From a virus (Duplodnaviria > Caudoviricetes): a DNA stretch of 45,410 nt. This document shows positions 1 to 45,410 of the stretch, piece by piece (the first letter of the stretch is position 1; each line of letters opens with the position of its first letter). Location of the stretch: the IMG/VR virus record IMGVR_UViG_3300037851_000418, positions 1 to 45,410 of that record; one strand, given 5' to 3'. The notes under the pieces are model-generated. The model worked only from the letters and a program-made list of their open reading frames with translations. It did not search any database and was not told the DNA's origin. A program made the position numbers and the translations under genes.

Positions 1-254
1 TCACGAGCGCATCCGTAGCCTGATGGAGCCTCAATAACATGGGCTGGAGCGTAATCCTCGGAGAAGGCGCGACCGCCGTCACGTTCGACGCGAATATGCG
101 GTTCGACAGCGCCTTCAAGGCCAACCCCAACGAGAACGGCGACATCGAGAGCGTGGACTATCTCTTCGACGTCGAGGGCATCCTCGTCGATCCGACTCCC
201 GCGACCGTCGGCGCCGGCCTCGTGACGTACTCGGAGCTCGTGACCGAGCAGACC
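1..254 (+). repeat. Terminal direct repeat, copy 1 (assembly circularisation overlap)
   Basis: 1-254 matches 45157-45410 except C127 vs T45283. Confidence 0.97.
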
Positions 255-1058
255 CTCCCCGTCCGCGTCCAGATCAAGCAGGACGGGACGACGCGGTGGG
301 ACCTCCAGACCGAGGACGGCTTCAACGGCCCTTATGTGACCGAGTTCCGGTCGCTCGGCCGAGAGGAAGGTGGGAGCGGGAAGAGCCACTGGCGCTATGC
401 ATTCCAGATCAGCTTCAAGGGCAAGGGCAACGCCTCGGGCGGCGGGGAGACGCTCTACGAGTTCCAGACCTCGGTCGCGGTGACGAAAAAGAACGGGAGC
501 GTCGTCCGCAAGGTCTGGAAGGCCTCGGCGAAGTCGACCTCCGCCGACAGCGCCATCAGCGCCGTCATGGGATTCAAGCCGGCGGAGAAATACACCGTCG
601 AGGAGACGGAGAAGTTCACGCAGGACAAGCGCGCGACCGGGATCTGGATCTGGGAGGCGGACACGAAGGGCGTGAAGTCCTGGGTCTGCCGCGTCACCTG
701 GCGGCCCGGGAAGGGATTCATCGACCGTCCGTCCGCAGGGAATGCAGACCCTGTCCTCTATGCGAAGCAACGGGTCGCCTCCGTCTGCGAGGTGGACGGC
801 TCGATCATCAGCTACGATCCCGCGGTGATGCCCCCCGGGGAGCACTTCACGGAATCGGAGACGATGCGGCGATGCCCGGACATGGAGCGCCGGGGAGAGG
901 GCGCGGTCATCAACGGAGATCCGAGGAACGGGGAATACCGGCTGGACTACCACGAGGTCTGGAAGTCAACTCAGGGAGAACCTGCGCCGAAGCACTCGGA
1001 TGACCATCACATCATCAGCCTGGGCAGCGCGCCGGCGGATGGGGCGGTGAGCGGATGA
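39..1058 (+). CDS. Putative tail protein following the tape-measure candidate
   Basis: 339 aa, beta-rich; starts 1 nt after the TMP stop on the circle; function inferred from position only. Confidence 0.6.
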   Translation: MGWSVILGEGATAVTFDANMRFDSAFKANPNENGDIESVDYLFDVEGILVDPTPATVGAGLVTYSELVTEQTLPVRVQIKQDGTTRWDLQTEDGFNGPYVTEFRSLGREEGGSGKSHWRYAFQISFKGKGNASGGGETLYEFQTSVAVTKKNGSVVRKVWKASAKSTSADSAISAVMGFKPAEKYTVEETEKFTQDKRATGIWIWEADTKGVKSWVCRVTWRPGKGFIDRPSAGNADPVLYAKQRVASVCEVDGSIISYDPAVMPPGEHFTESETMRRCPDMERRGEGAVINGDPRNGEYRLDYHEVWKSTQGEPAPKHSDDHHIISLGSAPADGAVSG

Positions 1059-1060
1059 GG

Positions 1061-1381
1061 TTACTGAGGCTCGGACATGGAACGGAGACGCTCCATGTAC
1101 CATTCCATTGCTTCCTTTTCTGCTTTTTCCCCGGATTCTTCTATGTGTTTTTCGAGGCGGACCTTGCGCTCTTGCTCCTCGGCCTCGCGACGTCTCTTTA
1201 TCTCCTCGACCCTCTGACGGCACCTTTCAACATTCGCTTGGGCCTCGTCATTCCTGCGCTTGTACTGGACGAGCCCGTAGGATGTGACCGCAGCGAGAGC
1301 GATTACCATGAAGACGAGGAGGAACCAGAACACCGGATCGAACCCCTTTCCTCTACAGCGTTCCCTCCGTGCAGTTTCCAT
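1061..1381 (-). CDS. Membrane-anchored coiled-coil protein paralogous to the TMP C-terminus (moron; putative superinfection exclusion)
   Basis: GGAGG RBS; basic N-terminus, one TM helix (VFWFLLVFMVIALAAVTSYGLV); last 60 aa are 32/60 identical to the last 60 aa of 44585-45193. Confidence 0.85.
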   Translation of the reverse strand: METARRERCRGKGFDPVFWFLLVFMVIALAAVTSYGLVQYKRRNDEAQANVERCRQRVEEIKRRREAEEQERKVRLEKHIEESGEKAEKEAMEWYMERLRSMSEPQ

Positions 1382-1396
1382 AGAACCTCCATAGGA

Positions 1397-1425
1397 ACTA
1401 TAGCCCTGGCCCTGGCGGAAGGCAA
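1397..1425 (-). promoter_or_regulatory. Sigma70-type promoter for the antisense moron
   Basis: Minus strand TTGCCT-17 nt-TATAGT just upstream of the GGAGG RBS. Confidence 0.75.
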
Positions 1426-1434
1426 GGTGAATCC

Positions 1435-3900
1435 GTGACGGTCCTGCGCTGCGAGATCGTCTACCAGGGGTACAAGTGCGTCCGGGGGGCCTACCGGCGT
1501 TCGGACGGCCTCCAGCCTGAGCCCGGGGTGGTCGAGATCCCGCTCGAGGACATGGGCCGGATCGAGATCAAGGGCCGGTCGATTCCTTGGGAGGCTGTCA
1601 CCGGGGCCGAGTGCGACGGCTGCGTGGATATTCGGACCTGGGAGCGATTCAAGAAGTCGGCGACCACCACTGCGGACCGGGGCCCCATGCCGGAGCCGTC
1701 CGGGGGCCTGAACCTCTCCGGGGACCTCATCCTCCGGACCCTCGACGACAAGTCCGGGAAGGCGATCCATGAGATCCGGTACTCGGACGTCTACGTGGAC
1801 GTCGGGATCGAGGAGACGACGCGGGAGCTCGCGACGATCCTCGAGCACCGGGAGGGCCTGGTCCGCGTCCCGCTCACGGACATCCGGCAGTATTACGACC
1901 AGGGCGGTCTCCTCTGCCGCATCAACTGCCGGCGGAAAAACGGGATGTGGGATTACGAGACCCTGAAGGAGGATCAGAATCCCTGGTCCTTCATGGACGT
2001 CCTCGAGTTCCTGTTCTCCCAGCTCCCCGGTTCGCCTCCCATCGTGAAGGAGTGCGACGTTCGGGTCATGCAGTTCGACGCCCCGCAAGGAATCGAGGGC
2101 CAGGGCGAGTCCGCGGTGCAGTACCTCGATCGGTTCCTGGAGCGGTACGGCCTCAAGGCCCAGATGCAGCCCGACGGGAAATTCGCCGTCAACCTCAAGT
2201 CCTCGAACCGGATCGGGAAGCAGGTGATCGCAACGGCCCCGCGGAGTCCCGAAAGGATTTCCCCTGGGGATATGCAGTACGAGCGGCTGACGTCCACGCC
2301 CACGCGGAGGCCCTCGGCAGTCTGCGTCGTGGGCGGGAAGCGCATCCAGAGGGAGAGCGTCCACTGCGTCCCGGTCATCCAGGACCCGGAGGACGGCAAC
2401 TGGTACACGCTGGAGAACCGCTGCGGCGCCTGGGGTTATTCCCTGTCGGAGCTGAACCGTCACGTCTTCGTGAGCGGGCCGCGCCAGTACGCGGACGTCC
2501 CTCCGTCTCCGACCACGCACGATACCGTCAGAATTCACAACGGGCGCCGGGACGCTCTCAAGATGGCTTATCGGTACTATCTCCCGACGTTCATGATCGC
2601 GCCCTCGGGGATGGTCATCGGGACGGGCCGTCTCACGGATGACCCGGCCCTCGACCTGGTGCCATGGCTTCCAATGGTCGATTCCGCGTGGTATCTCCAG
2701 GAACTCCAGGGGGAATTCGCGGAGAAGCATCCGGAGGACAAGGCCTCCAAGGGGGACCTTGACGACTTCGTTCTCCTTCCTCCCGTGGTCCGCGCCAACT
2801 ATGTTGGAGAGAAATTCTTCAAAACCTGGAAGGAATTCGAGCGCGAGCACGAAGCGAGCATGGCCCGCGCGGTCGGGGTGAAGGACCAGCTCGAACTCCT
2901 GAAATACGAGTACGAGAAGAAGAACAAGAGCACCTACGACGAACTCAACGAGGCTCAGAAGAAAACCCAGGAGACGATTGACAACGCAAAGCTACTGAAG
3001 TTTGGGATTGAAAAGGGTGTTGTTAAGCCTGATGGGGACCTGGAAGTGGCTAAGGCCCGCCTGAAAAATATCATTTCAGAGGAAGAGAGGAAAAGGGCTT
3101 CTTCCGAATCGGAGGCCGCGAAGGAGGCCAAGAAAAGATACGAGGACATGATCCAGCACCTCGACAAGGAGATTAAGGATCAAGAGAAGGCGATCATAAC
3201 CATCAAGAATCAGATGGGGGAGATGAAGGATAGTTACGAGAAGAATGGCTCCCTCCTCGCCCGCTTCAACACCGGCCAGTGTGTCACGAAGAAGGCCAAG
3301 GTCGTCGACCTGAAGACGGGGCTTATAGAATCCTCGGTCCCCCTCGTGACGATCGACAAGCCCTTCTTCTTCAACGGCGACTCCGTCCACGTGGTTGCGA
3401 ACGGCGCCGTCGTGGTCACGTTCGGCCACGAGATCCGGGGCTCCTGGGCCGGCGCCTACACGAACTACCTCTGGTACGCGGACGACGGCGGGGACCCGAC
3501 CTCGGACGCGAAGCCGACCTTCGGGGGCTGTCATCGGTCCAGTCCCATCAAGGCGACGATGGTCCGGATGGAGTCCCGGGAGTACCTCCAGGAGAACGGG
3601 AACCCCGTGAATTACAACGCCTGCTACTCGGAGGCCAAGGGCAAGGCGGCCCAGATGCTCGCGGGCCCCGCGATCCTCCCCGGCTGGGTCATGGAGCTGC
3701 ACGGCCTCCGGAAGTGCGTCCTCGACGCGGGGATCTGCTCGGTCCAGCACGACTGGGACGGAACGGTCGGGCAGACTCACGTGTCCGTGAACGCCCCCGG
3801 AGCACGGATGCCGCTCCTGGCGCCCATGGCCCGGGCGCCCAGACGCACGGACCAGGCGGACCTCCGGGATACCCTCCAGCGCGAGAAAGGGGATGCGTAG
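1435..3900 (+). CDS. Large tail-tip/baseplate hub-like protein with central coiled coil
   Basis: 821 aa, GTG start, tail-module position; E/K-rich helical segment at about 2830-3240. Confidence 0.6.
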   Translation: MTVLRCEIVYQGYKCVRGAYRRSDGLQPEPGVVEIPLEDMGRIEIKGRSIPWEAVTGAECDGCVDIRTWERFKKSATTTADRGPMPEPSGGLNLSGDLILRTLDDKSGKAIHEIRYSDVYVDVGIEETTRELATILEHREGLVRVPLTDIRQYYDQGGLLCRINCRRKNGMWDYETLKEDQNPWSFMDVLEFLFSQLPGSPPIVKECDVRVMQFDAPQGIEGQGESAVQYLDRFLERYGLKAQMQPDGKFAVNLKSSNRIGKQVIATAPRSPERISPGDMQYERLTSTPTRRPSAVCVVGGKRIQRESVHCVPVIQDPEDGNWYTLENRCGAWGYSLSELNRHVFVSGPRQYADVPPSPTTHDTVRIHNGRRDALKMAYRYYLPTFMIAPSGMVIGTGRLTDDPALDLVPWLPMVDSAWYLQELQGEFAEKHPEDKASKGDLDDFVLLPPVVRANYVGEKFFKTWKEFEREHEASMARAVGVKDQLELLKYEYEKKNKSTYDELNEAQKKTQETIDNAKLLKFGIEKGVVKPDGDLEVAKARLKNIISEEERKRASSESEAAKEAKKRYEDMIQHLDKEIKDQEKAIITIKNQMGEMKDSYEKNGSLLARFNTGQCVTKKAKVVDLKTGLIESSVPLVTIDKPFFFNGDSVHVVANGAVVVTFGHEIRGSWAGAYTNYLWYADDGGDPTSDAKPTFGGCHRSSPIKATMVRMESREYLQENGNPVNYNACYSEAKGKAAQMLAGPAILPGWVMELHGLRKCVLDAGICSVQHDWDGTVGQTHVSVNAPGARMPLLAPMARAPRRTDQADLRDTLQREKGDA

Positions 3901-4263
3901 ATGTCAGAGTCGATCACCGTCCGGTACAACTCCGCGCCCACGATCAAGCGCGTGATGAAGGACACTCGGAACGAGGAGGACCCTGACGAGGTCCTGGACA
4001 TCACGGCCTACGACATCAAGCTGATCGTGAAGCAGGACGTGGAACTGGCGGACTCCCGGGCCTGGTTCGACGTGGACGCCGTGGTCACGGACGGCCCGAA
4101 CGGCGAGTACGAGTTCCAGCTCACGGCGGCCCAGACGTGCAACTGCCCGGGGACCTGGCCGGGGGAGATCCGCTGGTGGGCCACGGGCTACGTGGCGGGG
4201 ACGCCCCCCACGGATTCCGTGAGCGTGGACTTCACGATCGAGGACGTGGTGGACCTTCCGTAG
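3901..4263 (+). CDS. BppU-N-like baseplate/tail adaptor protein
   Basis: 120 aa; pattern DITAYDIKLIVK...VVTDGPNGEYEFQLTAAQT...PGTWPGEI resembles BppU N-terminal domains. Confidence 0.55.
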   Translation: MSESITVRYNSAPTIKRVMKDTRNEEDPDEVLDITAYDIKLIVKQDVELADSRAWFDVDAVVTDGPNGEYEFQLTAAQTCNCPGTWPGEIRWWATGYVAGTPPTDSVSVDFTIEDVVDLP

Positions 4264-4278
4264 CGGGACGACAAGACG

Positions 4279-5919
4279 ATGGCTTCTCCTTTCGGCGGCG
4301 GGGACCTCGGGGACGGGCAGGTCTATAACCCCACCGTCGAGGCCCTGACCTTCTGGGACCTCTCGGAATCCCCGACCACGAACGACCGCATCAAGAAGCT
4401 CGGGGCCGAGCTGGCCTCCCGCGCGCAGGCGCTCGCGGACTATGACGAGAAGGCCCACGTGGGGAAGTACGCGGACGCCCTCCAGCCGGATCGCGGGCAG
4501 AATCAGCCGGTCGTGACCCTCCGTCTCTTCGAGCCCGACAACTGGGTCCCCCGCCTGCATGAGGAGAACGGCCGCGGGAAGGATTCCGTCTGGGCCCTCC
4601 GGTTCATCAGCGACCACTCGAACTACGCGAAGGAGCGCGAGTGCCGCTCGACGATGGTCATCGACCAGGACGAGAAGGCGCAGTCCTGGGCTTGGCTCTC
4701 CGACGTGACCTGGCTCGTGGACCTCGGGACCAGCGTCGAGGACAACGAGCTTGCGTTCAACGGAGCTGGCTTCCTGACGATGCTCTACGCGACCGGGAAG
4801 CCGATAAAGAAGCGCGCGGCCCTCGCGATCAACATGGCGGGGAACGCGGGCTTCCTCACGCAGGGGACGGCGATCGGGCAGCTCCAGCACGTCCTCTGCA
4901 TCGTCGGCGCCGGCCAGGGGACCTTGACCAGGCCGACGAAGCAGACCGAGGCCGCCCTCCGCGGGGATGTCCACTTCTTCACCCAGAAAGGCCTCGCACA
5001 GTTCTACCACGAGCAGGAGAAGACGAAGGACGTCTACACGGACGAAGCCCGGGAGGTCCACTTCTACGTCTCGGAGAAGGACGCTCCGGACCTCGGGCTC
5101 GATGCTACCGACGATCTCCTTTCGAACCACAAGAAGATCCCGCGCCTGGGAGCGAAACAGTGGCGCGGATGGGTGAAGGTCCCGCGCAGCGGAGGGGGCG
5201 ACACCAAATACGACTACTCCTGGCACAAGAAGACCAGGAAAAAGCCCTCGAGCGGCGGTGGCGGAGGGGCGGGGACGGCCACGGAAGGCCACGGTGACAG
5301 GGCGCCGACTTCCAACGCCAGCGGGAACGAGAATCCCGACGGCAAGGCCAGAAACACGCAGAAAGACACGACGAATGGGGTCCCGACCTACGACGCATCG
5401 AAGTATGTGCTCATCGGAGGCGTCCTCGTCCCTATCTTCAGCGGGGCGGCGGCGACGCAAGTCCAGTACGGATCCCCCGAGGCATCCTCCCCCGCCTGGT
5501 GCCAGGACGTCAACATCTTTCCCCACGAGGACGGGACGGAGATCAATCCGACGGCGAGCTGGGAGTGCACGAAGGGGGCCGGCTATACGGATATAGCGAT
5601 GGAGCTGATGGTAAAGGTTTCGGATGCCATCACCCCCGGGGAAAGGCTTACGCTCGACATCAAGGTGATGTTTCTCGCGGACGACACCCCGCAGGCAGGC
5701 ACGGAGATATACGGGCGCCGGATCGAGCTGGACGATTCGACGCCCAGCGGTTCGGCCGCGGCGTACTCGAGGATCACGGCCTACTTCAGCGGATTCCCGA
5801 AGGAGGAGGGCGTTTTCAAGGTGTGGCTGGAGCGGCGCTGCGACGACCGGACCCTCGATCCGACTTACGACGCGGACGTCGAGGCCTGGGTCATGAGGTC
5901 GATGCCGGCTTATTACTGA
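4279..5919 (+). CDS. Putative tail structural protein
   Basis: 546 aa, backbone codon usage, Gly-rich linker between two domains. Confidence 0.55.
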   Translation: MASPFGGGDLGDGQVYNPTVEALTFWDLSESPTTNDRIKKLGAELASRAQALADYDEKAHVGKYADALQPDRGQNQPVVTLRLFEPDNWVPRLHEENGRGKDSVWALRFISDHSNYAKERECRSTMVIDQDEKAQSWAWLSDVTWLVDLGTSVEDNELAFNGAGFLTMLYATGKPIKKRAALAINMAGNAGFLTQGTAIGQLQHVLCIVGAGQGTLTRPTKQTEAALRGDVHFFTQKGLAQFYHEQEKTKDVYTDEAREVHFYVSEKDAPDLGLDATDDLLSNHKKIPRLGAKQWRGWVKVPRSGGGDTKYDYSWHKKTRKKPSSGGGGGAGTATEGHGDRAPTSNASGNENPDGKARNTQKDTTNGVPTYDASKYVLIGGVLVPIFSGAAATQVQYGSPEASSPAWCQDVNIFPHEDGTEINPTASWECTKGAGYTDIAMELMVKVSDAITPGERLTLDIKVMFLADDTPQAGTEIYGRRIELDDSTPSGSAAAYSRITAYFSGFPKEEGVFKVWLERRCDDRTLDPTYDADVEAWVMRSMPAYY

Positions 5920-5920
5920 T

Positions 5921-6493
5921 ATGGCGGACGCATTACTCCAGGTCCTGAAAGAGCACCTCGCCGGAGGCTATTTCTGGTTCGAGGACTACGAGACAGAGAT
6001 CGGGTCCTCGGGCCTGAAGGGCTTCTACCACTACGCCTCGATCGGCGATCCCTGGTCCTTTTTCCAGGCCGCCGGCGGCCACCAGTTCTCGCGGGAGTGG
6101 GACGCGGCCTCCTCGCGCCCGATCCCCCGCATCACGTCGGTCCTCGGCGGTGCTCTGACATCCTATCTCCGCCGGCGGATCCGGGTCCCCTACGACTTCG
6201 GGAGCTTCCCATCGAACGCGATCTCCCTCATCGTGCGCGCGAACGACATCACGGGCCCGACGCTCACGGCGACGCTGCTCAAGGCGGGGGTGGCCGACTC
6301 GGGGGTCAACGGCGTCTCTATTCTCCCGGCCCTGGCGGATACCTGGACCCTGAAGCAGCTTACTCCGGCGGACACCTATTCCCGGGGCGATCTCGTGACG
6401 CTTGAGATCGCGTGGGCGAGCGACGCGGCGGACCAGTACGCGGAGGTCGGGGACCTGGCGGCCGCCTACGTGTCGGGGAGGGGCAACGTATGA
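5921..6493 (+). CDS. Hypothetical (probable virion) protein
   Basis: 190 aa, tightly packed between neighbours. Confidence 0.6.
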   Translation: MADALLQVLKEHLAGGYFWFEDYETEIGSSGLKGFYHYASIGDPWSFFQAAGGHQFSREWDAASSRPIPRITSVLGGALTSYLRRRIRVPYDFGSFPSNAISLIVRANDITGPTLTATLLKAGVADSGVNGVSILPALADTWTLKQLTPADTYSRGDLVTLEIAWASDAADQYAEVGDLAAAYVSGRGNV

Positions 6494-7179
6494 CGACGGT
6501 GAGCCCTCCCGACCTGGTCGTGGCCTTCCTCCAGTGTGATCGTCCGGAGTACACCCGGCGGACGCTCGATAGCTTCACGAGGCACGCGGCCGGGATTGCG
6601 TGGGAGGGCTGGTACGCTGATGACGCCTCGACGGACCAAGCCAGCATGATCTCCCTCGTGGAGTCCTACGGGCTGAAGCCCGCCGTGGTCCACGATCGCC
6701 GGGGGGGCTGCACGCCGACGACGTTCCAGCTCGTCAAGGCCCTTACATACCGCTACGAGCCCGAGACCTTGGTCCTATACCTCCAGAACGACTTCGAGTT
6801 TCTCCGCCTGATCCCACTCCGCGAGATCCGGGAGCTGCTCGAGGAGCGTCCGGACGTCGGCTGGGTCCGCCTCGCTGGGGCCCATAACTCCGGGCCCGAT
6901 CGCCCCGCCATCAACGAGGCCTGGTGCGATCGCATCCCCCCCGCCCAGTGGTGGGACTACTCCGTGGGGGAGGAGGTCTTCGACGTGGGCAGGAGTTACT
7001 TCTGCTACAACCCGCCCCCGGTTGTTCATCTGGGGCTCCTGTATTACATCCTCCAGGAATCCAAGAGCGAGAAGGAGACCGCCTATCATGCCCTCGAGCT
7101 GGGAAAGCTCGCGGCGAGATTCAAGAACAACGTGGCGATCCACGTAGGCCTCGAGAAGACGTATGGATTCAAAAGCTGA
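6490..7179 (+). CDS. Glycosyltransferase, GT-A/GT2-like
   Basis: ATGA overlap with upstream gene; DRPEYTRRTLDSF, YADDAS, YLQNDFEF motifs; 229 aa. Confidence 0.75.
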   Translation: MTTVSPPDLVVAFLQCDRPEYTRRTLDSFTRHAAGIAWEGWYADDASTDQASMISLVESYGLKPAVVHDRRGGCTPTTFQLVKALTYRYEPETLVLYLQNDFEFLRLIPLREIRELLEERPDVGWVRLAGAHNSGPDRPAINEAWCDRIPPAQWWDYSVGEEVFDVGRSYFCYNPPPVVHLGLLYYILQESKSEKETAYHALELGKLAARFKNNVAIHVGLEKTYGFKS

Positions 7180-7894
7180 CGTCCTGACCCCGGACTGGAC
7201 GGTCGTGATGCCGACGCATCGGCCGAAGCGGCTGGAGCGTTCCATTCGCTCGGTGATGGACGCCCATCCGTATCCGATCAAGGCCGTCATCGTCGCGGGC
7301 GACGAGGCCACGGCGGAGGCCGCGAAGGCCCTCGGGCTCGATAGCGTGATGAATCCCGGGGAGTTCTGTACTTCCCGCGCGTGGAATCTCGGGCTCGCCC
7401 AGGTGAAGACCCCCTACGCCTTCGTCTTCGAGGACGACGCCCGGCTTCTCACGCCCATCGGCCTCGACGAGCTGGTCCGGATATCGCGAAGCATGAAGGA
7501 TTCGGCGATCCTGGCTCCGGCCCTCCGCGGGGACGTCCTCGGCCACAAGATCTTCACCGCTGGGGCTCCCTGGACGATGGCCGAGATCGGGCCGAAGGAC
7601 TTTACCCTCGTGGCCGCCCTGGTCCCGATGTCCCTCTACGCCCAGGTCGGGCCGTTCGATGAGATGCTGACCGGGTACGGGTACGAGGACACCGACTACG
7701 CCCTCCGGGCGAACGATGCCGGATTCAAGGTCATCATCTACCAGCGCGTCATCGTGGATCATGAATCCTACCTCTCCGCGTTCCGGGAAAGGAAGTCGGA
7801 CGGGCCCTCGCTCGGGAAGATCTGCTTCGATAACCGTTGTAAGTTCGTCGCGAAGCACGGCCGGAAGGCCATGAGGCTGATATCTAAATGGTGA
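7163..7894 (+). CDS. Glycosyltransferase family 2
   Basis: VVMPT, AWNLGL, FVFEDDA, GPFDEMLTGYGYEDTDYALRA motifs. Confidence 0.88.
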   Translation: MDSKADVLTPDWTVVMPTHRPKRLERSIRSVMDAHPYPIKAVIVAGDEATAEAAKALGLDSVMNPGEFCTSRAWNLGLAQVKTPYAFVFEDDARLLTPIGLDELVRISRSMKDSAILAPALRGDVLGHKIFTAGAPWTMAEIGPKDFTLVAALVPMSLYAQVGPFDEMLTGYGYEDTDYALRANDAGFKVIIYQRVIVDHESYLSAFRERKSDGPSLGKICFDNRCKFVAKHGRKAMRLISKW

Positions 7895-8646
7895 AGATCC
7901 TCGCCTGCGTCCCGGTCTACAACGAGGAGAAGCTGCTTCCCCATTTCCTCCGCCGCTACGAGCGGTTCTGCGACTCGATCCTCGTCTACGACAATGGCAG
8001 CACGGACCGGACGCTGGAGATCGCTGAAGCCCATCCGCTGGTGAGGATCAGGACCTTCCGGACGGACGGATTCGACGACGCGGCCTTCCTCGCCATCCTT
8101 ACCGCCGCCAAGACCGAGGCCCGCGGCGCCTTCGACTGGGTGATCCTCCCGGACTGCGACGAGCTGCTCCTGGGGGATGTGCGCGGGATACTCTCATCGG
8201 CCCCGAGCGATGTCCTGACTCCTCTCGGGTACTGCCTGGTCCAGTCCCCACAGGAACCGGCGCTCGACCTCGGCCGGGACATCCTGGAGCAGAGGTCCTT
8301 CGGCTGGAGGTCGGTCCGGTACTCGAAGCCGATCCTCATGCGCCCGGAGGCGGACGTGACGCTCCGACCCGGGAGGCATTCCGTCTTGAGCGACAACTAC
8401 GAGGTCGCCTGGCACCCGGGGCTCGCGCTCGTCCACGTCGAGATGATCGACTTCGACCTTTGGCGTTATCGGAAGAATCGGAGGCCTCTCAGTACCCTGA
8501 ACCTGAAAGCAGGCCACGCCACGGACCGCTTCTGCCTCTCCGAGAGGAGCCATCAGGATCAGTGGATCAACGCCGTCTCGCTCTCGATGGATCTCCGGCA
8601 GGACCTCGCGCAGTTCCTCCGCAGCCGGGAGGAGGTCTCCCGATGA
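7888..8646 (+). CDS. Glycosyltransferase family 2
   Basis: VPVYNEE, VYDNGSTDRT, DWVILPDCDE motifs. Confidence 0.88.
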   Translation: MVKILACVPVYNEEKLLPHFLRRYERFCDSILVYDNGSTDRTLEIAEAHPLVRIRTFRTDGFDDAAFLAILTAAKTEARGAFDWVILPDCDELLLGDVRGILSSAPSDVLTPLGYCLVQSPQEPALDLGRDILEQRSFGWRSVRYSKPILMRPEADVTLRPGRHSVLSDNYEVAWHPGLALVHVEMIDFDLWRYRKNRRPLSTLNLKAGHATDRFCLSERSHQDQWINAVSLSMDLRQDLAQFLRSREEVSR

Positions 8647-9368
8647 GAATCCACGTCGACGACTACGGCCTTGGGGACCACCTGGCGGTGACGGCGTTCG
8701 TCCGCGAATTCAAGCACCGCTGGCCGCAGGAACTCATCACGATCGCGAGCCAGAGGCATCAGTATATTTGGGAGAACAACCCTAACATCAACTGGGGCCG
8801 GGAAGAGATCCTCGGGAACGTGAAGCCCGACTTCAAGAAGAACCCGGACCTCGGGAATATGCCCCGGCAGATGTGCATGAACCTCGGCTTCATCCCGGAC
8901 GACACGCGGCCGGAGATCTTTCTCGCCGACACGGAGAAGGGCTTCGGACCCCTGGCCCTGCGCGGACTCCCAAGGCCCATCGTCGCGCTCGATTACCACG
9001 CCACGGCCTCCGAGCGCCGCTGGCCCCTGGAGCGGTTCCAGGAGGTCGTCCGTCTCCTGCGCGGGCAGGGCATCTCGACCGCGGAGATCGGGGGCAATCC
9101 CCCGAAGCTCTCGACCGACCGGGCGCTCTCCCTCGGCCTCCATGTCCGCCAGACGGCGGCGATCCTCGCGGAGTGCGACCTCTACATCGGGAACGACAGC
9201 GGTAGCTTCCACCTGGCGGCCTCGGTCGGGACGCCGCAGGTCGTACTCTTCGGCCCCACTCATTCGCGTTCGTTTGCCTACGAGAGCACGACGCCGCTGG
9301 ATAACTTCTGGCAGGTCTTCCCGGAGAACGTGCTGGAAAAGGTGAAGGAGGTCCTCGCCTGTGCCTGA
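8643..9368 (+). CDS. Glycosyltransferase family 9 (heptosyltransferase-like)
   Basis: ATGA overlap; GLGD, RRWPLERF, DLYIGNDSGSFHLAASVGTPQVVLFGPT signature; 241 aa. Confidence 0.9.
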   Translation: MRIHVDDYGLGDHLAVTAFVREFKHRWPQELITIASQRHQYIWENNPNINWGREEILGNVKPDFKKNPDLGNMPRQMCMNLGFIPDDTRPEIFLADTEKGFGPLALRGLPRPIVALDYHATASERRWPLERFQEVVRLLRGQGISTAEIGGNPPKLSTDRALSLGLHVRQTAAILAECDLYIGNDSGSFHLAASVGTPQVVLFGPTHSRSFAYESTTPLDNFWQVFPENVLEKVKEVLACA

Positions 9369-9576
9369 CGACACGACCCAGAGCGTGAAGCGGCTCTACG
9401 AGCTGTCCGTGAAACCCTCGGCACCGCCGGCGGGGGTGAGGCAGATCTACTGCAAGACGGACGGGAAATGGTACGAGCAGGACTCCGCGGGAACCGAAAC
9501 CGAGATCGGGTCCGGCGGCGGAGGTGGGACCTCCACCGACCCCGTGACCGACCCCTATCTTCTGGCCTTGAGGTAG
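9361..9576 (+). CDS. Small virion-type protein with Gly linker
   Basis: 71 aa, overlaps the GT9 stop; IYCKTDGKWYEQDSAGTETEIGSGGGGG. Confidence 0.6.
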   Translation: MPDDTTQSVKRLYELSVKPSAPPAGVRQIYCKTDGKWYEQDSAGTETEIGSGGGGGTSTDPVTDPYLLALR

Positions 9577-9582
9577 CCGACG

Positions 9583-9912
9583 ATGGCGAACGCGCTGAAG
9601 ACTTTGGCGGTGGTCGAGCTGACCGACTCCTATGCCTCGGCCTACACCGTCCCGGCGCTGACGACGTTCACGTGCGGGATGCTGCATATCGTGAACCGCG
9701 ACACGAGTCAGCGCACCGTAACCGTGCTTCTTCGGACCGGTGGGAGCGACCTGGAGGCCGAGGCCATCCTGGGCCCGGATTTCCCCATCGCGGCCCTGGA
9801 TTTCGTGGAACTCTTCAAGGGCGCGTCCCTCGCGGCCGGGACCATCATCCGGGCCAAGGCGGACGTGACGCAGAAGGTGAACCTGTTCCTGTCTGGGATC
9901 GAGACGACTTAG
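9583..9912 (+). CDS. Small beta-sandwich structural protein
   Basis: 109 aa, GAGG RBS; AYTVPA...IVNRD...VNLFLSGIE pattern typical of small tail-associated proteins. Confidence 0.65.
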   Translation: MANALKTLAVVELTDSYASAYTVPALTTFTCGMLHIVNRDTSQRTVTVLLRTGGSDLEAEAILGPDFPIAALDFVELFKGASLAAGTIIRAKADVTQKVNLFLSGIETT

Positions 9913-9923
9913 GAGGCGCAACG

Positions 9924-10217
9924 ATGCCGACGCTGGTGACAGCCCAGGAAATCTTCCCGAAGGACTCGGAGGAGCAGAAGGCGGCTATCGTGGCCCAGGT
10001 AATGGCCGCGCCCGACGTGAAGGTCGAGGAACTCACCGAGCCGATCACCGAGCCGCTGGGGGCGTCGAAGGGCATGACCCGCGTGACGGCCACGGTCTGG
10101 ACGAGCGCGAAGCTGGGCTACCGCGTGACGGAGACGCGGCTCTTGATGAATCCCCCAAGCTCGAAAGCCTTCTGCGCGGAACGGGGCCGGGAGATCAAGC
10201 TGGAGAAGCTCTTATGA
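9924..10217 (+). CDS. Hypothetical protein
   Basis: AGGAGG RBS, ATG 9924; 97 aa (MPTLVTAQEIF...). Confidence 0.65.
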   Translation: MPTLVTAQEIFPKDSEEQKAAIVAQVMAAPDVKVEELTEPITEPLGASKGMTRVTATVWTSAKLGYRVTETRLLMNPPSSKAFCAERGREIKLEKLL

Positions 10218-11488
10218 CCAATAGGTATGTGGCGAAAGACGGAAATGACGCGAACGACGGCTCTACCTGGGCTCTTGCGAAGCTCACGATACAGGCCGGG
10301 GTTAACCTGATCGCCAGCGGAGACACGCTGTATATCGGCGCTGGAGTCTATAACGAAACTATAACAAGGACGATGAACTCCACGACCGCTACGATTCAGG
10401 GGGTCGGGTTAGTGATCGTGGATGGCGGCGGAACGATATCCACAAACATGAACTGTGGCCCGTTGTCGGGGACTCTAAACCTAACGATCAATGACATCGT
10501 ATTCCAGAACCACACCAGCGGGGCCTGTTATCCGACTGCGAACACAAACGTGTGGACGTTTAACCGTTGTCGGTTTGTCGGTAATGGGTATGGCATCTTG
10601 CTACAGAGATACCCCAATATAACAGTTGCTAATTGCATATTCGCCAATAACTCCATTGCTGGCATCGGAGCTACTGCCCTCGCTGGAGGCTACAGCGTTA
10701 TAGCGTCCGTGTCTTGGTGTACTTTTGTGGACAATATCGTTGGAATACTTACCACCACAACTAACCCGACGATAACATCCGTTAAGCACAACGTCTTTGT
10801 CGGGAACACCCTGCATTGGTCGCTCCCAGATATGACCAGCATAACCACGATAGACTATAACGACATTTGGTTTGATGGGGTATCTGGCACTCTGGTGGGT
10901 TCCACCTCAGACACCACATTTAGCGGATGGAAGACAACGTCTAGTAAAGACGCTAACTCGGTGTCCGAAGATCCGATATTTCAGGATAGGACGCGCAAAT
11001 CTTTCGGGTTACATAAAACATCGCCTCTATGGGACGATATCAATGAAGTGGGAACGTATGGCGCTGGCCACATGGGACAAATTCGAACCGTTGGCATGAG
11101 CTACGGCGATCTGGATGGGAATTACGCAAATGCGATCATGGTGGATTGCCAAAAAAACGAGTCGAATAACTTCGACACGACGAGCGCCACTTCGGGAACG
11201 GTCCGTACCGGAGTGATAGACATGGGTTCCGCTAAATTAATTCGATACATCAACATCCAAACCAATCTGGACAAGAACAGATATCCGCTGGACGTGCCCG
11301 ATTACGATATTGCGGACGCCGACCCAAGAACCATCACTATCAGGTGGAGGGGATCGTTGACGTCGTTCGCGAACGATGACGTTGTTCCAGCGTGGACAGA
11401 AATAGAACCTTCCGTGCTAGGGGAGGACGTAAACACGATATGCAGGTACGTCCAAGTAGAAACGACCCTGAGAAGGAACGGAGCCTAA
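10214..11488 (+). CDS. Right-handed parallel beta-helix (pectin-lyase fold) tail spike / receptor-binding protein
   Basis: YVAKDGNDANDG...TIQAGVN...GDTLYIGAGVYNE cap; repeated NCIF/NRCRF/HNVF rungs; visibly lower GC than the backbone. Confidence 0.8.
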   Translation: MTNRYVAKDGNDANDGSTWALAKLTIQAGVNLIASGDTLYIGAGVYNETITRTMNSTTATIQGVGLVIVDGGGTISTNMNCGPLSGTLNLTINDIVFQNHTSGACYPTANTNVWTFNRCRFVGNGYGILLQRYPNITVANCIFANNSIAGIGATALAGGYSVIASVSWCTFVDNIVGILTTTTNPTITSVKHNVFVGNTLHWSLPDMTSITTIDYNDIWFDGVSGTLVGSTSDTTFSGWKTTSSKDANSVSEDPIFQDRTRKSFGLHKTSPLWDDINEVGTYGAGHMGQIRTVGMSYGDLDGNYANAIMVDCQKNESNNFDTTSATSGTVRTGVIDMGSAKLIRYINIQTNLDKNRYPLDVPDYDIADADPRTITIRWRGSLTSFANDDVVPAWTEIEPSVLGEDVNTICRYVQVETTLRRNGA

Positions 11489-11683
11489 ATGCCGTCCAAG
11501 GTCGAACTGAAGTCCGTGGAGATATGCGCTGGCGGCGGCTTTGAGCTTTACAGTGTCGAGATAACCACGTCTTACGGTCTGGAGCTATATTCTGTAGAGA
11601 TTAGCCACGAAACAGGAACCGCCGAACTCGACCGCACCTTCAACCGCCTGTTGAATGGGCAATTTAACGGAGGATTCAACTAA
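11489..11683 (+). CDS. Small protein with three ELxSVEI repeats
   Basis: 64 aa; VELKSVEI/FELYSVEI/LELYSVEI at a 13-aa period. Confidence 0.65.
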   Translation: MPSKVELKSVEICAGGGFELYSVEITTSYGLELYSVEISHETGTAELDRTFNRLLNGQFNGGFN

Positions 11684-12627
11684 TGCTCCTCTTGCAAAAG
11701 GACGAGGCGACCGCCGCCCAAAGAAGAGTCCCGATGTACCTCGTGGACTCTGGAGACGGGATCACGCCAGAGACGGGCGTTACGATCTCGGCGGGTGACC
11801 TCAAGATATCCAAGAACGGCGGGGCCGAAGCCAACCACGCCGGGACCCTCACCGAAGTCGCGGGCGGGAACTACTACTACGAGGCGACGGCGGGGGAGCT
11901 GGATACCGTGGGGTACATCACCCTCCGCCTCTCCAAGAGCGGGATCAGGGTGTTCAACGCCTGCGCCCAAGTCGTGGCCTTCGACCCCTACGACGCGGTG
12001 AGGGCGGGGCTCACGGCGCTCCCGGCTGCGGCGGCGGAAGCGGCTGGGGGACTCTTCACGCGCGGGACCGGAGCAGGGCAAATCGCCCAGGACTCCAACG
12101 GGACGATCAGCGTCCATACGAAGACGATGGAGGATGGGGTCATCGCCGCGACGAAGCTCCAGGATTCGGCTATCACCGCCGCGAAGATCGCCGACAACGC
12201 GATCACGGCGGCCAAGCTCGCGACCGACGCGATCACCGCCGCGAAGATCGCAGCCGACGCCATCACCGAAATTCAGGCTGGACTGGCCAGCGCGGGCGAA
12301 ACGGCGGCGCTCCAGGTGGCGGTCGAGGACATCCAGGCCCGTCTCCCCGAGGCGCTGGTTAGCGGCATGATGCCGTCCTACGTAGGCGGAATCGAGGCCG
12401 CGACCGCAACCGCGATCGGGACTGCCCTCCTCGACCTGACCGATGGCGTGGAGACGGGGCAGACGGTCCGGAAGATCCTCCGGGGCATCGCGGCGATCCT
12501 TCTGGGTAAGACCTCTGGCGGGCCGGGGAGCACGGTCTTCCGCGACATCAATAACGCCAAGGACCGCGTGACGTCGGTCGCGGACCAGGACGGCAACCGG
12601 ACGACGGTGACGCTCGACCTGACGTAG
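11683..12627 (+). CDS. Tail-fibre-like structural protein
   Basis: 314 aa; GGAGG RBS; tandem AITAAKIA-type 10-aa repeats. Confidence 0.7.
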   Translation: MLLLQKDEATAAQRRVPMYLVDSGDGITPETGVTISAGDLKISKNGGAEANHAGTLTEVAGGNYYYEATAGELDTVGYITLRLSKSGIRVFNACAQVVAFDPYDAVRAGLTALPAAAAEAAGGLFTRGTGAGQIAQDSNGTISVHTKTMEDGVIAATKLQDSAITAAKIADNAITAAKLATDAITAAKIAADAITEIQAGLASAGETAALQVAVEDIQARLPEALVSGMMPSYVGGIEAATATAIGTALLDLTDGVETGQTVRKILRGIAAILLGKTSGGPGSTVFRDINNAKDRVTSVADQDGNRTTVTLDLT

Positions 12628-12640
12628 CGGAGGGCCTCTC

Positions 12641-12781
12641 ATGTACTACCTGCGGTCGAACTACTTCCGGGGGTACTACTCGGCGAGCTACTACCTCGCC
12701 GGGAGCGCCGGGGTAGTCGCGACGTTCGGGGCGACGCACGTCGTTGACGCCGGGATTCCGAGCCGGAGATCGGGGATCTGA
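12641..12781 (+). CDS. Tyr-rich 46-aa peptide (not in the ORF track)
   Basis: GGAGG RBS; MYYLRSNYFRGYYSASYYLAGSAGVVATFGATHVVDAGIPSRRSGI. Confidence 0.6.
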   Translation: MYYLRSNYFRGYYSASYYLAGSAGVVATFGATHVVDAGIPSRRSGI

Positions 12782-12881
12782 AGAATGCCCTGCGTCTGCT
12801 GGTACTGCTCGATGTCCGGGAGCTGGCCCGAGTGCTGGGCGTGGTGTCTGGTGGCCCTGGAGGGATGAGGAGGTTATCGCC

Positions 12882-13175
12882 ATGAGCGACGGATTCCGCC
12901 GCGTGATGGACAAGGTCCTGGCCGGAGCGGTCGGCCTCGTCCTGGTCCTCGTCCCCGCCATCTGGGCGATCACCTGGTGCAGCACCGAGCAGAAGTGCGA
13001 GGAGAACGCGGCAGAGATCCGCGCGACACAGAAGCTGGACCGGGAACGCGGGGAGCGCGTGACCTCGCTCGAGGCCGGCCAGAAGGAAACCGAACGACGC
13101 CTCCAGCGGATCGAGACGAAGCAGGACTCCCTCGCCGACGACGTGAAAGAGATTCTGCGGCGGATGCCACGTTGA
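12882..13175 (+). CDS. TM + coiled-coil lysis-module protein (holin/i-spanin-like)
   Basis: GAGGAGG RBS, ATG 12882; N-terminal TM helix then coiled coil; 97 aa. Confidence 0.6.
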   Translation: MSDGFRRVMDKVLAGAVGLVLVLVPAIWAITWCSTEQKCEENAAEIRATQKLDRERGERVTSLEAGQKETERRLQRIETKQDSLADDVKEILRRMPR

Positions 13176-13207
13176 CCTGGCCCTGGAGATGAAAGGAGGC
13201 CTGAAGT

Positions 13208-13552
13208 ATGGCGAACGAACTGAGGGTGAAACTGGACGACCTGGCGAAAGTCCTGGGCGCCGAACTCCAGGCGACCTGCGCGGACATCCTCGACGGCGCC
13301 GAGGAGGACCTGAAGGCCTTTGCGCTCGCAATGGCGGCCGATGCCCTGCGGGTGCTCCAGGGGACGGCGGCTGAGGATGTCGACGAGCACCTGGAGGCCC
13401 AGGCGGCTCTCCTCGCGGAGAAGCACCGGATCAGGATCGAGGACGGCGCCCTCGGTTGGCTGTTGTCCGCGCTCAAGCTCGCCGGAAACGTCGCGCTCAA
13501 GGTCGGGGAAAAGTACATCGAGGCCTACGTGTCCTCGAAGATTGGAGGATAG
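13208..13552 (+). CDS. Hypothetical helical protein in the lysis cassette
   Basis: 114 aa, AGGAGG RBS. Confidence 0.65.
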   Translation: MANELRVKLDDLAKVLGAELQATCADILDGAEEDLKAFALAMAADALRVLQGTAAEDVDEHLEAQAALLAEKHRIRIEDGALGWLLSALKLAGNVALKVGEKYIEAYVSSKIGG

Positions 13553-13556
13553 GATC

Positions 13557-13979
13557 ATGGAGAGAACGGGCATCAAGACGACGGAGTTCTGGGTCACGGC
13601 GGTGGTGGTCCTCGCGGGTCTGCTCCCCTCGAGCGGGCTCATCCCGGAGGGGCACTGGGGCGTGAAGGTCTGCGGCCTGGTCGTCTCGGTCGCGGCGGCG
13701 CTCGGCTATACCGTCGCGCGGGGGAGCGTGAAGAAGGCCACGGCCGCAAAACTCCTCCTCGTCGCGCTCCTCATCGGCCTCCTCGCCGGCTGCGGGGGCC
13801 AGGGCTACATCCGCGCGGAGGCGATCCAGCCGGCGGTCGACCTGGTGACAGGCCTCCACGATCGGCTACTCATGGGCGAGATCAAGCCGGGCGACATCAA
13901 GCACGAGGACCGCGCGACGTACCTCCGGACGAGCGAGCTGCTCCGAAGTACCGTCCGGGAGGCCGCCGAGAAAAAGTAA
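13557..13979 (+). CDS. Holin-like protein fused to a lipoprotein domain
   Basis: ATG 13557; GIKTTEFW plus two TM helices, then KKATAAKLLLVALLIGLLAG|C lipobox; 140 aa. Confidence 0.65.
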   Translation: MERTGIKTTEFWVTAVVVLAGLLPSSGLIPEGHWGVKVCGLVVSVAAALGYTVARGSVKKATAAKLLLVALLIGLLAGCGGQGYIRAEAIQPAVDLVTGLHDRLLMGEIKPGDIKHEDRATYLRTSELLRSTVREAAEKK

Positions 13980-14002
13980 TCCCAAGCTTTCGTCCGTCTC
14001 CT

Positions 14003-14044
14003 GCCCTCCTCTCTCGTGGTGACTCCGGGAGGGGAGGGCTTTTT
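14003..14044 (+). terminator. Intrinsic terminator ending the late operon
   Basis: GCCCTCCTCTCTCG / CGGGAGGGGAGGGC stem followed by TTTTT. Confidence 0.8.
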
Positions 14045-14964
14045 CATGCCCTCGGGTGCGCCTGGTCGTACACCCGCCGGAGCCTCACGCGGGAGACGTG
14101 GGTGTAGATCTGGGTCGAGCTGATGTCCTCGTGGCCGAGGATTTCCTGGACGTCGCGCAGGCCGGCCCCATGGTCAAGGAGATGGGTCGCGCAGGAGTGA
14201 CGGAAGCGGTGGGGCCAGACTCGGCCTTGGATGCCGGCGATCATGGCGAGGGCGGTGATGTACTGCCGTGCCATGCGATCCGATAGCGGCCATCCACGGA
14301 GGCCTATCCAGAGGGGCGACTCCGCTGTGAGGACGTGTCCCTGCTCCCGGCGGTGCTCGATCCAGGCCTCGATAGCCCTCTTCGTCTCATGCGTGATGAG
14401 CAGCAGTCTCTCCTTCTGCCCTTTCCCGAGGACGAGGATCTCCAGCGATTCCAGACGGAGGTCTTGCATCCGCATCCCGCAGAGTTCCGAGACCCGGCAG
14501 CCCGAGGAGTACAGCGTTTCGAGGACGGCCCTCATGAGCGGCCAAGTCCTCGCGGTGTCCATGATCTGGCGAACCTCCTCCTCGCTCAGGGGCTTCGGGA
14601 CCGACTTCACCCGCCGGACTCCGCGGACCTCGCGCGGGATGTTCTCCCAGACGTAGCCCTCGCGCCGCAGCCAGGTATAGAGAGAGCGGACCGCGGAGAG
14701 CCTGTTGTTGATCGACCGGGGGGCAAGCTGGAGCTGGTCCCGCAGATGCAGGATATAGTTGTCCATCGTCCGAAACTCCAGGCGATCATATTGGACCTTG
14801 GCCGAGGCGAGCCAGCGGAAGAACAGGGTCCCCCCGTATTGGTACATCCGGATCGTGTTGTCGTTGTGTCCTCGAGCTCGAAGGTGGGCGATCCAGGAAT
14901 CGAGAAGCGCGGGCGGGGCGGCCTCTGGACGACAGGCCGCTGAAATCCGGTGTTCGGCGACCAC
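14044..14964 (-). CDS. XerC/XerD-like tyrosine recombinase (probable integrase)
   Basis: LYSSGCRVSEL, GKGQKER, PHRFRHSCATHLL, LGHEDISSTQIYTH, C-terminal HPRA; start uncertain (GTG 14964 gives 306 aa; frame open to 15072). Confidence 0.93.
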   Translation of the reverse strand: MVAEHRISAACRPEAAPPALLDSWIAHLRARGHNDNTIRMYQYGGTLFFRWLASAKVQYDRLEFRTMDNYILHLRDQLQLAPRSINNRLSAVRSLYTWLRREGYVWENIPREVRGVRRVKSVPKPLSEEEVRQIMDTARTWPLMRAVLETLYSSGCRVSELCGMRMQDLRLESLEILVLGKGQKERLLLITHETKRAIEAWIEHRREQGHVLTAESPLWIGLRGWPLSDRMARQYITALAMIAGIQGRVWPHRFRHSCATHLLDHGAGLRDVQEILGHEDISSTQIYTHVSRVRLRRVYDQAHPRA

Positions 14965-15124
14965 GTGATGCCACCGGAGACTCTCCTCCCCCGACCTCTC
15001 ATCCCCCCGATCCGGGCCTCCCTTTCCGATGCCTGTACGCCGTAGCCCCGGTCGCGCAACTTCCCTTCCCATTCAGTATACACGGAACCGGGAAATATAT
15101 TTTGAGAATAAATTCACTTTCCGC

Positions 15125-15152
15125 TTGACTCTTGGGGAATGGGCGTCATAAT
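15125..15152 (+). promoter_or_regulatory. Early rightward sigma70 promoter
   Basis: TTGACT-16 nt-CATAAT with AT-rich upstream tract; a divergent TATACT (-10) lies on the minus strand at 15075-15080. Confidence 0.75.
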
Positions 15153-15158
15153 CGAGGC

Positions 15159-15279
15159 GTGACACACGCGAAGTACGAAAAGAACTCGAGCCCGAGAATC
15201 TCTACCGCCCCGTCAACCGATCGCGTGTGTCACAACCTGCCTTCGGCCGGGACGGTGGAGTTTCGCGGGCTCATTTCTT
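15159..15279 (+). ncRNA. Structured early leader RNA (P4 CI / P1 C4-like architecture)
   Basis: Stem 15188-15212/15248-15272 (22 of 25 paired); its loop TCGCGTGTGTCAC (15221-15233) is perfectly complementary to 15159-15171. Confidence 0.55.
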
Positions 15280-15286
15280 AGGCCCT

Positions 15287-15314
15287 TTCGCCGGTAGCAA
15301 GGATTATCGGCGAA
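15287..15314 (+). promoter_or_regulatory. Hairpin with CAAGGA loop (CsrA/RsmA-type site)
   Basis: TTCGCCGGTAG-CAAGGA-TTATCGGCGAA upstream of the RBS of the first early gene. Confidence 0.5.
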
Positions 15315-15337
15315 TGGGCCTCGCGAGGAGGCGAGGC

Positions 15338-15778
15338 GTGGCGAAAAAGAAGGCGGAGCGCGGGGCCCGATACACCCCATTCCGGACGCTCCCCCAAGAG
15401 CCCCAGGAAGGCCCGCGGCTGGAGAAGCCCCGCAAAATCCGAAGGATTTCGCGGTCTCCGAGGCGAATCCTGGCGGATACGTGGTCCAGGGCCATCTCGG
15501 CCGTGGATGCCCATGCGCGGGGCTGCCAGGCCTGCAATCGTCGGCGCCACGACCCGGGGCTCCAGGTCACCATGGGAGCCCTGCTCGACCCTCACCTGGA
15601 ACCCTACCGGCCTTGCCGTAAGGCCCGCGCCCTTGATGAGGAGGAGCGGACGGCCAGGAAGGCCTACACGGAGGCAGGGTATTCCCTTCCTGTGCTTCCA
15701 GGGCTCAAGGCCCTATTCCTCCTCATCGCCCCCACGGCCCTCTTCTGGGCCTCGGCGGCCCAGGGGGTGCTGGCGTGA
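15338..15778 (+). CDS. Basic hypothetical protein with CxxC and hydrophobic C-terminus
   Basis: GAGGAGG RBS, GTG 15338; 146 aa. Confidence 0.55.
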   Translation: MAKKKAERGARYTPFRTLPQEPQEGPRLEKPRKIRRISRSPRRILADTWSRAISAVDAHARGCQACNRRRHDPGLQVTMGALLDPHLEPYRPCRKARALDEEERTARKAYTEAGYSLPVLPGLKALFLLIAPTALFWASAAQGVLA

Positions 15779-16113
15779 TCCAGGTGACGTGCTTCCTGTG
15801 CGGGCGCAAGCTCTACGAGTACGAGTCGGCCTCGAGAGACGGCGAGGTCTTCGGGGCGTGCTTCCCCACCTGCCCTGACTCTGATACCCCACCCGAGGCG
15901 GCCCCCAGTAGCGGACACGCCGGAGCCCCGGTAGCGCCCGTGGCCGCCTCCAGTCTTGAGGAGGGAGATCGGGACCGCCTGGACGAGAGGGGGAGCTGGC
16001 CGGCGGTAAGACGGCGGGGCTGGGTCACGTTTTTCGTCGTGATCGGCTCCATCCTGATCCCCGTCCTGGCGGCGGCTTTCCTGCTCTGGACCCGGGGGGT
16101 GCGGCCGTGGTGA
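15775..16113 (+). CDS. Zn-ribbon + C-terminal TM protein
   Basis: CFLC...CFPTC; C-terminal hydrophobic helix; GTGA overlap. Confidence 0.6.
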   Translation: MIQVTCFLCGRKLYEYESASRDGEVFGACFPTCPDSDTPPEAAPSSGHAGAPVAPVAASSLEEGDRDRLDERGSWPAVRRRGWVTFFVVIGSILIPVLAAAFLLWTRGVRPW

Positions 16114-16358
16114 AGGACCCCGAACTCCGCGCCCTCCGCCGCGATCTGCGCGCCCTCCTCTCGGCCTGGAGGAGGACGCTCAAGGAAGACAAGGCCCAGG
16201 GGCGCCGCTCCAGTGGATCAGTGGCGGGGGTCTACTACCGCGGGATCGCGGACGCGATGGCCCTCTGCATCCAGCAACTCAACTCTGTCATGTTTTCCCT
16301 CTCTGGGGGGGCTCCGGCTCACGCTGGGGCCCCCCGTTTTCCCCGGAGGCGGCTGTGA
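16107..16358 (+). CDS. Hypothetical protein
   Basis: 83 aa, overlaps both neighbours. Confidence 0.55.
   Translation: MVKDPELRALRRDLRALLSAWRRTLKEDKAQGRRSSGSVAGVYYRGIADAMALCIQQLNSVMFSLSGGAPAHAGAPRFPRRRL
16306..16340 (+). terminator. Putative early intrinsic terminator
   Basis: GGGGGGCTCCGGC-TCAC-GCTGGGGCCCCCC followed by GTTTT. Confidence 0.55.
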
Positions 16359-17170
16359 CGGAGATCCTCGAGGTCCGGCAGTCCGCCCTGAATGACTTCG
16401 AGCTGTGCGGGGAATCGTTCCGCCGCAAGCACATCGCGAAGGAACCCGCGCTCCCGGGGACTGCGGCCCTCCGCGGCGGCGCCGTCCACGTGGGCGCCCA
16501 GGCGAACCACCAGCAGAAGCGGGAGAGCCATAAGGACCTTCCGAAGAAGGATGTCGTCGACGCGGCCGTCGCAGGCTTCGAGGAGAAGAAGGCCCGCGAG
16601 GGATTCCGGCTCACGCCTGAGGAACTTAAGGTCGGCGTGAAGCCCGTTATCGCAAGGACCATCGACTCCGTAGTATCCCTCGCGGGACTCTACGCGGACG
16701 GCGTGGCCCCCAGACTCCAGCCCGACCTCGTCGAGCAGGAAGCTGCGTTCGACCTCCCCGGAGGCATCCGGTTCGGTGGCCGCCTCGACCTCTCCACGGC
16801 CGAGAAGATCGTGGACATCAAGACGGCCTCGCGGTCGAAGAGTCAGAAGGACGCCGACGAGTCCCTCCAGGGGACGATGTACTGGCTCCTCTACCGGGCC
16901 CTCACGGGGCGCGACCCCATCAGCTTCGACCTCGAGGTCCTCGTGGACCTCAAGACCCCGAGGGCTCAAACCCTCACGACGACCCGGGGAACCAGGGACA
17001 TCCAGGTCCTCGTCAACCGGGCGAACGTGATGCTCCGGTCGATCAAGGCCGGGCTCTTCGCGCCGGCCCAGGTGGGGAGCTGGGTCTGTTGCCCCAAGTG
17101 GTGCGGTTTTTTCTCGGACTGCCCTTTTGTAAACGGTGAACGGTTGGCCGCTGCGGCGGCCCAGGACTGA
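16355..17170 (+). CDS. PD-(D/E)XK RecB/Cas4-like exonuclease
   Basis: GGAVH, GRLDL, IVDIKT, QGTMY; N-terminal Cys plus C-terminal CCPKWC...C (Fe-S staple pattern). Confidence 0.85.
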   Translation: MTEILEVRQSALNDFELCGESFRRKHIAKEPALPGTAALRGGAVHVGAQANHQQKRESHKDLPKKDVVDAAVAGFEEKKAREGFRLTPEELKVGVKPVIARTIDSVVSLAGLYADGVAPRLQPDLVEQEAAFDLPGGIRFGGRLDLSTAEKIVDIKTASRSKSQKDADESLQGTMYWLLYRALTGRDPISFDLEVLVDLKTPRAQTLTTTRGTRDIQVLVNRANVMLRSIKAGLFAPAQVGSWVCCPKWCGFFSDCPFVNGERLAAAAAQD

Positions 17171-17183
17171 AAGGAGACGGATC

Positions 17184-18155
17184 ATGGCGAACGGAAAGAA
17201 CCAGGTCACGGCGACCCCGCTGACGGACAGTGAAGAACTGCCGAGCATCCCCCAGGAGCTGATCTCCCAGGGGAAGGCGCTCCAGAAGGCGGGGACGCCC
17301 TTCGTGACGGCCCTCTCCGTGCAAAAGCCGCGCAACCTCGACAAGGTCGTCGCGGCCATGGAAAACGAGGCGAAGTACGCGGGGGCGAAGTTCTGGTACA
17401 AGCTCCCCTTCGGCGGGGGCATCGAGGGGCCGTCGATCGGACTGGCCGTCTCGCTCGCGCGCGAGTGGGGCAACTGCGCGGTCACGATGGATGTGCAGGA
17501 GACGGACGAAGCCTTCTTCTTCACCGGCCGATTCATCGACCTCGAGAAGGGCTACCAGCTCGAGAGGGCCTTCCGGCAGCGCAAGAGCCCCAAGCTCGGG
17601 AAGTTCGACGCCGAGCGGACCCAGGACATCGCCTTCCAGATCGGCCAGTCGAAGACCATCCGGAACGTGATCCTCAATAGCGTCCCCCGCTGGCTCGTCG
17701 AGCGGACGATCCAGGCGGCGAAGGCGGCGGTTGCGGCCGGGATCACCCCGGAGAAGCTCATCGCCGAGCGGAAGAAGATCGTCGAGGCCTTCGCGGCGAA
17801 GAAGGTCTCCCTCGAGCGCCTGGTCGCCAAGATCGGCAAGGGGATGACCGAGTGGACCGCGTTCGACATCGCGGACCTCCGCGGGGACTACTCGGCCCTG
17901 ACCTCCGGGGATGCGACCATCGAGGAGCTCTTCCCCTCCTACGTCCCCCCGGCCCCCGCGGGCCCCATCAACGTCGACGACCTCCCGGTCGCGGGTAGCG
18001 CCCCCAAGGCCCAGGAGGCCCCCCGCTCCGACGCCGACGACTCCATGACCGAGGAGGAGAAGGCCGCGGCCGTCGAGCTGGAGAAGGCAGAGGCGAAGGC
18101 CCCCGCGAAGAAGCCCGAGCAGAAGCAGAAGGGCCCGGGCGGTCTCTTCGGATAG
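17184..18155 (+). CDS. Putative ssDNA-annealing/recombination protein
   Basis: AAGGAG RBS; follows the exonuclease; YKLPFGGGIEGPSIGLAVSLAREWGN motif; disordered tail ending GGLFG; function inferred from position. Confidence 0.55.
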   Translation: MANGKNQVTATPLTDSEELPSIPQELISQGKALQKAGTPFVTALSVQKPRNLDKVVAAMENEAKYAGAKFWYKLPFGGGIEGPSIGLAVSLAREWGNCAVTMDVQETDEAFFFTGRFIDLEKGYQLERAFRQRKSPKLGKFDAERTQDIAFQIGQSKTIRNVILNSVPRWLVERTIQAAKAAVAAGITPEKLIAERKKIVEAFAAKKVSLERLVAKIGKGMTEWTAFDIADLRGDYSALTSGDATIEELFPSYVPPAPAGPINVDDLPVAGSAPKAQEAPRSDADDSMTEEEKAAAVELEKAEAKAPAKKPEQKQKGPGGLFG

Positions 18156-18178
18156 TTCCCCTCACTCTCCCTGAACAT

Positions 18179-18202
18179 GGGGGTCCCCGCTTGGGGGCCC
18201 CC
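18179..18202 (+). other. Intergenic GC hairpin
   Basis: GGGGGTCCCC-GCTT-GGGGGCCCCC; no U-tract. Confidence 0.5.
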
Positions 18203-18226
18203 GGTATGCGGAGACGGAGGTAGAAG

Positions 18227-20509
18227 ATGAAGCTCACGACGGCAGGCCTCAAGGCCCGGGACCACCAGGTCGAGATCGGCGGGCTCAACGTCCTGGTCGG
18301 CCCGAACGGCAGCGGCAAGTCCTCGATCGCGGACGCGATCCGCTTCTTGGCACTGGGCTACGTTCCCTCGTTGGGAAAGCGCCCGGTGGACACCGCGGTC
18401 CTGATGAGCGATCGGGAAATCATGGTCTCTCTCGATCTTCCCGGGGCTCGCTCCGTCTCTCGCACCATGGTCCGGACGGACAAGGGCTACCAGGTCGGGG
18501 CCGGGTGCTCATGGCTCCGGAGCGCCAAGGCGAGCGAGTCCTCGAAGGAGATCACGGCCCTCTTCGGCGCCGAGGAGCAGGACGTCGCGGAGTGCCTGGA
18601 CATCCGCCAGCTCCTCGCCGCGACTCCGAACCAGCGCGCGGCCCGCATCGAGCAGCTCCTCTCGGCGGGCAAGCGCACCCCGGAGGAGACCGCGGCCGCC
18701 GTCGCGCGCCTCACGATCCAGCGGCTCATCGACGTCCCCGATGACCGGATGCCCGCGGACTACAAGCAGGCCCTCCCCATGGTCGCCGAGGGCCACGCCG
18801 AGGTCCTCCGAGAGGTCGCGGGGATGCTCCTGGCGAAGATCACCGAGGCCGGGATCACCGGGGCGCTCTCGTGGGCGAACGAGGAGAAGCGCGGCGCCGC
18901 GAACGGCCTCCAGGCGAAGACGAAGGCCGAGCAGGAGCTCCGCCTCCGCGCGGCCGAGGTCCCCGAGCCCGACGAGCGCGAGATCAAGCGGCTCGAGGGG
19001 GAGCGCGACAAGCTCCAGCGCGCCCTCGGGGCCCTGGTGCAGCAGAAACAGGAGTACGACCGGCGTCTCGTCCGTCGCCGGCAGATCGAGTCCACCATCG
19101 GTAGCCTCCAGGAGATGGCCTCCCGATCCGGCCAGGCCCTCGCGGCTGCGGAGGCCACAGAGGGGAAGACCCTCGCGGACCTCCAGGATCGGAGCGCGGC
19201 CCTCCTCCAGGACCTCGAGAGCATCGAGGCCCCGGCGGATCCAGATCGGACCCGGATCACGGAACTCATGGAGGAGTACGACGCCCTCGAGGCCAAGCTC
19301 GCGGAGATCCCCGCCGAGGCCCCGATCCCAGATCCCAGCGATCTCGGGACCCGGGTACGCGATCTGGAGCGCCAGATCGAGCAGGCGAAGGCAAATCCGT
19401 GGGCCGAGGTCCTGGAGATCACCGAAGACCTCCGGGGGCTCAAGCTCCGGACTCCTGCGGCGGACAAGCTGGGGATCGCCATCCGTCGCCTCGACAGGAT
19501 CGCCAGAGAGAATCTCGGGGGCTCGATCGAAGACATGGAAGCCGATTTCGCGCGCGCGAAAAAGGAATTGGGGTTGGCCCTGAAGGCTCGGGCCAAGGCA
19601 ATCGAGGCCGCCGAGAAGATCGAGGGCCGGCGGGAGTCGATCGAGGCCCGCCGCGACGCCATCAGCCGTGAGGTCCATGAGCTAGAGATCTCCCTCGATC
19701 GCGAGCGAACTCAGGGCATGGACGCCTACAACGCCCGCCGGCGGAAGCTCGCCGCCGAGCGCCAGGCCGTGGAAGGGGACCTCCAGAGGCAGCAGCAGAC
19801 CCTCCAGTACCTCCGCGAGAAGGCGGCCGGGGATCAGCGCCGCCTCGCCTCTCTCCAGGATGAACTCCGGGGAGTGGGCGAGCTCGGGGAAGCACCCCAG
19901 GACCACGCAGCCCTCGATCAGCAGCTCGGGTACGTCCGGGAGGCCCTGGACCGGCTCTCCCGTGCCCGAGCGGTACACGAGGAGATCCGGGCTGTCCTCG
20001 CCTCGATCGAGGCGGCCAAGTCCCGGCGCGATGTCTACGCCGCGATCGAGTGGGCCCTCCAGCGGCAGCGCGAGATCGAGATCAGCTCGGCCGGGGGGCC
20101 CCTCCTCCAGGTGATGACGCGATTCTTCCAGGCCGCCGGCCGGCGGGAGCAACCCTTCATCCGCGCTGGCGCCGGCTCCTGCGCCATCGGCTGGCGGCAT
20201 CCGGACGGGGAGGAGATCCAGGTCCAGGCGCTCTCCGGGGGCGAGTGGTGTCTCTTCGCGGCCGCGCTCACGTCGGCCGTCATCCTCTGCCGGCAGTCCC
20301 AGCTCAAGGTCCTCCTCGTCGAGGCGGGCGAGACGGACGACCTGCACCTGGCGCAGCTCCTCGCGGGCGTCCGGGCGGTCTCCCAGGAGGGCCAGGTCCT
20401 CGACGCCCTGGTGATGGTCCCCAGGTGGCCGACCATCGAGGCTGCTCGGGGGTGGAACACGATCGAGATGGTCGAGGGGATGCCGATCGCCGCCGAGAAG
20501 GTGGCCTGA
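18227..20509 (+). CDS. SMC/Rad50/SbcC-like ABC ATPase
   Basis: Walker A GPNGSGKS, long coiled coil, signature LSGGE, atypical Walker B VLLVEAGETD. Confidence 0.85.
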   Translation: MKLTTAGLKARDHQVEIGGLNVLVGPNGSGKSSIADAIRFLALGYVPSLGKRPVDTAVLMSDREIMVSLDLPGARSVSRTMVRTDKGYQVGAGCSWLRSAKASESSKEITALFGAEEQDVAECLDIRQLLAATPNQRAARIEQLLSAGKRTPEETAAAVARLTIQRLIDVPDDRMPADYKQALPMVAEGHAEVLREVAGMLLAKITEAGITGALSWANEEKRGAANGLQAKTKAEQELRLRAAEVPEPDEREIKRLEGERDKLQRALGALVQQKQEYDRRLVRRRQIESTIGSLQEMASRSGQALAAAEATEGKTLADLQDRSAALLQDLESIEAPADPDRTRITELMEEYDALEAKLAEIPAEAPIPDPSDLGTRVRDLERQIEQAKANPWAEVLEITEDLRGLKLRTPAADKLGIAIRRLDRIARENLGGSIEDMEADFARAKKELGLALKARAKAIEAAEKIEGRRESIEARRDAISREVHELEISLDRERTQGMDAYNARRRKLAAERQAVEGDLQRQQQTLQYLREKAAGDQRRLASLQDELRGVGELGEAPQDHAALDQQLGYVREALDRLSRARAVHEEIRAVLASIEAAKSRRDVYAAIEWALQRQREIEISSAGGPLLQVMTRFFQAAGRREQPFIRAGAGSCAIGWRHPDGEEIQVQALSGGEWCLFAAALTSAVILCRQSQLKVLLVEAGETDDLHLAQLLAGVRAVSQEGQVLDALVMVPRWPTIEAARGWNTIEMVEGMPIAAEKVA

Positions 20510-20539
20510 TCCCGGAGGGGGAAACGGAAGGAGAGAGGC

Positions 20540-20818
20540 ATGGGCACGATCCACCACGGCGCGGAGATCACGGAGGGGGGACGGTACGACCGCTTCCTTG
20601 CCTACCTCCGCGACCACCCGGGGGCGACCACTCGGCAGATCATCGACGACACGGGTCTCTGTGCGGTCTCCGCGATCGTGTCCGAAATCCGCGCGATGAA
20701 GAAACCGCTCCGGATCGAGTGCCGCTACGTCGGCAAGACGGAGAACGGCTCCCGGGTCTACCGCTACTACCTGATCGAGAACGCGGCCCAGGTGATCAAG
20801 AGGGAACTGTTCGTATGA
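20540..20818 (+). CDS. Winged-helix DNA-binding protein
   Basis: YLRDHPGATTRQII...VSAIVSEIR plus beta-wing; 92 aa. Confidence 0.65.
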   Translation: MGTIHHGAEITEGGRYDRFLAYLRDHPGATTRQIIDDTGLCAVSAIVSEIRAMKKPLRIECRYVGKTENGSRVYRYYLIENAAQVIKRELFV

Positions 20819-22254
20819 GCGCCGCCCGGAAACTCTTCGTGGCCGCGGACCTCTTCTGCGGGGGCGGCGGCTTCTCCCGCGGGTTCGCCCTCGCGTGCGA
20901 GGACCTCGGCATCCGAAACGTCCGTCTAATCGCGATCAACCACTGGCGCGCCGCGGTCGAGACCCACGCGAAGAACCATCCCTGGGCCGAGCATCACTGC
21001 GCCCGGGTGGACCAGCTCGATCCCCGGAAGCTCGTGCCCGATGGTCGCATGAAGATCCTCATTGCCTCGCCCGAATGCACGAACCACGCGAACGCCCGGG
21101 GCGGGCGGCCCATCAATGACCAGTCCCGCGCGACGGCCTGGGACGTCGTGAAGTGGGCCCAGGAGCTCTACATCGAGAACATCCTGATCGAGAACGTGCG
21201 GGAGATCATGGATTGGGGCCCGCTCGGGGCGGATGGTTACGCGCTCAAGTCGCGGAAGGGCGAAATCTTCAGGCAATGGGTCGAGTCCATCCGGGCCTGC
21301 GGCTACCACTTGGAGCACCGCATCCTGAACGCCGCGGACTTCGGGGGCGCGACTACCCGACAGAGGTTCTTCCTCATCGCGAGAAGGATTCCCCGGCGCG
21401 TTATTTGGCCCGAGCCGTCGCACTCCAGGGACGCGGTCAATGTGGGCGACCTGTTCCACCGTGGGCTCAAGCCCTGGCGGGCCGCTCGCGAGGTCATCGA
21501 CTGGACGCTTATGGGGAGGAGCATCTTCGGTCGCCCGAAGCCTCTCGCGCCGAATACGCTCATGCGGATTGAGGCGGGGCTGCGGAAGTTCGGCGGGGTC
21601 GCCGCCAAGCCGTTCATCATCCTCCTCCGCGGGACCTCGAAGGGGCGGATCAACAGGAGCGCGCGATCGACGGGCGAACCACTTCCGACGATCACGGCCG
21701 GCGGGATTCATGCGGGCCTGTGCGAGCCCTTCATGGTCTCGATCGATCATACGGGTCCGGTGAAGGCCAAGCCTTTCCTCGTGCAGCCTGCCCACGGTGG
21801 GGGTGTGAGCGGCAGGGTCCATTCTGTCGAGGAGCCGCTACGGACGATCACGACCGAGAACCGATTCGGTCTCGTCCAGCCGTTCATCCTCCAGCAACAG
21901 AGCGGTGGGGTCCCGAGGTCCACGGAAAAGCCTCTGCCCTCGATCGCCGCGAAGGGGGCCCAAGCCCTCGTCCAGCCCTTCCTCGTGAAATACAACCGCA
22001 CGGGCCGCGCGAACTCGATCGAGAAGCCGCTCCCGACCGTGACGGCCGTCGACCGACTCGGCTTGGTCCAGCCGCAGGCCCAGGGCGTCGTCGTGGACAT
22101 CCTCTTCCGGATGCTGGAGCCGCACGAACTCGCGCGCGCGATGGGCTTCGAGGGCTACGAGTTCCAGGGTACGAAGAAGGACCGGATCAAGATGATCGGA
22201 AACGCCGTCGAGGTCAACACGGCAAAGGCTCTCGTGAAAGCGATCTTGCAGTAA
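20815..22254 (+). CDS. DNA (cytosine-5) methyltransferase
   Basis: ATG 20815; DLFCGGGG, SPECT, ENV, TTRQRFF, IGNAV; four (E/K)PLxTIT-type repeats in the variable region; 479 aa. Confidence 0.92.
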   Translation: MSAARKLFVAADLFCGGGGFSRGFALACEDLGIRNVRLIAINHWRAAVETHAKNHPWAEHHCARVDQLDPRKLVPDGRMKILIASPECTNHANARGGRPINDQSRATAWDVVKWAQELYIENILIENVREIMDWGPLGADGYALKSRKGEIFRQWVESIRACGYHLEHRILNAADFGGATTRQRFFLIARRIPRRVIWPEPSHSRDAVNVGDLFHRGLKPWRAAREVIDWTLMGRSIFGRPKPLAPNTLMRIEAGLRKFGGVAAKPFIILLRGTSKGRINRSARSTGEPLPTITAGGIHAGLCEPFMVSIDHTGPVKAKPFLVQPAHGGGVSGRVHSVEEPLRTITTENRFGLVQPFILQQQSGGVPRSTEKPLPSIAAKGAQALVQPFLVKYNRTGRANSIEKPLPTVTAVDRLGLVQPQAQGVVVDILFRMLEPHELARAMGFEGYEFQGTKKDRIKMIGNAVEVNTAKALVKAILQ

Positions 22255-22304
22255 CTCGGAGTCAGGGGTTCCCGGGGGCTCTGGAGATGAGGAGGTCGGA
22301 GGAG

Positions 22305-22814
22305 ATGAGCAGGGGAAAGCGTGCGACCGTGGGGGATGAGGGGGGACCGCCAACCCCCTCCCAATCTTCTGCGGACGGCTGCCCGAAGTGCGGCTACAGC
22401 CAATTCGACGCGCTCCACTCCGAGCCCGGGGAGCTGGAGCGCCGCCAGTGCAAATCGTGCGGCGAGGTCTACGGGGTGAAGCCCGCGGACCGGGAGATAT
22501 CGGTTTTCGACGGACAGGAACAGGAGGAGACGATGGCGAAAGAGAAGACGGCCGGGAAATTCAAGTGCGACATCTGCGGACGGGACGACTTCAAGACCGA
22601 CCAGGGAATGAAGCACCACAAGACGACCACGCACGGGAAGGGGAAGGAGAAGCCGGTGGGCATCAGGAGGGCCGGGCTTGCGGGGGGGCCGCTCTCGACG
22701 CCGAGCCCCCGGCAGCAGATCCTCGCGGACCTGGGGAAGCGGAAGGCCCAGGCGCTCGCCGCCGTGGCCGAGCTCGACGACCTCATCGACGCGATCGAGA
22801 AGGCGGGGAGGTAG
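22305..22814 (+). CDS. Double zinc-finger protein (C4 ribbon + C2H2) with internal in-frame start at 22533
   Basis: CPKC...CKSC, then AGGAGGAG-ATG, then FKCDICGRDDFKTDQGMKHHKTTTH. Confidence 0.65.
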   Translation: MSRGKRATVGDEGGPPTPSQSSADGCPKCGYSQFDALHSEPGELERRQCKSCGEVYGVKPADREISVFDGQEQEETMAKEKTAGKFKCDICGRDDFKTDQGMKHHKTTTHGKGKEKPVGIRRAGLAGGPLSTPSPRQQILADLGKRKAQALAAVAELDDLIDAIEKAGR

Positions 22815-22816
22815 GC

Positions 22817-23047
22817 GTGGCGAAGAAATCGGATGTGCCCACCTTCTGCCAGGCGAAGACGCTCAATGACCTCGGGAACCGGGGCGCTCACCTATTCGAC
22901 GTGACCTCGTGGTATCTCCCCAGCGTCCTCAAGGCCCTGGCCGTTCGTGGCTGGGTCACGCAGCGGAAGTTGAAGATTTACCGCACGTCCGGCGGGACGA
23001 GCGCGCTCAGGAGATACCGGGAGCAATCCGGGGGTGCGATGTTATGA
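22817..23047 (+). CDS. Small hypothetical (possible wHTH) protein
   Basis: GGAGG RBS, GTG 22817; 76 aa. Confidence 0.55.
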   Translation: MAKKSDVPTFCQAKTLNDLGNRGAHLFDVTSWYLPSVLKALAVRGWVTQRKLKIYRTSGGTSALRRYREQSGGAML

Positions 23048-23631
23048 AGACCAAGCGTCCCCTCTCCGTCCTCCAGCCCGTGGCCGAGGAGCTGCTCGCG
23101 CTGCTCTCCCTGTCATGCAGAAGGATCTCCATCGCAGGGAGCATCCGGAGGCGGTGCGCGGAGGTCGGCGACATCGAGCTTGTGGCCGTCCCCCGCATCG
23201 AGCGCGTCGCCCTCCCCGCCCAGCAGCAACAGGACTTCTGGGGCGATCCGCCGGCGGACCAGGAGGTCAACTTCCTCTGGCGGCAGCTCGACGGCCTCGC
23301 GGAGAAGATAGGCCCGCGATTCGAGCGCCTGAAGTGGGGCGACAAGTACCGCGCCTTCCGCTGGCCGCTCCCGCACGAGATAGGGTCCGTCCAGGTAGAC
23401 CTCTTTACCGCCGAGGAGGATAACTGGGGGCTTATCCTCCTCATCCGCACCGGGAGCGCGAAGTTCTCCCAGCACGTCGTAACCCAGCTCAAGCGCCGAG
23501 GCACCCCATCGCAGGGAGGTTACGTCCGCGGCTCCAAGGGGACGCCGATCCCCACCCCCACCGAGGAGGAGGTCTTCAGGCTCGCGGGGATGCAGTATCA
23601 CGCGCCGGAGGAAAGGGGATGGGTGAGTTAG
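23044..23631 (+). CDS. Minimal PolX / DNA polymerase beta-like nucleotidyltransferase
   Basis: IAGSIRR...GDIELV, VDLF, IRTGSAKF, TEEEVFRLAG...PEER (palm + thumb only); 195 aa. Confidence 0.85.
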   Translation: MKTKRPLSVLQPVAEELLALLSLSCRRISIAGSIRRRCAEVGDIELVAVPRIERVALPAQQQQDFWGDPPADQEVNFLWRQLDGLAEKIGPRFERLKWGDKYRAFRWPLPHEIGSVQVDLFTAEEDNWGLILLIRTGSAKFSQHVVTQLKRRGTPSQGGYVRGSKGTPIPTPTEEEVFRLAGMQYHAPEERGWVS

Positions 23632-23638
23632 ACGCGGA

Positions 23639-23661
23639 TGATCAATAAGGAGAAGGCTGTG
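23639..23661 (+). repeat. Cassette boundary site 1
   Basis: TGATCAATAAGGAGAAGGCTGTG; 17/23 identical to 24037-24059. Confidence 0.65.
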
Positions 23662-24039
23662 GATATTGTCGTGACGGTCCCCAAGGGCATATGGTTTGAC
23701 TGGATCAACGAAGGCGATCTACCCGGCGATCCTCCTACCGGGGAGGAATGGGGTTTCGCGACCTGGGGCCCAGAACCCGGCATCAAGGCCGGAGAGCGTG
23801 TCTACATCGTAGCCCACGGACGGCTCCGGGGATATGCGCCACTCACTCGGTACGAGTATCGTCACGTCGGAAGCGGTCAAGGTCATGTCGCCTTTAGGCG
23901 TTCCGGGGGAGCCGTGGCCGTGACTATTGCTGAGCCGATCCGTGGCTTTCGCGGATGGAGATATCGCTGGTGGAATCTGGATGACGAGGTGCCATTCCCG
24001 GACTGGAAGACAACTGGCGTGGAACTTTGCCGCCGTTGA
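23659..24039 (+). CDS. Hypothetical protein (cassette A)
   Basis: TAAGGAG RBS, GTG 23659 (ATG 23638 also in frame); Trp/Gly-rich; lower GC. Confidence 0.75.
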   Translation: MDIVVTVPKGIWFDWINEGDLPGDPPTGEEWGFATWGPEPGIKAGERVYIVAHGRLRGYAPLTRYEYRHVGSGQGHVAFRRSGGAVAVTIAEPIRGFRGWRYRWWNLDDEVPFPDWKTTGVELCRR

Positions 24040-24059
24040 TTACTAAGGCGAAAGCCATG
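24032..24059 (+). repeat. Cassette boundary site 2
   Basis: GCCGTTGATTACTAAGGCGAAAGCCATG; left half shared with site 3, right half with site 1. Confidence 0.7.
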
Positions 24060-24236
24060 AAACGGAAAGATAAAAATAGGGCGCTTAAAGATAAGTGCCA
24101 AGAGTATATCCGCAGAACGAAAACCCTTCCCGATGCTACGAAGCTCGGAAAGCGTGAGGGCTTTTCGGCTAACTTTGCCGTGTGGCTGTCGGCTGCGAAC
24201 GAGATGTTGAGGGCCGGGTGGGAACCGAAGCCGTAG
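24057..24236 (+). CDS. Small basic protein (cassette B)
   Basis: 59 aa MKRKDKNRALK...; low GC; exactly fills the gap between sites 2 and 3. Confidence 0.65.
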   Translation: MKRKDKNRALKDKCQEYIRRTKTLPDATKLGKREGFSANFAVWLSAANEMLRAGWEPKP

Positions 24237-24248
24237 ATTACTAATCGG
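24230..24248 (+). repeat. Cassette boundary site 3
   Basis: GCCGTAGATTACTAA (14/15 match to 24032-24046), continuing as the palindrome GATTA-C-TAATC. Confidence 0.7.
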
Positions 24249-24254
24249 ACGGGC

Positions 24255-24283
24255 TTGACTATGCGCCTTTCGTGGGCTATACT
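24255..24283 (+). promoter_or_regulatory. Near-consensus sigma70 promoter upstream of the minimal recombinase
   Basis: TTGACT-17 nt-TATACT. Confidence 0.8.
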
Positions 24284-24362
24284 AATGACGGTTGGACTCC
24301 TCGGGGCCGTGCGGTCCCGGGGCATTTCGGACACTTCGGCAAGGCCAGAACGGACTCTGCCC

Positions 24363-24986
24363 GTGTTCAGTTCAACCACCTCCTGGTCCCTCCCCCGCGA
24401 GAAGTGCATCACCCGCCCGGAGATCGGCCGCATCCTCGCCCAAGCCAAGGAGACATCCCCCGCGGATTACGTCTTCCTGGCAACCGCCATCAACACCGGC
24501 CTGCGGATGTGCGAGGTAGTCCACCTCAAGAAATGCGACTTGCTCGACGGCCAGCTTCGCATCACCCGCCGAAAGAAGAAGAACCTCAAGCCCGAGGTCA
24601 TCGACGTAGTGCCCGCCCTCTGGGCCGTGCTGGCAGAGTGGGGCCAGATGTTCCAGGGCGACGAGTGGCTGTTCCCGGGCCGGGCCGGAGCTTGCTTCGT
24701 CCATCGGAAGAACGGCGCGGTCATCCAGGTCTGCAACGGGGGCCACGTCTCCCGGCGCAATATGCAGCGCCGCTGGGATGTCATCCTGCGGGGCGTCGAT
24801 CTCAAAATGCCCGGCCGGGGCATTCACTCGGCCCGGCACTACGCCGTGACCCGGTTCTACGAGGATACCCGGGACCTCCGCGCCTGCCAGATGTTCGCGG
24901 GCCATTCATCTAGCATGATTACCGAGCGGTATGCCCATGTGCTGGAGATGCGGGAGAAGGTTCAGTCGATGGGGGCTAGTTTGTGA
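24363..24986 (+). CDS. Catalytic-domain-only tyrosine recombinase
   Basis: NTGLRMCEV, RRKK, HSARH, AGHSSSMITERY; no N-terminal core-binding domain; start uncertain (GTG 24363 or 24309). Confidence 0.88.
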   Translation: MFSSTTSWSLPREKCITRPEIGRILAQAKETSPADYVFLATAINTGLRMCEVVHLKKCDLLDGQLRITRRKKKNLKPEVIDVVPALWAVLAEWGQMFQGDEWLFPGRAGACFVHRKNGAVIQVCNGGHVSRRNMQRRWDVILRGVDLKMPGRGIHSARHYAVTRFYEDTRDLRACQMFAGHSSSMITERYAHVLEMREKVQSMGASL

Positions 24987-25756
24987 AGCGCGTCGTTATG
25001 TTTAGTGGGGGCGTGGGCTCGTGGGCCGCTGCGAAACGAGTTGTCGAGCGCTATGGTCCAACGGACGTAACGCTCCTATTTGCAGATACGCTTATGGAGG
25101 ATGAGGATTTGTACCGCTTCCTAGATGAGGCGGCACAGGACATCGGTGCTCCGCTCGTCCGGCTCTGTGATGGTCGTAATCCCTGGGAGGTCTTCTTCCA
25201 GGAGCGATACTTGGGCAGTAGCCGCATCGATCCATGCTCCAAGATACTGAAGCGAAAGCCCCTTGATCGTTGGCGCAACCTAAACCTAAACCCAGAGACG
25301 GACGTGGTTTATGTCGGCATCGACTGGACCGAAGTGCATCGCCTCGACAGGCTGCGTAAGCGCGTTGATCCATGGAACTACCAAGCCCCAATGTGCGACC
25401 CGCCCTATCTCAGCAAGAAAGATATGTTAGCGGCGCTTTTGAGGGCTGGAATCAAACCGCCTCGGCTGTATGAGATGGGCTTCCCGCATAACAATTGTGG
25501 GGGATTCTGTGTAAAAGCCGGACAGGCGTGGTTTAAGAACCTCTTGGAGAAGATGCCAGACCGCTATCATTTTCACGAGCAGAAAGAGCAAGAGATTCGC
25601 TCTTTTCTGGGAAAAGACTTGGCGATCCTAAGACATCGGAGTGGTCCTAAGGCGGGTCAACCCATGACCCTTCGCGAGTTCCGGCTCATCCTAGAGGCTC
25701 GCGGCGAAACCGACTTGTTTGAGTGGGGTGGTTGTGGTTGCGCCTTACCGGGTTAG
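24983..25756 (+). CDS. PAPS-reductase-like (PP-loop) protein
   Basis: MFSGGVGS, FADT, CSKILKR, HNNCGGFCVKAG, terminal GGCGC; lower GC. Confidence 0.8.
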   Translation: MKRVVMFSGGVGSWAAAKRVVERYGPTDVTLLFADTLMEDEDLYRFLDEAAQDIGAPLVRLCDGRNPWEVFFQERYLGSSRIDPCSKILKRKPLDRWRNLNLNPETDVVYVGIDWTEVHRLDRLRKRVDPWNYQAPMCDPPYLSKKDMLAALLRAGIKPPRLYEMGFPHNNCGGFCVKAGQAWFKNLLEKMPDRYHFHEQKEQEIRSFLGKDLAILRHRSGPKAGQPMTLREFRLILEARGETDLFEWGGCGCALPG

Positions 25757-25757
25757 T

Positions 25758-25779
25758 TCGCAATAGCAAGGATATGCGA
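25758..25779 (+). promoter_or_regulatory. Hairpin with GCAAGGA loop (CsrA/RsmA-type site)
   Basis: TCGCAATA-GCAAGGA-TATGCGA upstream of the XRE gene RBS; shares TAGCAAGGAT with 15295-15304. Confidence 0.5.
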
Positions 25780-25802
25780 TTTCGAGGAGATAGGAGGAGA
25801 CG

Positions 25803-26198
25803 ATGATTGAAACATTCGGCGCCATCATCCGGAAGGCCCGGCGCGATCGCGAGCGCACCCTGGAGCAGGTCGCGAAGGCGATCCAGTCCCACAAGGGCTA
25901 CGTCTCGGGGATCGAGAACGGGAAGGTCCGCCCCCCGTCCCAGAGGATCACCCGGAAACTCTGCCGCTATCTCGGCCTCGACTACCAGGAGATGCTCGCC
26001 CTCGCCTGGTGGGAGAAGCGGCCGAAGGACCTCGGTATCCTCCCGGCAATGCGGCTCCTCGAGCGCATCAAGAACGAGAGCGCGCTGCTCAGGGCCGAGG
26101 AGGAGGCGAAGGTGCAGACGCCGGATATCGGCAAGGCGGCAGATGCCGGGAGGACCCTGGCGGCCCTCGCGCCGGCGCCGGCGACGAAGGAGGGGTAG
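25803..26198 (+). CDS. XRE-family HTH transcriptional regulator
   Basis: FGAIIRKARRDRERTLEQVAKAI...YVSGIENG; AGGAGGAG RBS. Confidence 0.88.
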   Translation: MIETFGAIIRKARRDRERTLEQVAKAIQSHKGYVSGIENGKVRPPSQRITRKLCRYLGLDYQEMLALAWWEKRPKDLGILPAMRLLERIKNESALLRAEEEAKVQTPDIGKAADAGRTLAALAPAPATKEG

Positions 26199-26250
26199 CC
26201 TGCGGATGTCCCGCAGGATCGAGATAGGAAACCAGTTAGGAGAGACGGAG

Positions 26251-26622
26251 ATGCCCAAGAAATTCGAAGGCGACCTGGAGGTAACCCTCTCATCGAGGGG
26301 AAGGAAGGTCAAGATCCGGCCCCAGCAGGAGTTCCCCAACTTCCGCCCCGATGCGATCAAGGACATCGACGAGGCGGCCGATGATTACCGCTCCGCGTGC
26401 GACGAGCTCAAGGAGGCCCAGGGAGTCAAGAAGCAGCGGGCCGAGGAACTCGCCGCAAGGATGGCGAAGTACAACGTCCCCCTCTACCGCCTGGACGACG
26501 ACTACGTCCTGGCCCTCGAGGACAAGCGCAGCGTCTCGCTCAAGAAGATCAAGAGCCTGCGGGCCAAGGCCGCGCCCCAGGAAGGGGACGCCACGAAGGC
26601 GGAGCTCGCCGGCCATGAGTAG
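26251..26622 (+). CDS. Hypothetical protein
   Basis: 123 aa MPKKFEGD...; purine-rich RBS. Confidence 0.65.
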   Translation: MPKKFEGDLEVTLSSRGRKVKIRPQQEFPNFRPDAIKDIDEAADDYRSACDELKEAQGVKKQRAEELAARMAKYNVPLYRLDDDYVLALEDKRSVSLKKIKSLRAKAAPQEGDATKAELAGHE

Positions 26623-26983
26623 CCCGACCCAGCGCAGCCTGAAGCTCCTCCGCGAGGACGGGTTCGCGGCCGCCGTGGTGGAACACTGGAATCCCCACGC
26701 GTTCATCCGCCAGGACCTATTCGGCTGGATCGACATCATCGCCGTCCACCCAGCCCACCAGGGCGTCGCGGGCATCCAATGCACCTCGGGCGACAACGTG
26801 TCCGCGCGTGTCAAAAAGGCCAAGGGCAACGCGGCGCTCCTCGCCTGGCTCGCCGCCGGCAACACCTTGGCCGTCCACGGCTGGGTCAAGAAGAAGGCCG
26901 TGAAGCCCGACGGCACGCTCACGAAGCGCGAGGTCTGGGCGGTGAGGACGGTGCCGGTCACGAGGGAGGAAGTTGGGGGATAG
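26615..26983 (+). CDS. PD-(D/E)XK nuclease (Holliday junction resolvase-like)
   Basis: ATG 26615; QDLFGWIDIIAV...GIQCTS; 122 aa. Confidence 0.7.
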   Translation: MSSPTQRSLKLLREDGFAAAVVEHWNPHAFIRQDLFGWIDIIAVHPAHQGVAGIQCTSGDNVSARVKKAKGNAALLAWLAAGNTLAVHGWVKKKAVKPDGTLTKREVWAVRTVPVTREEVGG

Positions 26984-26986
26984 ACG

Positions 26987-27913
26987 ATGGCTTGGATTCA
27001 GCTTCACCAGGAGCTCCCGGATCACCCGAAGCTCCTCCACCTGGCCCAGCTCCTCGGCCTGGACGATCCGGATGTCGCTCGGGCGAAGCTCGAAAACCTG
27101 TGGCTGTGGTGCGCCTCCTACTGCGTTCACGGTCGCCTCACGGTCGCCCACGGGGGGGGTCACGCCCCTCTCACGCCCCTCCAGGTAGCTCGGGCCGCTC
27201 GCTGGCACGGTGACCCCACGCTCCTCTTACGGTCACTCATCGAGTCCGGATGGATCGACTCAGTGCAGGGTGGGCCCGGAGGGGCTACGTTGCAAATCCA
27301 TGACTGGCAAGACTATGCAGGGAAGTACATAGAGCTTCGTGCGCGTAACGCTGACCGCATGAGAAAGGCACGCGCGACTCACGTGCAACACACGTTACGC
27401 GCACGTGCGGGGCAAGAGGAGACAACAGCAGCAGAGAGGAGAGGAGAGGAGACAACAGCAGCAGAGAGGACCGGGGATTCCATCCCCCGGGGCCCCTCCT
27501 CCACGACTCCCGGCCCATCGAGCGCCATCCGCCATCCCACGTTAGAACGACCGAACTACCGGATCGGATTGCGGCTGCTTGCTGCTGCTGCTCCGGACTT
27601 GGGGGAAGAGGTTAAAGCCAGCGCGGCCGTTGAGTTACCCATCAGGGAAATCACGGCGATCCGGCTCGAGGCCCAGGCTCAGCGTAACCCCGCCGGCTGG
27701 GTGCGACGCGCCATCGAGAAGCGGTGGAAGCGGGACGCGGAGATACCGCCCGAAGTTCAAGACGAGCTGCTCACAGAGATCGAGAGGGGCAACGGGGCTC
27801 CTTTGGAGATTCCCCGCGTCTGCCGCTCCCCACGTCCCCGCCTCGACGGGGAGAGTGAGGACGATTATCTCCGGCGAGTGGAGGCCGCGAAGAAGGGGGA
27901 GGCCAAGACGTGA
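26987..27913 (+). CDS. Phage replication initiator protein
   Basis: MAWIQLH...HPK...LWLW...IHDWQDY...RMRKAR N-terminal domain; internal repeat cluster as in lambda O-type genes. Confidence 0.75.
   Translation: MAWIQLHQELPDHPKLLHLAQLLGLDDPDVARAKLENLWLWCASYCVHGRLTVAHGGGHAPLTPLQVARAARWHGDPTLLLRSLIESGWIDSVQGGPGGATLQIHDWQDYAGKYIELRARNADRMRKARATHVQHTLRARAGQEETTAAERRGEETTAAERTGDSIPRGPSSTTPGPSSAIRHPTLERPNYRIGLRLLAAAAPDLGEEVKASAAVELPIREITAIRLEAQAQRNPAGWVRRAIEKRWKRDAEIPPEVQDELLTEIERGNGAPLEIPRVCRSPRPRLDGESEDDYLRRVEAAKKGEAKT
27369..27470. repeat. Putative replication origin
   Basis: CACG at 27369/27380/27391/27402 (11-bp period), then a 26-bp purine-rich direct repeat at 27415-27440 and 27445-27470. 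Confidence 0.65.
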
Positions 27914-28194
27914 GCCGTTACCGTCGCCACCGGCGGAAACACCAAGGGGAGAGCACGATCTGCAACCCGAATCCCCATTGCCGGAGCTGCCTGGGGACGG
28001 GCTGGGTTCAGGATGAGCAGCTCTCGCCGATCACTCGGGAGACGACCGAGGGGCCGGTGAGGTACGCGCCCCCGATGAGGCGCTGCTCATGCGTCTACAG
28101 GAATTCGGGCTCAGGAGACGGACCACCGAAGCCCGAGGATATGCCTGGGGCGATCGACCAGATGCAGCGGGCATCGGGAGAGAGAAGGGAATAA
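27910..28194 (+). CDS. Small Zn-binding protein
   Basis: C...CRSCLGTGW...RRCSC; GTGA overlap with rep. Confidence 0.65.
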   Translation: MSRYRRHRRKHQGESTICNPNPHCRSCLGTGWVQDEQLSPITRETTEGPVRYAPPMRRCSCVYRNSGSGDGPPKPEDMPGAIDQMQRASGERRE

Positions 28195-28517
28195 TGATCC
28201 GAGTACCTAAGACGCATAAGCCCCGCGATCCTATCTTCGATCGCGAGAACTGGATCAGACATGGGATCGACGCACTGCAACGAGAGCGGGCCATCGAACG
28301 CAAGATGCGGCTCGTCCCCATCTGGTCGGATATGTGGTGGCGCTATCTTGCCAAGCTCGACGACGTGAGGACAGAGAGAATACGCGAGAGGCTGTTCGAG
28401 GCTGTTGAGTTAGTCGAGGCCTATCATGCGAGCAAGAGCGCAAAGCGTCCTAAGTCGTTTGATTTCGCAGAGCCTACCAAGGACTTACGCACGGGTCCTT
28501 CCTGGAGGGGCGAATGA
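28194..28517 (+). CDS. Hypothetical protein
   Basis: TAATG coupling; 107 aa. Confidence 0.55.
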   Translation: MIRVPKTHKPRDPIFDRENWIRHGIDALQRERAIERKMRLVPIWSDMWWRYLAKLDDVRTERIRERLFEAVELVEAYHASKSAKRPKSFDFAEPTKDLRTGPSWRGE

Positions 28518-28530
28518 TGGGGCCCCTTGG
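28475..28530 (+). other. Putative cos packaging region (cosQ-like GGGTCCT at 28493-28499)
   Basis: ACGGGTCCTT as at lambda cosQ; IHF-like TACCAAGGACTTA at 28475-28487; lies upstream of the nuclease and terminase genes. Confidence 0.55.
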
Positions 28531-28577
28531 TTTACGTGGTTTTGAGATATGAACGTGTCGGAATAGGAGTCGTCGTC

Positions 28578-29039
28578 ATGAATGAGCAGGACGCCGAGGA
28601 GCTGAGGAAGTATCTCGAGGCCAAGGGCGAGCGGGCCCGTGAAGCCTCCCTCATCCGGAAGTACGGGATCGACGCAGAGGACTACGGCCGAATGCTGGCC
28701 CGCCAGGACGGGAGGTGCCTGATCTGCGGAAGCATCGGGAGCGTCCGGTGGAACCCGAGGGCCGGAGACTACCAGACGCAACGCCTCGTCGTCGACCACG
28801 ATCACAAGACGGGCAAGATCCGGGGCCTCCTATGCCACGGATGCAACGGCCTGCTCGGGGAGATAGAGGCCAGGCCCGGGAGGCCGAACGCTCCGCTCGT
28901 CACGGCCGGCCAGGGGGAGCCCCCTTGTGTGGACCCGGCGCTCACGGGCGAGGACAGGATCAGGGCGGTCTGCCGGGCGAGCTGGCGGGAGCACCTGGCG
29001 GACCGCGTGATTCTCTACCTGGAGGGCAAGCTCGCGTGA
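28578..29039 (+). CDS. Endonuclease VII-family HNH nuclease
   Basis: KYGI...QDGRCLIC...VDHDHKTGKIRGLLCHGCN; AGGAG RBS. Confidence 0.9.
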   Translation: MNEQDAEELRKYLEAKGERAREASLIRKYGIDAEDYGRMLARQDGRCLICGSIGSVRWNPRAGDYQTQRLVVDHDHKTGKIRGLLCHGCNGLLGEIEARPGRPNAPLVTAGQGEPPCVDPALTGEDRIRAVCRASWREHLADRVILYLEGKLA

Positions 29040-29503
29040 AGAGTCGGCAGCGTGAGCCCGTGGTGACGGGGGCGGAGATCCGCCGGCGCCTGGGGATTGT
29101 CGACCGGACGATGAGCCGGTGGTTCGCGGCCGGGCTCCCGGTGGTCTCGCGGGACCAGGCGGGGAGGAATCCCCGGGTAAAGCTCTGGGACCTGGCGAAG
29201 TGGCTCCACGACAAGGACGCGGGGATAGACGACCCGGACCTGACGCACGGTGGAGGGACTTCGGCGAACCTGGAGAAGTACCGGAAGGAGAAGGCGCGGC
29301 AGGCGAAGCGGGAGAACGACGTGGCGGAGGGGCGGCTGGTGGACGTCGAGGAAGTATGGCGCATCCAGGGCGAGGTCTTCGGGGCTATGGGTCGGGAGCT
29401 GGAAGCGGTAGAGCGGGTGCATGGGCCGGCGGTGGGCCAGGCGATCCGTGAGGCGCTCGCTCGGGCTCGGGAGTCCGGGAGGAAGGGAGGGCTCGTCTCG
29501 TGA
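29036..29503 (+). CDS. Terminase small subunit (Nu1-like)
   Basis: N-terminal wHTH (RRLGIVDRTMSRW...GLP), coiled coil, GRLVD motif; GTGA overlaps. Confidence 0.78.
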   Translation: MKSRQREPVVTGAEIRRRLGIVDRTMSRWFAAGLPVVSRDQAGRNPRVKLWDLAKWLHDKDAGIDDPDLTHGGGTSANLEKYRKEKARQAKRENDVAEGRLVDVEEVWRIQGEVFGAMGRELEAVERVHGPAVGQAIREALARARESGRKGGLVS

Positions 29504-31476
29504 CGATCTCCCCCGTCCTGGAGTCCAGGTTATGGGAACGGCCCTTCGACGCCAGCCAGCCGGCGCCGCATCGGAGTATGGTCCAGTTCGCCGAGGACGA
29601 GCTGGTCCTGACGACGGGCCCCCGGCGAGGCCTGCGGTTCCGCGCGGACTTCATGCCCTGGTCGCGCCTGGTACTCGAGGAGTTCGATCGGGGGCGGTTC
29701 CGGCGGTTCTTCCTGTCGGGCTCGGTCCAGAGCGGGAAGACCCTGATCGGGTTCGTGCTGCCGACGATGTATCACCTGTTCGAGCTGGGGGAGACGGTCA
29801 TCGTGGGGGTCCCGAAGATCGACCTCGCCCAGGGGATCTACGAGGAGCGGATCCTCCCATCCATCCAGGTCTCGCGGTACGCGGAGCTCGTGCCGACGAG
29901 GGGCCCGGGGTCGCGCGGGGGGAAGATCACGTCGGCGATCCGGTTCGGGAACGGCGCCACCCTGCGCTTCATGGGCGCCGGCGGAGGCGACGCCCAGAGG
30001 TCGAGCTTCACCGCCCGCGTGGTGGTCCTGACCGAGATCGACAAGATGGACGAACCGGGGAAGGCCTCGCGGGAGGCCGATCCGGTGACGCAGATCGAGG
30101 CGAGGACTCGGGCGTTCGGGGATCGCGCGCGGGTGTACGCGGAGTGCACGATGTCGACCGAGCACGGGCGCATCTTTCGGGAGGTCTCCGAGTACGGGAC
30201 GGATACGCGGCTCGTATTCCGCTGTCCGCGGTGCCGGCGGCCGGTGGCCCTGGAGCGGGAGGGGTTCGGGGGCTGGCAGGAGGCTGCGGACCTCCCGGCC
30301 GCCCGGGAGGGGGCGTACTACGCCTGCCCGGGGTGCGGCGCCCACTGGGCGGAGGTGGACCGCCAGGCGGCCCTCCGGGAGCCCGCCCTGCTCTCCCGGG
30401 GCCAGACGGTGGACCCGGGGACGGGGGAGATCACGGGCGCGCCGCCGGCGACGGACACGTTCGGGCTCCGGTGGACGGCGCTCGCATCGGGGCTCCTGAC
30501 GATGGCCGACATCGCGGAGGCGGAGTACCGGGCGGAGCGGTCCGCGAGCGTGGAGGACCAGAAGGCGCTCGCGCAGTTCACCTGGGCGCTTCCGTTCCGG
30601 GAGGAGATCCTGGACGTGGCGCGGCCGCGGATGGAGACGATCCTCCAGAAGATGACGCAGGTCGAGCGCGGCGTCATCCCGGAGGGGACGGAGAAGCTCA
30701 CGCTCGCGATCGACGTCGGGTCGTACGTGATCTGGTGGGCGCTCGTGGCCTGGCGCGGGGAGGCCCTGGGGCACGTCGTCGACTTCGGGAGCGTGAAGGT
30801 CCCGCTCGTGGAGGACGCGAGGAATCCGAAGGCGGTGATGGATTGCCTTCGGGCGTTCCGGGATGAGGTCATCCTCCCGGGGTGGGCAGGAGGCCGCCGG
30901 CCGGATCTCGTCGTCGTGGACTCGGGGTACGAGCAGGAGGTCGTCTACCGCTGGGTCGTCGAGAGCGGCCAGGGGCGCTATCTCGCCTGCCGCGGGTTCG
31001 GGACCTCGTCGCGGCATGGGATGTGGCACGCGGGCGCGCAGTCGTCCCCGACGCGGCAGATGGGGAACGAGTGGAGGATTTCCCTCCAGGCGTTCGGGAT
31101 CAAGCTCCTGGAGATCCACGCGGACCCGTGGAAGACGGCCGTCCACGAGGGCTTCGCGGCGGCGCACGGCGCCCCGGGGTCCATCACGGTCTACCGGGGG
31201 AACGCGAACGACCAGGGGATGAGGGACTTCGCGCGGCAGATCGTGGCGGAGCAGAGGGAGGCCGATCCGGCGGCGAAGGACAAGGAGCTGAAGATACGGT
31301 GGGTCGTGCTCTCGAAGAGGAATCACTTCCTGGACTGCATGGCCTACGCGCGGGCGGGGGCGGACCTGCTCGGGATCAAGCTCGTGCGGATCAAGAGGCC
31401 GGAGAAGAAGGCGGCTCCTCCGCCAGCGAAGCCCGAGGTCGTGAGCGAGAAGGCGAAGATAAGGACGAAGTATTGA
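29500..31476 (+). CDS. Terminase large subunit, lambda GpA family
   Basis: Walker A GSVQSGKT, Walker B VVLTEID, CPRC/CPGC Zn motifs, AIDVG, NHFLDC. Confidence 0.92.
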   Translation: MTISPVLESRLWERPFDASQPAPHRSMVQFAEDELVLTTGPRRGLRFRADFMPWSRLVLEEFDRGRFRRFFLSGSVQSGKTLIGFVLPTMYHLFELGETVIVGVPKIDLAQGIYEERILPSIQVSRYAELVPTRGPGSRGGKITSAIRFGNGATLRFMGAGGGDAQRSSFTARVVVLTEIDKMDEPGKASREADPVTQIEARTRAFGDRARVYAECTMSTEHGRIFREVSEYGTDTRLVFRCPRCRRPVALEREGFGGWQEAADLPAAREGAYYACPGCGAHWAEVDRQAALREPALLSRGQTVDPGTGEITGAPPATDTFGLRWTALASGLLTMADIAEAEYRAERSASVEDQKALAQFTWALPFREEILDVARPRMETILQKMTQVERGVIPEGTEKLTLAIDVGSYVIWWALVAWRGEALGHVVDFGSVKVPLVEDARNPKAVMDCLRAFRDEVILPGWAGGRRPDLVVVDSGYEQEVVYRWVVESGQGRYLACRGFGTSSRHGMWHAGAQSSPTRQMGNEWRISLQAFGIKLLEIHADPWKTAVHEGFAAAHGAPGSITVYRGNANDQGMRDFARQIVAEQREADPAAKDKELKIRWVVLSKRNHFLDCMAYARAGADLLGIKLVRIKRPEKKAAPPPAKPEVVSEKAKIRTKY

Positions 31477-31697
31477 TGGTCAAGCGATTCGTTTCGTTCG
31501 AGCGCACGGAGGAGGCGAAGCACGTCCGCTCCGATGAGGAGCGTTTCGTTTGGGCCTTCTTCCATTTCATGGCCCGGGGCGCGCTCGATTCGGAGTCCAA
31601 AGTGGCGAAGGAATGGGAGAAGTACAAGACAGATCGCGGATGGGAGGGCTTGGAAGTGTGGAGGAACGGGAAGGGCGAATGGGAAGCGAGAAGATAG
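31476..31697 (+). CDS. Hypothetical protein
   Basis: TGATG coupling; 73 aa. Confidence 0.55.
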   Translation: MVKRFVSFERTEEAKHVRSDEERFVWAFFHFMARGALDSESKVAKEWEKYKTDRGWEGLEVWRNGKGEWEARR

Positions 31698-31721
31698 GTA
31701 TGGGTTGCGGAGCTTCGCAAG

Positions 31722-31922
31722 GTGCTGGTGGAATCCCTTGAGGAGGTAAGGAGGGGAAAGATGGATTCAAGGAAGGCTTCCTCCATCTCGGCCCTTTCTG
31801 GCCAGGTTCTACGTTCCTGCCGACTCGACCTGGAGTTCATCCGGCTCCAGAGGTCGAGCGGGAAATTCAGCGGAGGATGCGGCTCGATGCGGCTGCTCGG
31901 TCCGGTCCCGAAGATGCGGTAG
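31722..31922 (+). CDS. Small helical hypothetical protein (start uncertain)
   Basis: 66 aa; same frame as the upstream gene. Confidence 0.45.
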   Translation: MLVESLEEVRRGKMDSRKASSISALSGQVLRSCRLDLEFIRLQRSSGKFSGGCGSMRLLGPVPKMR

Positions 31923-31933
31923 TATCTTACCTC

Positions 31934-31971
31934 CCCGGGGTAGGGCCCGCATGGACTACCCCGGGTTATTT
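31934..31971 (+). terminator. Intrinsic terminator upstream of the Ogr-like gene
   Basis: Perfect 10-bp stem CCCGGGGTAG/CTACCCCGGG followed by TTATTT. Confidence 0.6.
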
Positions 31972-31992
31972 GATGGAGACAGGAGGATAAAG

Positions 31993-32256
31993 ATGAAGAA
32001 GCCCAAGTTACTCGAACCGAAGCCGATGATGTCGAACGCGGCTTCCCCTCCCCCGCCGAAGGAGCCGAGCGCGGAGAAGGCCATCGCGGACACGGCGAAG
32101 GACATGGCGAGCTTCGCATTCCCGACGAAGGTTCGCTGCCCGAGGTGCCGGTCGCTCGATACCGTGGCGACTGGAACGCGGGGTGAATTCCAGTATCGCC
32201 AGTGTCGCGCGGCGATCTGCCGAAACCATTTCAAAGTGCAGGGGATGAAGATATAG
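31993..32256 (+). CDS. Ogr/Delta-like zinc-finger late transcription activator
   Basis: AGGAGG RBS; CPRC...YRQCRAAICRNHF resembles the P2 Ogr Cys pattern; directly upstream of the head operon. Confidence 0.65.
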   Translation: MKKPKLLEPKPMMSNAASPPPPKEPSAEKAIADTAKDMASFAFPTKVRCPRCRSLDTVATGTRGEFQYRQCRAAICRNHFKVQGMKI

Positions 32257-32291
32257 GCCCCTTTCGGCCTCTAGCACCCCGTACAACGGAG

Positions 32292-32455
32292 TTCCAAGCC
32301 TTGGAATTAGCCGTCTTGTTTTTCTTGACATCATACCCTACCCTTACGTCGTAAGCGCAGGCGGCTGATCCCCGCCGATGGCTCCTGGGTGATAGGTCGT
32401 ACCACCCAGGGGCCTATCACCCAAGAGCCGCGCGTCCTGGGAGAGAGGACCGCGG
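32292..32455 (+). promoter_or_regulatory. Late promoter region and structured leader
   Basis: Dyad TTCCAAG-C-CTTGGAA, TTGACA at 32325 without a canonical -10, dyad CTTACG-T-CGTAAG, then three hairpins. Confidence 0.55.
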
Positions 32456-32734
32456 TTGCCGAGCCCGGCCTGGACGTATTCCGACTGGATCACCTACGAG
32501 GTCGGTAACTCCACCCGTCTCTCACGCCTCCGACTCCACATCCAGGAAGTCTCGGATCGCATCTCGAACGGTAACTTCCAGACCGAGGGCACGGCCCACA
32601 GCTACGACTTTCTCCAGGATTACCTCGAATCGCTCTCGGAGAAGGAAGTCGAGGAAGCCGCGCTCGTCAACGCCGGGTTGGGGAACCGCTGCTCGTTCAC
32701 TCGCGGCGTCCCCTACGGAAAGGCGGGGGCGTAG
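32456..32734 (+). CDS. gpW-like head-tail joining protein
   Basis: 92 aa, TTG start, immediately before the portal as in lambda; helix-hairpin-helix pattern. Confidence 0.55.
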   Translation: MPSPAWTYSDWITYEVGNSTRLSRLRLHIQEVSDRISNGNFQTEGTAHSYDFLQDYLESLSEKEVEEAALVNAGLGNRCSFTRGVPYGKAGA

Positions 32735-34621
32735 ATGGAAATCCTCAGCCGCCTTTTCGGGCGCCGCGGAGGCAACGGACAGGTTCCCGCGTCGCCGTCG
32801 CGATACGCTCCAGGCGCAGATACCGTCCGCCTGAAGGGCGCCTACTCCGCCCTCGGCTATCACGCCGTCCGCGTCGCCACGCGAGAGGGACGCCTTGGGA
32901 CTGCGGCCTCGGGCGATGCTCACGCGAAATACGACCGGCTCAAACTCCTCGACCTATCCCGCGAATTCTTCCGGGATAACGCGATTTACGGCGGCATGAT
33001 TTCCAAGGCCGCCGAGAACATCGCAGGGTCGGGCTTCGGGCTCCAGGCGAAAACCGGGAGCCCGGAGTGGAACTCGCAGGCCGAGTCGATCTGGCGGGGC
33101 TGGTGGAACGAGCAGAGCCCTGAGATCAAGGGCCTCCAGTCCGGGCCCGCCGTCGAGGAGATGGTCGCGCGCGAGCTGCTCCTCTGCGGCGACGTCGGCG
33201 CCATCAAGACCGACCGCGGGCTCCTCCAGCTCATCGAGGCCGAGCAGATCCGAGGCCCGGGGCTCATGGACGACGGGATCGTGAAGGATTCCGTCGGGGC
33301 CCCCGAGCAGTTCTACGTCGCGCCCTATCTCAGCCAGATATCCGGCGCCCCCTCCGTCTCGTCGGCGAAGAAGGTCGGCCGCGCCGACTTCCTCTTCATC
33401 GTCAAGCCCGAGCGTCCCTCCAGCATCCGGGGAGTGCCACCGGCCCAGGCCGCCTTCTCAATGCTCCACCGCGTCAACGACGTCTGCGACGCGGAGGCCC
33501 TGGCCTGGCAGCTCCTCTCCCGGATGGCCGTCTCGATCACGCGCGCGGGAGGGGCGAATCTCGCCTACCAGGAGACCGAGGACGACGACACGAAGGACCA
33601 GACGGCGGACCTGGCCTCGCGCGTCCACTACGTCGACGGCGGCCTGATCTTCCACGGCGAGCCCGGCGAGGAAGTGAAGGGCATCGACCGGAATATCCCG
33701 GGGAAGGATTTCACCGCCTCGCTCACGACCTTCCTCCGCCTGCTCGGGCTTCCCCTGGGGCTCCCCCTCGAGTTCATCCTCTTGGACTGGACCAAGAGCA
33801 ACTACAGCCAGGCGCGGGCCATTCTCGAGCAGGCCCACGCGAGCTTCGCGAAGTGGCAGGCCCTCCTCGAGTTCGGCTTCCACCGGCCCGCCTATGCCTG
33901 GCGGATCTCCCGCGCGATCACCGCCGGCGAGCTGAAGCCGCGCGAGGACTGGAACGCCCACGAGTGGATCAAGCCGCGCTTCCCCTGGATCGACCAGCTC
34001 AAGGAAGCGCAGGCGATGGGGACGCAGATCGAGCGGTCCTTCGCGACGCAGGCCCAGGTCCTCAAGAGCCAGGGGCTCGACCGCGAGGAGGTCCTCACCC
34101 AGCGCGAGACGGAGGTCCAGGACGCCATCGAGCGCGCGAAGAAGATCGAGAAGAAGACTGGCGAGAAGGTCCCCTGGCAGATCTTCGCGGGCCTCCCCGT
34201 GAGCGTGAGTCCCGCGGCGGCCCCACAACCGGGAGATGACAAGGAGGAGAATGAAAGCGATCGCGAGGAGAAAAAGGACGACAAGGGCGCAAGCCAGGTC
34301 GTGAGGCTCAAGACGGAGCACGTTCACCGGATCGAGATCCCTCCCCCGAACGTGGCGGTCACGAACGAGATCAAGGTCCCGCCCTCCCAGGTTACTGTCC
34401 AGCCGGCCGACATTCTCGTGCCTCCGCCGACGATCAACGTCCAACCCTCAGAGGTCGCGATCGAGAATCAGGTCCATCCGGCGCCAGTCAATCCAACTCC
34501 GATAACAGTCGAATCGAAGCCGAATATCTTTCTCCCCCAGCGGAAGAAGAAAGGGCCCATGAAGATATGCCGGGACAAAGAGGGCGGATACAAGATCGAG
34601 GAACTGGAGGAGGGCGATTAG
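32735..34621 (+). CDS. Portal protein, lambda family, with Pro/Val-rich C-terminal extension
   Basis: RDNA...G.GF.LQ, LQLIEAEQI, RPSSIRGVP, DWTKSNYSQAR, WIDQLKE motifs. Confidence 0.9.
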   Translation: MEILSRLFGRRGGNGQVPASPSRYAPGADTVRLKGAYSALGYHAVRVATREGRLGTAASGDAHAKYDRLKLLDLSREFFRDNAIYGGMISKAAENIAGSGFGLQAKTGSPEWNSQAESIWRGWWNEQSPEIKGLQSGPAVEEMVARELLLCGDVGAIKTDRGLLQLIEAEQIRGPGLMDDGIVKDSVGAPEQFYVAPYLSQISGAPSVSSAKKVGRADFLFIVKPERPSSIRGVPPAQAAFSMLHRVNDVCDAEALAWQLLSRMAVSITRAGGANLAYQETEDDDTKDQTADLASRVHYVDGGLIFHGEPGEEVKGIDRNIPGKDFTASLTTFLRLLGLPLGLPLEFILLDWTKSNYSQARAILEQAHASFAKWQALLEFGFHRPAYAWRISRAITAGELKPREDWNAHEWIKPRFPWIDQLKEAQAMGTQIERSFATQAQVLKSQGLDREEVLTQRETEVQDAIERAKKIEKKTGEKVPWQIFAGLPVSVSPAAAPQPGDDKEENESDREEKKDDKGASQVVRLKTEHVHRIEIPPPNVAVTNEIKVPPSQVTVQPADILVPPPTINVQPSEVAIENQVHPAPVNPTPITVESKPNIFLPQRKKKGPMKICRDKEGGYKIEELEEGD

Positions 34622-35098
34622 ATGGCCGCTGGAAAATGGAAGCTCTACGAGTACGCGAAGGAGTATCTCGCGGACGGCACTTTCGACATGGACAACGCCG
34701 CGCTCGGCCTCCAGATGGCGCTGTTTCTTTCGGCCTCCAACTGCAACACCCTCAGCGTCGGGACTGGCATCTACGGGGACCTCACGAACGAGCACGCGAA
34801 CGGCAACGGCTACACGACCGGAGGACAGGCCCTCACGAACGAGGTATGGACGCACTCCGGCGGGACAGTGACTTTCGACTGCGATAACGTCGTCTGGACC
34901 GCCTCCGGCGGATCCATCACGGCGAGATTCGCGGTCGTCTACTGTAATGCCACGGTCAACAGCATCGTGAAACCGCTCCTCTGCGTCTGTCTGCTCGACA
35001 CGACTCCGGCCGATGTCACGGCCACGGACGGGAACACGCTCACGGTGGCGATCAACGCTTCGGGGGTCTTCACCCTCTCGGGGGCGGATTCGGATTAG
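34622..35098 (+). CDS. Virion structural protein (fibre/appendage type)
   Basis: 158 aa; NGNGYTTGG...TVTFD...WTASGGSITAR pattern. Confidence 0.65.
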   Translation: MAAGKWKLYEYAKEYLADGTFDMDNAALGLQMALFLSASNCNTLSVGTGIYGDLTNEHANGNGYTTGGQALTNEVWTHSGGTVTFDCDNVVWTASGGSITARFAVVYCNATVNSIVKPLLCVCLLDTTPADVTATDGNTLTVAINASGVFTLSGADSD

Positions 35099-35101
35099 AC
35101 C

Positions 35102-35350
35102 ATGGCGAATGAATTCAGGCTGGAGATCAAGTTCGACGCCGATACACGCGACTGCAAGGTCACGGGGCCGCTGAACGAACCGGACCTCTGCCTCTTGGGC
35201 TTGGAGATGGCCCGCCGGATCATCGCGGGCCTGAAGGCGAGAAAGATCATCAGCGTTCCGACCAATTCTCGGGTCCTACTTCCGGCGTCGAGGCAAATCG
35301 GCATCCCGCTTCCGGACTTTCTCTCCAAGCGAAATGGGGGGGCGGGATAA
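35102..35350 (+). CDS. Hypothetical protein
   Basis: 82 aa, tightly packed. Confidence 0.55.
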   Translation: MANEFRLEIKFDADTRDCKVTGPLNEPDLCLLGLEMARRIIAGLKARKIISVPTNSRVLLPASRQIGIPLPDFLSKRNGGAG

Positions 35351-36676
35351 ATGGCCGTCAATCTTCGGCAGACCCATTTCCGTTTCGGCAAGGACGACGG
35401 GACTGAATCAACCCATACGTGGTATGCGAACGAGGATACGGATACCTCGATTCGCAAGGGCCTGACCTTTCTCCTGAGGTTCACGGAACAGGAGACCGGC
35501 GGGACGTCGATCGCAAATGTCGACGCCCAATTTCAGTATTCCAAAAACGGCGGGACCTGGACAAACATCACGACGACCTCCTCGGTGGTCAAGGCCGTCG
35601 CCGCCGCCAGCTTCGCCAATGGCCAAGATTGCACGAAAAGACTCAGTGGGACCGGGACCTTTGAGAGCTCGGGTAGTGGCTGCACCGAGGACGGGACCTC
35701 GGGAGGCAATCCGAACGACATCGCGGCCAGCGGGAACTCTGAGACGGAATGCGCCCTACAGATCGTCGAGGAAGATACCGTAGACGGAGATCAGATCCAG
35801 TTCCGGATCACAAGCCCGGACACCACGATCGGTTATGATGTTACCCCCACCCTGACCGTCCTCCACAACAAGACCGCTTCACCGGGAGTCGGCGCCTTGA
35901 CGGCTGCGGGATATGCGCCCACAGTTACCGCGACTCAAAATAAGACGGTATCCCCTGGAGTAGGCGCGCCGGCCCTAGCGGGTCTTGCACCCACGGCTAC
36001 CGCGTCCGATCACAAGACCGCGAGCCCGGGCACCGGCGAGGCTGCGCTTGCGGGTCAGGAACCCCAGGCAATCAAGACGGAGACTCAGAGGGCTGATCCG
36101 GGCACGGGGCTCCCTGAGATTTTCGGGCTGTCGCCCACGGTAACGGTCTCCGACCACAAGGCCGCATCCCCGGGGGCCGGAGAATCCGCTCTTGCGGGAT
36201 TGAGCCCGACGGTAACGGCCTCAGATAACATCCATGTCACGGCGGGGGCCGGTGTTCTGGAAGGGACCGGCCTATCTCCTTCGGTCACGGCGAGCGATCA
36301 TAAACAAGCGGCCCCTGGCTCCGGCCAACTGAACGCGCTCGGATATTTGCCGACTGTGACCGTGGCCGGAGGTAGCGCGGTTGCCTCCCCGGGCATGGGA
36401 GCGATATCCGCCCAGGGATATGCGCCCACGATAACGGCCACGAGCACCATTCCTTCCCATGTCGGCGGCGGTGGCGGGATCCCCAACTGGCGCGAGAATC
36501 TCGCCAAGTGGCGGAGGAAGAAGCGGGGAGAGGAAGAGGAGCGGAAACGGAAGGCCCGGAAACTGATCGAGCAACTCCGGAAGGAGAGGGATACCGCCGC
36601 CCTGGTCGAGGTCGAAGAAGAAAGCCTCGTCTGTTGTGTCGCCGGATATCTCGCGGGAGAGGAGGACGATGAATAA
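35351..36676 (+). CDS. Fibre-like protein with eight ~24-aa Ser/Thr/Pro/Gly repeats
   Basis: Globular N-domain, repeats of type TASPGVGALTAAGYAPTVTATQNK, Gly5 linker, charged C-terminal helix. Confidence 0.7.
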   Translation: MAVNLRQTHFRFGKDDGTESTHTWYANEDTDTSIRKGLTFLLRFTEQETGGTSIANVDAQFQYSKNGGTWTNITTTSSVVKAVAAASFANGQDCTKRLSGTGTFESSGSGCTEDGTSGGNPNDIAASGNSETECALQIVEEDTVDGDQIQFRITSPDTTIGYDVTPTLTVLHNKTASPGVGALTAAGYAPTVTATQNKTVSPGVGAPALAGLAPTATASDHKTASPGTGEAALAGQEPQAIKTETQRADPGTGLPEIFGLSPTVTVSDHKAASPGAGESALAGLSPTVTASDNIHVTAGAGVLEGTGLSPSVTASDHKQAAPGSGQLNALGYLPTVTVAGGSAVASPGMGAISAQGYAPTITATSTIPSHVGGGGGIPNWRENLAKWRRKKRGEEEERKRKARKLIEQLRKERDTAALVEVEEESLVCCVAGYLAGEEDDE

Positions 36677-38153
36677 CCCCATCCTCGCCGAGTTCTCGAA
36701 GGACGTCTGGGCCATGGAGCCCCGGGCGCTCGAGGCGTTCCTCGGCCGTCTTGCGGGGATCGAGATTCACAACAGTCCGATCAGGCTGAATTCCTCGGAT
36801 CTCGACACGAGGTCAACTTGGAGACTTCTCGTCTTCGACGACAAGGGAAGGCTGCAGGACCATGAAGTTGCCTTCTCCCCGGTGGTCGGTCCCTTCAACT
36901 TTCCCGACGGCAAGCGGAAGTCGAAGATGTCCATCACCGCCGACGGGGTCGCGGAGATCCCCGTGAAGGGCGTCCTCCTCAAGAACGTCCCCGCCTGGCT
37001 CTCCTGGCTCGGCATCAACGCCACGGGCTACGACGAGATCCGCGAGGACATCCAGACCGCGCTCGACGACAAGGCCGTCCGGTCGATCCGGCTCAAGGTC
37101 GAGAGCCCGGGCGGCCAGGTCTCCGGCGTCATGGAGGCCGCCGAGGCGATCTACAAGGCCCGGGAGCAGAAGCCCGTCGGCGCCCTCATCGAGGACCTCG
37201 GCGCCTCCGGGGCTTACTGGCTCGCCTCCCAGGCGGTCAAGATCGGCGCGAACGCGAACGCCGTCGTCGGCTCGATCGGGGTCTACTCGGTCGCGGTCGA
37301 CTACTCCAAGGCCGCGGAGATGGAGGGGATCAAGGTCCACGTCATCTCGAGCGGCCCCCACAAGGGCGCGGGCGTCCCCGGGGCCCCCATCACCGAGCCC
37401 CAGCTCGACGCCCTCCGCGAGGTCATCAACGGCATGGCCGAGAACTTCATCTCCGACGTGGCCCGCGGGCGCGCCGCCAAGGTCGAGGACGTGCGGACCT
37501 GGGCGAGCGGGAGGACCTGGCTCGCCGGGGTCGCGAACGAGATGGGCCTGATCGACCAGGTCGTGAACGGACAGGGAAAAAATGGCGCGCCGGATGTTCC
37601 GGCGGCCGCAGCGAAAACCCCCGAATTGGAGGAAAGCGTCATGGCCGAAACGCCCAAGACGCCCCCCGCGGTCGCCGGCGCCGGAGAAACCGTCGCCCCG
37701 ACCGCCCCGGACCAGCTCGCGATCGAGCGGAAGCGGCAGGCGGACATCCGCGCCGCCTTCCCCGGCGAGGACGCGTTCGCCCTCGAGCAGATCGTCGCCG
37801 GCGCGAGCGTGGAGCAGGCGGAGATCGCCTTCGGCAAGGTGCTCCGCGAGCGGAACGCCAAGCTCACGAAGGAGCTGGCCGACAGCAAGGCCGCGAAGGC
37901 CGCCGAGGCCCCGAAGCCCCAGCCCTCCGCCGGCGGCGCGCCCCCGCTCCCGCAGAGCGGCGAGGCCGGCCGCAGCGAGCAGGACTTCATGGAGCTCGCG
38001 AAGGCCCACGCCAAGGAGCACGGCTGCGGCATGGTCGCCGCCATGAGCGCCGTCGCGAAGGCCCACCCGGAGAGCCACGAGGCCTACATCGAGAAGCAGC
38101 GGTCGAGGATCCCCGAGGTCCGGGCCCGGAAGCGCGAGCTCGGGATCACCTGA
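36669..38153 (+). CDS. S49 (SppA-like) prohead protease, lambda gpC-like
   Basis: ATG 36669; ESPGG, ASGAYWLAS, VGSIGV, SSGPHK motifs. Confidence 0.92.
   Translation: MNNPILAEFSKDVWAMEPRALEAFLGRLAGIEIHNSPIRLNSSDLDTRSTWRLLVFDDKGRLQDHEVAFSPVVGPFNFPDGKRKSKMSITADGVAEIPVKGVLLKNVPAWLSWLGINATGYDEIREDIQTALDDKAVRSIRLKVESPGGQVSGVMEAAEAIYKAREQKPVGALIEDLGASGAYWLASQAVKIGANANAVVGSIGVYSVAVDYSKAAEMEGIKVHVISSGPHKGAGVPGAPITEPQLDALREVINGMAENFISDVARGRAAKVEDVRTWASGRTWLAGVANEMGLIDQVVNGQGKNGAPDVPAAAAKTPELEESVMAETPKTPPAVAGAGETVAPTAPDQLAIERKRQADIRAAFPGEDAFALEQIVAGASVEQAEIAFGKVLRERNAKLTKELADSKAAKAAEAPKPQPSAGGAPPLPQSGEAGRSEQDFMELAKAHAKEHGCGMVAAMSAVAKAHPESHEAYIEKQRSRIPEVRARKRELGIT
37641..38153 (+). CDS. Nested scaffolding protein (Nu3-like)
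   Basis: In-frame ATG with GGAGGA RBS inside the protease gene; Ala/Pro-rich helical product, as for lambda C/Nu3. Confidence 0.65.
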   Translation: MAETPKTPPAVAGAGETVAPTAPDQLAIERKRQADIRAAFPGEDAFALEQIVAGASVEQAEIAFGKVLRERNAKLTKELADSKAAKAAEAPKPQPSAGGAPPLPQSGEAGRSEQDFMELAKAHAKEHGCGMVAAMSAVAKAHPESHEAYIEKQRSRIPEVRARKRELGIT

Positions 38154-38226
38154 TCGGCAACGCGCGCGCGGCGATGGGGCCGCGGCGTGACTGGAACGTG
38201 AACAGGATCGAGAAGGAGAACGAATC

Positions 38227-39072
38227 ATGACCCAGGAAAACAGGACCGGGATCCGGACCTTCACGTCCGGGGAGGCCCTCGAGGCCTACCGCCGGGTGAA
38301 GCTGGATTCCAGCGGCAACGTCGTCTACGCCGACGCCGACGACGTCGGGATCGGCATCACCGAAGAGGCCGTGGCGATCACGACCCCCGTCGCGGTGCGG
38401 ATGCACGGGCACCCCGGGACGCGGAAGATGGTCTGCTCGGCCGCCGTCGCGGCCTACGCCACCGTCTACGGCACGGACGACGGCAAGGTGGACGACGCGG
38501 CGGGAGGCGGGCCGGCGATCGGCGTCGCCCTCGCGGCCGGGAGCGCCAACCTCTCCGTGATCGAGGTCCTGCCCGCGACCGAGCTGGGCGGCCTCATCCA
38601 CGCGGCCGTCGCCGACTCGACGGACGTGGAGAACACCGTCACGGAGACGGCGTTCTCGACCGGCTCGAAGACGATCGACGGCGCCAAGCTCCGCGCGGGC
38701 GACGTGATCGAGGTCATCGCCCGGGCCTACGTGCTGGACAACAACGGCGCGGACACCCTGACGGTCAAGCTGTACGCCGGCACCGAGGAGATCGTCACGA
38801 CCGGCGCCGTGGACTCCGCGGACGCGGACATCGTCTACATCCACGCCTTCATCACCGTCCGGATCGCGGGCTCGGGCGGGCACGTCAGCGCCTCGGGCGT
38901 CGTGGCGAACGGCGTCGAGGGCACGGTCACGGCGAAGCCGTTCCGCAAGGACGACGCGGCCGAGGACCTCTCGGGCGACGTGGCGATCGCCGTCAAGGCG
39001 ACGTGGAGCGCGGCCCACGCGGACAACGAGGTCTACCTGGAGGACTTCATCGTCATCCTCCACCGGCAGTAG
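38227..39072 (+). CDS. Head decoration/cement protein with extra C-terminal domain
   Basis: Between protease and MCP; FTSGEALEAYRRVKL...IGVAL...IEVL N-domain; 281 aa. Confidence 0.65.
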   Translation: MTQENRTGIRTFTSGEALEAYRRVKLDSSGNVVYADADDVGIGITEEAVAITTPVAVRMHGHPGTRKMVCSAAVAAYATVYGTDDGKVDDAAGGGPAIGVALAAGSANLSVIEVLPATELGGLIHAAVADSTDVENTVTETAFSTGSKTIDGAKLRAGDVIEVIARAYVLDNNGADTLTVKLYAGTEEIVTTGAVDSADADIVYIHAFITVRIAGSGGHVSASGVVANGVEGTVTAKPFRKDDAAEDLSGDVAIAVKATWSAAHADNEVYLEDFIVILHRQ

Positions 39073-39146
39073 GCCGGAGGGCAACGTGAGGCGTCGCGCG
39101 CCCGCCGTTAGGTGCGCCTGAAAACGAGTAACAAGGAGAACGAACC

Positions 39147-40112
39147 ATGGGCGTGAACTACGGAACCTACGCGACCCCGAGGCCGGATCTGGGGGCCGCC
39201 TACGAGGAGTACCAGGACGATCCGGAATTCTCCCAGTTCATCGCGGACCAGGTGGCCCCCCGGTGCAGGACCCCGGTCCAGAAGGGGAGCTACTCCTCGA
39301 TCACCCGCGAGACGGCGCTGAAGACGGCCGACGCCAAGCGCGCCACCGGCGCCTACAACCGCATCTCGATCGGGGCCGAGGACAAGAGCTTCTCCTGCGA
39401 GGAGTTCGGCCTCGAAGGGGAGGTCGACGACAGGAAGCGGAAGTTCTTCGCGACCGACTTCGACCTCGAGGCGGCCACCCTCCGCCAGGTCATGCGGCGC
39501 CTGAAGATCGCCCAGGAGATCCGGGTGGCCGCCCTGCTCTTCTCCGCGACCTGGACGGGCGGGGGCGCCAGCCTCTACACCGACGTCTCGGCCGCCCCGT
39601 GGGACGCGGCCGCCTCCGACGCGATCGGCCACGTCCTGGCCGCGAAGGTCAAGGTCCGCCAGAACTGCGGCATGGAGCCGAACGCCCTGATCCTCGGCAT
39701 CGCCCAGAGGGACAACCTCCTGGGGAACACCGCGATCAAGGCCCGATTCCCGGGCGCCGCGATCGTGACCGACGAGATGCTGCGGGCCAACCTGGCCGCC
39801 ATCTTCGGGCTCCGCAAGCTGATCGTGGGGGGAGCGGTCTACAACTCGGCCGACGAAGGCCTCACGGCCTCGCTCGCCGACATCTGGGGCGACGACTACG
39901 CGATGGTCGGGATCGTGGGCGAGAAGGACGACCCGATCGACAGGCCCAGCGTGGCTCGGACGTTCGTCTGGACGCCGGAGAACGCCGAGGACCTCATCGT
40001 GGAGCAGTACCGCGAGGAGCAGGTCCGGGCGGACATCCTCCGGGCTCGCCACGACGTCGACGAGGTCGTGATCGACAGCGGCCTCGGGCACCTGCTCAAG
40101 GTCGACGCCTAG
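39147..40112 (+). CDS. Major capsid protein
   Basis: 321 aa; strong RBS; FIADQVAP...QEIRVAALL...PNALIL...IFGL pattern of gpE-like capsids; followed by stable hairpins. Confidence 0.82.
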   Translation: MGVNYGTYATPRPDLGAAYEEYQDDPEFSQFIADQVAPRCRTPVQKGSYSSITRETALKTADAKRATGAYNRISIGAEDKSFSCEEFGLEGEVDDRKRKFFATDFDLEAATLRQVMRRLKIAQEIRVAALLFSATWTGGGASLYTDVSAAPWDAAASDAIGHVLAAKVKVRQNCGMEPNALILGIAQRDNLLGNTAIKARFPGAAIVTDEMLRANLAAIFGLRKLIVGGAVYNSADEGLTASLADIWGDDYAMVGIVGEKDDPIDRPSVARTFVWTPENAEDLIVEQYREEQVRADILRARHDVDEVVIDSGLGHLLKVDA

Positions 40113-40136
40113 AACATCCGCCTTCGCCTCTCTCAA

Positions 40137-40199
40137 GGGGGGCCCCCGGGGAAACCCGGGGGTCTCCTCCCGGGCCCCCTGGGGGGACCCGGAAGGAGA
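40137..40199 (+). terminator. Overlapping GC hairpins after the MCP gene
   Basis: GGGGGGCCCCCGGG-GAAA-CCCGGGGGTCTCCT plus a second stem at 40163-40199; no U-tract. Confidence 0.5.
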
Positions 40200-40216
40200 C
40201 GAAAAGAGGGAGACGG

Positions 40217-40963
40217 ATGCCGGCGGTCTACACGAGTTCGGTGGCCCAGCAGCTCCGGGCCTTCCGTCGGGAGGTCGCGGCCGTCACGCGGCGCGTCCTC
40301 CTGGGGGGAGGCCGGCGCTTCCGGTCCCGCATGATGCGCGAGCGCCTCTCCGGGCCTCCCGGGCTCTACCGCAAGAGCGGCCGCCTCCAGAGGAGCCTCC
40401 GATACAAGGTCTACGCGGGCCACGAGGAATCCGCCCTCCGAGCCTCGATCGGCGGAAACATCGCCTACTACGCCGCCCAGCACGAGGCCGCGGGGAAGCT
40501 CGGATTCAAGCGGGTCTTCGTCGAGGAGTCCAAGCTCACGATCGACGAGCTGCGGATGGCCCTCCGGTTCGTGGTCGCCGGCGCCGGCCAGTCCGTCGGA
40601 GCCGCTGCGGCGAGCGCCGAGCTGGCCCTCGAGGCCCCTTCCGAACTCACCGCGGGCGAGCGCGCGAGGGAGGCCGAGTGGGCGAAGGAGCGGTTCAACC
40701 CCGCGACACGATTCGGGCAGAAGAACCTCCAGGGCCGGGCCCGGTGGCAGAAGGCCACGATGGAAAAGTTCGTGGCCAGGTCGGCCTCGGCGAGGTCCGT
40801 CGCCGGGGAGTCCGACGCGAGGAAAATCGACTGGACCAAGGGCCGGAAAATCATGGACGCGGCGCGCGCCGCCAAGGGCCCCCCGAGGTCGCATCGGATC
40901 GCCGACTCCTGGAGGAGCATCGTCGAACGCCGGCCCCGGAAGGCGAAAAGGTGGCGGTGGTAG
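40217..40963 (+). CDS. Basic neck/tail-completion-like protein
   Basis: ATG 40217; RKSGRLQRSL...YYAAQHE motif resembles the HK97 gp10-like family; 248 aa. Confidence 0.6.
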   Translation: MPAVYTSSVAQQLRAFRREVAAVTRRVLLGGGRRFRSRMMRERLSGPPGLYRKSGRLQRSLRYKVYAGHEESALRASIGGNIAYYAAQHEAAGKLGFKRVFVEESKLTIDELRMALRFVVAGAGQSVGAAAASAELALEAPSELTAGERAREAEWAKERFNPATRFGQKNLQGRARWQKATMEKFVARSASARSVAGESDARKIDWTKGRKIMDAARAAKGPPRSHRIADSWRSIVERRPRKAKRWRW

Positions 40964-40966
40964 GGC

Positions 40967-41437
40967 ATGACGACCCCGATCACGGAACAGATTCTCGCCC
41001 TCATCGAGACGAAGCTCGCGGGGATCACCACGGGGGGGGGCTACCAGGAGACCGTCCTCGCCGCGAACATCTTCCATCCCCCGGAGGCCCCCCTCGACGT
41101 CAAGGCCGACAACTGTCCCGCGATCACCGTCCGCCACAACGGGACGAACAACCGCTGGCACCTCCGGGCGGCCGAGGAGCTTCTGATCGAGGTCGATCTC
41201 GTTTGCGTGGCAACGACCCCGGACCTCCTGAAGACCCTCATGGGCGACGTGAAGAAGCTCGTCTACGCGAACCCGTTCTGGAACAACGGCGCGGCGAACC
41301 TGGCGCGGAGGACCTGGATCGCCGAGGAGCGGGTCCACGAGACGGAGGTCTCGGAGGCGACGGTCACGGGCTCGGTCGTGATCCACATCCTGGCGCGCGC
41401 GGATCGGACGAACCCGTTCACGACGAAGGCGGTCTAG
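40967..41437 (+). CDS. Tail terminator-like protein
   Basis: EQILALIETKLAGITTGGGY...CPAITV; size and position. Confidence 0.6.
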   Translation: MTTPITEQILALIETKLAGITTGGGYQETVLAANIFHPPEAPLDVKADNCPAITVRHNGTNNRWHLRAAEELLIEVDLVCVATTPDLLKTLMGDVKKLVYANPFWNNGAANLARRTWIAEERVHETEVSEATVTGSVVIHILARADRTNPFTTKAV

Positions 41438-41438
41438 C

Positions 41439-41921
41439 ATGGCGACGACCCCGACTCTCGATACCGTGGTGGCGGCCGTGGTGACGGCCCTCGCCGGCCA
41501 GGGGTCCATCGTCAACGGCTACACGACGCTCGAGGACGAGGTCGAAGTCGTCGAGAACGGGAGCTACATCTCCGCCGGGTCGATGAATCTCTTCTGGGTC
41601 GACGTCCGCTCGGTCGAGGAGTTCGAGGGGCCCGCCTCCGGCGAGATCATGGAGCGGTACACCATCGAGATCGACTACTGGTCGCTCCGGACCGGGAACG
41701 CCGACTGGTCGAAAGAGGCGCGGGTCAAGGCCGAGGCCGCGCGCGACGCCCTCTCGGGGGCCGCAACGATTTTCGCGATCTCCAGCCAGCGGCAGCTCTA
41801 CACCCCCGAGACGGTCCAGATCGACTCCCACGGTCCCGAGGAGATCAACGGGACCGAGGGGCCCCAGATGGTCTACAAGACGGTCCTCTCCCTCCAGGTG
41901 GAAGCGAGGAGGTGGTCTTAA
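41439..41921 (+). CDS. Second neck/tail terminator-like protein
   Basis: 160 aa with a similar alpha/beta layout; position. Confidence 0.5.
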   Translation: MATTPTLDTVVAAVVTALAGQGSIVNGYTTLEDEVEVVENGSYISAGSMNLFWVDVRSVEEFEGPASGEIMERYTIEIDYWSLRTGNADWSKEARVKAEAARDALSGAATIFAISSQRQLYTPETVQIDSHGPEEINGTEGPQMVYKTVLSLQVEARRWS

Positions 41922-41922
41922 C

Positions 41923-42906
41923 TTGGTAGTCCCGACCAACGTCCGGGCCGGTCGAGCTGCGGCGTTATACGCCATCTTCCAGTCCGCCAAGGGAACACCG
42001 GCCGCCGATCTTACGGCGGCGGGAGCGACCAGGCTCTGGACCGAGGAGACAGCGATCTGGGCCGGCCCGGACGTCCAGGTCGACGCCTTCATGGACGCCG
42101 ACTACGGTCCCAAGGACGACTCCCGGTATCTCGGGGAGGACGAGCCCGAGGGGAGCTTCATCGTGAAGGGCACCGAGGCGGCCCTGAAGTGGCTCCTCCA
42201 GAGCAACTTCGGGGCCTACGCGGCCGGGGCCTTCACCCTCGCGACGGGGATCTCCGACACCCGCTGGCTCACCCTCGCGCACGTGGAGGACCGATTCGGG
42301 GCCGGGTCCGTCACCCGCCGACTGATCCGGATCCAGGACGCCTGGATTCCCCGGCTCTCCCTCGAGTGGCTCGCTGGGAATCAGAAGTACCTCGCCCTCC
42401 GCGCGGCCTACGCGGGCCGGAAGGTGCTCGTCCAGGCGCAGAACGCCGGCGGGATCACGTTCCCCTCGTCGCCCATGCAGCCGTCCGACAAGAGCATCTT
42501 CCCGACCGTGAACACGACGCTCGTCCGGGACCCCGCCGGCGCGAACGTCTCCCTCCGCTACCGTGCGCTCCGGATCATGTTCGACCAGGGCCTCGGGAAG
42601 TTCTGGGACCAGGGCGCGGGGATGTTCGCCATCTACAAGGCCGGCGCCCTCAAGGCCGAGATCGAGTTCCTGGCGGACTACTCCGACGAGAGCTGGGCGC
42701 TCTTCGACCTGGTGCGGGCGGGGACGGCCAACCGGTTCCGGATCACGTCCACGGCTGAGGACGGAACGGTTCTCACGATCAACCTCTACGGCGTGCTCCT
42801 CAAGATCGACCCGCCCGGGCAGTCGGGCCAGGAATACAGCGTCTTCCGCGCGAAGGGAATCGCGACGGAGGTGGGGAGTGATTTCGTGACGATCGGACTC
42901 GCGTGA
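41923..42906 (+). CDS. Putative tail tube protein
   Basis: 327 aa, beta-rich, follows the terminator-like genes. Confidence 0.6.
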   Translation: MVVPTNVRAGRAAALYAIFQSAKGTPAADLTAAGATRLWTEETAIWAGPDVQVDAFMDADYGPKDDSRYLGEDEPEGSFIVKGTEAALKWLLQSNFGAYAAGAFTLATGISDTRWLTLAHVEDRFGAGSVTRRLIRIQDAWIPRLSLEWLAGNQKYLALRAAYAGRKVLVQAQNAGGITFPSSPMQPSDKSIFPTVNTTLVRDPAGANVSLRYRALRIMFDQGLGKFWDQGAGMFAIYKAGALKAEIEFLADYSDESWALFDLVRAGTANRFRITSTAEDGTVLTINLYGVLLKIDPPGQSGQEYSVFRAKGIATEVGSDFVTIGLA

Positions 42907-42919
42907 AGGAGAAATACAG

Positions 42920-44122
42920 ATGGGCCTGACCTACGCCTCCATCCCGACCCAGCTCGGGACCGTGCTTATCGTGAGCGACTCGCTCAAGAAGTTCTACGAG
43001 CACGCCGCCCTCGCGTCCAACGCGGCCCACTACGCGCGGGTCCTCTCCAAGACGAACGGCTTCGGCCTGTCCGACACCGAGGAGAAGAACGCCTACACGA
43101 CGCTCGCGGGCTATCTCCAGAATACCCTCGCAGCCAAGATCGCGAGTGAGTGGCAGGCCTGGCGCAGCCAGGTCGAGAGCGACGCGGGTTTCTTCGGCCT
43201 CCTCAAGGCCGACCTCTCCGCCTCGGACGAGAAGGACGCCGGCGGCGCCATCGACTACGACTACGAGGACATCGACGGCGCGATCGCGATCATCGCCCGG
43301 AACGGAATCTGGGGGGCCCTCCGTCGGGAGATGCTCGCGGACTCCTACTACGTCACCCCGAACGTCATCGGCGTCGGGTCCCTCACGGCCAAGAGCGGGA
43401 ACCGCGGGACCCTCACGAAGACCTCCATGGCGGGGGTCTCCCATACCCTCGCCGGGACCCTCATCATCACCGTGGCGGACGAGGACGTGACGGCCCCGAA
43501 GCTCAAGCTCGCGATCGAGCTTCCCCTTCCTCTTCCGGACGGGACGCTGATCGTCGAGGCGGACAATTACCTGACGTGCGAGAAGTCCCACGAGGATGGC
43601 CCGACCGGGCTCACGACGGTCCTCACCCGCTCCGGCCTGGCGGCCCCCACGGAGAGCGGGGACGGCGGGGCGATCTTCTCTTCCACGTCCTTCTCGACCC
43701 CGAAGACGGGCGACATGAACGGCGGGGTTATCTACGTCCGGGTCGTCCGCCAGGCCTCGAACGTCTGGCTCATCGAGTGGTACAACAATTCCGACCGCAC
43801 GACGAAGGTCGGGAGCGACTCGACCATCAGCGGGACCTCGGGCACTTCCGCGATCGACAAGACCTTGAAGAACGGGACCCGGTTCCAGAGCACGTTCGAC
43901 ATAGCGGCCGCCCACGCCGCCCTCCCGAACGTGAACGACGAGGACAACGACATCACGTTCGACATCAAGACCCCGCGCCTGGGGGACCGGTGGACGGTGG
44001 CGCTCACGAACGACGGGGCGGGCAAGTTCGCCACGAAGCTCTCGCATATGCGGCGGGTGAGCCTCCCGGAGTCGGGCTCGAACCTCTTCACCGACAGCCT
44101 GGCGGACGCGATCACCGTGTAG
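42920..44122 (+). CDS. Putative tail structural protein
   Basis: 400 aa, AAGGAG RBS, Thr/Gly-rich. Confidence 0.55.
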   Translation: MGLTYASIPTQLGTVLIVSDSLKKFYEHAALASNAAHYARVLSKTNGFGLSDTEEKNAYTTLAGYLQNTLAAKIASEWQAWRSQVESDAGFFGLLKADLSASDEKDAGGAIDYDYEDIDGAIAIIARNGIWGALRREMLADSYYVTPNVIGVGSLTAKSGNRGTLTKTSMAGVSHTLAGTLIITVADEDVTAPKLKLAIELPLPLPDGTLIVEADNYLTCEKSHEDGPTGLTTVLTRSGLAAPTESGDGGAIFSSTSFSTPKTGDMNGGVIYVRVVRQASNVWLIEWYNNSDRTTKVGSDSTISGTSGTSAIDKTLKNGTRFQSTFDIAAAHAALPNVNDEDNDITFDIKTPRLGDRWTVALTNDGAGKFATKLSHMRRVSLPESGSNLFTDSLADAITV

Positions 44123-44148
44123 GAGCGGCGAGGAAGGAAGGAGACGGC

Positions 44149-44580
44149 ATGGACGAGAAGAAGGCACCCTGGACCTGGATCGACGGGGGCGAGACGCCCG
44201 GGGTACGGTTCGGGGAGACGACGTTCGCCTATCGGGCAGTCGACGGGGCCCAGTTCGACGGCTACGTGGAAGCCCTCACGCGCGCGAACGAGGTCTTCTC
44301 CGTCCTCCTCCTGGCCCGGAAGCGGTTCGAGAGCGGGGCCGTGGATTACGCGGGGGCCTGCGCCAGGCTGAACACGCTCCTCGCCGAGTACGAGAAGGCC
44401 GAGTGGACCCTCGTCCAGGTGGCCCGGGGGATCGCGAACTTCTTCGAGCCCGTGGGGCCGCTCGCCCAGGCGATCGCGGGCCTCGACGGCGCCATCCTCG
44501 AGGACTTTGCGCGGGAGGCGATCGGGAAGCTCCAGGCCCGGCGCCAGAAGGACCAGGAACCCGAGGAGAAGGTGGCGTAG
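44149..44580 (+). CDS. Putative tail assembly chaperone
   Basis: AAGGAG RBS, ATG 44149; 143 aa; immediately before the TMP candidate. Confidence 0.55.
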   Translation: MDEKKAPWTWIDGGETPGVRFGETTFAYRAVDGAQFDGYVEALTRANEVFSVLLLARKRFESGAVDYAGACARLNTLLAEYEKAEWTLVQVARGIANFFEPVGPLAQAIAGLDGAILEDFAREAIGKLQARRQKDQEPEEKVA

Positions 44581-44584
44581 GACC

Positions 44585-45193
44585 ATGGGCGAAGAGATTC
44601 GCGCTGGACTGAGCGTCGACCTGAGCGCCGTCGGGGGCCAACTCTCCCAGGTGGACGCGAAGGTCCTCCAGGCGGACCAGAAGACGGCGGGGATCAAGCA
44701 GGCCGTCGCGCGCCTCCAGGCCAGCCTCAAGATCGCGCAGACGCAGGCGACGGAGCTGGACCGCACGACAAGCCGCATCGAGAGCAGGCTCACGAGGGCG
44801 GGGATCAAGACCGGGATCGCCTACGGAGTCGGGACGATCGTTTCCGAGTTCGGCATCCCCGAGGCGGCCCAGCCGATCGCGCACATCGGGACGGCGGCGG
44901 TCTCGGGCGCCATGTTCGGGGGCCCCTGGGGCGCGGCTGGATTCGCGACGCTTGCGACGGTCCGGGAACTCTTCCAGGCCGTGAAGCGTCTCGACGAGCG
45001 GATCGAGAAGGCGCAGGCCGAGGTCATCTTGAATCGCCGCAAGGTCGAGGAAATCCTGGCGAGGCGGGAGAGGGAGGCGCAGGAGAGGCAGCGCCGGCTT
45101 GACGACAGGATCGCCGTCGCGCGGGTCCAGGCCGAACAAGACGCGATGAACTGGTATCACGAGCGCATCCGTAGCCTGATGGAGCCTCAATAA
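44585..45193 (+). CDS. Short tape-measure-like protein
   Basis: 202 aa; EEIRAGLSVDL N-terminus, coiled coil, Gly/Ala hydrophobic core (GAMFGGPWGAAG), C-terminal coiled coil; canonical TMP position. Confidence 0.65.
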   Translation: MGEEIRAGLSVDLSAVGGQLSQVDAKVLQADQKTAGIKQAVARLQASLKIAQTQATELDRTTSRIESRLTRAGIKTGIAYGVGTIVSEFGIPEAAQPIAHIGTAAVSGAMFGGPWGAAGFATLATVRELFQAVKRLDERIEKAQAEVILNRRKVEEILARREREAQERQRRLDDRIAVARVQAEQDAMNWYHERIRSLMEPQ

Positions 45194-45410
45194 CATGGGC
45201 TGGAGCGTAATCCTCGGAGAAGGCGCGACCGCCGTCACGTTCGACGCGAATATGCGGTTCGACAGCGCCTTCAAGGCCAACCTCAACGAGAACGGCGACA
45301 TCGAGAGCGTGGACTATCTCTTCGACGTCGAGGGCATCCTCGTCGATCCGACTCCCGCGACCGTCGGCGCCGGCCTCGTGACGTACTCGGAGCTCGTGAC
45401 CGAGCAGACC
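45157..45410 (+). repeat. Terminal direct repeat, copy 2
   Basis: Matches 1-254 with one substitution. Confidence 0.97.

Follow-up and report, generated by a model that had tools for sequence, protein, structure and literature searches.

An antisense gene copying the C-terminus of a phage's own probable tape measure protein, a possible membrane-anchored exclusion factor

Results and discussion

In the tail module of a tailed phage (Duplodnaviria; Caudoviricetes; IMG/VR record IMGVR_UViG_3300037851_000418) we find a small antisense gene that ends in a diverged copy of the C-terminus of the phage's own probable tape measure protein (TMP), preceded by a predicted membrane anchor. The gene is under purifying selection, and it is an accessory, moron-like element. 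Judging from its sequence and position, we lean towards the reading that it encodes a lysogen-expressed, periplasm-facing TMP decoy that would block DNA injection by phages with a similar tail. All positions refer to the window, that is, the whole stretch of 45,410 nucleotides that was analysed.

Architecture of the antisense gene and its likeness to the TMP end

The gene (P0002; 1061-1381, minus strand) starts with ATG and encodes 106 aa: a basic N-terminal tail, one predicted transmembrane helix (residues 17-37; 1271-1333, minus strand) and a TMP-like helix of 69 aa. An earlier note on this DNA had let the feature run to 1425; the minus-strand reading frame is real, but 1425 belongs to the -35 box and the start codon ends at 1381. 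The same note called it the only minus-strand gene of the virion region, which agrees with the map of open reading frames (plus-strand genes tile the region) without amounting to a gene-by-gene proof.

The last 60 codons and the stop (1061-1243, minus strand) align without gaps to the C-terminal 60 codons of the TMP candidate, the source of the copy (45011-45193, plus strand). As the note had read it, 32/60 residues are identical and both proteins end in EPQ followed by a stop. Significance against shuffled coiled coils had been set as a test beforehand: the local score is 148, against a maximum of 76 in 20,000 plain shuffles and of 86 in 20,000 heptad-preserving shuffles. Of the 32 shared residues, 20 are encoded by different codons (at the DNA level the first, second and third codon positions agree in 38, 44 and 23 of 61 cases), and the selection on the protein that the note deduced from such codons is borne out by the dN/dS of 0.26 given below. 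When the alignment is anchored at the C-terminal end, the ungapped register covers 92 residues of which 36 are identical (only 4 within the first 32 positions), so that the transmembrane helix of the copy is placed opposite the hydrophobic helix of TMP, at a hydropathy of 2.43 against 0.98 for TMP.

The combination of a basic N-terminus, a single transmembrane helix and a TMP-like helix, also proposed earlier, is predicted in all four copies that we found (see below for the relatives). Each has a basic N-tail of 16-17 residues (3-6 K/R against 1-3 D/E), one hydrophobic helix of 21 residues and 68-71 further residues, a layout from which anchoring in the inner membrane and a TMP-like helix outside the cytoplasm would be expected. 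The predicted topology is therefore N-in/C-out, though the positive-inside bias is weak in the copies of the window and of its relative L001 (3-4 K/R also follow the helix) and clear in the two others.

In composition the gene stands apart from the genome (GC 0.55 against 0.65 genome-wide; GC3 0.64 against 0.86-0.89 in the neighbouring genes). Searches against Pfam and NCBIfam gave no match above cut-off, PHROG and PADLOC gave only weak composition-type matches, and no match was found in 50,697 GenBank phage records. Direct searches with the protein against viral contigs and word-indexed proteins yielded nothing new, the latter search also missing a relative of 68% identity. A complex prediction with two TMP chains (residues 72-202) and one copy received a score of 0.00 and a mark of 0.32, which is no evidence either way.

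Promoter, ribosome-binding site and overlapping frame

The gene has its own sigma70-type promoter match, as previously noted: TTGCCT-17-TATAGT (1397-1425, minus strand), predicted from sequence, is the only promoter-like site in positions 1-4000 (0.5 expected). The claimed ribosome-binding site is likewise present (GGAGG, reading 1390-1386 on the minus strand) and is kept in the relatives L001, L002 and L015. Both promoter hexamers are identical in L001 and L002, and in L015 the only promoter-like site in its positions 5000-9000 (TTGCCA-17-TAGGAT) lies at the same position relative to the antisense gene. The -35 box overlaps the ribosome-binding region of the hub-like gene. For a terminator, two minus-strand sites were found (609 and 507), which is at chance level (2.5 expected), and neither is convincing.

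The 376-nt insert contains only the antisense gene and its shadow frame, a plus-strand frame open at 1055-1438 that spans the insert. This frame begins in a 4-nt overlap with the stop of the Dit-like gene, ends over the start of the hub-like gene, and is open in three lineages (1055-1438 in the window, 6627-7010 in L001, 7014-7415 in L015). It is not conserved as a protein, and a dN/dS of 1.66 rules it out as a real gene. Given the codon usage, the chance of an open in-register plus frame is about 0.65 for the coding part, so that such frames are common here; the frame may nevertheless keep the translational coupling of Dit and hub.

The probable tape measure protein

The partner of the copy is a protein of 202 aa (P0001; 44585-45193, plus strand) located between a chaperone-like and a Dit-like gene in all seven lineages. 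That it is the TMP, as the earlier note had taken it to be, is very probable on the basis of this synteny (in which tube and chaperone are assigned by position) together with the predicted folds of its neighbours, Dit-like on one side and weakly hub-like further on. P0001 itself has no match among curated TMP profiles. Among the 25 matches shown, 7 PHROG TMP families each match 1-2 of 52 family members, and for Pfam the 25 matches shown include no TMP family; an Atlas lead for P0001 points to a TMP_2 cluster (0.93, with 113 shared features).

A profile search collected 77 family proteins, most of about 200 aa and with a coil / Gly-rich hydrophobic / coil layout; the 52 aligned members measure 184-223 aa (median 202). 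In the relatives studied here the TMP has either 202-206 or 276-278 aa, the proteins of L032 and L033 being about 75 aa longer at the N-terminus. The family thus represents a large undescribed group of phages (about 70 clusters) with a TMP of about 200 aa. Such a size is plausible given the TMP of the gene transfer agent RcGTA, g11, which is some 216 residues long, occupies the tube and the rings of the distal tail and enters the periplasm by ejection, according to the parts of the source consulted (PMC7296036). Compared without sequence alignment, the middle of g11 is beta-rich, unlike the Gly/Ala-rich hydrophobic middle of P0001.

The copied end is the fast-evolving part of TMP. The dN/dS is 0.95 in residues 163-190 but 0.33 in residues 1-142, conservation among the 19 closest aligned members is lowest in the C-terminal third, and the mean identity in the family is 0.24 for the copied end against 0.46 for the hydrophobic region. 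This fits either escape pressure or weak constraint.

Genome and neighbouring genes

Positions 1-254 repeat 45157-45410 with one mismatch, so the genome is circular (the mismatch is C at 127 against T at 45283; contigs of the sequencing runs X1 and X2 have T). On the circular map the TMP candidate and the antisense gene are about 1 kb apart, in the order TMP candidate, Dit-like gene, antisense gene, hub-like gene.

The Dit-like or baseplate-tube-like gene (39-1058, plus strand; 339 aa) directly follows TMP, and its stop lies 2 nt from that of the antisense gene. The N-domain of its model (pLDDT 75) resembles the phage 80alpha baseplate chain (Z 9.8, rmsd 3.1 over 113 aligned residues) and SPP1 Dit (Z 7.8), and T5 tail-tip chains of about 295 aa are among its best Foldseek rows, at a non-significant E. 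The baseplate-hub-like gene (1435-3900, plus strand; 821 aa) diverges from the antisense promoter. Its model is of low confidence (pLDDT 47), with VgrG and the MuSo2 43-kDa tail protein as best Foldseek rows (E 1.4e-3 to 8e-3, probability 0.99-1.00); neither the Dit-like nor the hub-like model has a Foldseek match at E<=0.001. A wide structural search with the hub model was filled by matches to its coiled coil (residues 455-606), and when hub and tube profiles were compared with PDB sequences, all matches were at chance level or to coiled coils. In all aligned relatives hub residues of about 455-606 (window 2800-3250) form a long, low-GC and fast-diverging coiled-coil hairpin, a possible second partner of TMP or of the copy.

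Upstream of the TMP candidate lie a tail-completion-like gene (weak PF11367, below cut-off), a tube candidate of 327 aa, a conserved 400-aa gene (42920-44122) and a chaperone-sized gene (44149-44580, plus strand). The last is called tail-assembly-chaperone-like by position (it directly precedes TMP in the relatives) and has no family match. The 400-aa gene has no family match and no match in GenBank phages either; its homologue in L015 carries a 118-aa insertion near the end. In all, tblastn against GenBank phages gave no match for two tail proteins besides the antisense product.

Elsewhere the phage encodes a lambda-type terminase, a portal, an S49 protease, a major head protein and two tyrosine recombinases. 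Of the latter, the full integrase (14044-15072, on the same minus strand as the antisense gene; PF00589 E 7.7e-38, phrog_1) makes the phage probably temperate. The second (24255-24986) is without the N-terminal SAM-like domain and follows a stretch of low GC; a promoter-like site is present at 24255. Four tandem glycosyltransferase-like genes (6412-9368), three with GT2 or GT9 matches, stand in the late region and possibly glycosylate the virion or the host surface. A low-GC beta-helix gene (10214-11488) may be a swapped receptor-binding module, and a DNA polymerase X thumb-like gene is seen at 22909-23631. Holin-like and lipoprotein-like genes were read by eye at 12744-13979; no endolysin was recognised among the 49 proteins scanned, and by eye 11683-13979 holds only these holin-like and lipoprotein-like genes. 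Scans of genome contigs with the TMP and Dit profiles found no host or integrated prophage.

Relatives, selection and accessory presence

When contigs from viruses, metagenomes and genomes were scanned with the TMP profile, each scan yielded either just the two close relatives or no match. Scans with the Dit and tube profiles returned 9 records, which together with the window make up 7 lineages. The earlier note had proposed looking for antisense transmembrane genes near the TMP of related phages, and these are indeed present in 3/7 lineages (the window, L001/L002 and L015). The gene is missing from L014, L016, L032 and L033-L035; in these four lineages the Dit stop overlaps or abuts the hub start. 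A self-tblastn of each TMP against its own record likewise shows a second copy in 3/7 records, all of them carriers (in this set G002 is a 32% fragment, and G003, the record of L016, has one weak match at E 0.003).

In L001 and L002 the gene has one and the same sequence and stands in the same slot, at 68% identity to the window copy. Compared with L001, the whole gene has a dN/dS of 0.26 and its TMP-like part one of 0.15, and the gene is thus under purifying selection. A third copy, P0071, has 38% identity and again 106 aa, a length that is constant in these three copies. It stands on a contig of 2204 nt, and the contig of a close Dit homologue is equally long, which suggests that P0071 may occupy this slot too. 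A contig of run X3, which comes from another study, covers 795-1390 with 36 differing letters in 596. Run X2 covers only a small share of the window, with none of the listed pieces spanning the gene, and no RNA data set is among the three runs listed.

With its insertion between two tail genes, its own predicted promoter (a consensus match) and its differing GC, the gene shows the marks of a moron. An integrase is encoded by both near-complete carriers and by 2/3 complete non-carriers; a link of the gene to integrase or lysogeny is therefore unsupported, the difference being not significant. The 59-kb genome of L016 has no PF00589 integrase and joins the same tail module to a head and replication module other than that of the window, L015, L032 and L033.

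Does each copy match its own TMP?

L015 is a distant relative, whose TMP is 32% identical to that of the window (20% over the C-terminal 60 aa); its slot between Dit and hub holds an antisense gene for a single-helix protein of 109 aa. When compared with the 77 TMP-family proteins, the L015 copy scores 141 with its own TMP, 91 with the next protein and 64 with the window TMP (shuffle maximum 68), and the window copy also scores best with its own TMP (157). Over the last 56 aa the cognate pairs of window and L015 score 139 and 133, the cross pairs 50-54. The contrast is narrower when gaps are allowed (cognate identity 53% and 41%, cross 31-35%).

The expectation that each copy matches its cognate TMP end thus holds between the distant lineages, but not between window and L001. 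The L001 copy has 27/60 identities with either TMP and scores 137 with that of the window against 133 with its own; only one site, TMP 187, changes in parallel (A/A against F/F). Co-evolution at the strain level between window and L001 was accordingly not found, and the number of independent cognate pairs is two only.

For a tree of the last 62-65 residues we used 4 copies and 18 TMPs (22 rows), the latter being the best full-length matches of the profile search plus P0001, P0006, P0011 and the L016 TMP. The three close copies form a clade of their own (99/97) and group with the window and L001 TMPs (96/88). The L015 copy groups with its own TMP (86/70, unstarred), a pairing that a rerun did not recover; the tree is based on 65 low-complexity columns. 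A tree in which the four copied ends are monophyletic is rejected (p-AU 0.007 for the full 22 rows, 0.004 without four long branches).

Origin of the cassette

The anchor region tells a different story from the copied end. In L015 it scores 45 against the window copy and 49 against the L001 copy, but 18 against its own TMP; the likeness to the window and L001 copies is supported by block shuffling (p 0.007 and 0.002), and the anchor of P0071 is without such likeness (23-29). The copy and the Dit-like gene have stops 2 nt apart in all three lineages, and their DNA upstream of the copy is similar as well (p about 0.01). The hub tree groups L015 with window and L001 (97/96), whereas L015 and the window stay apart in the trees of Dit and tube.

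In the simplest and likely reading of these sequences, a single cassette inserted at the 5' end of the hub gene, and its TMP-like end was later copied anew at least once or co-evolved closely with the resident TMP; the alternative is that two cassettes arrived independently at one site. Synonymous sites between copy and TMP are saturated in window and L001 (pS 0.76 and 0.90), so that any copying in these two is old; recent gene conversion in the window lineage is ruled out by the same saturation.

Proposed function and rival explanations

Being accessory, separately promoted, antisense and following its own TMP, the gene is best read as an exclusion factor that would poison, or compete with, the ejected TMP. 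The antisense sigma70 promoter would allow expression while the tail operon is repressed. The product would sit N-in/C-out in the inner membrane, with some 69 residues (a helix of roughly 10 nm) facing the periplasm, and would there resemble an ejected TMP: a hydrophobic helix in the membrane and a C-terminal helix pointing back to the tail tip. It might enter the incoming TMP bundle as a subunit that is missing the N-terminal 110 or so residues, or might instead occupy the site on hub or host that the TMP end needs; either way the channel would fail. Assembly of the phage's own tail in the cytoplasm would be undisturbed by a periplasm-facing decoy, and no anti-system would be needed.

The structure of the T5 tail offers a frame for this. 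According to the parts of that study consulted, TMP is trimeric over its last 35 residues, which sit in the hub cup; on opening, the TMP C-termini become anchored between hub subunits as the hydrophobic segment enters the membrane (10.1101/2022.09.20.507954). The proposed decoy is like this opened-state TMP, but without the N-terminal half.

A more far-reaching version, which we put forward only tentatively, has a fixed cassette of promoter and anchor whose end is periodically re-copied from the resident TMP gene. Temperate phages would then draw their superinfection exclusion from their own injection machinery. Such a decoy would be self-updating and dominant-negative: it would poison the DNA channel of any phage that shares the tail, and would drive rapid change of the TMP tip.

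Among the other explanations, the one that survives best, though we consider it unlikely, is a role in the phage's own cycle, as a minor virion or injection component or as a late membrane protein (an Rz-like spanin or a single-helix lysis regulator). An i-spanin consists of an anchor and a coiled coil, and the antisense product has an architecture of this type. It also has a weak match to the Rz-like phrog_312 (E 0.0099), but with no significant stretch, and members of the TMP family give similar matches. For a lysis regulator there is a precedent in mycobacteriophage D29, where a one-helix regulator gene is reported, in the part of the source consulted, downstream of the tape measure gene (10.64898/2026.08.27.747656). 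A helper that binds its own TMP would, moreover, track the TMP sequence as well. Against such a role, the gene runs antisense to the late operon from its own conserved promoter, and 4/7 lineages with the same tail module lack it. As to a spanin in particular, which would be a late gene of the lysis cassette with an outer-membrane lipoprotein gene inside or beside it, the gene lies between Dit and hub and is overlapped by a plus frame that is not conserved as a protein, and separate holin-like and lipoprotein-like genes are present at 12744-13979 (by eye).

Improbable, in our judgement, is another mode of exclusion in which the product saturates or remodels a host envelope protein engaged by the TMP end and leaves the incoming TMP untouched. 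The same evidence for an accessory, promoter-driven (by prediction) and envelope-facing protein would apply. Precedents, in the portions of the sources consulted, are the filamentous phage protein pIII, which saturates TolA (PMC7070036), and the lambda TMP, which associates with ManYZ (PMC13190303). Wider sharing would be expected of a host target, yet the copied end is the least conserved region (0.24 against 0.46) and follows the phage's own TMP.

Quite improbable is a cytoplasmic poison of tail assembly in superinfecting relatives, competing with the TMP C-terminus for the hub in the manner of Tab and Tai. The earlier note had offered disruption of tail assembly as an alternative role, which fits poorly with the predicted N-in/C-out topology: 4/4 copies have a strong transmembrane helix and a basic N-tail that predict a periplasmic helix. 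The copy does contain the extreme C-terminus of TMP, the segment that is trimeric in the T5 hub cup over its last 35 residues (10.1101/2022.09.20.507954, parts consulted), and Tab acts via the TMP C-terminal region (PMC10884400, parts consulted). Tab needs an anti-system, though, and the 376-nt insert contains no candidate counter-defence gene.

Finally, antisense transcription that dampens leaky tail genes, or a near-neutral duplicate with an incidental protein, is very improbable: transcription converges into the Dit-like gene with no convincing terminator and the -35 box overlaps the hub ribosome-binding region, but the minus-strand protein has a dN/dS of 0.15-0.26, keeps 106 aa in three copies down to 38% identity, and matches its cognate TMP at the protein level despite saturated synonymous sites.

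If the preferred reading of a TMP decoy is true, a blocker built from the TMP end would show a birth route of exclusion genes. The decoy would also mark a segment of TMP that is important in the periplasm, an open question in injection by non-contractile tails.

Comparison with known systems

Exclusion proteins that act through TMP are known, but a full-text literature search, in which most papers were judged by title and the start of the abstract, found none that is built from TMP itself. By sequence the antisense product falls outside the described TMP-targeting exclusion families (gp15, Imm, Ltp, SieA), and for the TMP-acting entry blockers gp15, Imm, Ltp and SNIPE the source parts consulted describe no relatedness to TMP. 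Outside bacteria, the restriction factors Fv4 and Fv1, derived from endogenous retroviruses, are host-anchored pieces of a virus that act against related viruses, and membrane-anchored gp41 C-peptides inhibit entry with a piece of the virus's own entry protein. These are animal systems or engineered constructs and serve as analogy only; if the decoy reading is true, it would be a bacterial parallel to such virus-derived restriction factors.

Two phage systems use an envelope-expressed copy of an entry protein to exclude related phages, as proposed for the decoy. In superinfection immunity by Ff phages the unmodified virion protein pIII saturates TolA (PMC7070036), and P-FimU mimics a host pilin (PMC12952977). 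As far as these sources were consulted, neither protein is a shortened duplicate, dedicated to exclusion, of the injection protein of a tailed phage.

Tab and Tai are prophage-expressed defences against tail proteins, and the decoy is proposed to be one as well. Sensitivity to Tab, which belongs to the Tab/anti-Tab pair of Pseudomonas phage JBD26, maps to the TMP C-terminus (PMC10884400). According to the parts of the sources consulted, both Tab and Tai (PMC11364771) block assembly and need a counter-defence gene, in contrast to the decoy, which is membrane-anchored (by prediction) and TMP-derived.

Similar to the proposed mode of action are proteins that meet TMP at the membrane, here as described in the parts of the sources consulted. 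SNIPE engages TMPs there (PMC13190303). For Ltp, from Streptococcus thermophilus phage TP-J34, binding to the C-terminal end of TMP has been proposed; unlike the decoy, Ltp is a lipoprotein with acidic repeat domains that relies on charge complementarity, and it is no TMP copy (PMC3952083). T4 Imm, a small membrane protein, binds the TMP of its own phage and keeps the channel from forming (10.64898/2026.03.06.709160). It differs from the decoy in having several helices, in being likened to colicin immunity proteins, in binding a helical-bundle domain and in belonging to a lytic myophage; TMP homology is not stated in the portion consulted.

Another counterpart is HK97 gp15, a small inner-membrane protein whose gene is inserted in the tail operon with its own promoter and a differing GC, and which blocks DNA entry in dependence on the incoming tail region including TMP (PMC3594210; PMC10883804; parts consulted). 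The proposed decoy resembles it as a small predicted membrane protein whose gene is inserted among the tail genes with its own predicted promoter and a differing GC. The gp15 gene, however, is placed between those for chaperone and TMP, and the parts consulted do not present it as TMP-derived, whereas the decoy gene is placed between Dit and hub, runs antisense and is a paralogue of the TMP end.

Follow-up and report, generated by a model that had tools for sequence, protein, structure and literature searches.

Three related short sites in a temperate phage genome delimit two single-gene units directly upstream of a promoter and a small tyrosine recombinase, and we put at about 40% the probability that this 207-aa recombinase drove the capture of both genes, A and B. 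Such capture is narrowly favoured over shuffling by short-homology recombination, and the short sequence shared by the sites is likely a docking site for added genes. The window, i.e. the whole stretch of 45,410 bp that was analysed, is the complete genome of a temperate phage, circularly permuted, with a terminal repeat of 254 bp, and Pfam matches indicated that it encodes terminase, portal and a full-length integrase. A Planctomycetota label is attached to one cluster relative. The locus belongs to the early, co-directional part of the genome and has a DNA methylase/PolX-like block on one side and an HTH/replication block on the other. The relevant features are as follows:

14044..15072, minus strand: full-length phage integrase with an N-terminal SAM-like domain (Pfam PF00589 and PF02899)
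16355..18155, plus strand: PD-(D/E)XK exonuclease and the adjoining phrog_3657 gene
23044..23631, plus strand: PolX-like gene, upstream flank, codon use typical of this genome (Pfam DNA_pol_B_thumb, E 4e-7; GC3 0.88)
23634..23661, plus strand: site 1; left flank ending in AT, degenerate core GATCAATAA (23640-23648), SD and GTG start of gene A
23659..24039, plus strand: gene A, 126 aa, widespread phage hypothetical protein
24021..24059, plus strand: site 2; GGAAC-N6-GCCGTT, core GATTACTAA (24038-24046), SD-like sequence and ATG of gene B
24057..24236, plus strand: gene B, 59-aa ORFan, GC 0.52
24221..24254, plus strand: site 3; GGAAC-N4-GCCGTA, core GATTACTAA (24236-24244), palindrome GATTA-C-TAATC
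24255..24283, plus strand: predicted sigma70-type promoter, TTGACT-17-TATACT
24363..24986, plus strand: catalytic-domain-only tyrosine recombinase, 207 aa (Pfam Phage_integrase, E 2e-17), with a Cys/His beta-hairpin after WLFP
24983..25756, plus strand: PAPS-reductase-like accessory gene (phrog_424, E 3e-55; GC 0.55), overlapping the recombinase stop
25803-26198: HTH protein, neighbour of the recombinase

A first-pass annotation of this DNA had described sites spaced by 398 and 198 bp, and these values were correct when the coordinates were recomputed. The same was true of the match between the right halves of sites 1 and 2 (17/23) and of that between the left halves of sites 2 and 3 (14/15). 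The half-sharing geometry, which had been read as the trace of sequential integration of promoterless circles, is real in the sequence. The site-1 core differed from the other two at 2/9 positions, and the stop codon of gene A sits within site 2. Both units had the low GC content claimed for them (unit A, 0.595; unit B, 0.515; genome, 0.65). GC3 was 0.61-0.62 for gene A and 0.63 in frame for gene B; in four other genes (PolX-like, methylase, recombinase, HTH) it was 0.85-0.92. The array contained only two units. Gene A had 1,526 homologues, the best of which, apart from itself, was at 78%, and it had no Pfam or PHROG match; the nearest named Atlas cluster, Pua-like at 0.89, is only a lead towards a PUA/ASCH-like protein. 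The GGAAC of gene A falls in a C-terminal G-V-E/Q-L stretch that is present in its homologues too, and the junction motif was absent from all nine other phages carrying gene A. The homologue search with gene B recovered only itself.

Genome-wide, 18 pairs of sequences within 500 bp matched at 14/15, and sites 2 and 3 formed the most AT-rich of them. Among gene junctions such matches were rare: only 3 of 2,103 control pairs reached at least 14/15 (nine control loci, with the window, L013 and L014 excluded). The two best of the 136 junction pairs in the window were the two adjacent ones, sites 2/3 and then sites 1/2, the latter at 12/15. The pattern GATYAMTAA, a core definition made post hoc, was found on the + strand just at these three consecutive junctions and once on the - strand. 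The similarity of sites 1 and 2 might reflect only a shared ribosome-binding site and start, a caution already raised in the earlier annotation. The SD-to-start part (12/16) was indeed equalled or beaten by 10 of the 509 other predicted starts, which are heuristic gene calls, but the full 17/23 was reached by none of them. The right half shared by these two sites is largely an SD plus a start codon.

The structural claims about the sites did not hold. The bulged hairpin proposed for site 2 folded no better than shuffles (z = -0.67). The inverted arms around a 6-bp spacer, reconstructed for the circle of unit B, matched at 6/7, and arms of this quality were also found in 143 of 4,000 shuffles (3.6%) and in 532 of 4,000 random pseudo-junctions (13%). 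When the circle-B register was applied elsewhere, circle A scored 3/7 and the empty sites 1-2/7; the two circles and the platform had no dyad in common. The site-3 palindrome was centred 2.5 bp from that of circle B. Folding of sites 1-3 gave z values from +1.4 to -0.7; the circle A junction folded at -3.4 against a shuffle mean of -4.0, and the circle B junction at -6.8 against -3.9 (sd 1.6). An attC-like reading of the sites was rejected on these folding values and the missing shared dyad. No joint between sites was found in the contigs of a source-like run at a depth of ~12, contigs being assemblies that drop rare forms. The X1 contigs break near 23980.

A close relative carries what resembles the empty site. 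A wetland contig from runs X2 and X3 (one sample) encodes an enzyme 96% identical to that of the window. Among the matches listed between this contig and positions 12500-32400 of the window, the common parts were the methylase gene and 24236-24955, and 6,021 unrelated letters separated the two blocks on the contig. The second block begins exactly at 24236, the G of the site-3 core, so that site 3 forms the left edge of the module common to the window and this relative. The left flank of the contig ends in CAAT and the junction therefore reads AT/GATTAC, a form that it shares with site 1 but not with site 2 or site 3; removing 23640-24235 from the window yields AT/GATTACTAAT, the same form as in the relatives. 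The empty site that had been proposed as a check was thus seen in its predicted form, but mosaicism at a gene boundary would also give it, since the T-G-A at this point falls where site 2 has its stop. The right breakpoint, at 24955, falls within the recombinase coding sequence, which indicates that ordinary mosaic recombination occurs at this locus. The PAPS-reductase-like gene lies outside the span matched by this relative. Over 720 bp the window and X2 showed 41 base differences but only 5 amino-acid changes, consistent with purifying selection on the recombinase. A third variant, P0336, differs from both the window and X2, and its N-terminus, called from ATG, is MITNKTGLTMRL (MITNKTGL). 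Judging from these codons, AT would precede a core-compatible sequence there as well; the bases immediately right of the core were altered (R to K).

We propose that a promoter-plus-recombinase module, shared by unrelated temperate phages, starts at the GATTACTAA core, and that genes A and B were inserted at this core in succession, likely as small circles. The joining would be carried out by a catalytic-domain-only tyrosine recombinase, presumably this enzyme and not another. Crossover would fall where the core begins on its left side, at GAT or immediately before it, and would need little spacer identity. Each insertion would keep the old left flank at the far site, so that site 1 remains ...AT/GAT, and would regenerate a site beside the promoter (site 3); the array would therefore grow away from the recombinase. 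Expression of the units would come from the early operon upstream, with an SD and a start supplied by each unit itself. How phages gain clean-edged accessory genes is a long-standing question, and the usual answer is illegitimate or relaxed homologous recombination followed by selection. If the capture reading is true, gene insertion at a 9-bp core by an enzyme of 207 aa that lacks a core-binding domain would amount to a dedicated mechanism, and the enzyme to a very small tool for recombination. Enzyme, platform site and two donor sites are all available at this locus, and a conserved second recombinase of temperate phages needs explaining even if capture fails.

The promoter reported to follow site 3 was located at 24255-24283. 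Consensus promoter matches in 14000-32500 numbered 4 against 1.6 expected. Of the 12 loci of relatives that were scored, 8 had a good sigma70 consensus 85-180 bp 5' of the recombinase; promoter scores were poor in L001, L003, L004 and L005. The catalytic set R-K-H-R-H-Y, described as intact, was found as R47, K70, H154, R157, H180 and Y189 (numbering from 24366), and the Cys/His insertion after WLFP as C110, C123 and H127. A homologue search recovered 66 proteins, with identities of 36-96% for 65 of these, and a profile search returned 28 clusters at E below 1e-30. The six catalytic residues together with H53, C110, C123 and H127 were invariant in 58/58 aligned sequences, a subset of the 66 matches; R, K, H, R, H and Y were also invariant in 36/36 sequences of a wider set. 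The AlphaFold model of the recombinase had a pLDDT of 93.6, and VIA structure comparison gave Z scores of 17.5 with XerH (rmsd 3.0, 185 aligned), 16.4 with lambda Int and 16.4 with IntI4. As modelled, the recombinase has the lambda-Int-type catalytic fold, matching the catalytic domains of these three proteins.

About 47 aa precede the catalytic R. The C110-C123 beta-hairpin amounts to about 16 residues more than in simple recombinases, and the spacing from R to HxxR was 103-111 in 59 of the 60 family members measured, compared with about 90 in most simple recombinases. The Cys and His residues of the hairpin may bind metal. In P0063, P0197, P0199, P0204 and L003 the hairpin is enlarged by a zinc finger-like CxxC...HxxxxH insertion of ~50 aa. 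The RRKK and GRGIH motifs were specific to the 207-aa family, and no description of this family was found among the papers that the literature searches listed. A separate full-length integrase was present in the window and in 5/5 viral relatives; hence the mini recombinase likely has another job. A recombinase-like domain also occurred as a C-terminal fusion on longer proteins (P0207, P0210, P0213, P0196 and P0209). P0207 and P0210 match Ser/Thr kinase models and P0213 is similar in appearance, which could point to defence as one use of the domain.

More distant relatives were less consistent with an array. At the last junction before the recombinase, no repeat of at least 14/15 was found in any of 11 loci (L001-L006, L008, L011, L013, L014 and L016), several of which had <1.2 kb of upstream DNA. 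The best scores there were 10-13/15, the 13 being that of the SD-containing L014 motif. Analysis of 11-mer enrichment detected no cassette-like array in five phage genomes. Junction repeats of 14-15/15 were found in L001 and in L005, at a distance from the recombinase; among the matches listed the neighbour genes were mostly unrelated across loci. For the expectation that homologues would show variable gene content bounded by the same motif, the evidence was mixed: gene content varied on both sides of the recombinase and the module edge lies at the core in X2, and the 11 distant loci lack the repeat. The idea of a distinct phage gene-capture system fared similarly, with the geometry, the empty-site form and the variable content speaking for it, and the site structure and the distant relatives against it.

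In a sister clade, the enzymes are 56-62% identical to that of the window and a different motif was found. AAGCATYGGTGAG is present in L014 as 10 co-oriented copies against 0.54 expected; by our reading of the sequence, 9 of these copies lie at junctions of short genes. L013, L008 and L019 carry the same motif. A motif model scored at least 17 in the sister clade alone, the best control reaching 16.3 in 291,710 bases. L014 and L019 have different genes between two motif copies, with homologous flanks. The motif includes GGTGA, which belongs to the SD consensus, and the majority of its copies are >2 kb from the enzyme. This GGTGA content and the likeness to start-associated sequences make the link between motif and enzyme circumstantial. 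The L014 model found nothing in the window, so the similarity of the motif to the core is too weak for homology. L008 carries a 15/16 direct repeat on both sides of promoter plus recombinase, which suggests that the module itself may be mobile. A broader reading would take the minimal, probably metal-binding, tyrosine recombinase family as the temperate phages' own non-integron capture platform, with a short junction motif in each lineage (GATTACTAA here, AAGCATYGGTGAG in the sister clade) serving to add or swap single-gene units of the early operon, and with the recombinase gene itself travelling as a unit; we regard this generalization as rather unlikely.

We compared the locus with known systems. 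By sequence, the 207-aa recombinase is not an IntI. A specific insertion in the catalytic domain defines IntI (PMC8138268). The annotated absence of this insertion was confirmed by an anchor-to-anchor interval of 35 profile positions versus 62 residues in IntI4; the end of the family's hairpin aligns at the IntI4 RRHH, and the interval is ~27 residues shorter than that of IntI4. With the IntI model TIGR02249 the recombinase scored 27.7 bits against a cut-off of 265, no family member was at IntI level (best E 5e-19), and the recombinase missed the cut-offs of the IntI, Xer and Fim models by a wide margin. Like integrons, which in their true form are reported from phages (PMC9892861), the locus has a tyrosine recombinase by promoterless single-gene units, related sites and a platform site at the enzyme's promoter. 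Unlike integrons, it is without a core-binding domain, an IntI insertion and an attC-like hairpin, and its units, just two, lie upstream and are co-directional, whereas integron units are divergent. By analogy, the system would work like an integron and yet not be one. FimB/FimE invertases, about 200 aa, likewise consist of the catalytic domain only, but the recombinase scored 16.5 bits against the 222 cut-off of the invertase model, and no convincing intergenic inverted pair that could bound a switch was found among the 25 longest of 177. The second phage integrases of PHROG 216 are similar in length (about 200 aa) and by match (phrog_216, E 2e-30). The ~16-aa Cys/His hairpin and the RRKK/GRGIH motifs set the recombinase apart from both groups.

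Three phage systems described in the literature share single aspects of the locus. PeSL cassettes of T4-type phages are ORFans in variable regions between repeats, with circles proposed; PMC2839356 describes them as ~100-bp promoter/stem-loop elements and ascribes them to homologous recombination, whereas here 9-23 bp are shared beside a site-specific recombinase gene. The start-associated sequences of cluster K mycobacteriophages are short co-oriented motifs just before starts (PMC3203893), a description that suits the L014 clade; no link to a recombinase was found in this source, and the window sites differ in spanning the upstream stop, one of them preceding a promoter instead of a start. 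MrpR/SroF repressors have an integrase fold beside a real integrase (VIA Z 11.9-12.8), but MrpR (PMC10516654) keeps the core-binding domain and has lost most catalytic residues, the opposite of the family here.

Recombinase-driven capture has to be weighed against three other explanations. A serious possibility, though one we rate below even odds, is that the repeats are boundaries used by short-homology recombination (Red/Rad52-like or of the host), while the recombinase, as a mobile accessory gene that carries a promoter, has its substrate elsewhere, in its own module, the chromosome of the host or dimers of the genome. The phage indeed encodes an exonuclease beside an unassigned gene (phrog_3657), which by its position is possibly the annealing partner. 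The right breakpoint with X2 inside a coding sequence, the L001 and L005 junction repeats away from the recombinase, and the distant relatives without an array agree with this explanation. So does the literature: PeSL mini-circles arise by recombination between repeats (PMC2839356), phage recombinases promote exchange of diverged sequences (PMC3945230), and the repeats before mycobacteriophage genes are proposed recombination targets (PMC3203893). At 9-15 bp, the repeats here are nevertheless short compared with ~100-bp PeSLs (PMC2839356), and short homology leaves unexplained both the core at the exact edge of the recombinase module and the + strand restriction of the motif to these junctions. 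We consider it improbable that the core is instead an operator for the HTH protein or the recombinase, placed before the promoter and two accessory genes and involving no strand exchange. The centre of GATTA-C-TAATC is 14 bp 5' of the -35 box, operator-like palindromes lie over promoters near the gene in L003/L004, TCACCG half-sites mark the leader start in L008, L011, L013 and L014, and recombinase-fold phage repressors exist (MrpR; PMC10516654). The full palindrome is, however, missing from sites 1 and 2, and there is no core at the other predicted early promoter, 15125; moreover, MrpR keeps only 3/7 catalytic residues (PMC10516654), whereas the 207-aa family keeps all.

Least probable of all is a single local duplication of ~15-35 bp round an inserted ORFan (sites 2 and 3), with chance and SD/start likeness accounting for site 1 and no system involved. 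It would suit the common SD-to-start match (10/509), the non-significant palindromes and the presence of just two units, but not the 17/23 reached by 0/509 starts, and it requires coincidence twice, once for the best two junction pairs being neighbours and once for the core standing at the module edge. For recombinase-driven capture itself speak this module edge, the AT of P0336, the rarity of the junction repeats, the low-GC units, the invariant catalytic residues, the second integrase, the sister-clade motif and the L008 direct repeat. Against it stand the 11/11 distant loci without a junction repeat, the five phage genomes without arrays, the missing shared dyad, the 2/9 deviation of the site-1 core and the GGAAC that also lies within the stretch of gene A homologues. 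The left breakpoint at a stop codon could also come from ordinary mosaicism, the shared AT is only 2 bases, P0336 is changed right of the core, and the sister-clade motif is SD-like and mostly >2 kb from the enzyme.

Scans of viral contigs yielded little beyond these loci. The site-3 16-mer had 4 matches, none with a recombinase. TRNA-like genes in L030 (3182-3197) and L032 (7001-7016) have the anticodon loop TTACTAA, identical to the site-3 core, and the two 16-mer matches in tRNA-like sequence were rejected as related sites and judged to be chance. In the same contigs, a leader 17-mer gave only 2 unrelated matches, an extended site-plus-promoter pattern gave 0 matches and a single-protein scan gave 0 distinct loci; alignment-based scans returned the same 5 phages both times. 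GTDB genomes gave one weak match, and INPHARED gave distant integrases only. A search of the window DNA gave no Rfam match and no tRNA.

Several further arrangements were observed near the relatives' recombinase genes. Densely packed short genes, unrelated to one another and each preceded by a GAATCGAAGCATYGGTGAG-like motif of ~20 bp, were seen in L014 (7260-10479), L013 (3402 and 10214-10513) and L019 (851-1126); some L013/L014 genes presumably resemble HicAB, DUF4258/DUF2283, nucleotidyltransferase and toxin-antitoxin genes. L014 also contains a 117-bp duplication, 90% identical, of a gene 3' end right before its start (3280-3396 / 4112-4228), and L008 retains a 46-bp gene-end remnant present in L014. 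In L008 (758-1614) and L011 (4907-5700), an inverted GC-rich repeat of ~20 bp brackets the recombinase gene, and two half-motif palindromes of the CTTCGG-TGA(C/G)TCA-CCGAAG type directly follow its stop. A palindrome scan found none over threshold near the gene in the window, L002, L005, L013, L014, L016 or L018. L003 (~5960-6020) and L004 (~5980-6030) have three operator-like palindromes over a TTGACA promoter ~200 bp after the recombinase; they were rejected as recombination sites, as they overlap TTGACA promoters and look like operators. L008, L011, L013 and L014 share a conserved 5' leader of ~100 nt before the gene, which starts with TCACCG and holds a GC-rich hairpin and GCGCGAGGGCAGAAAGG; the window leader has only CTCGGGGCCG in common with it. 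The late region of the window was seen to carry three genes of the glycosyltransferase family, together with a low-GC beta-helix gene (7163-9368 and 10214-11488).
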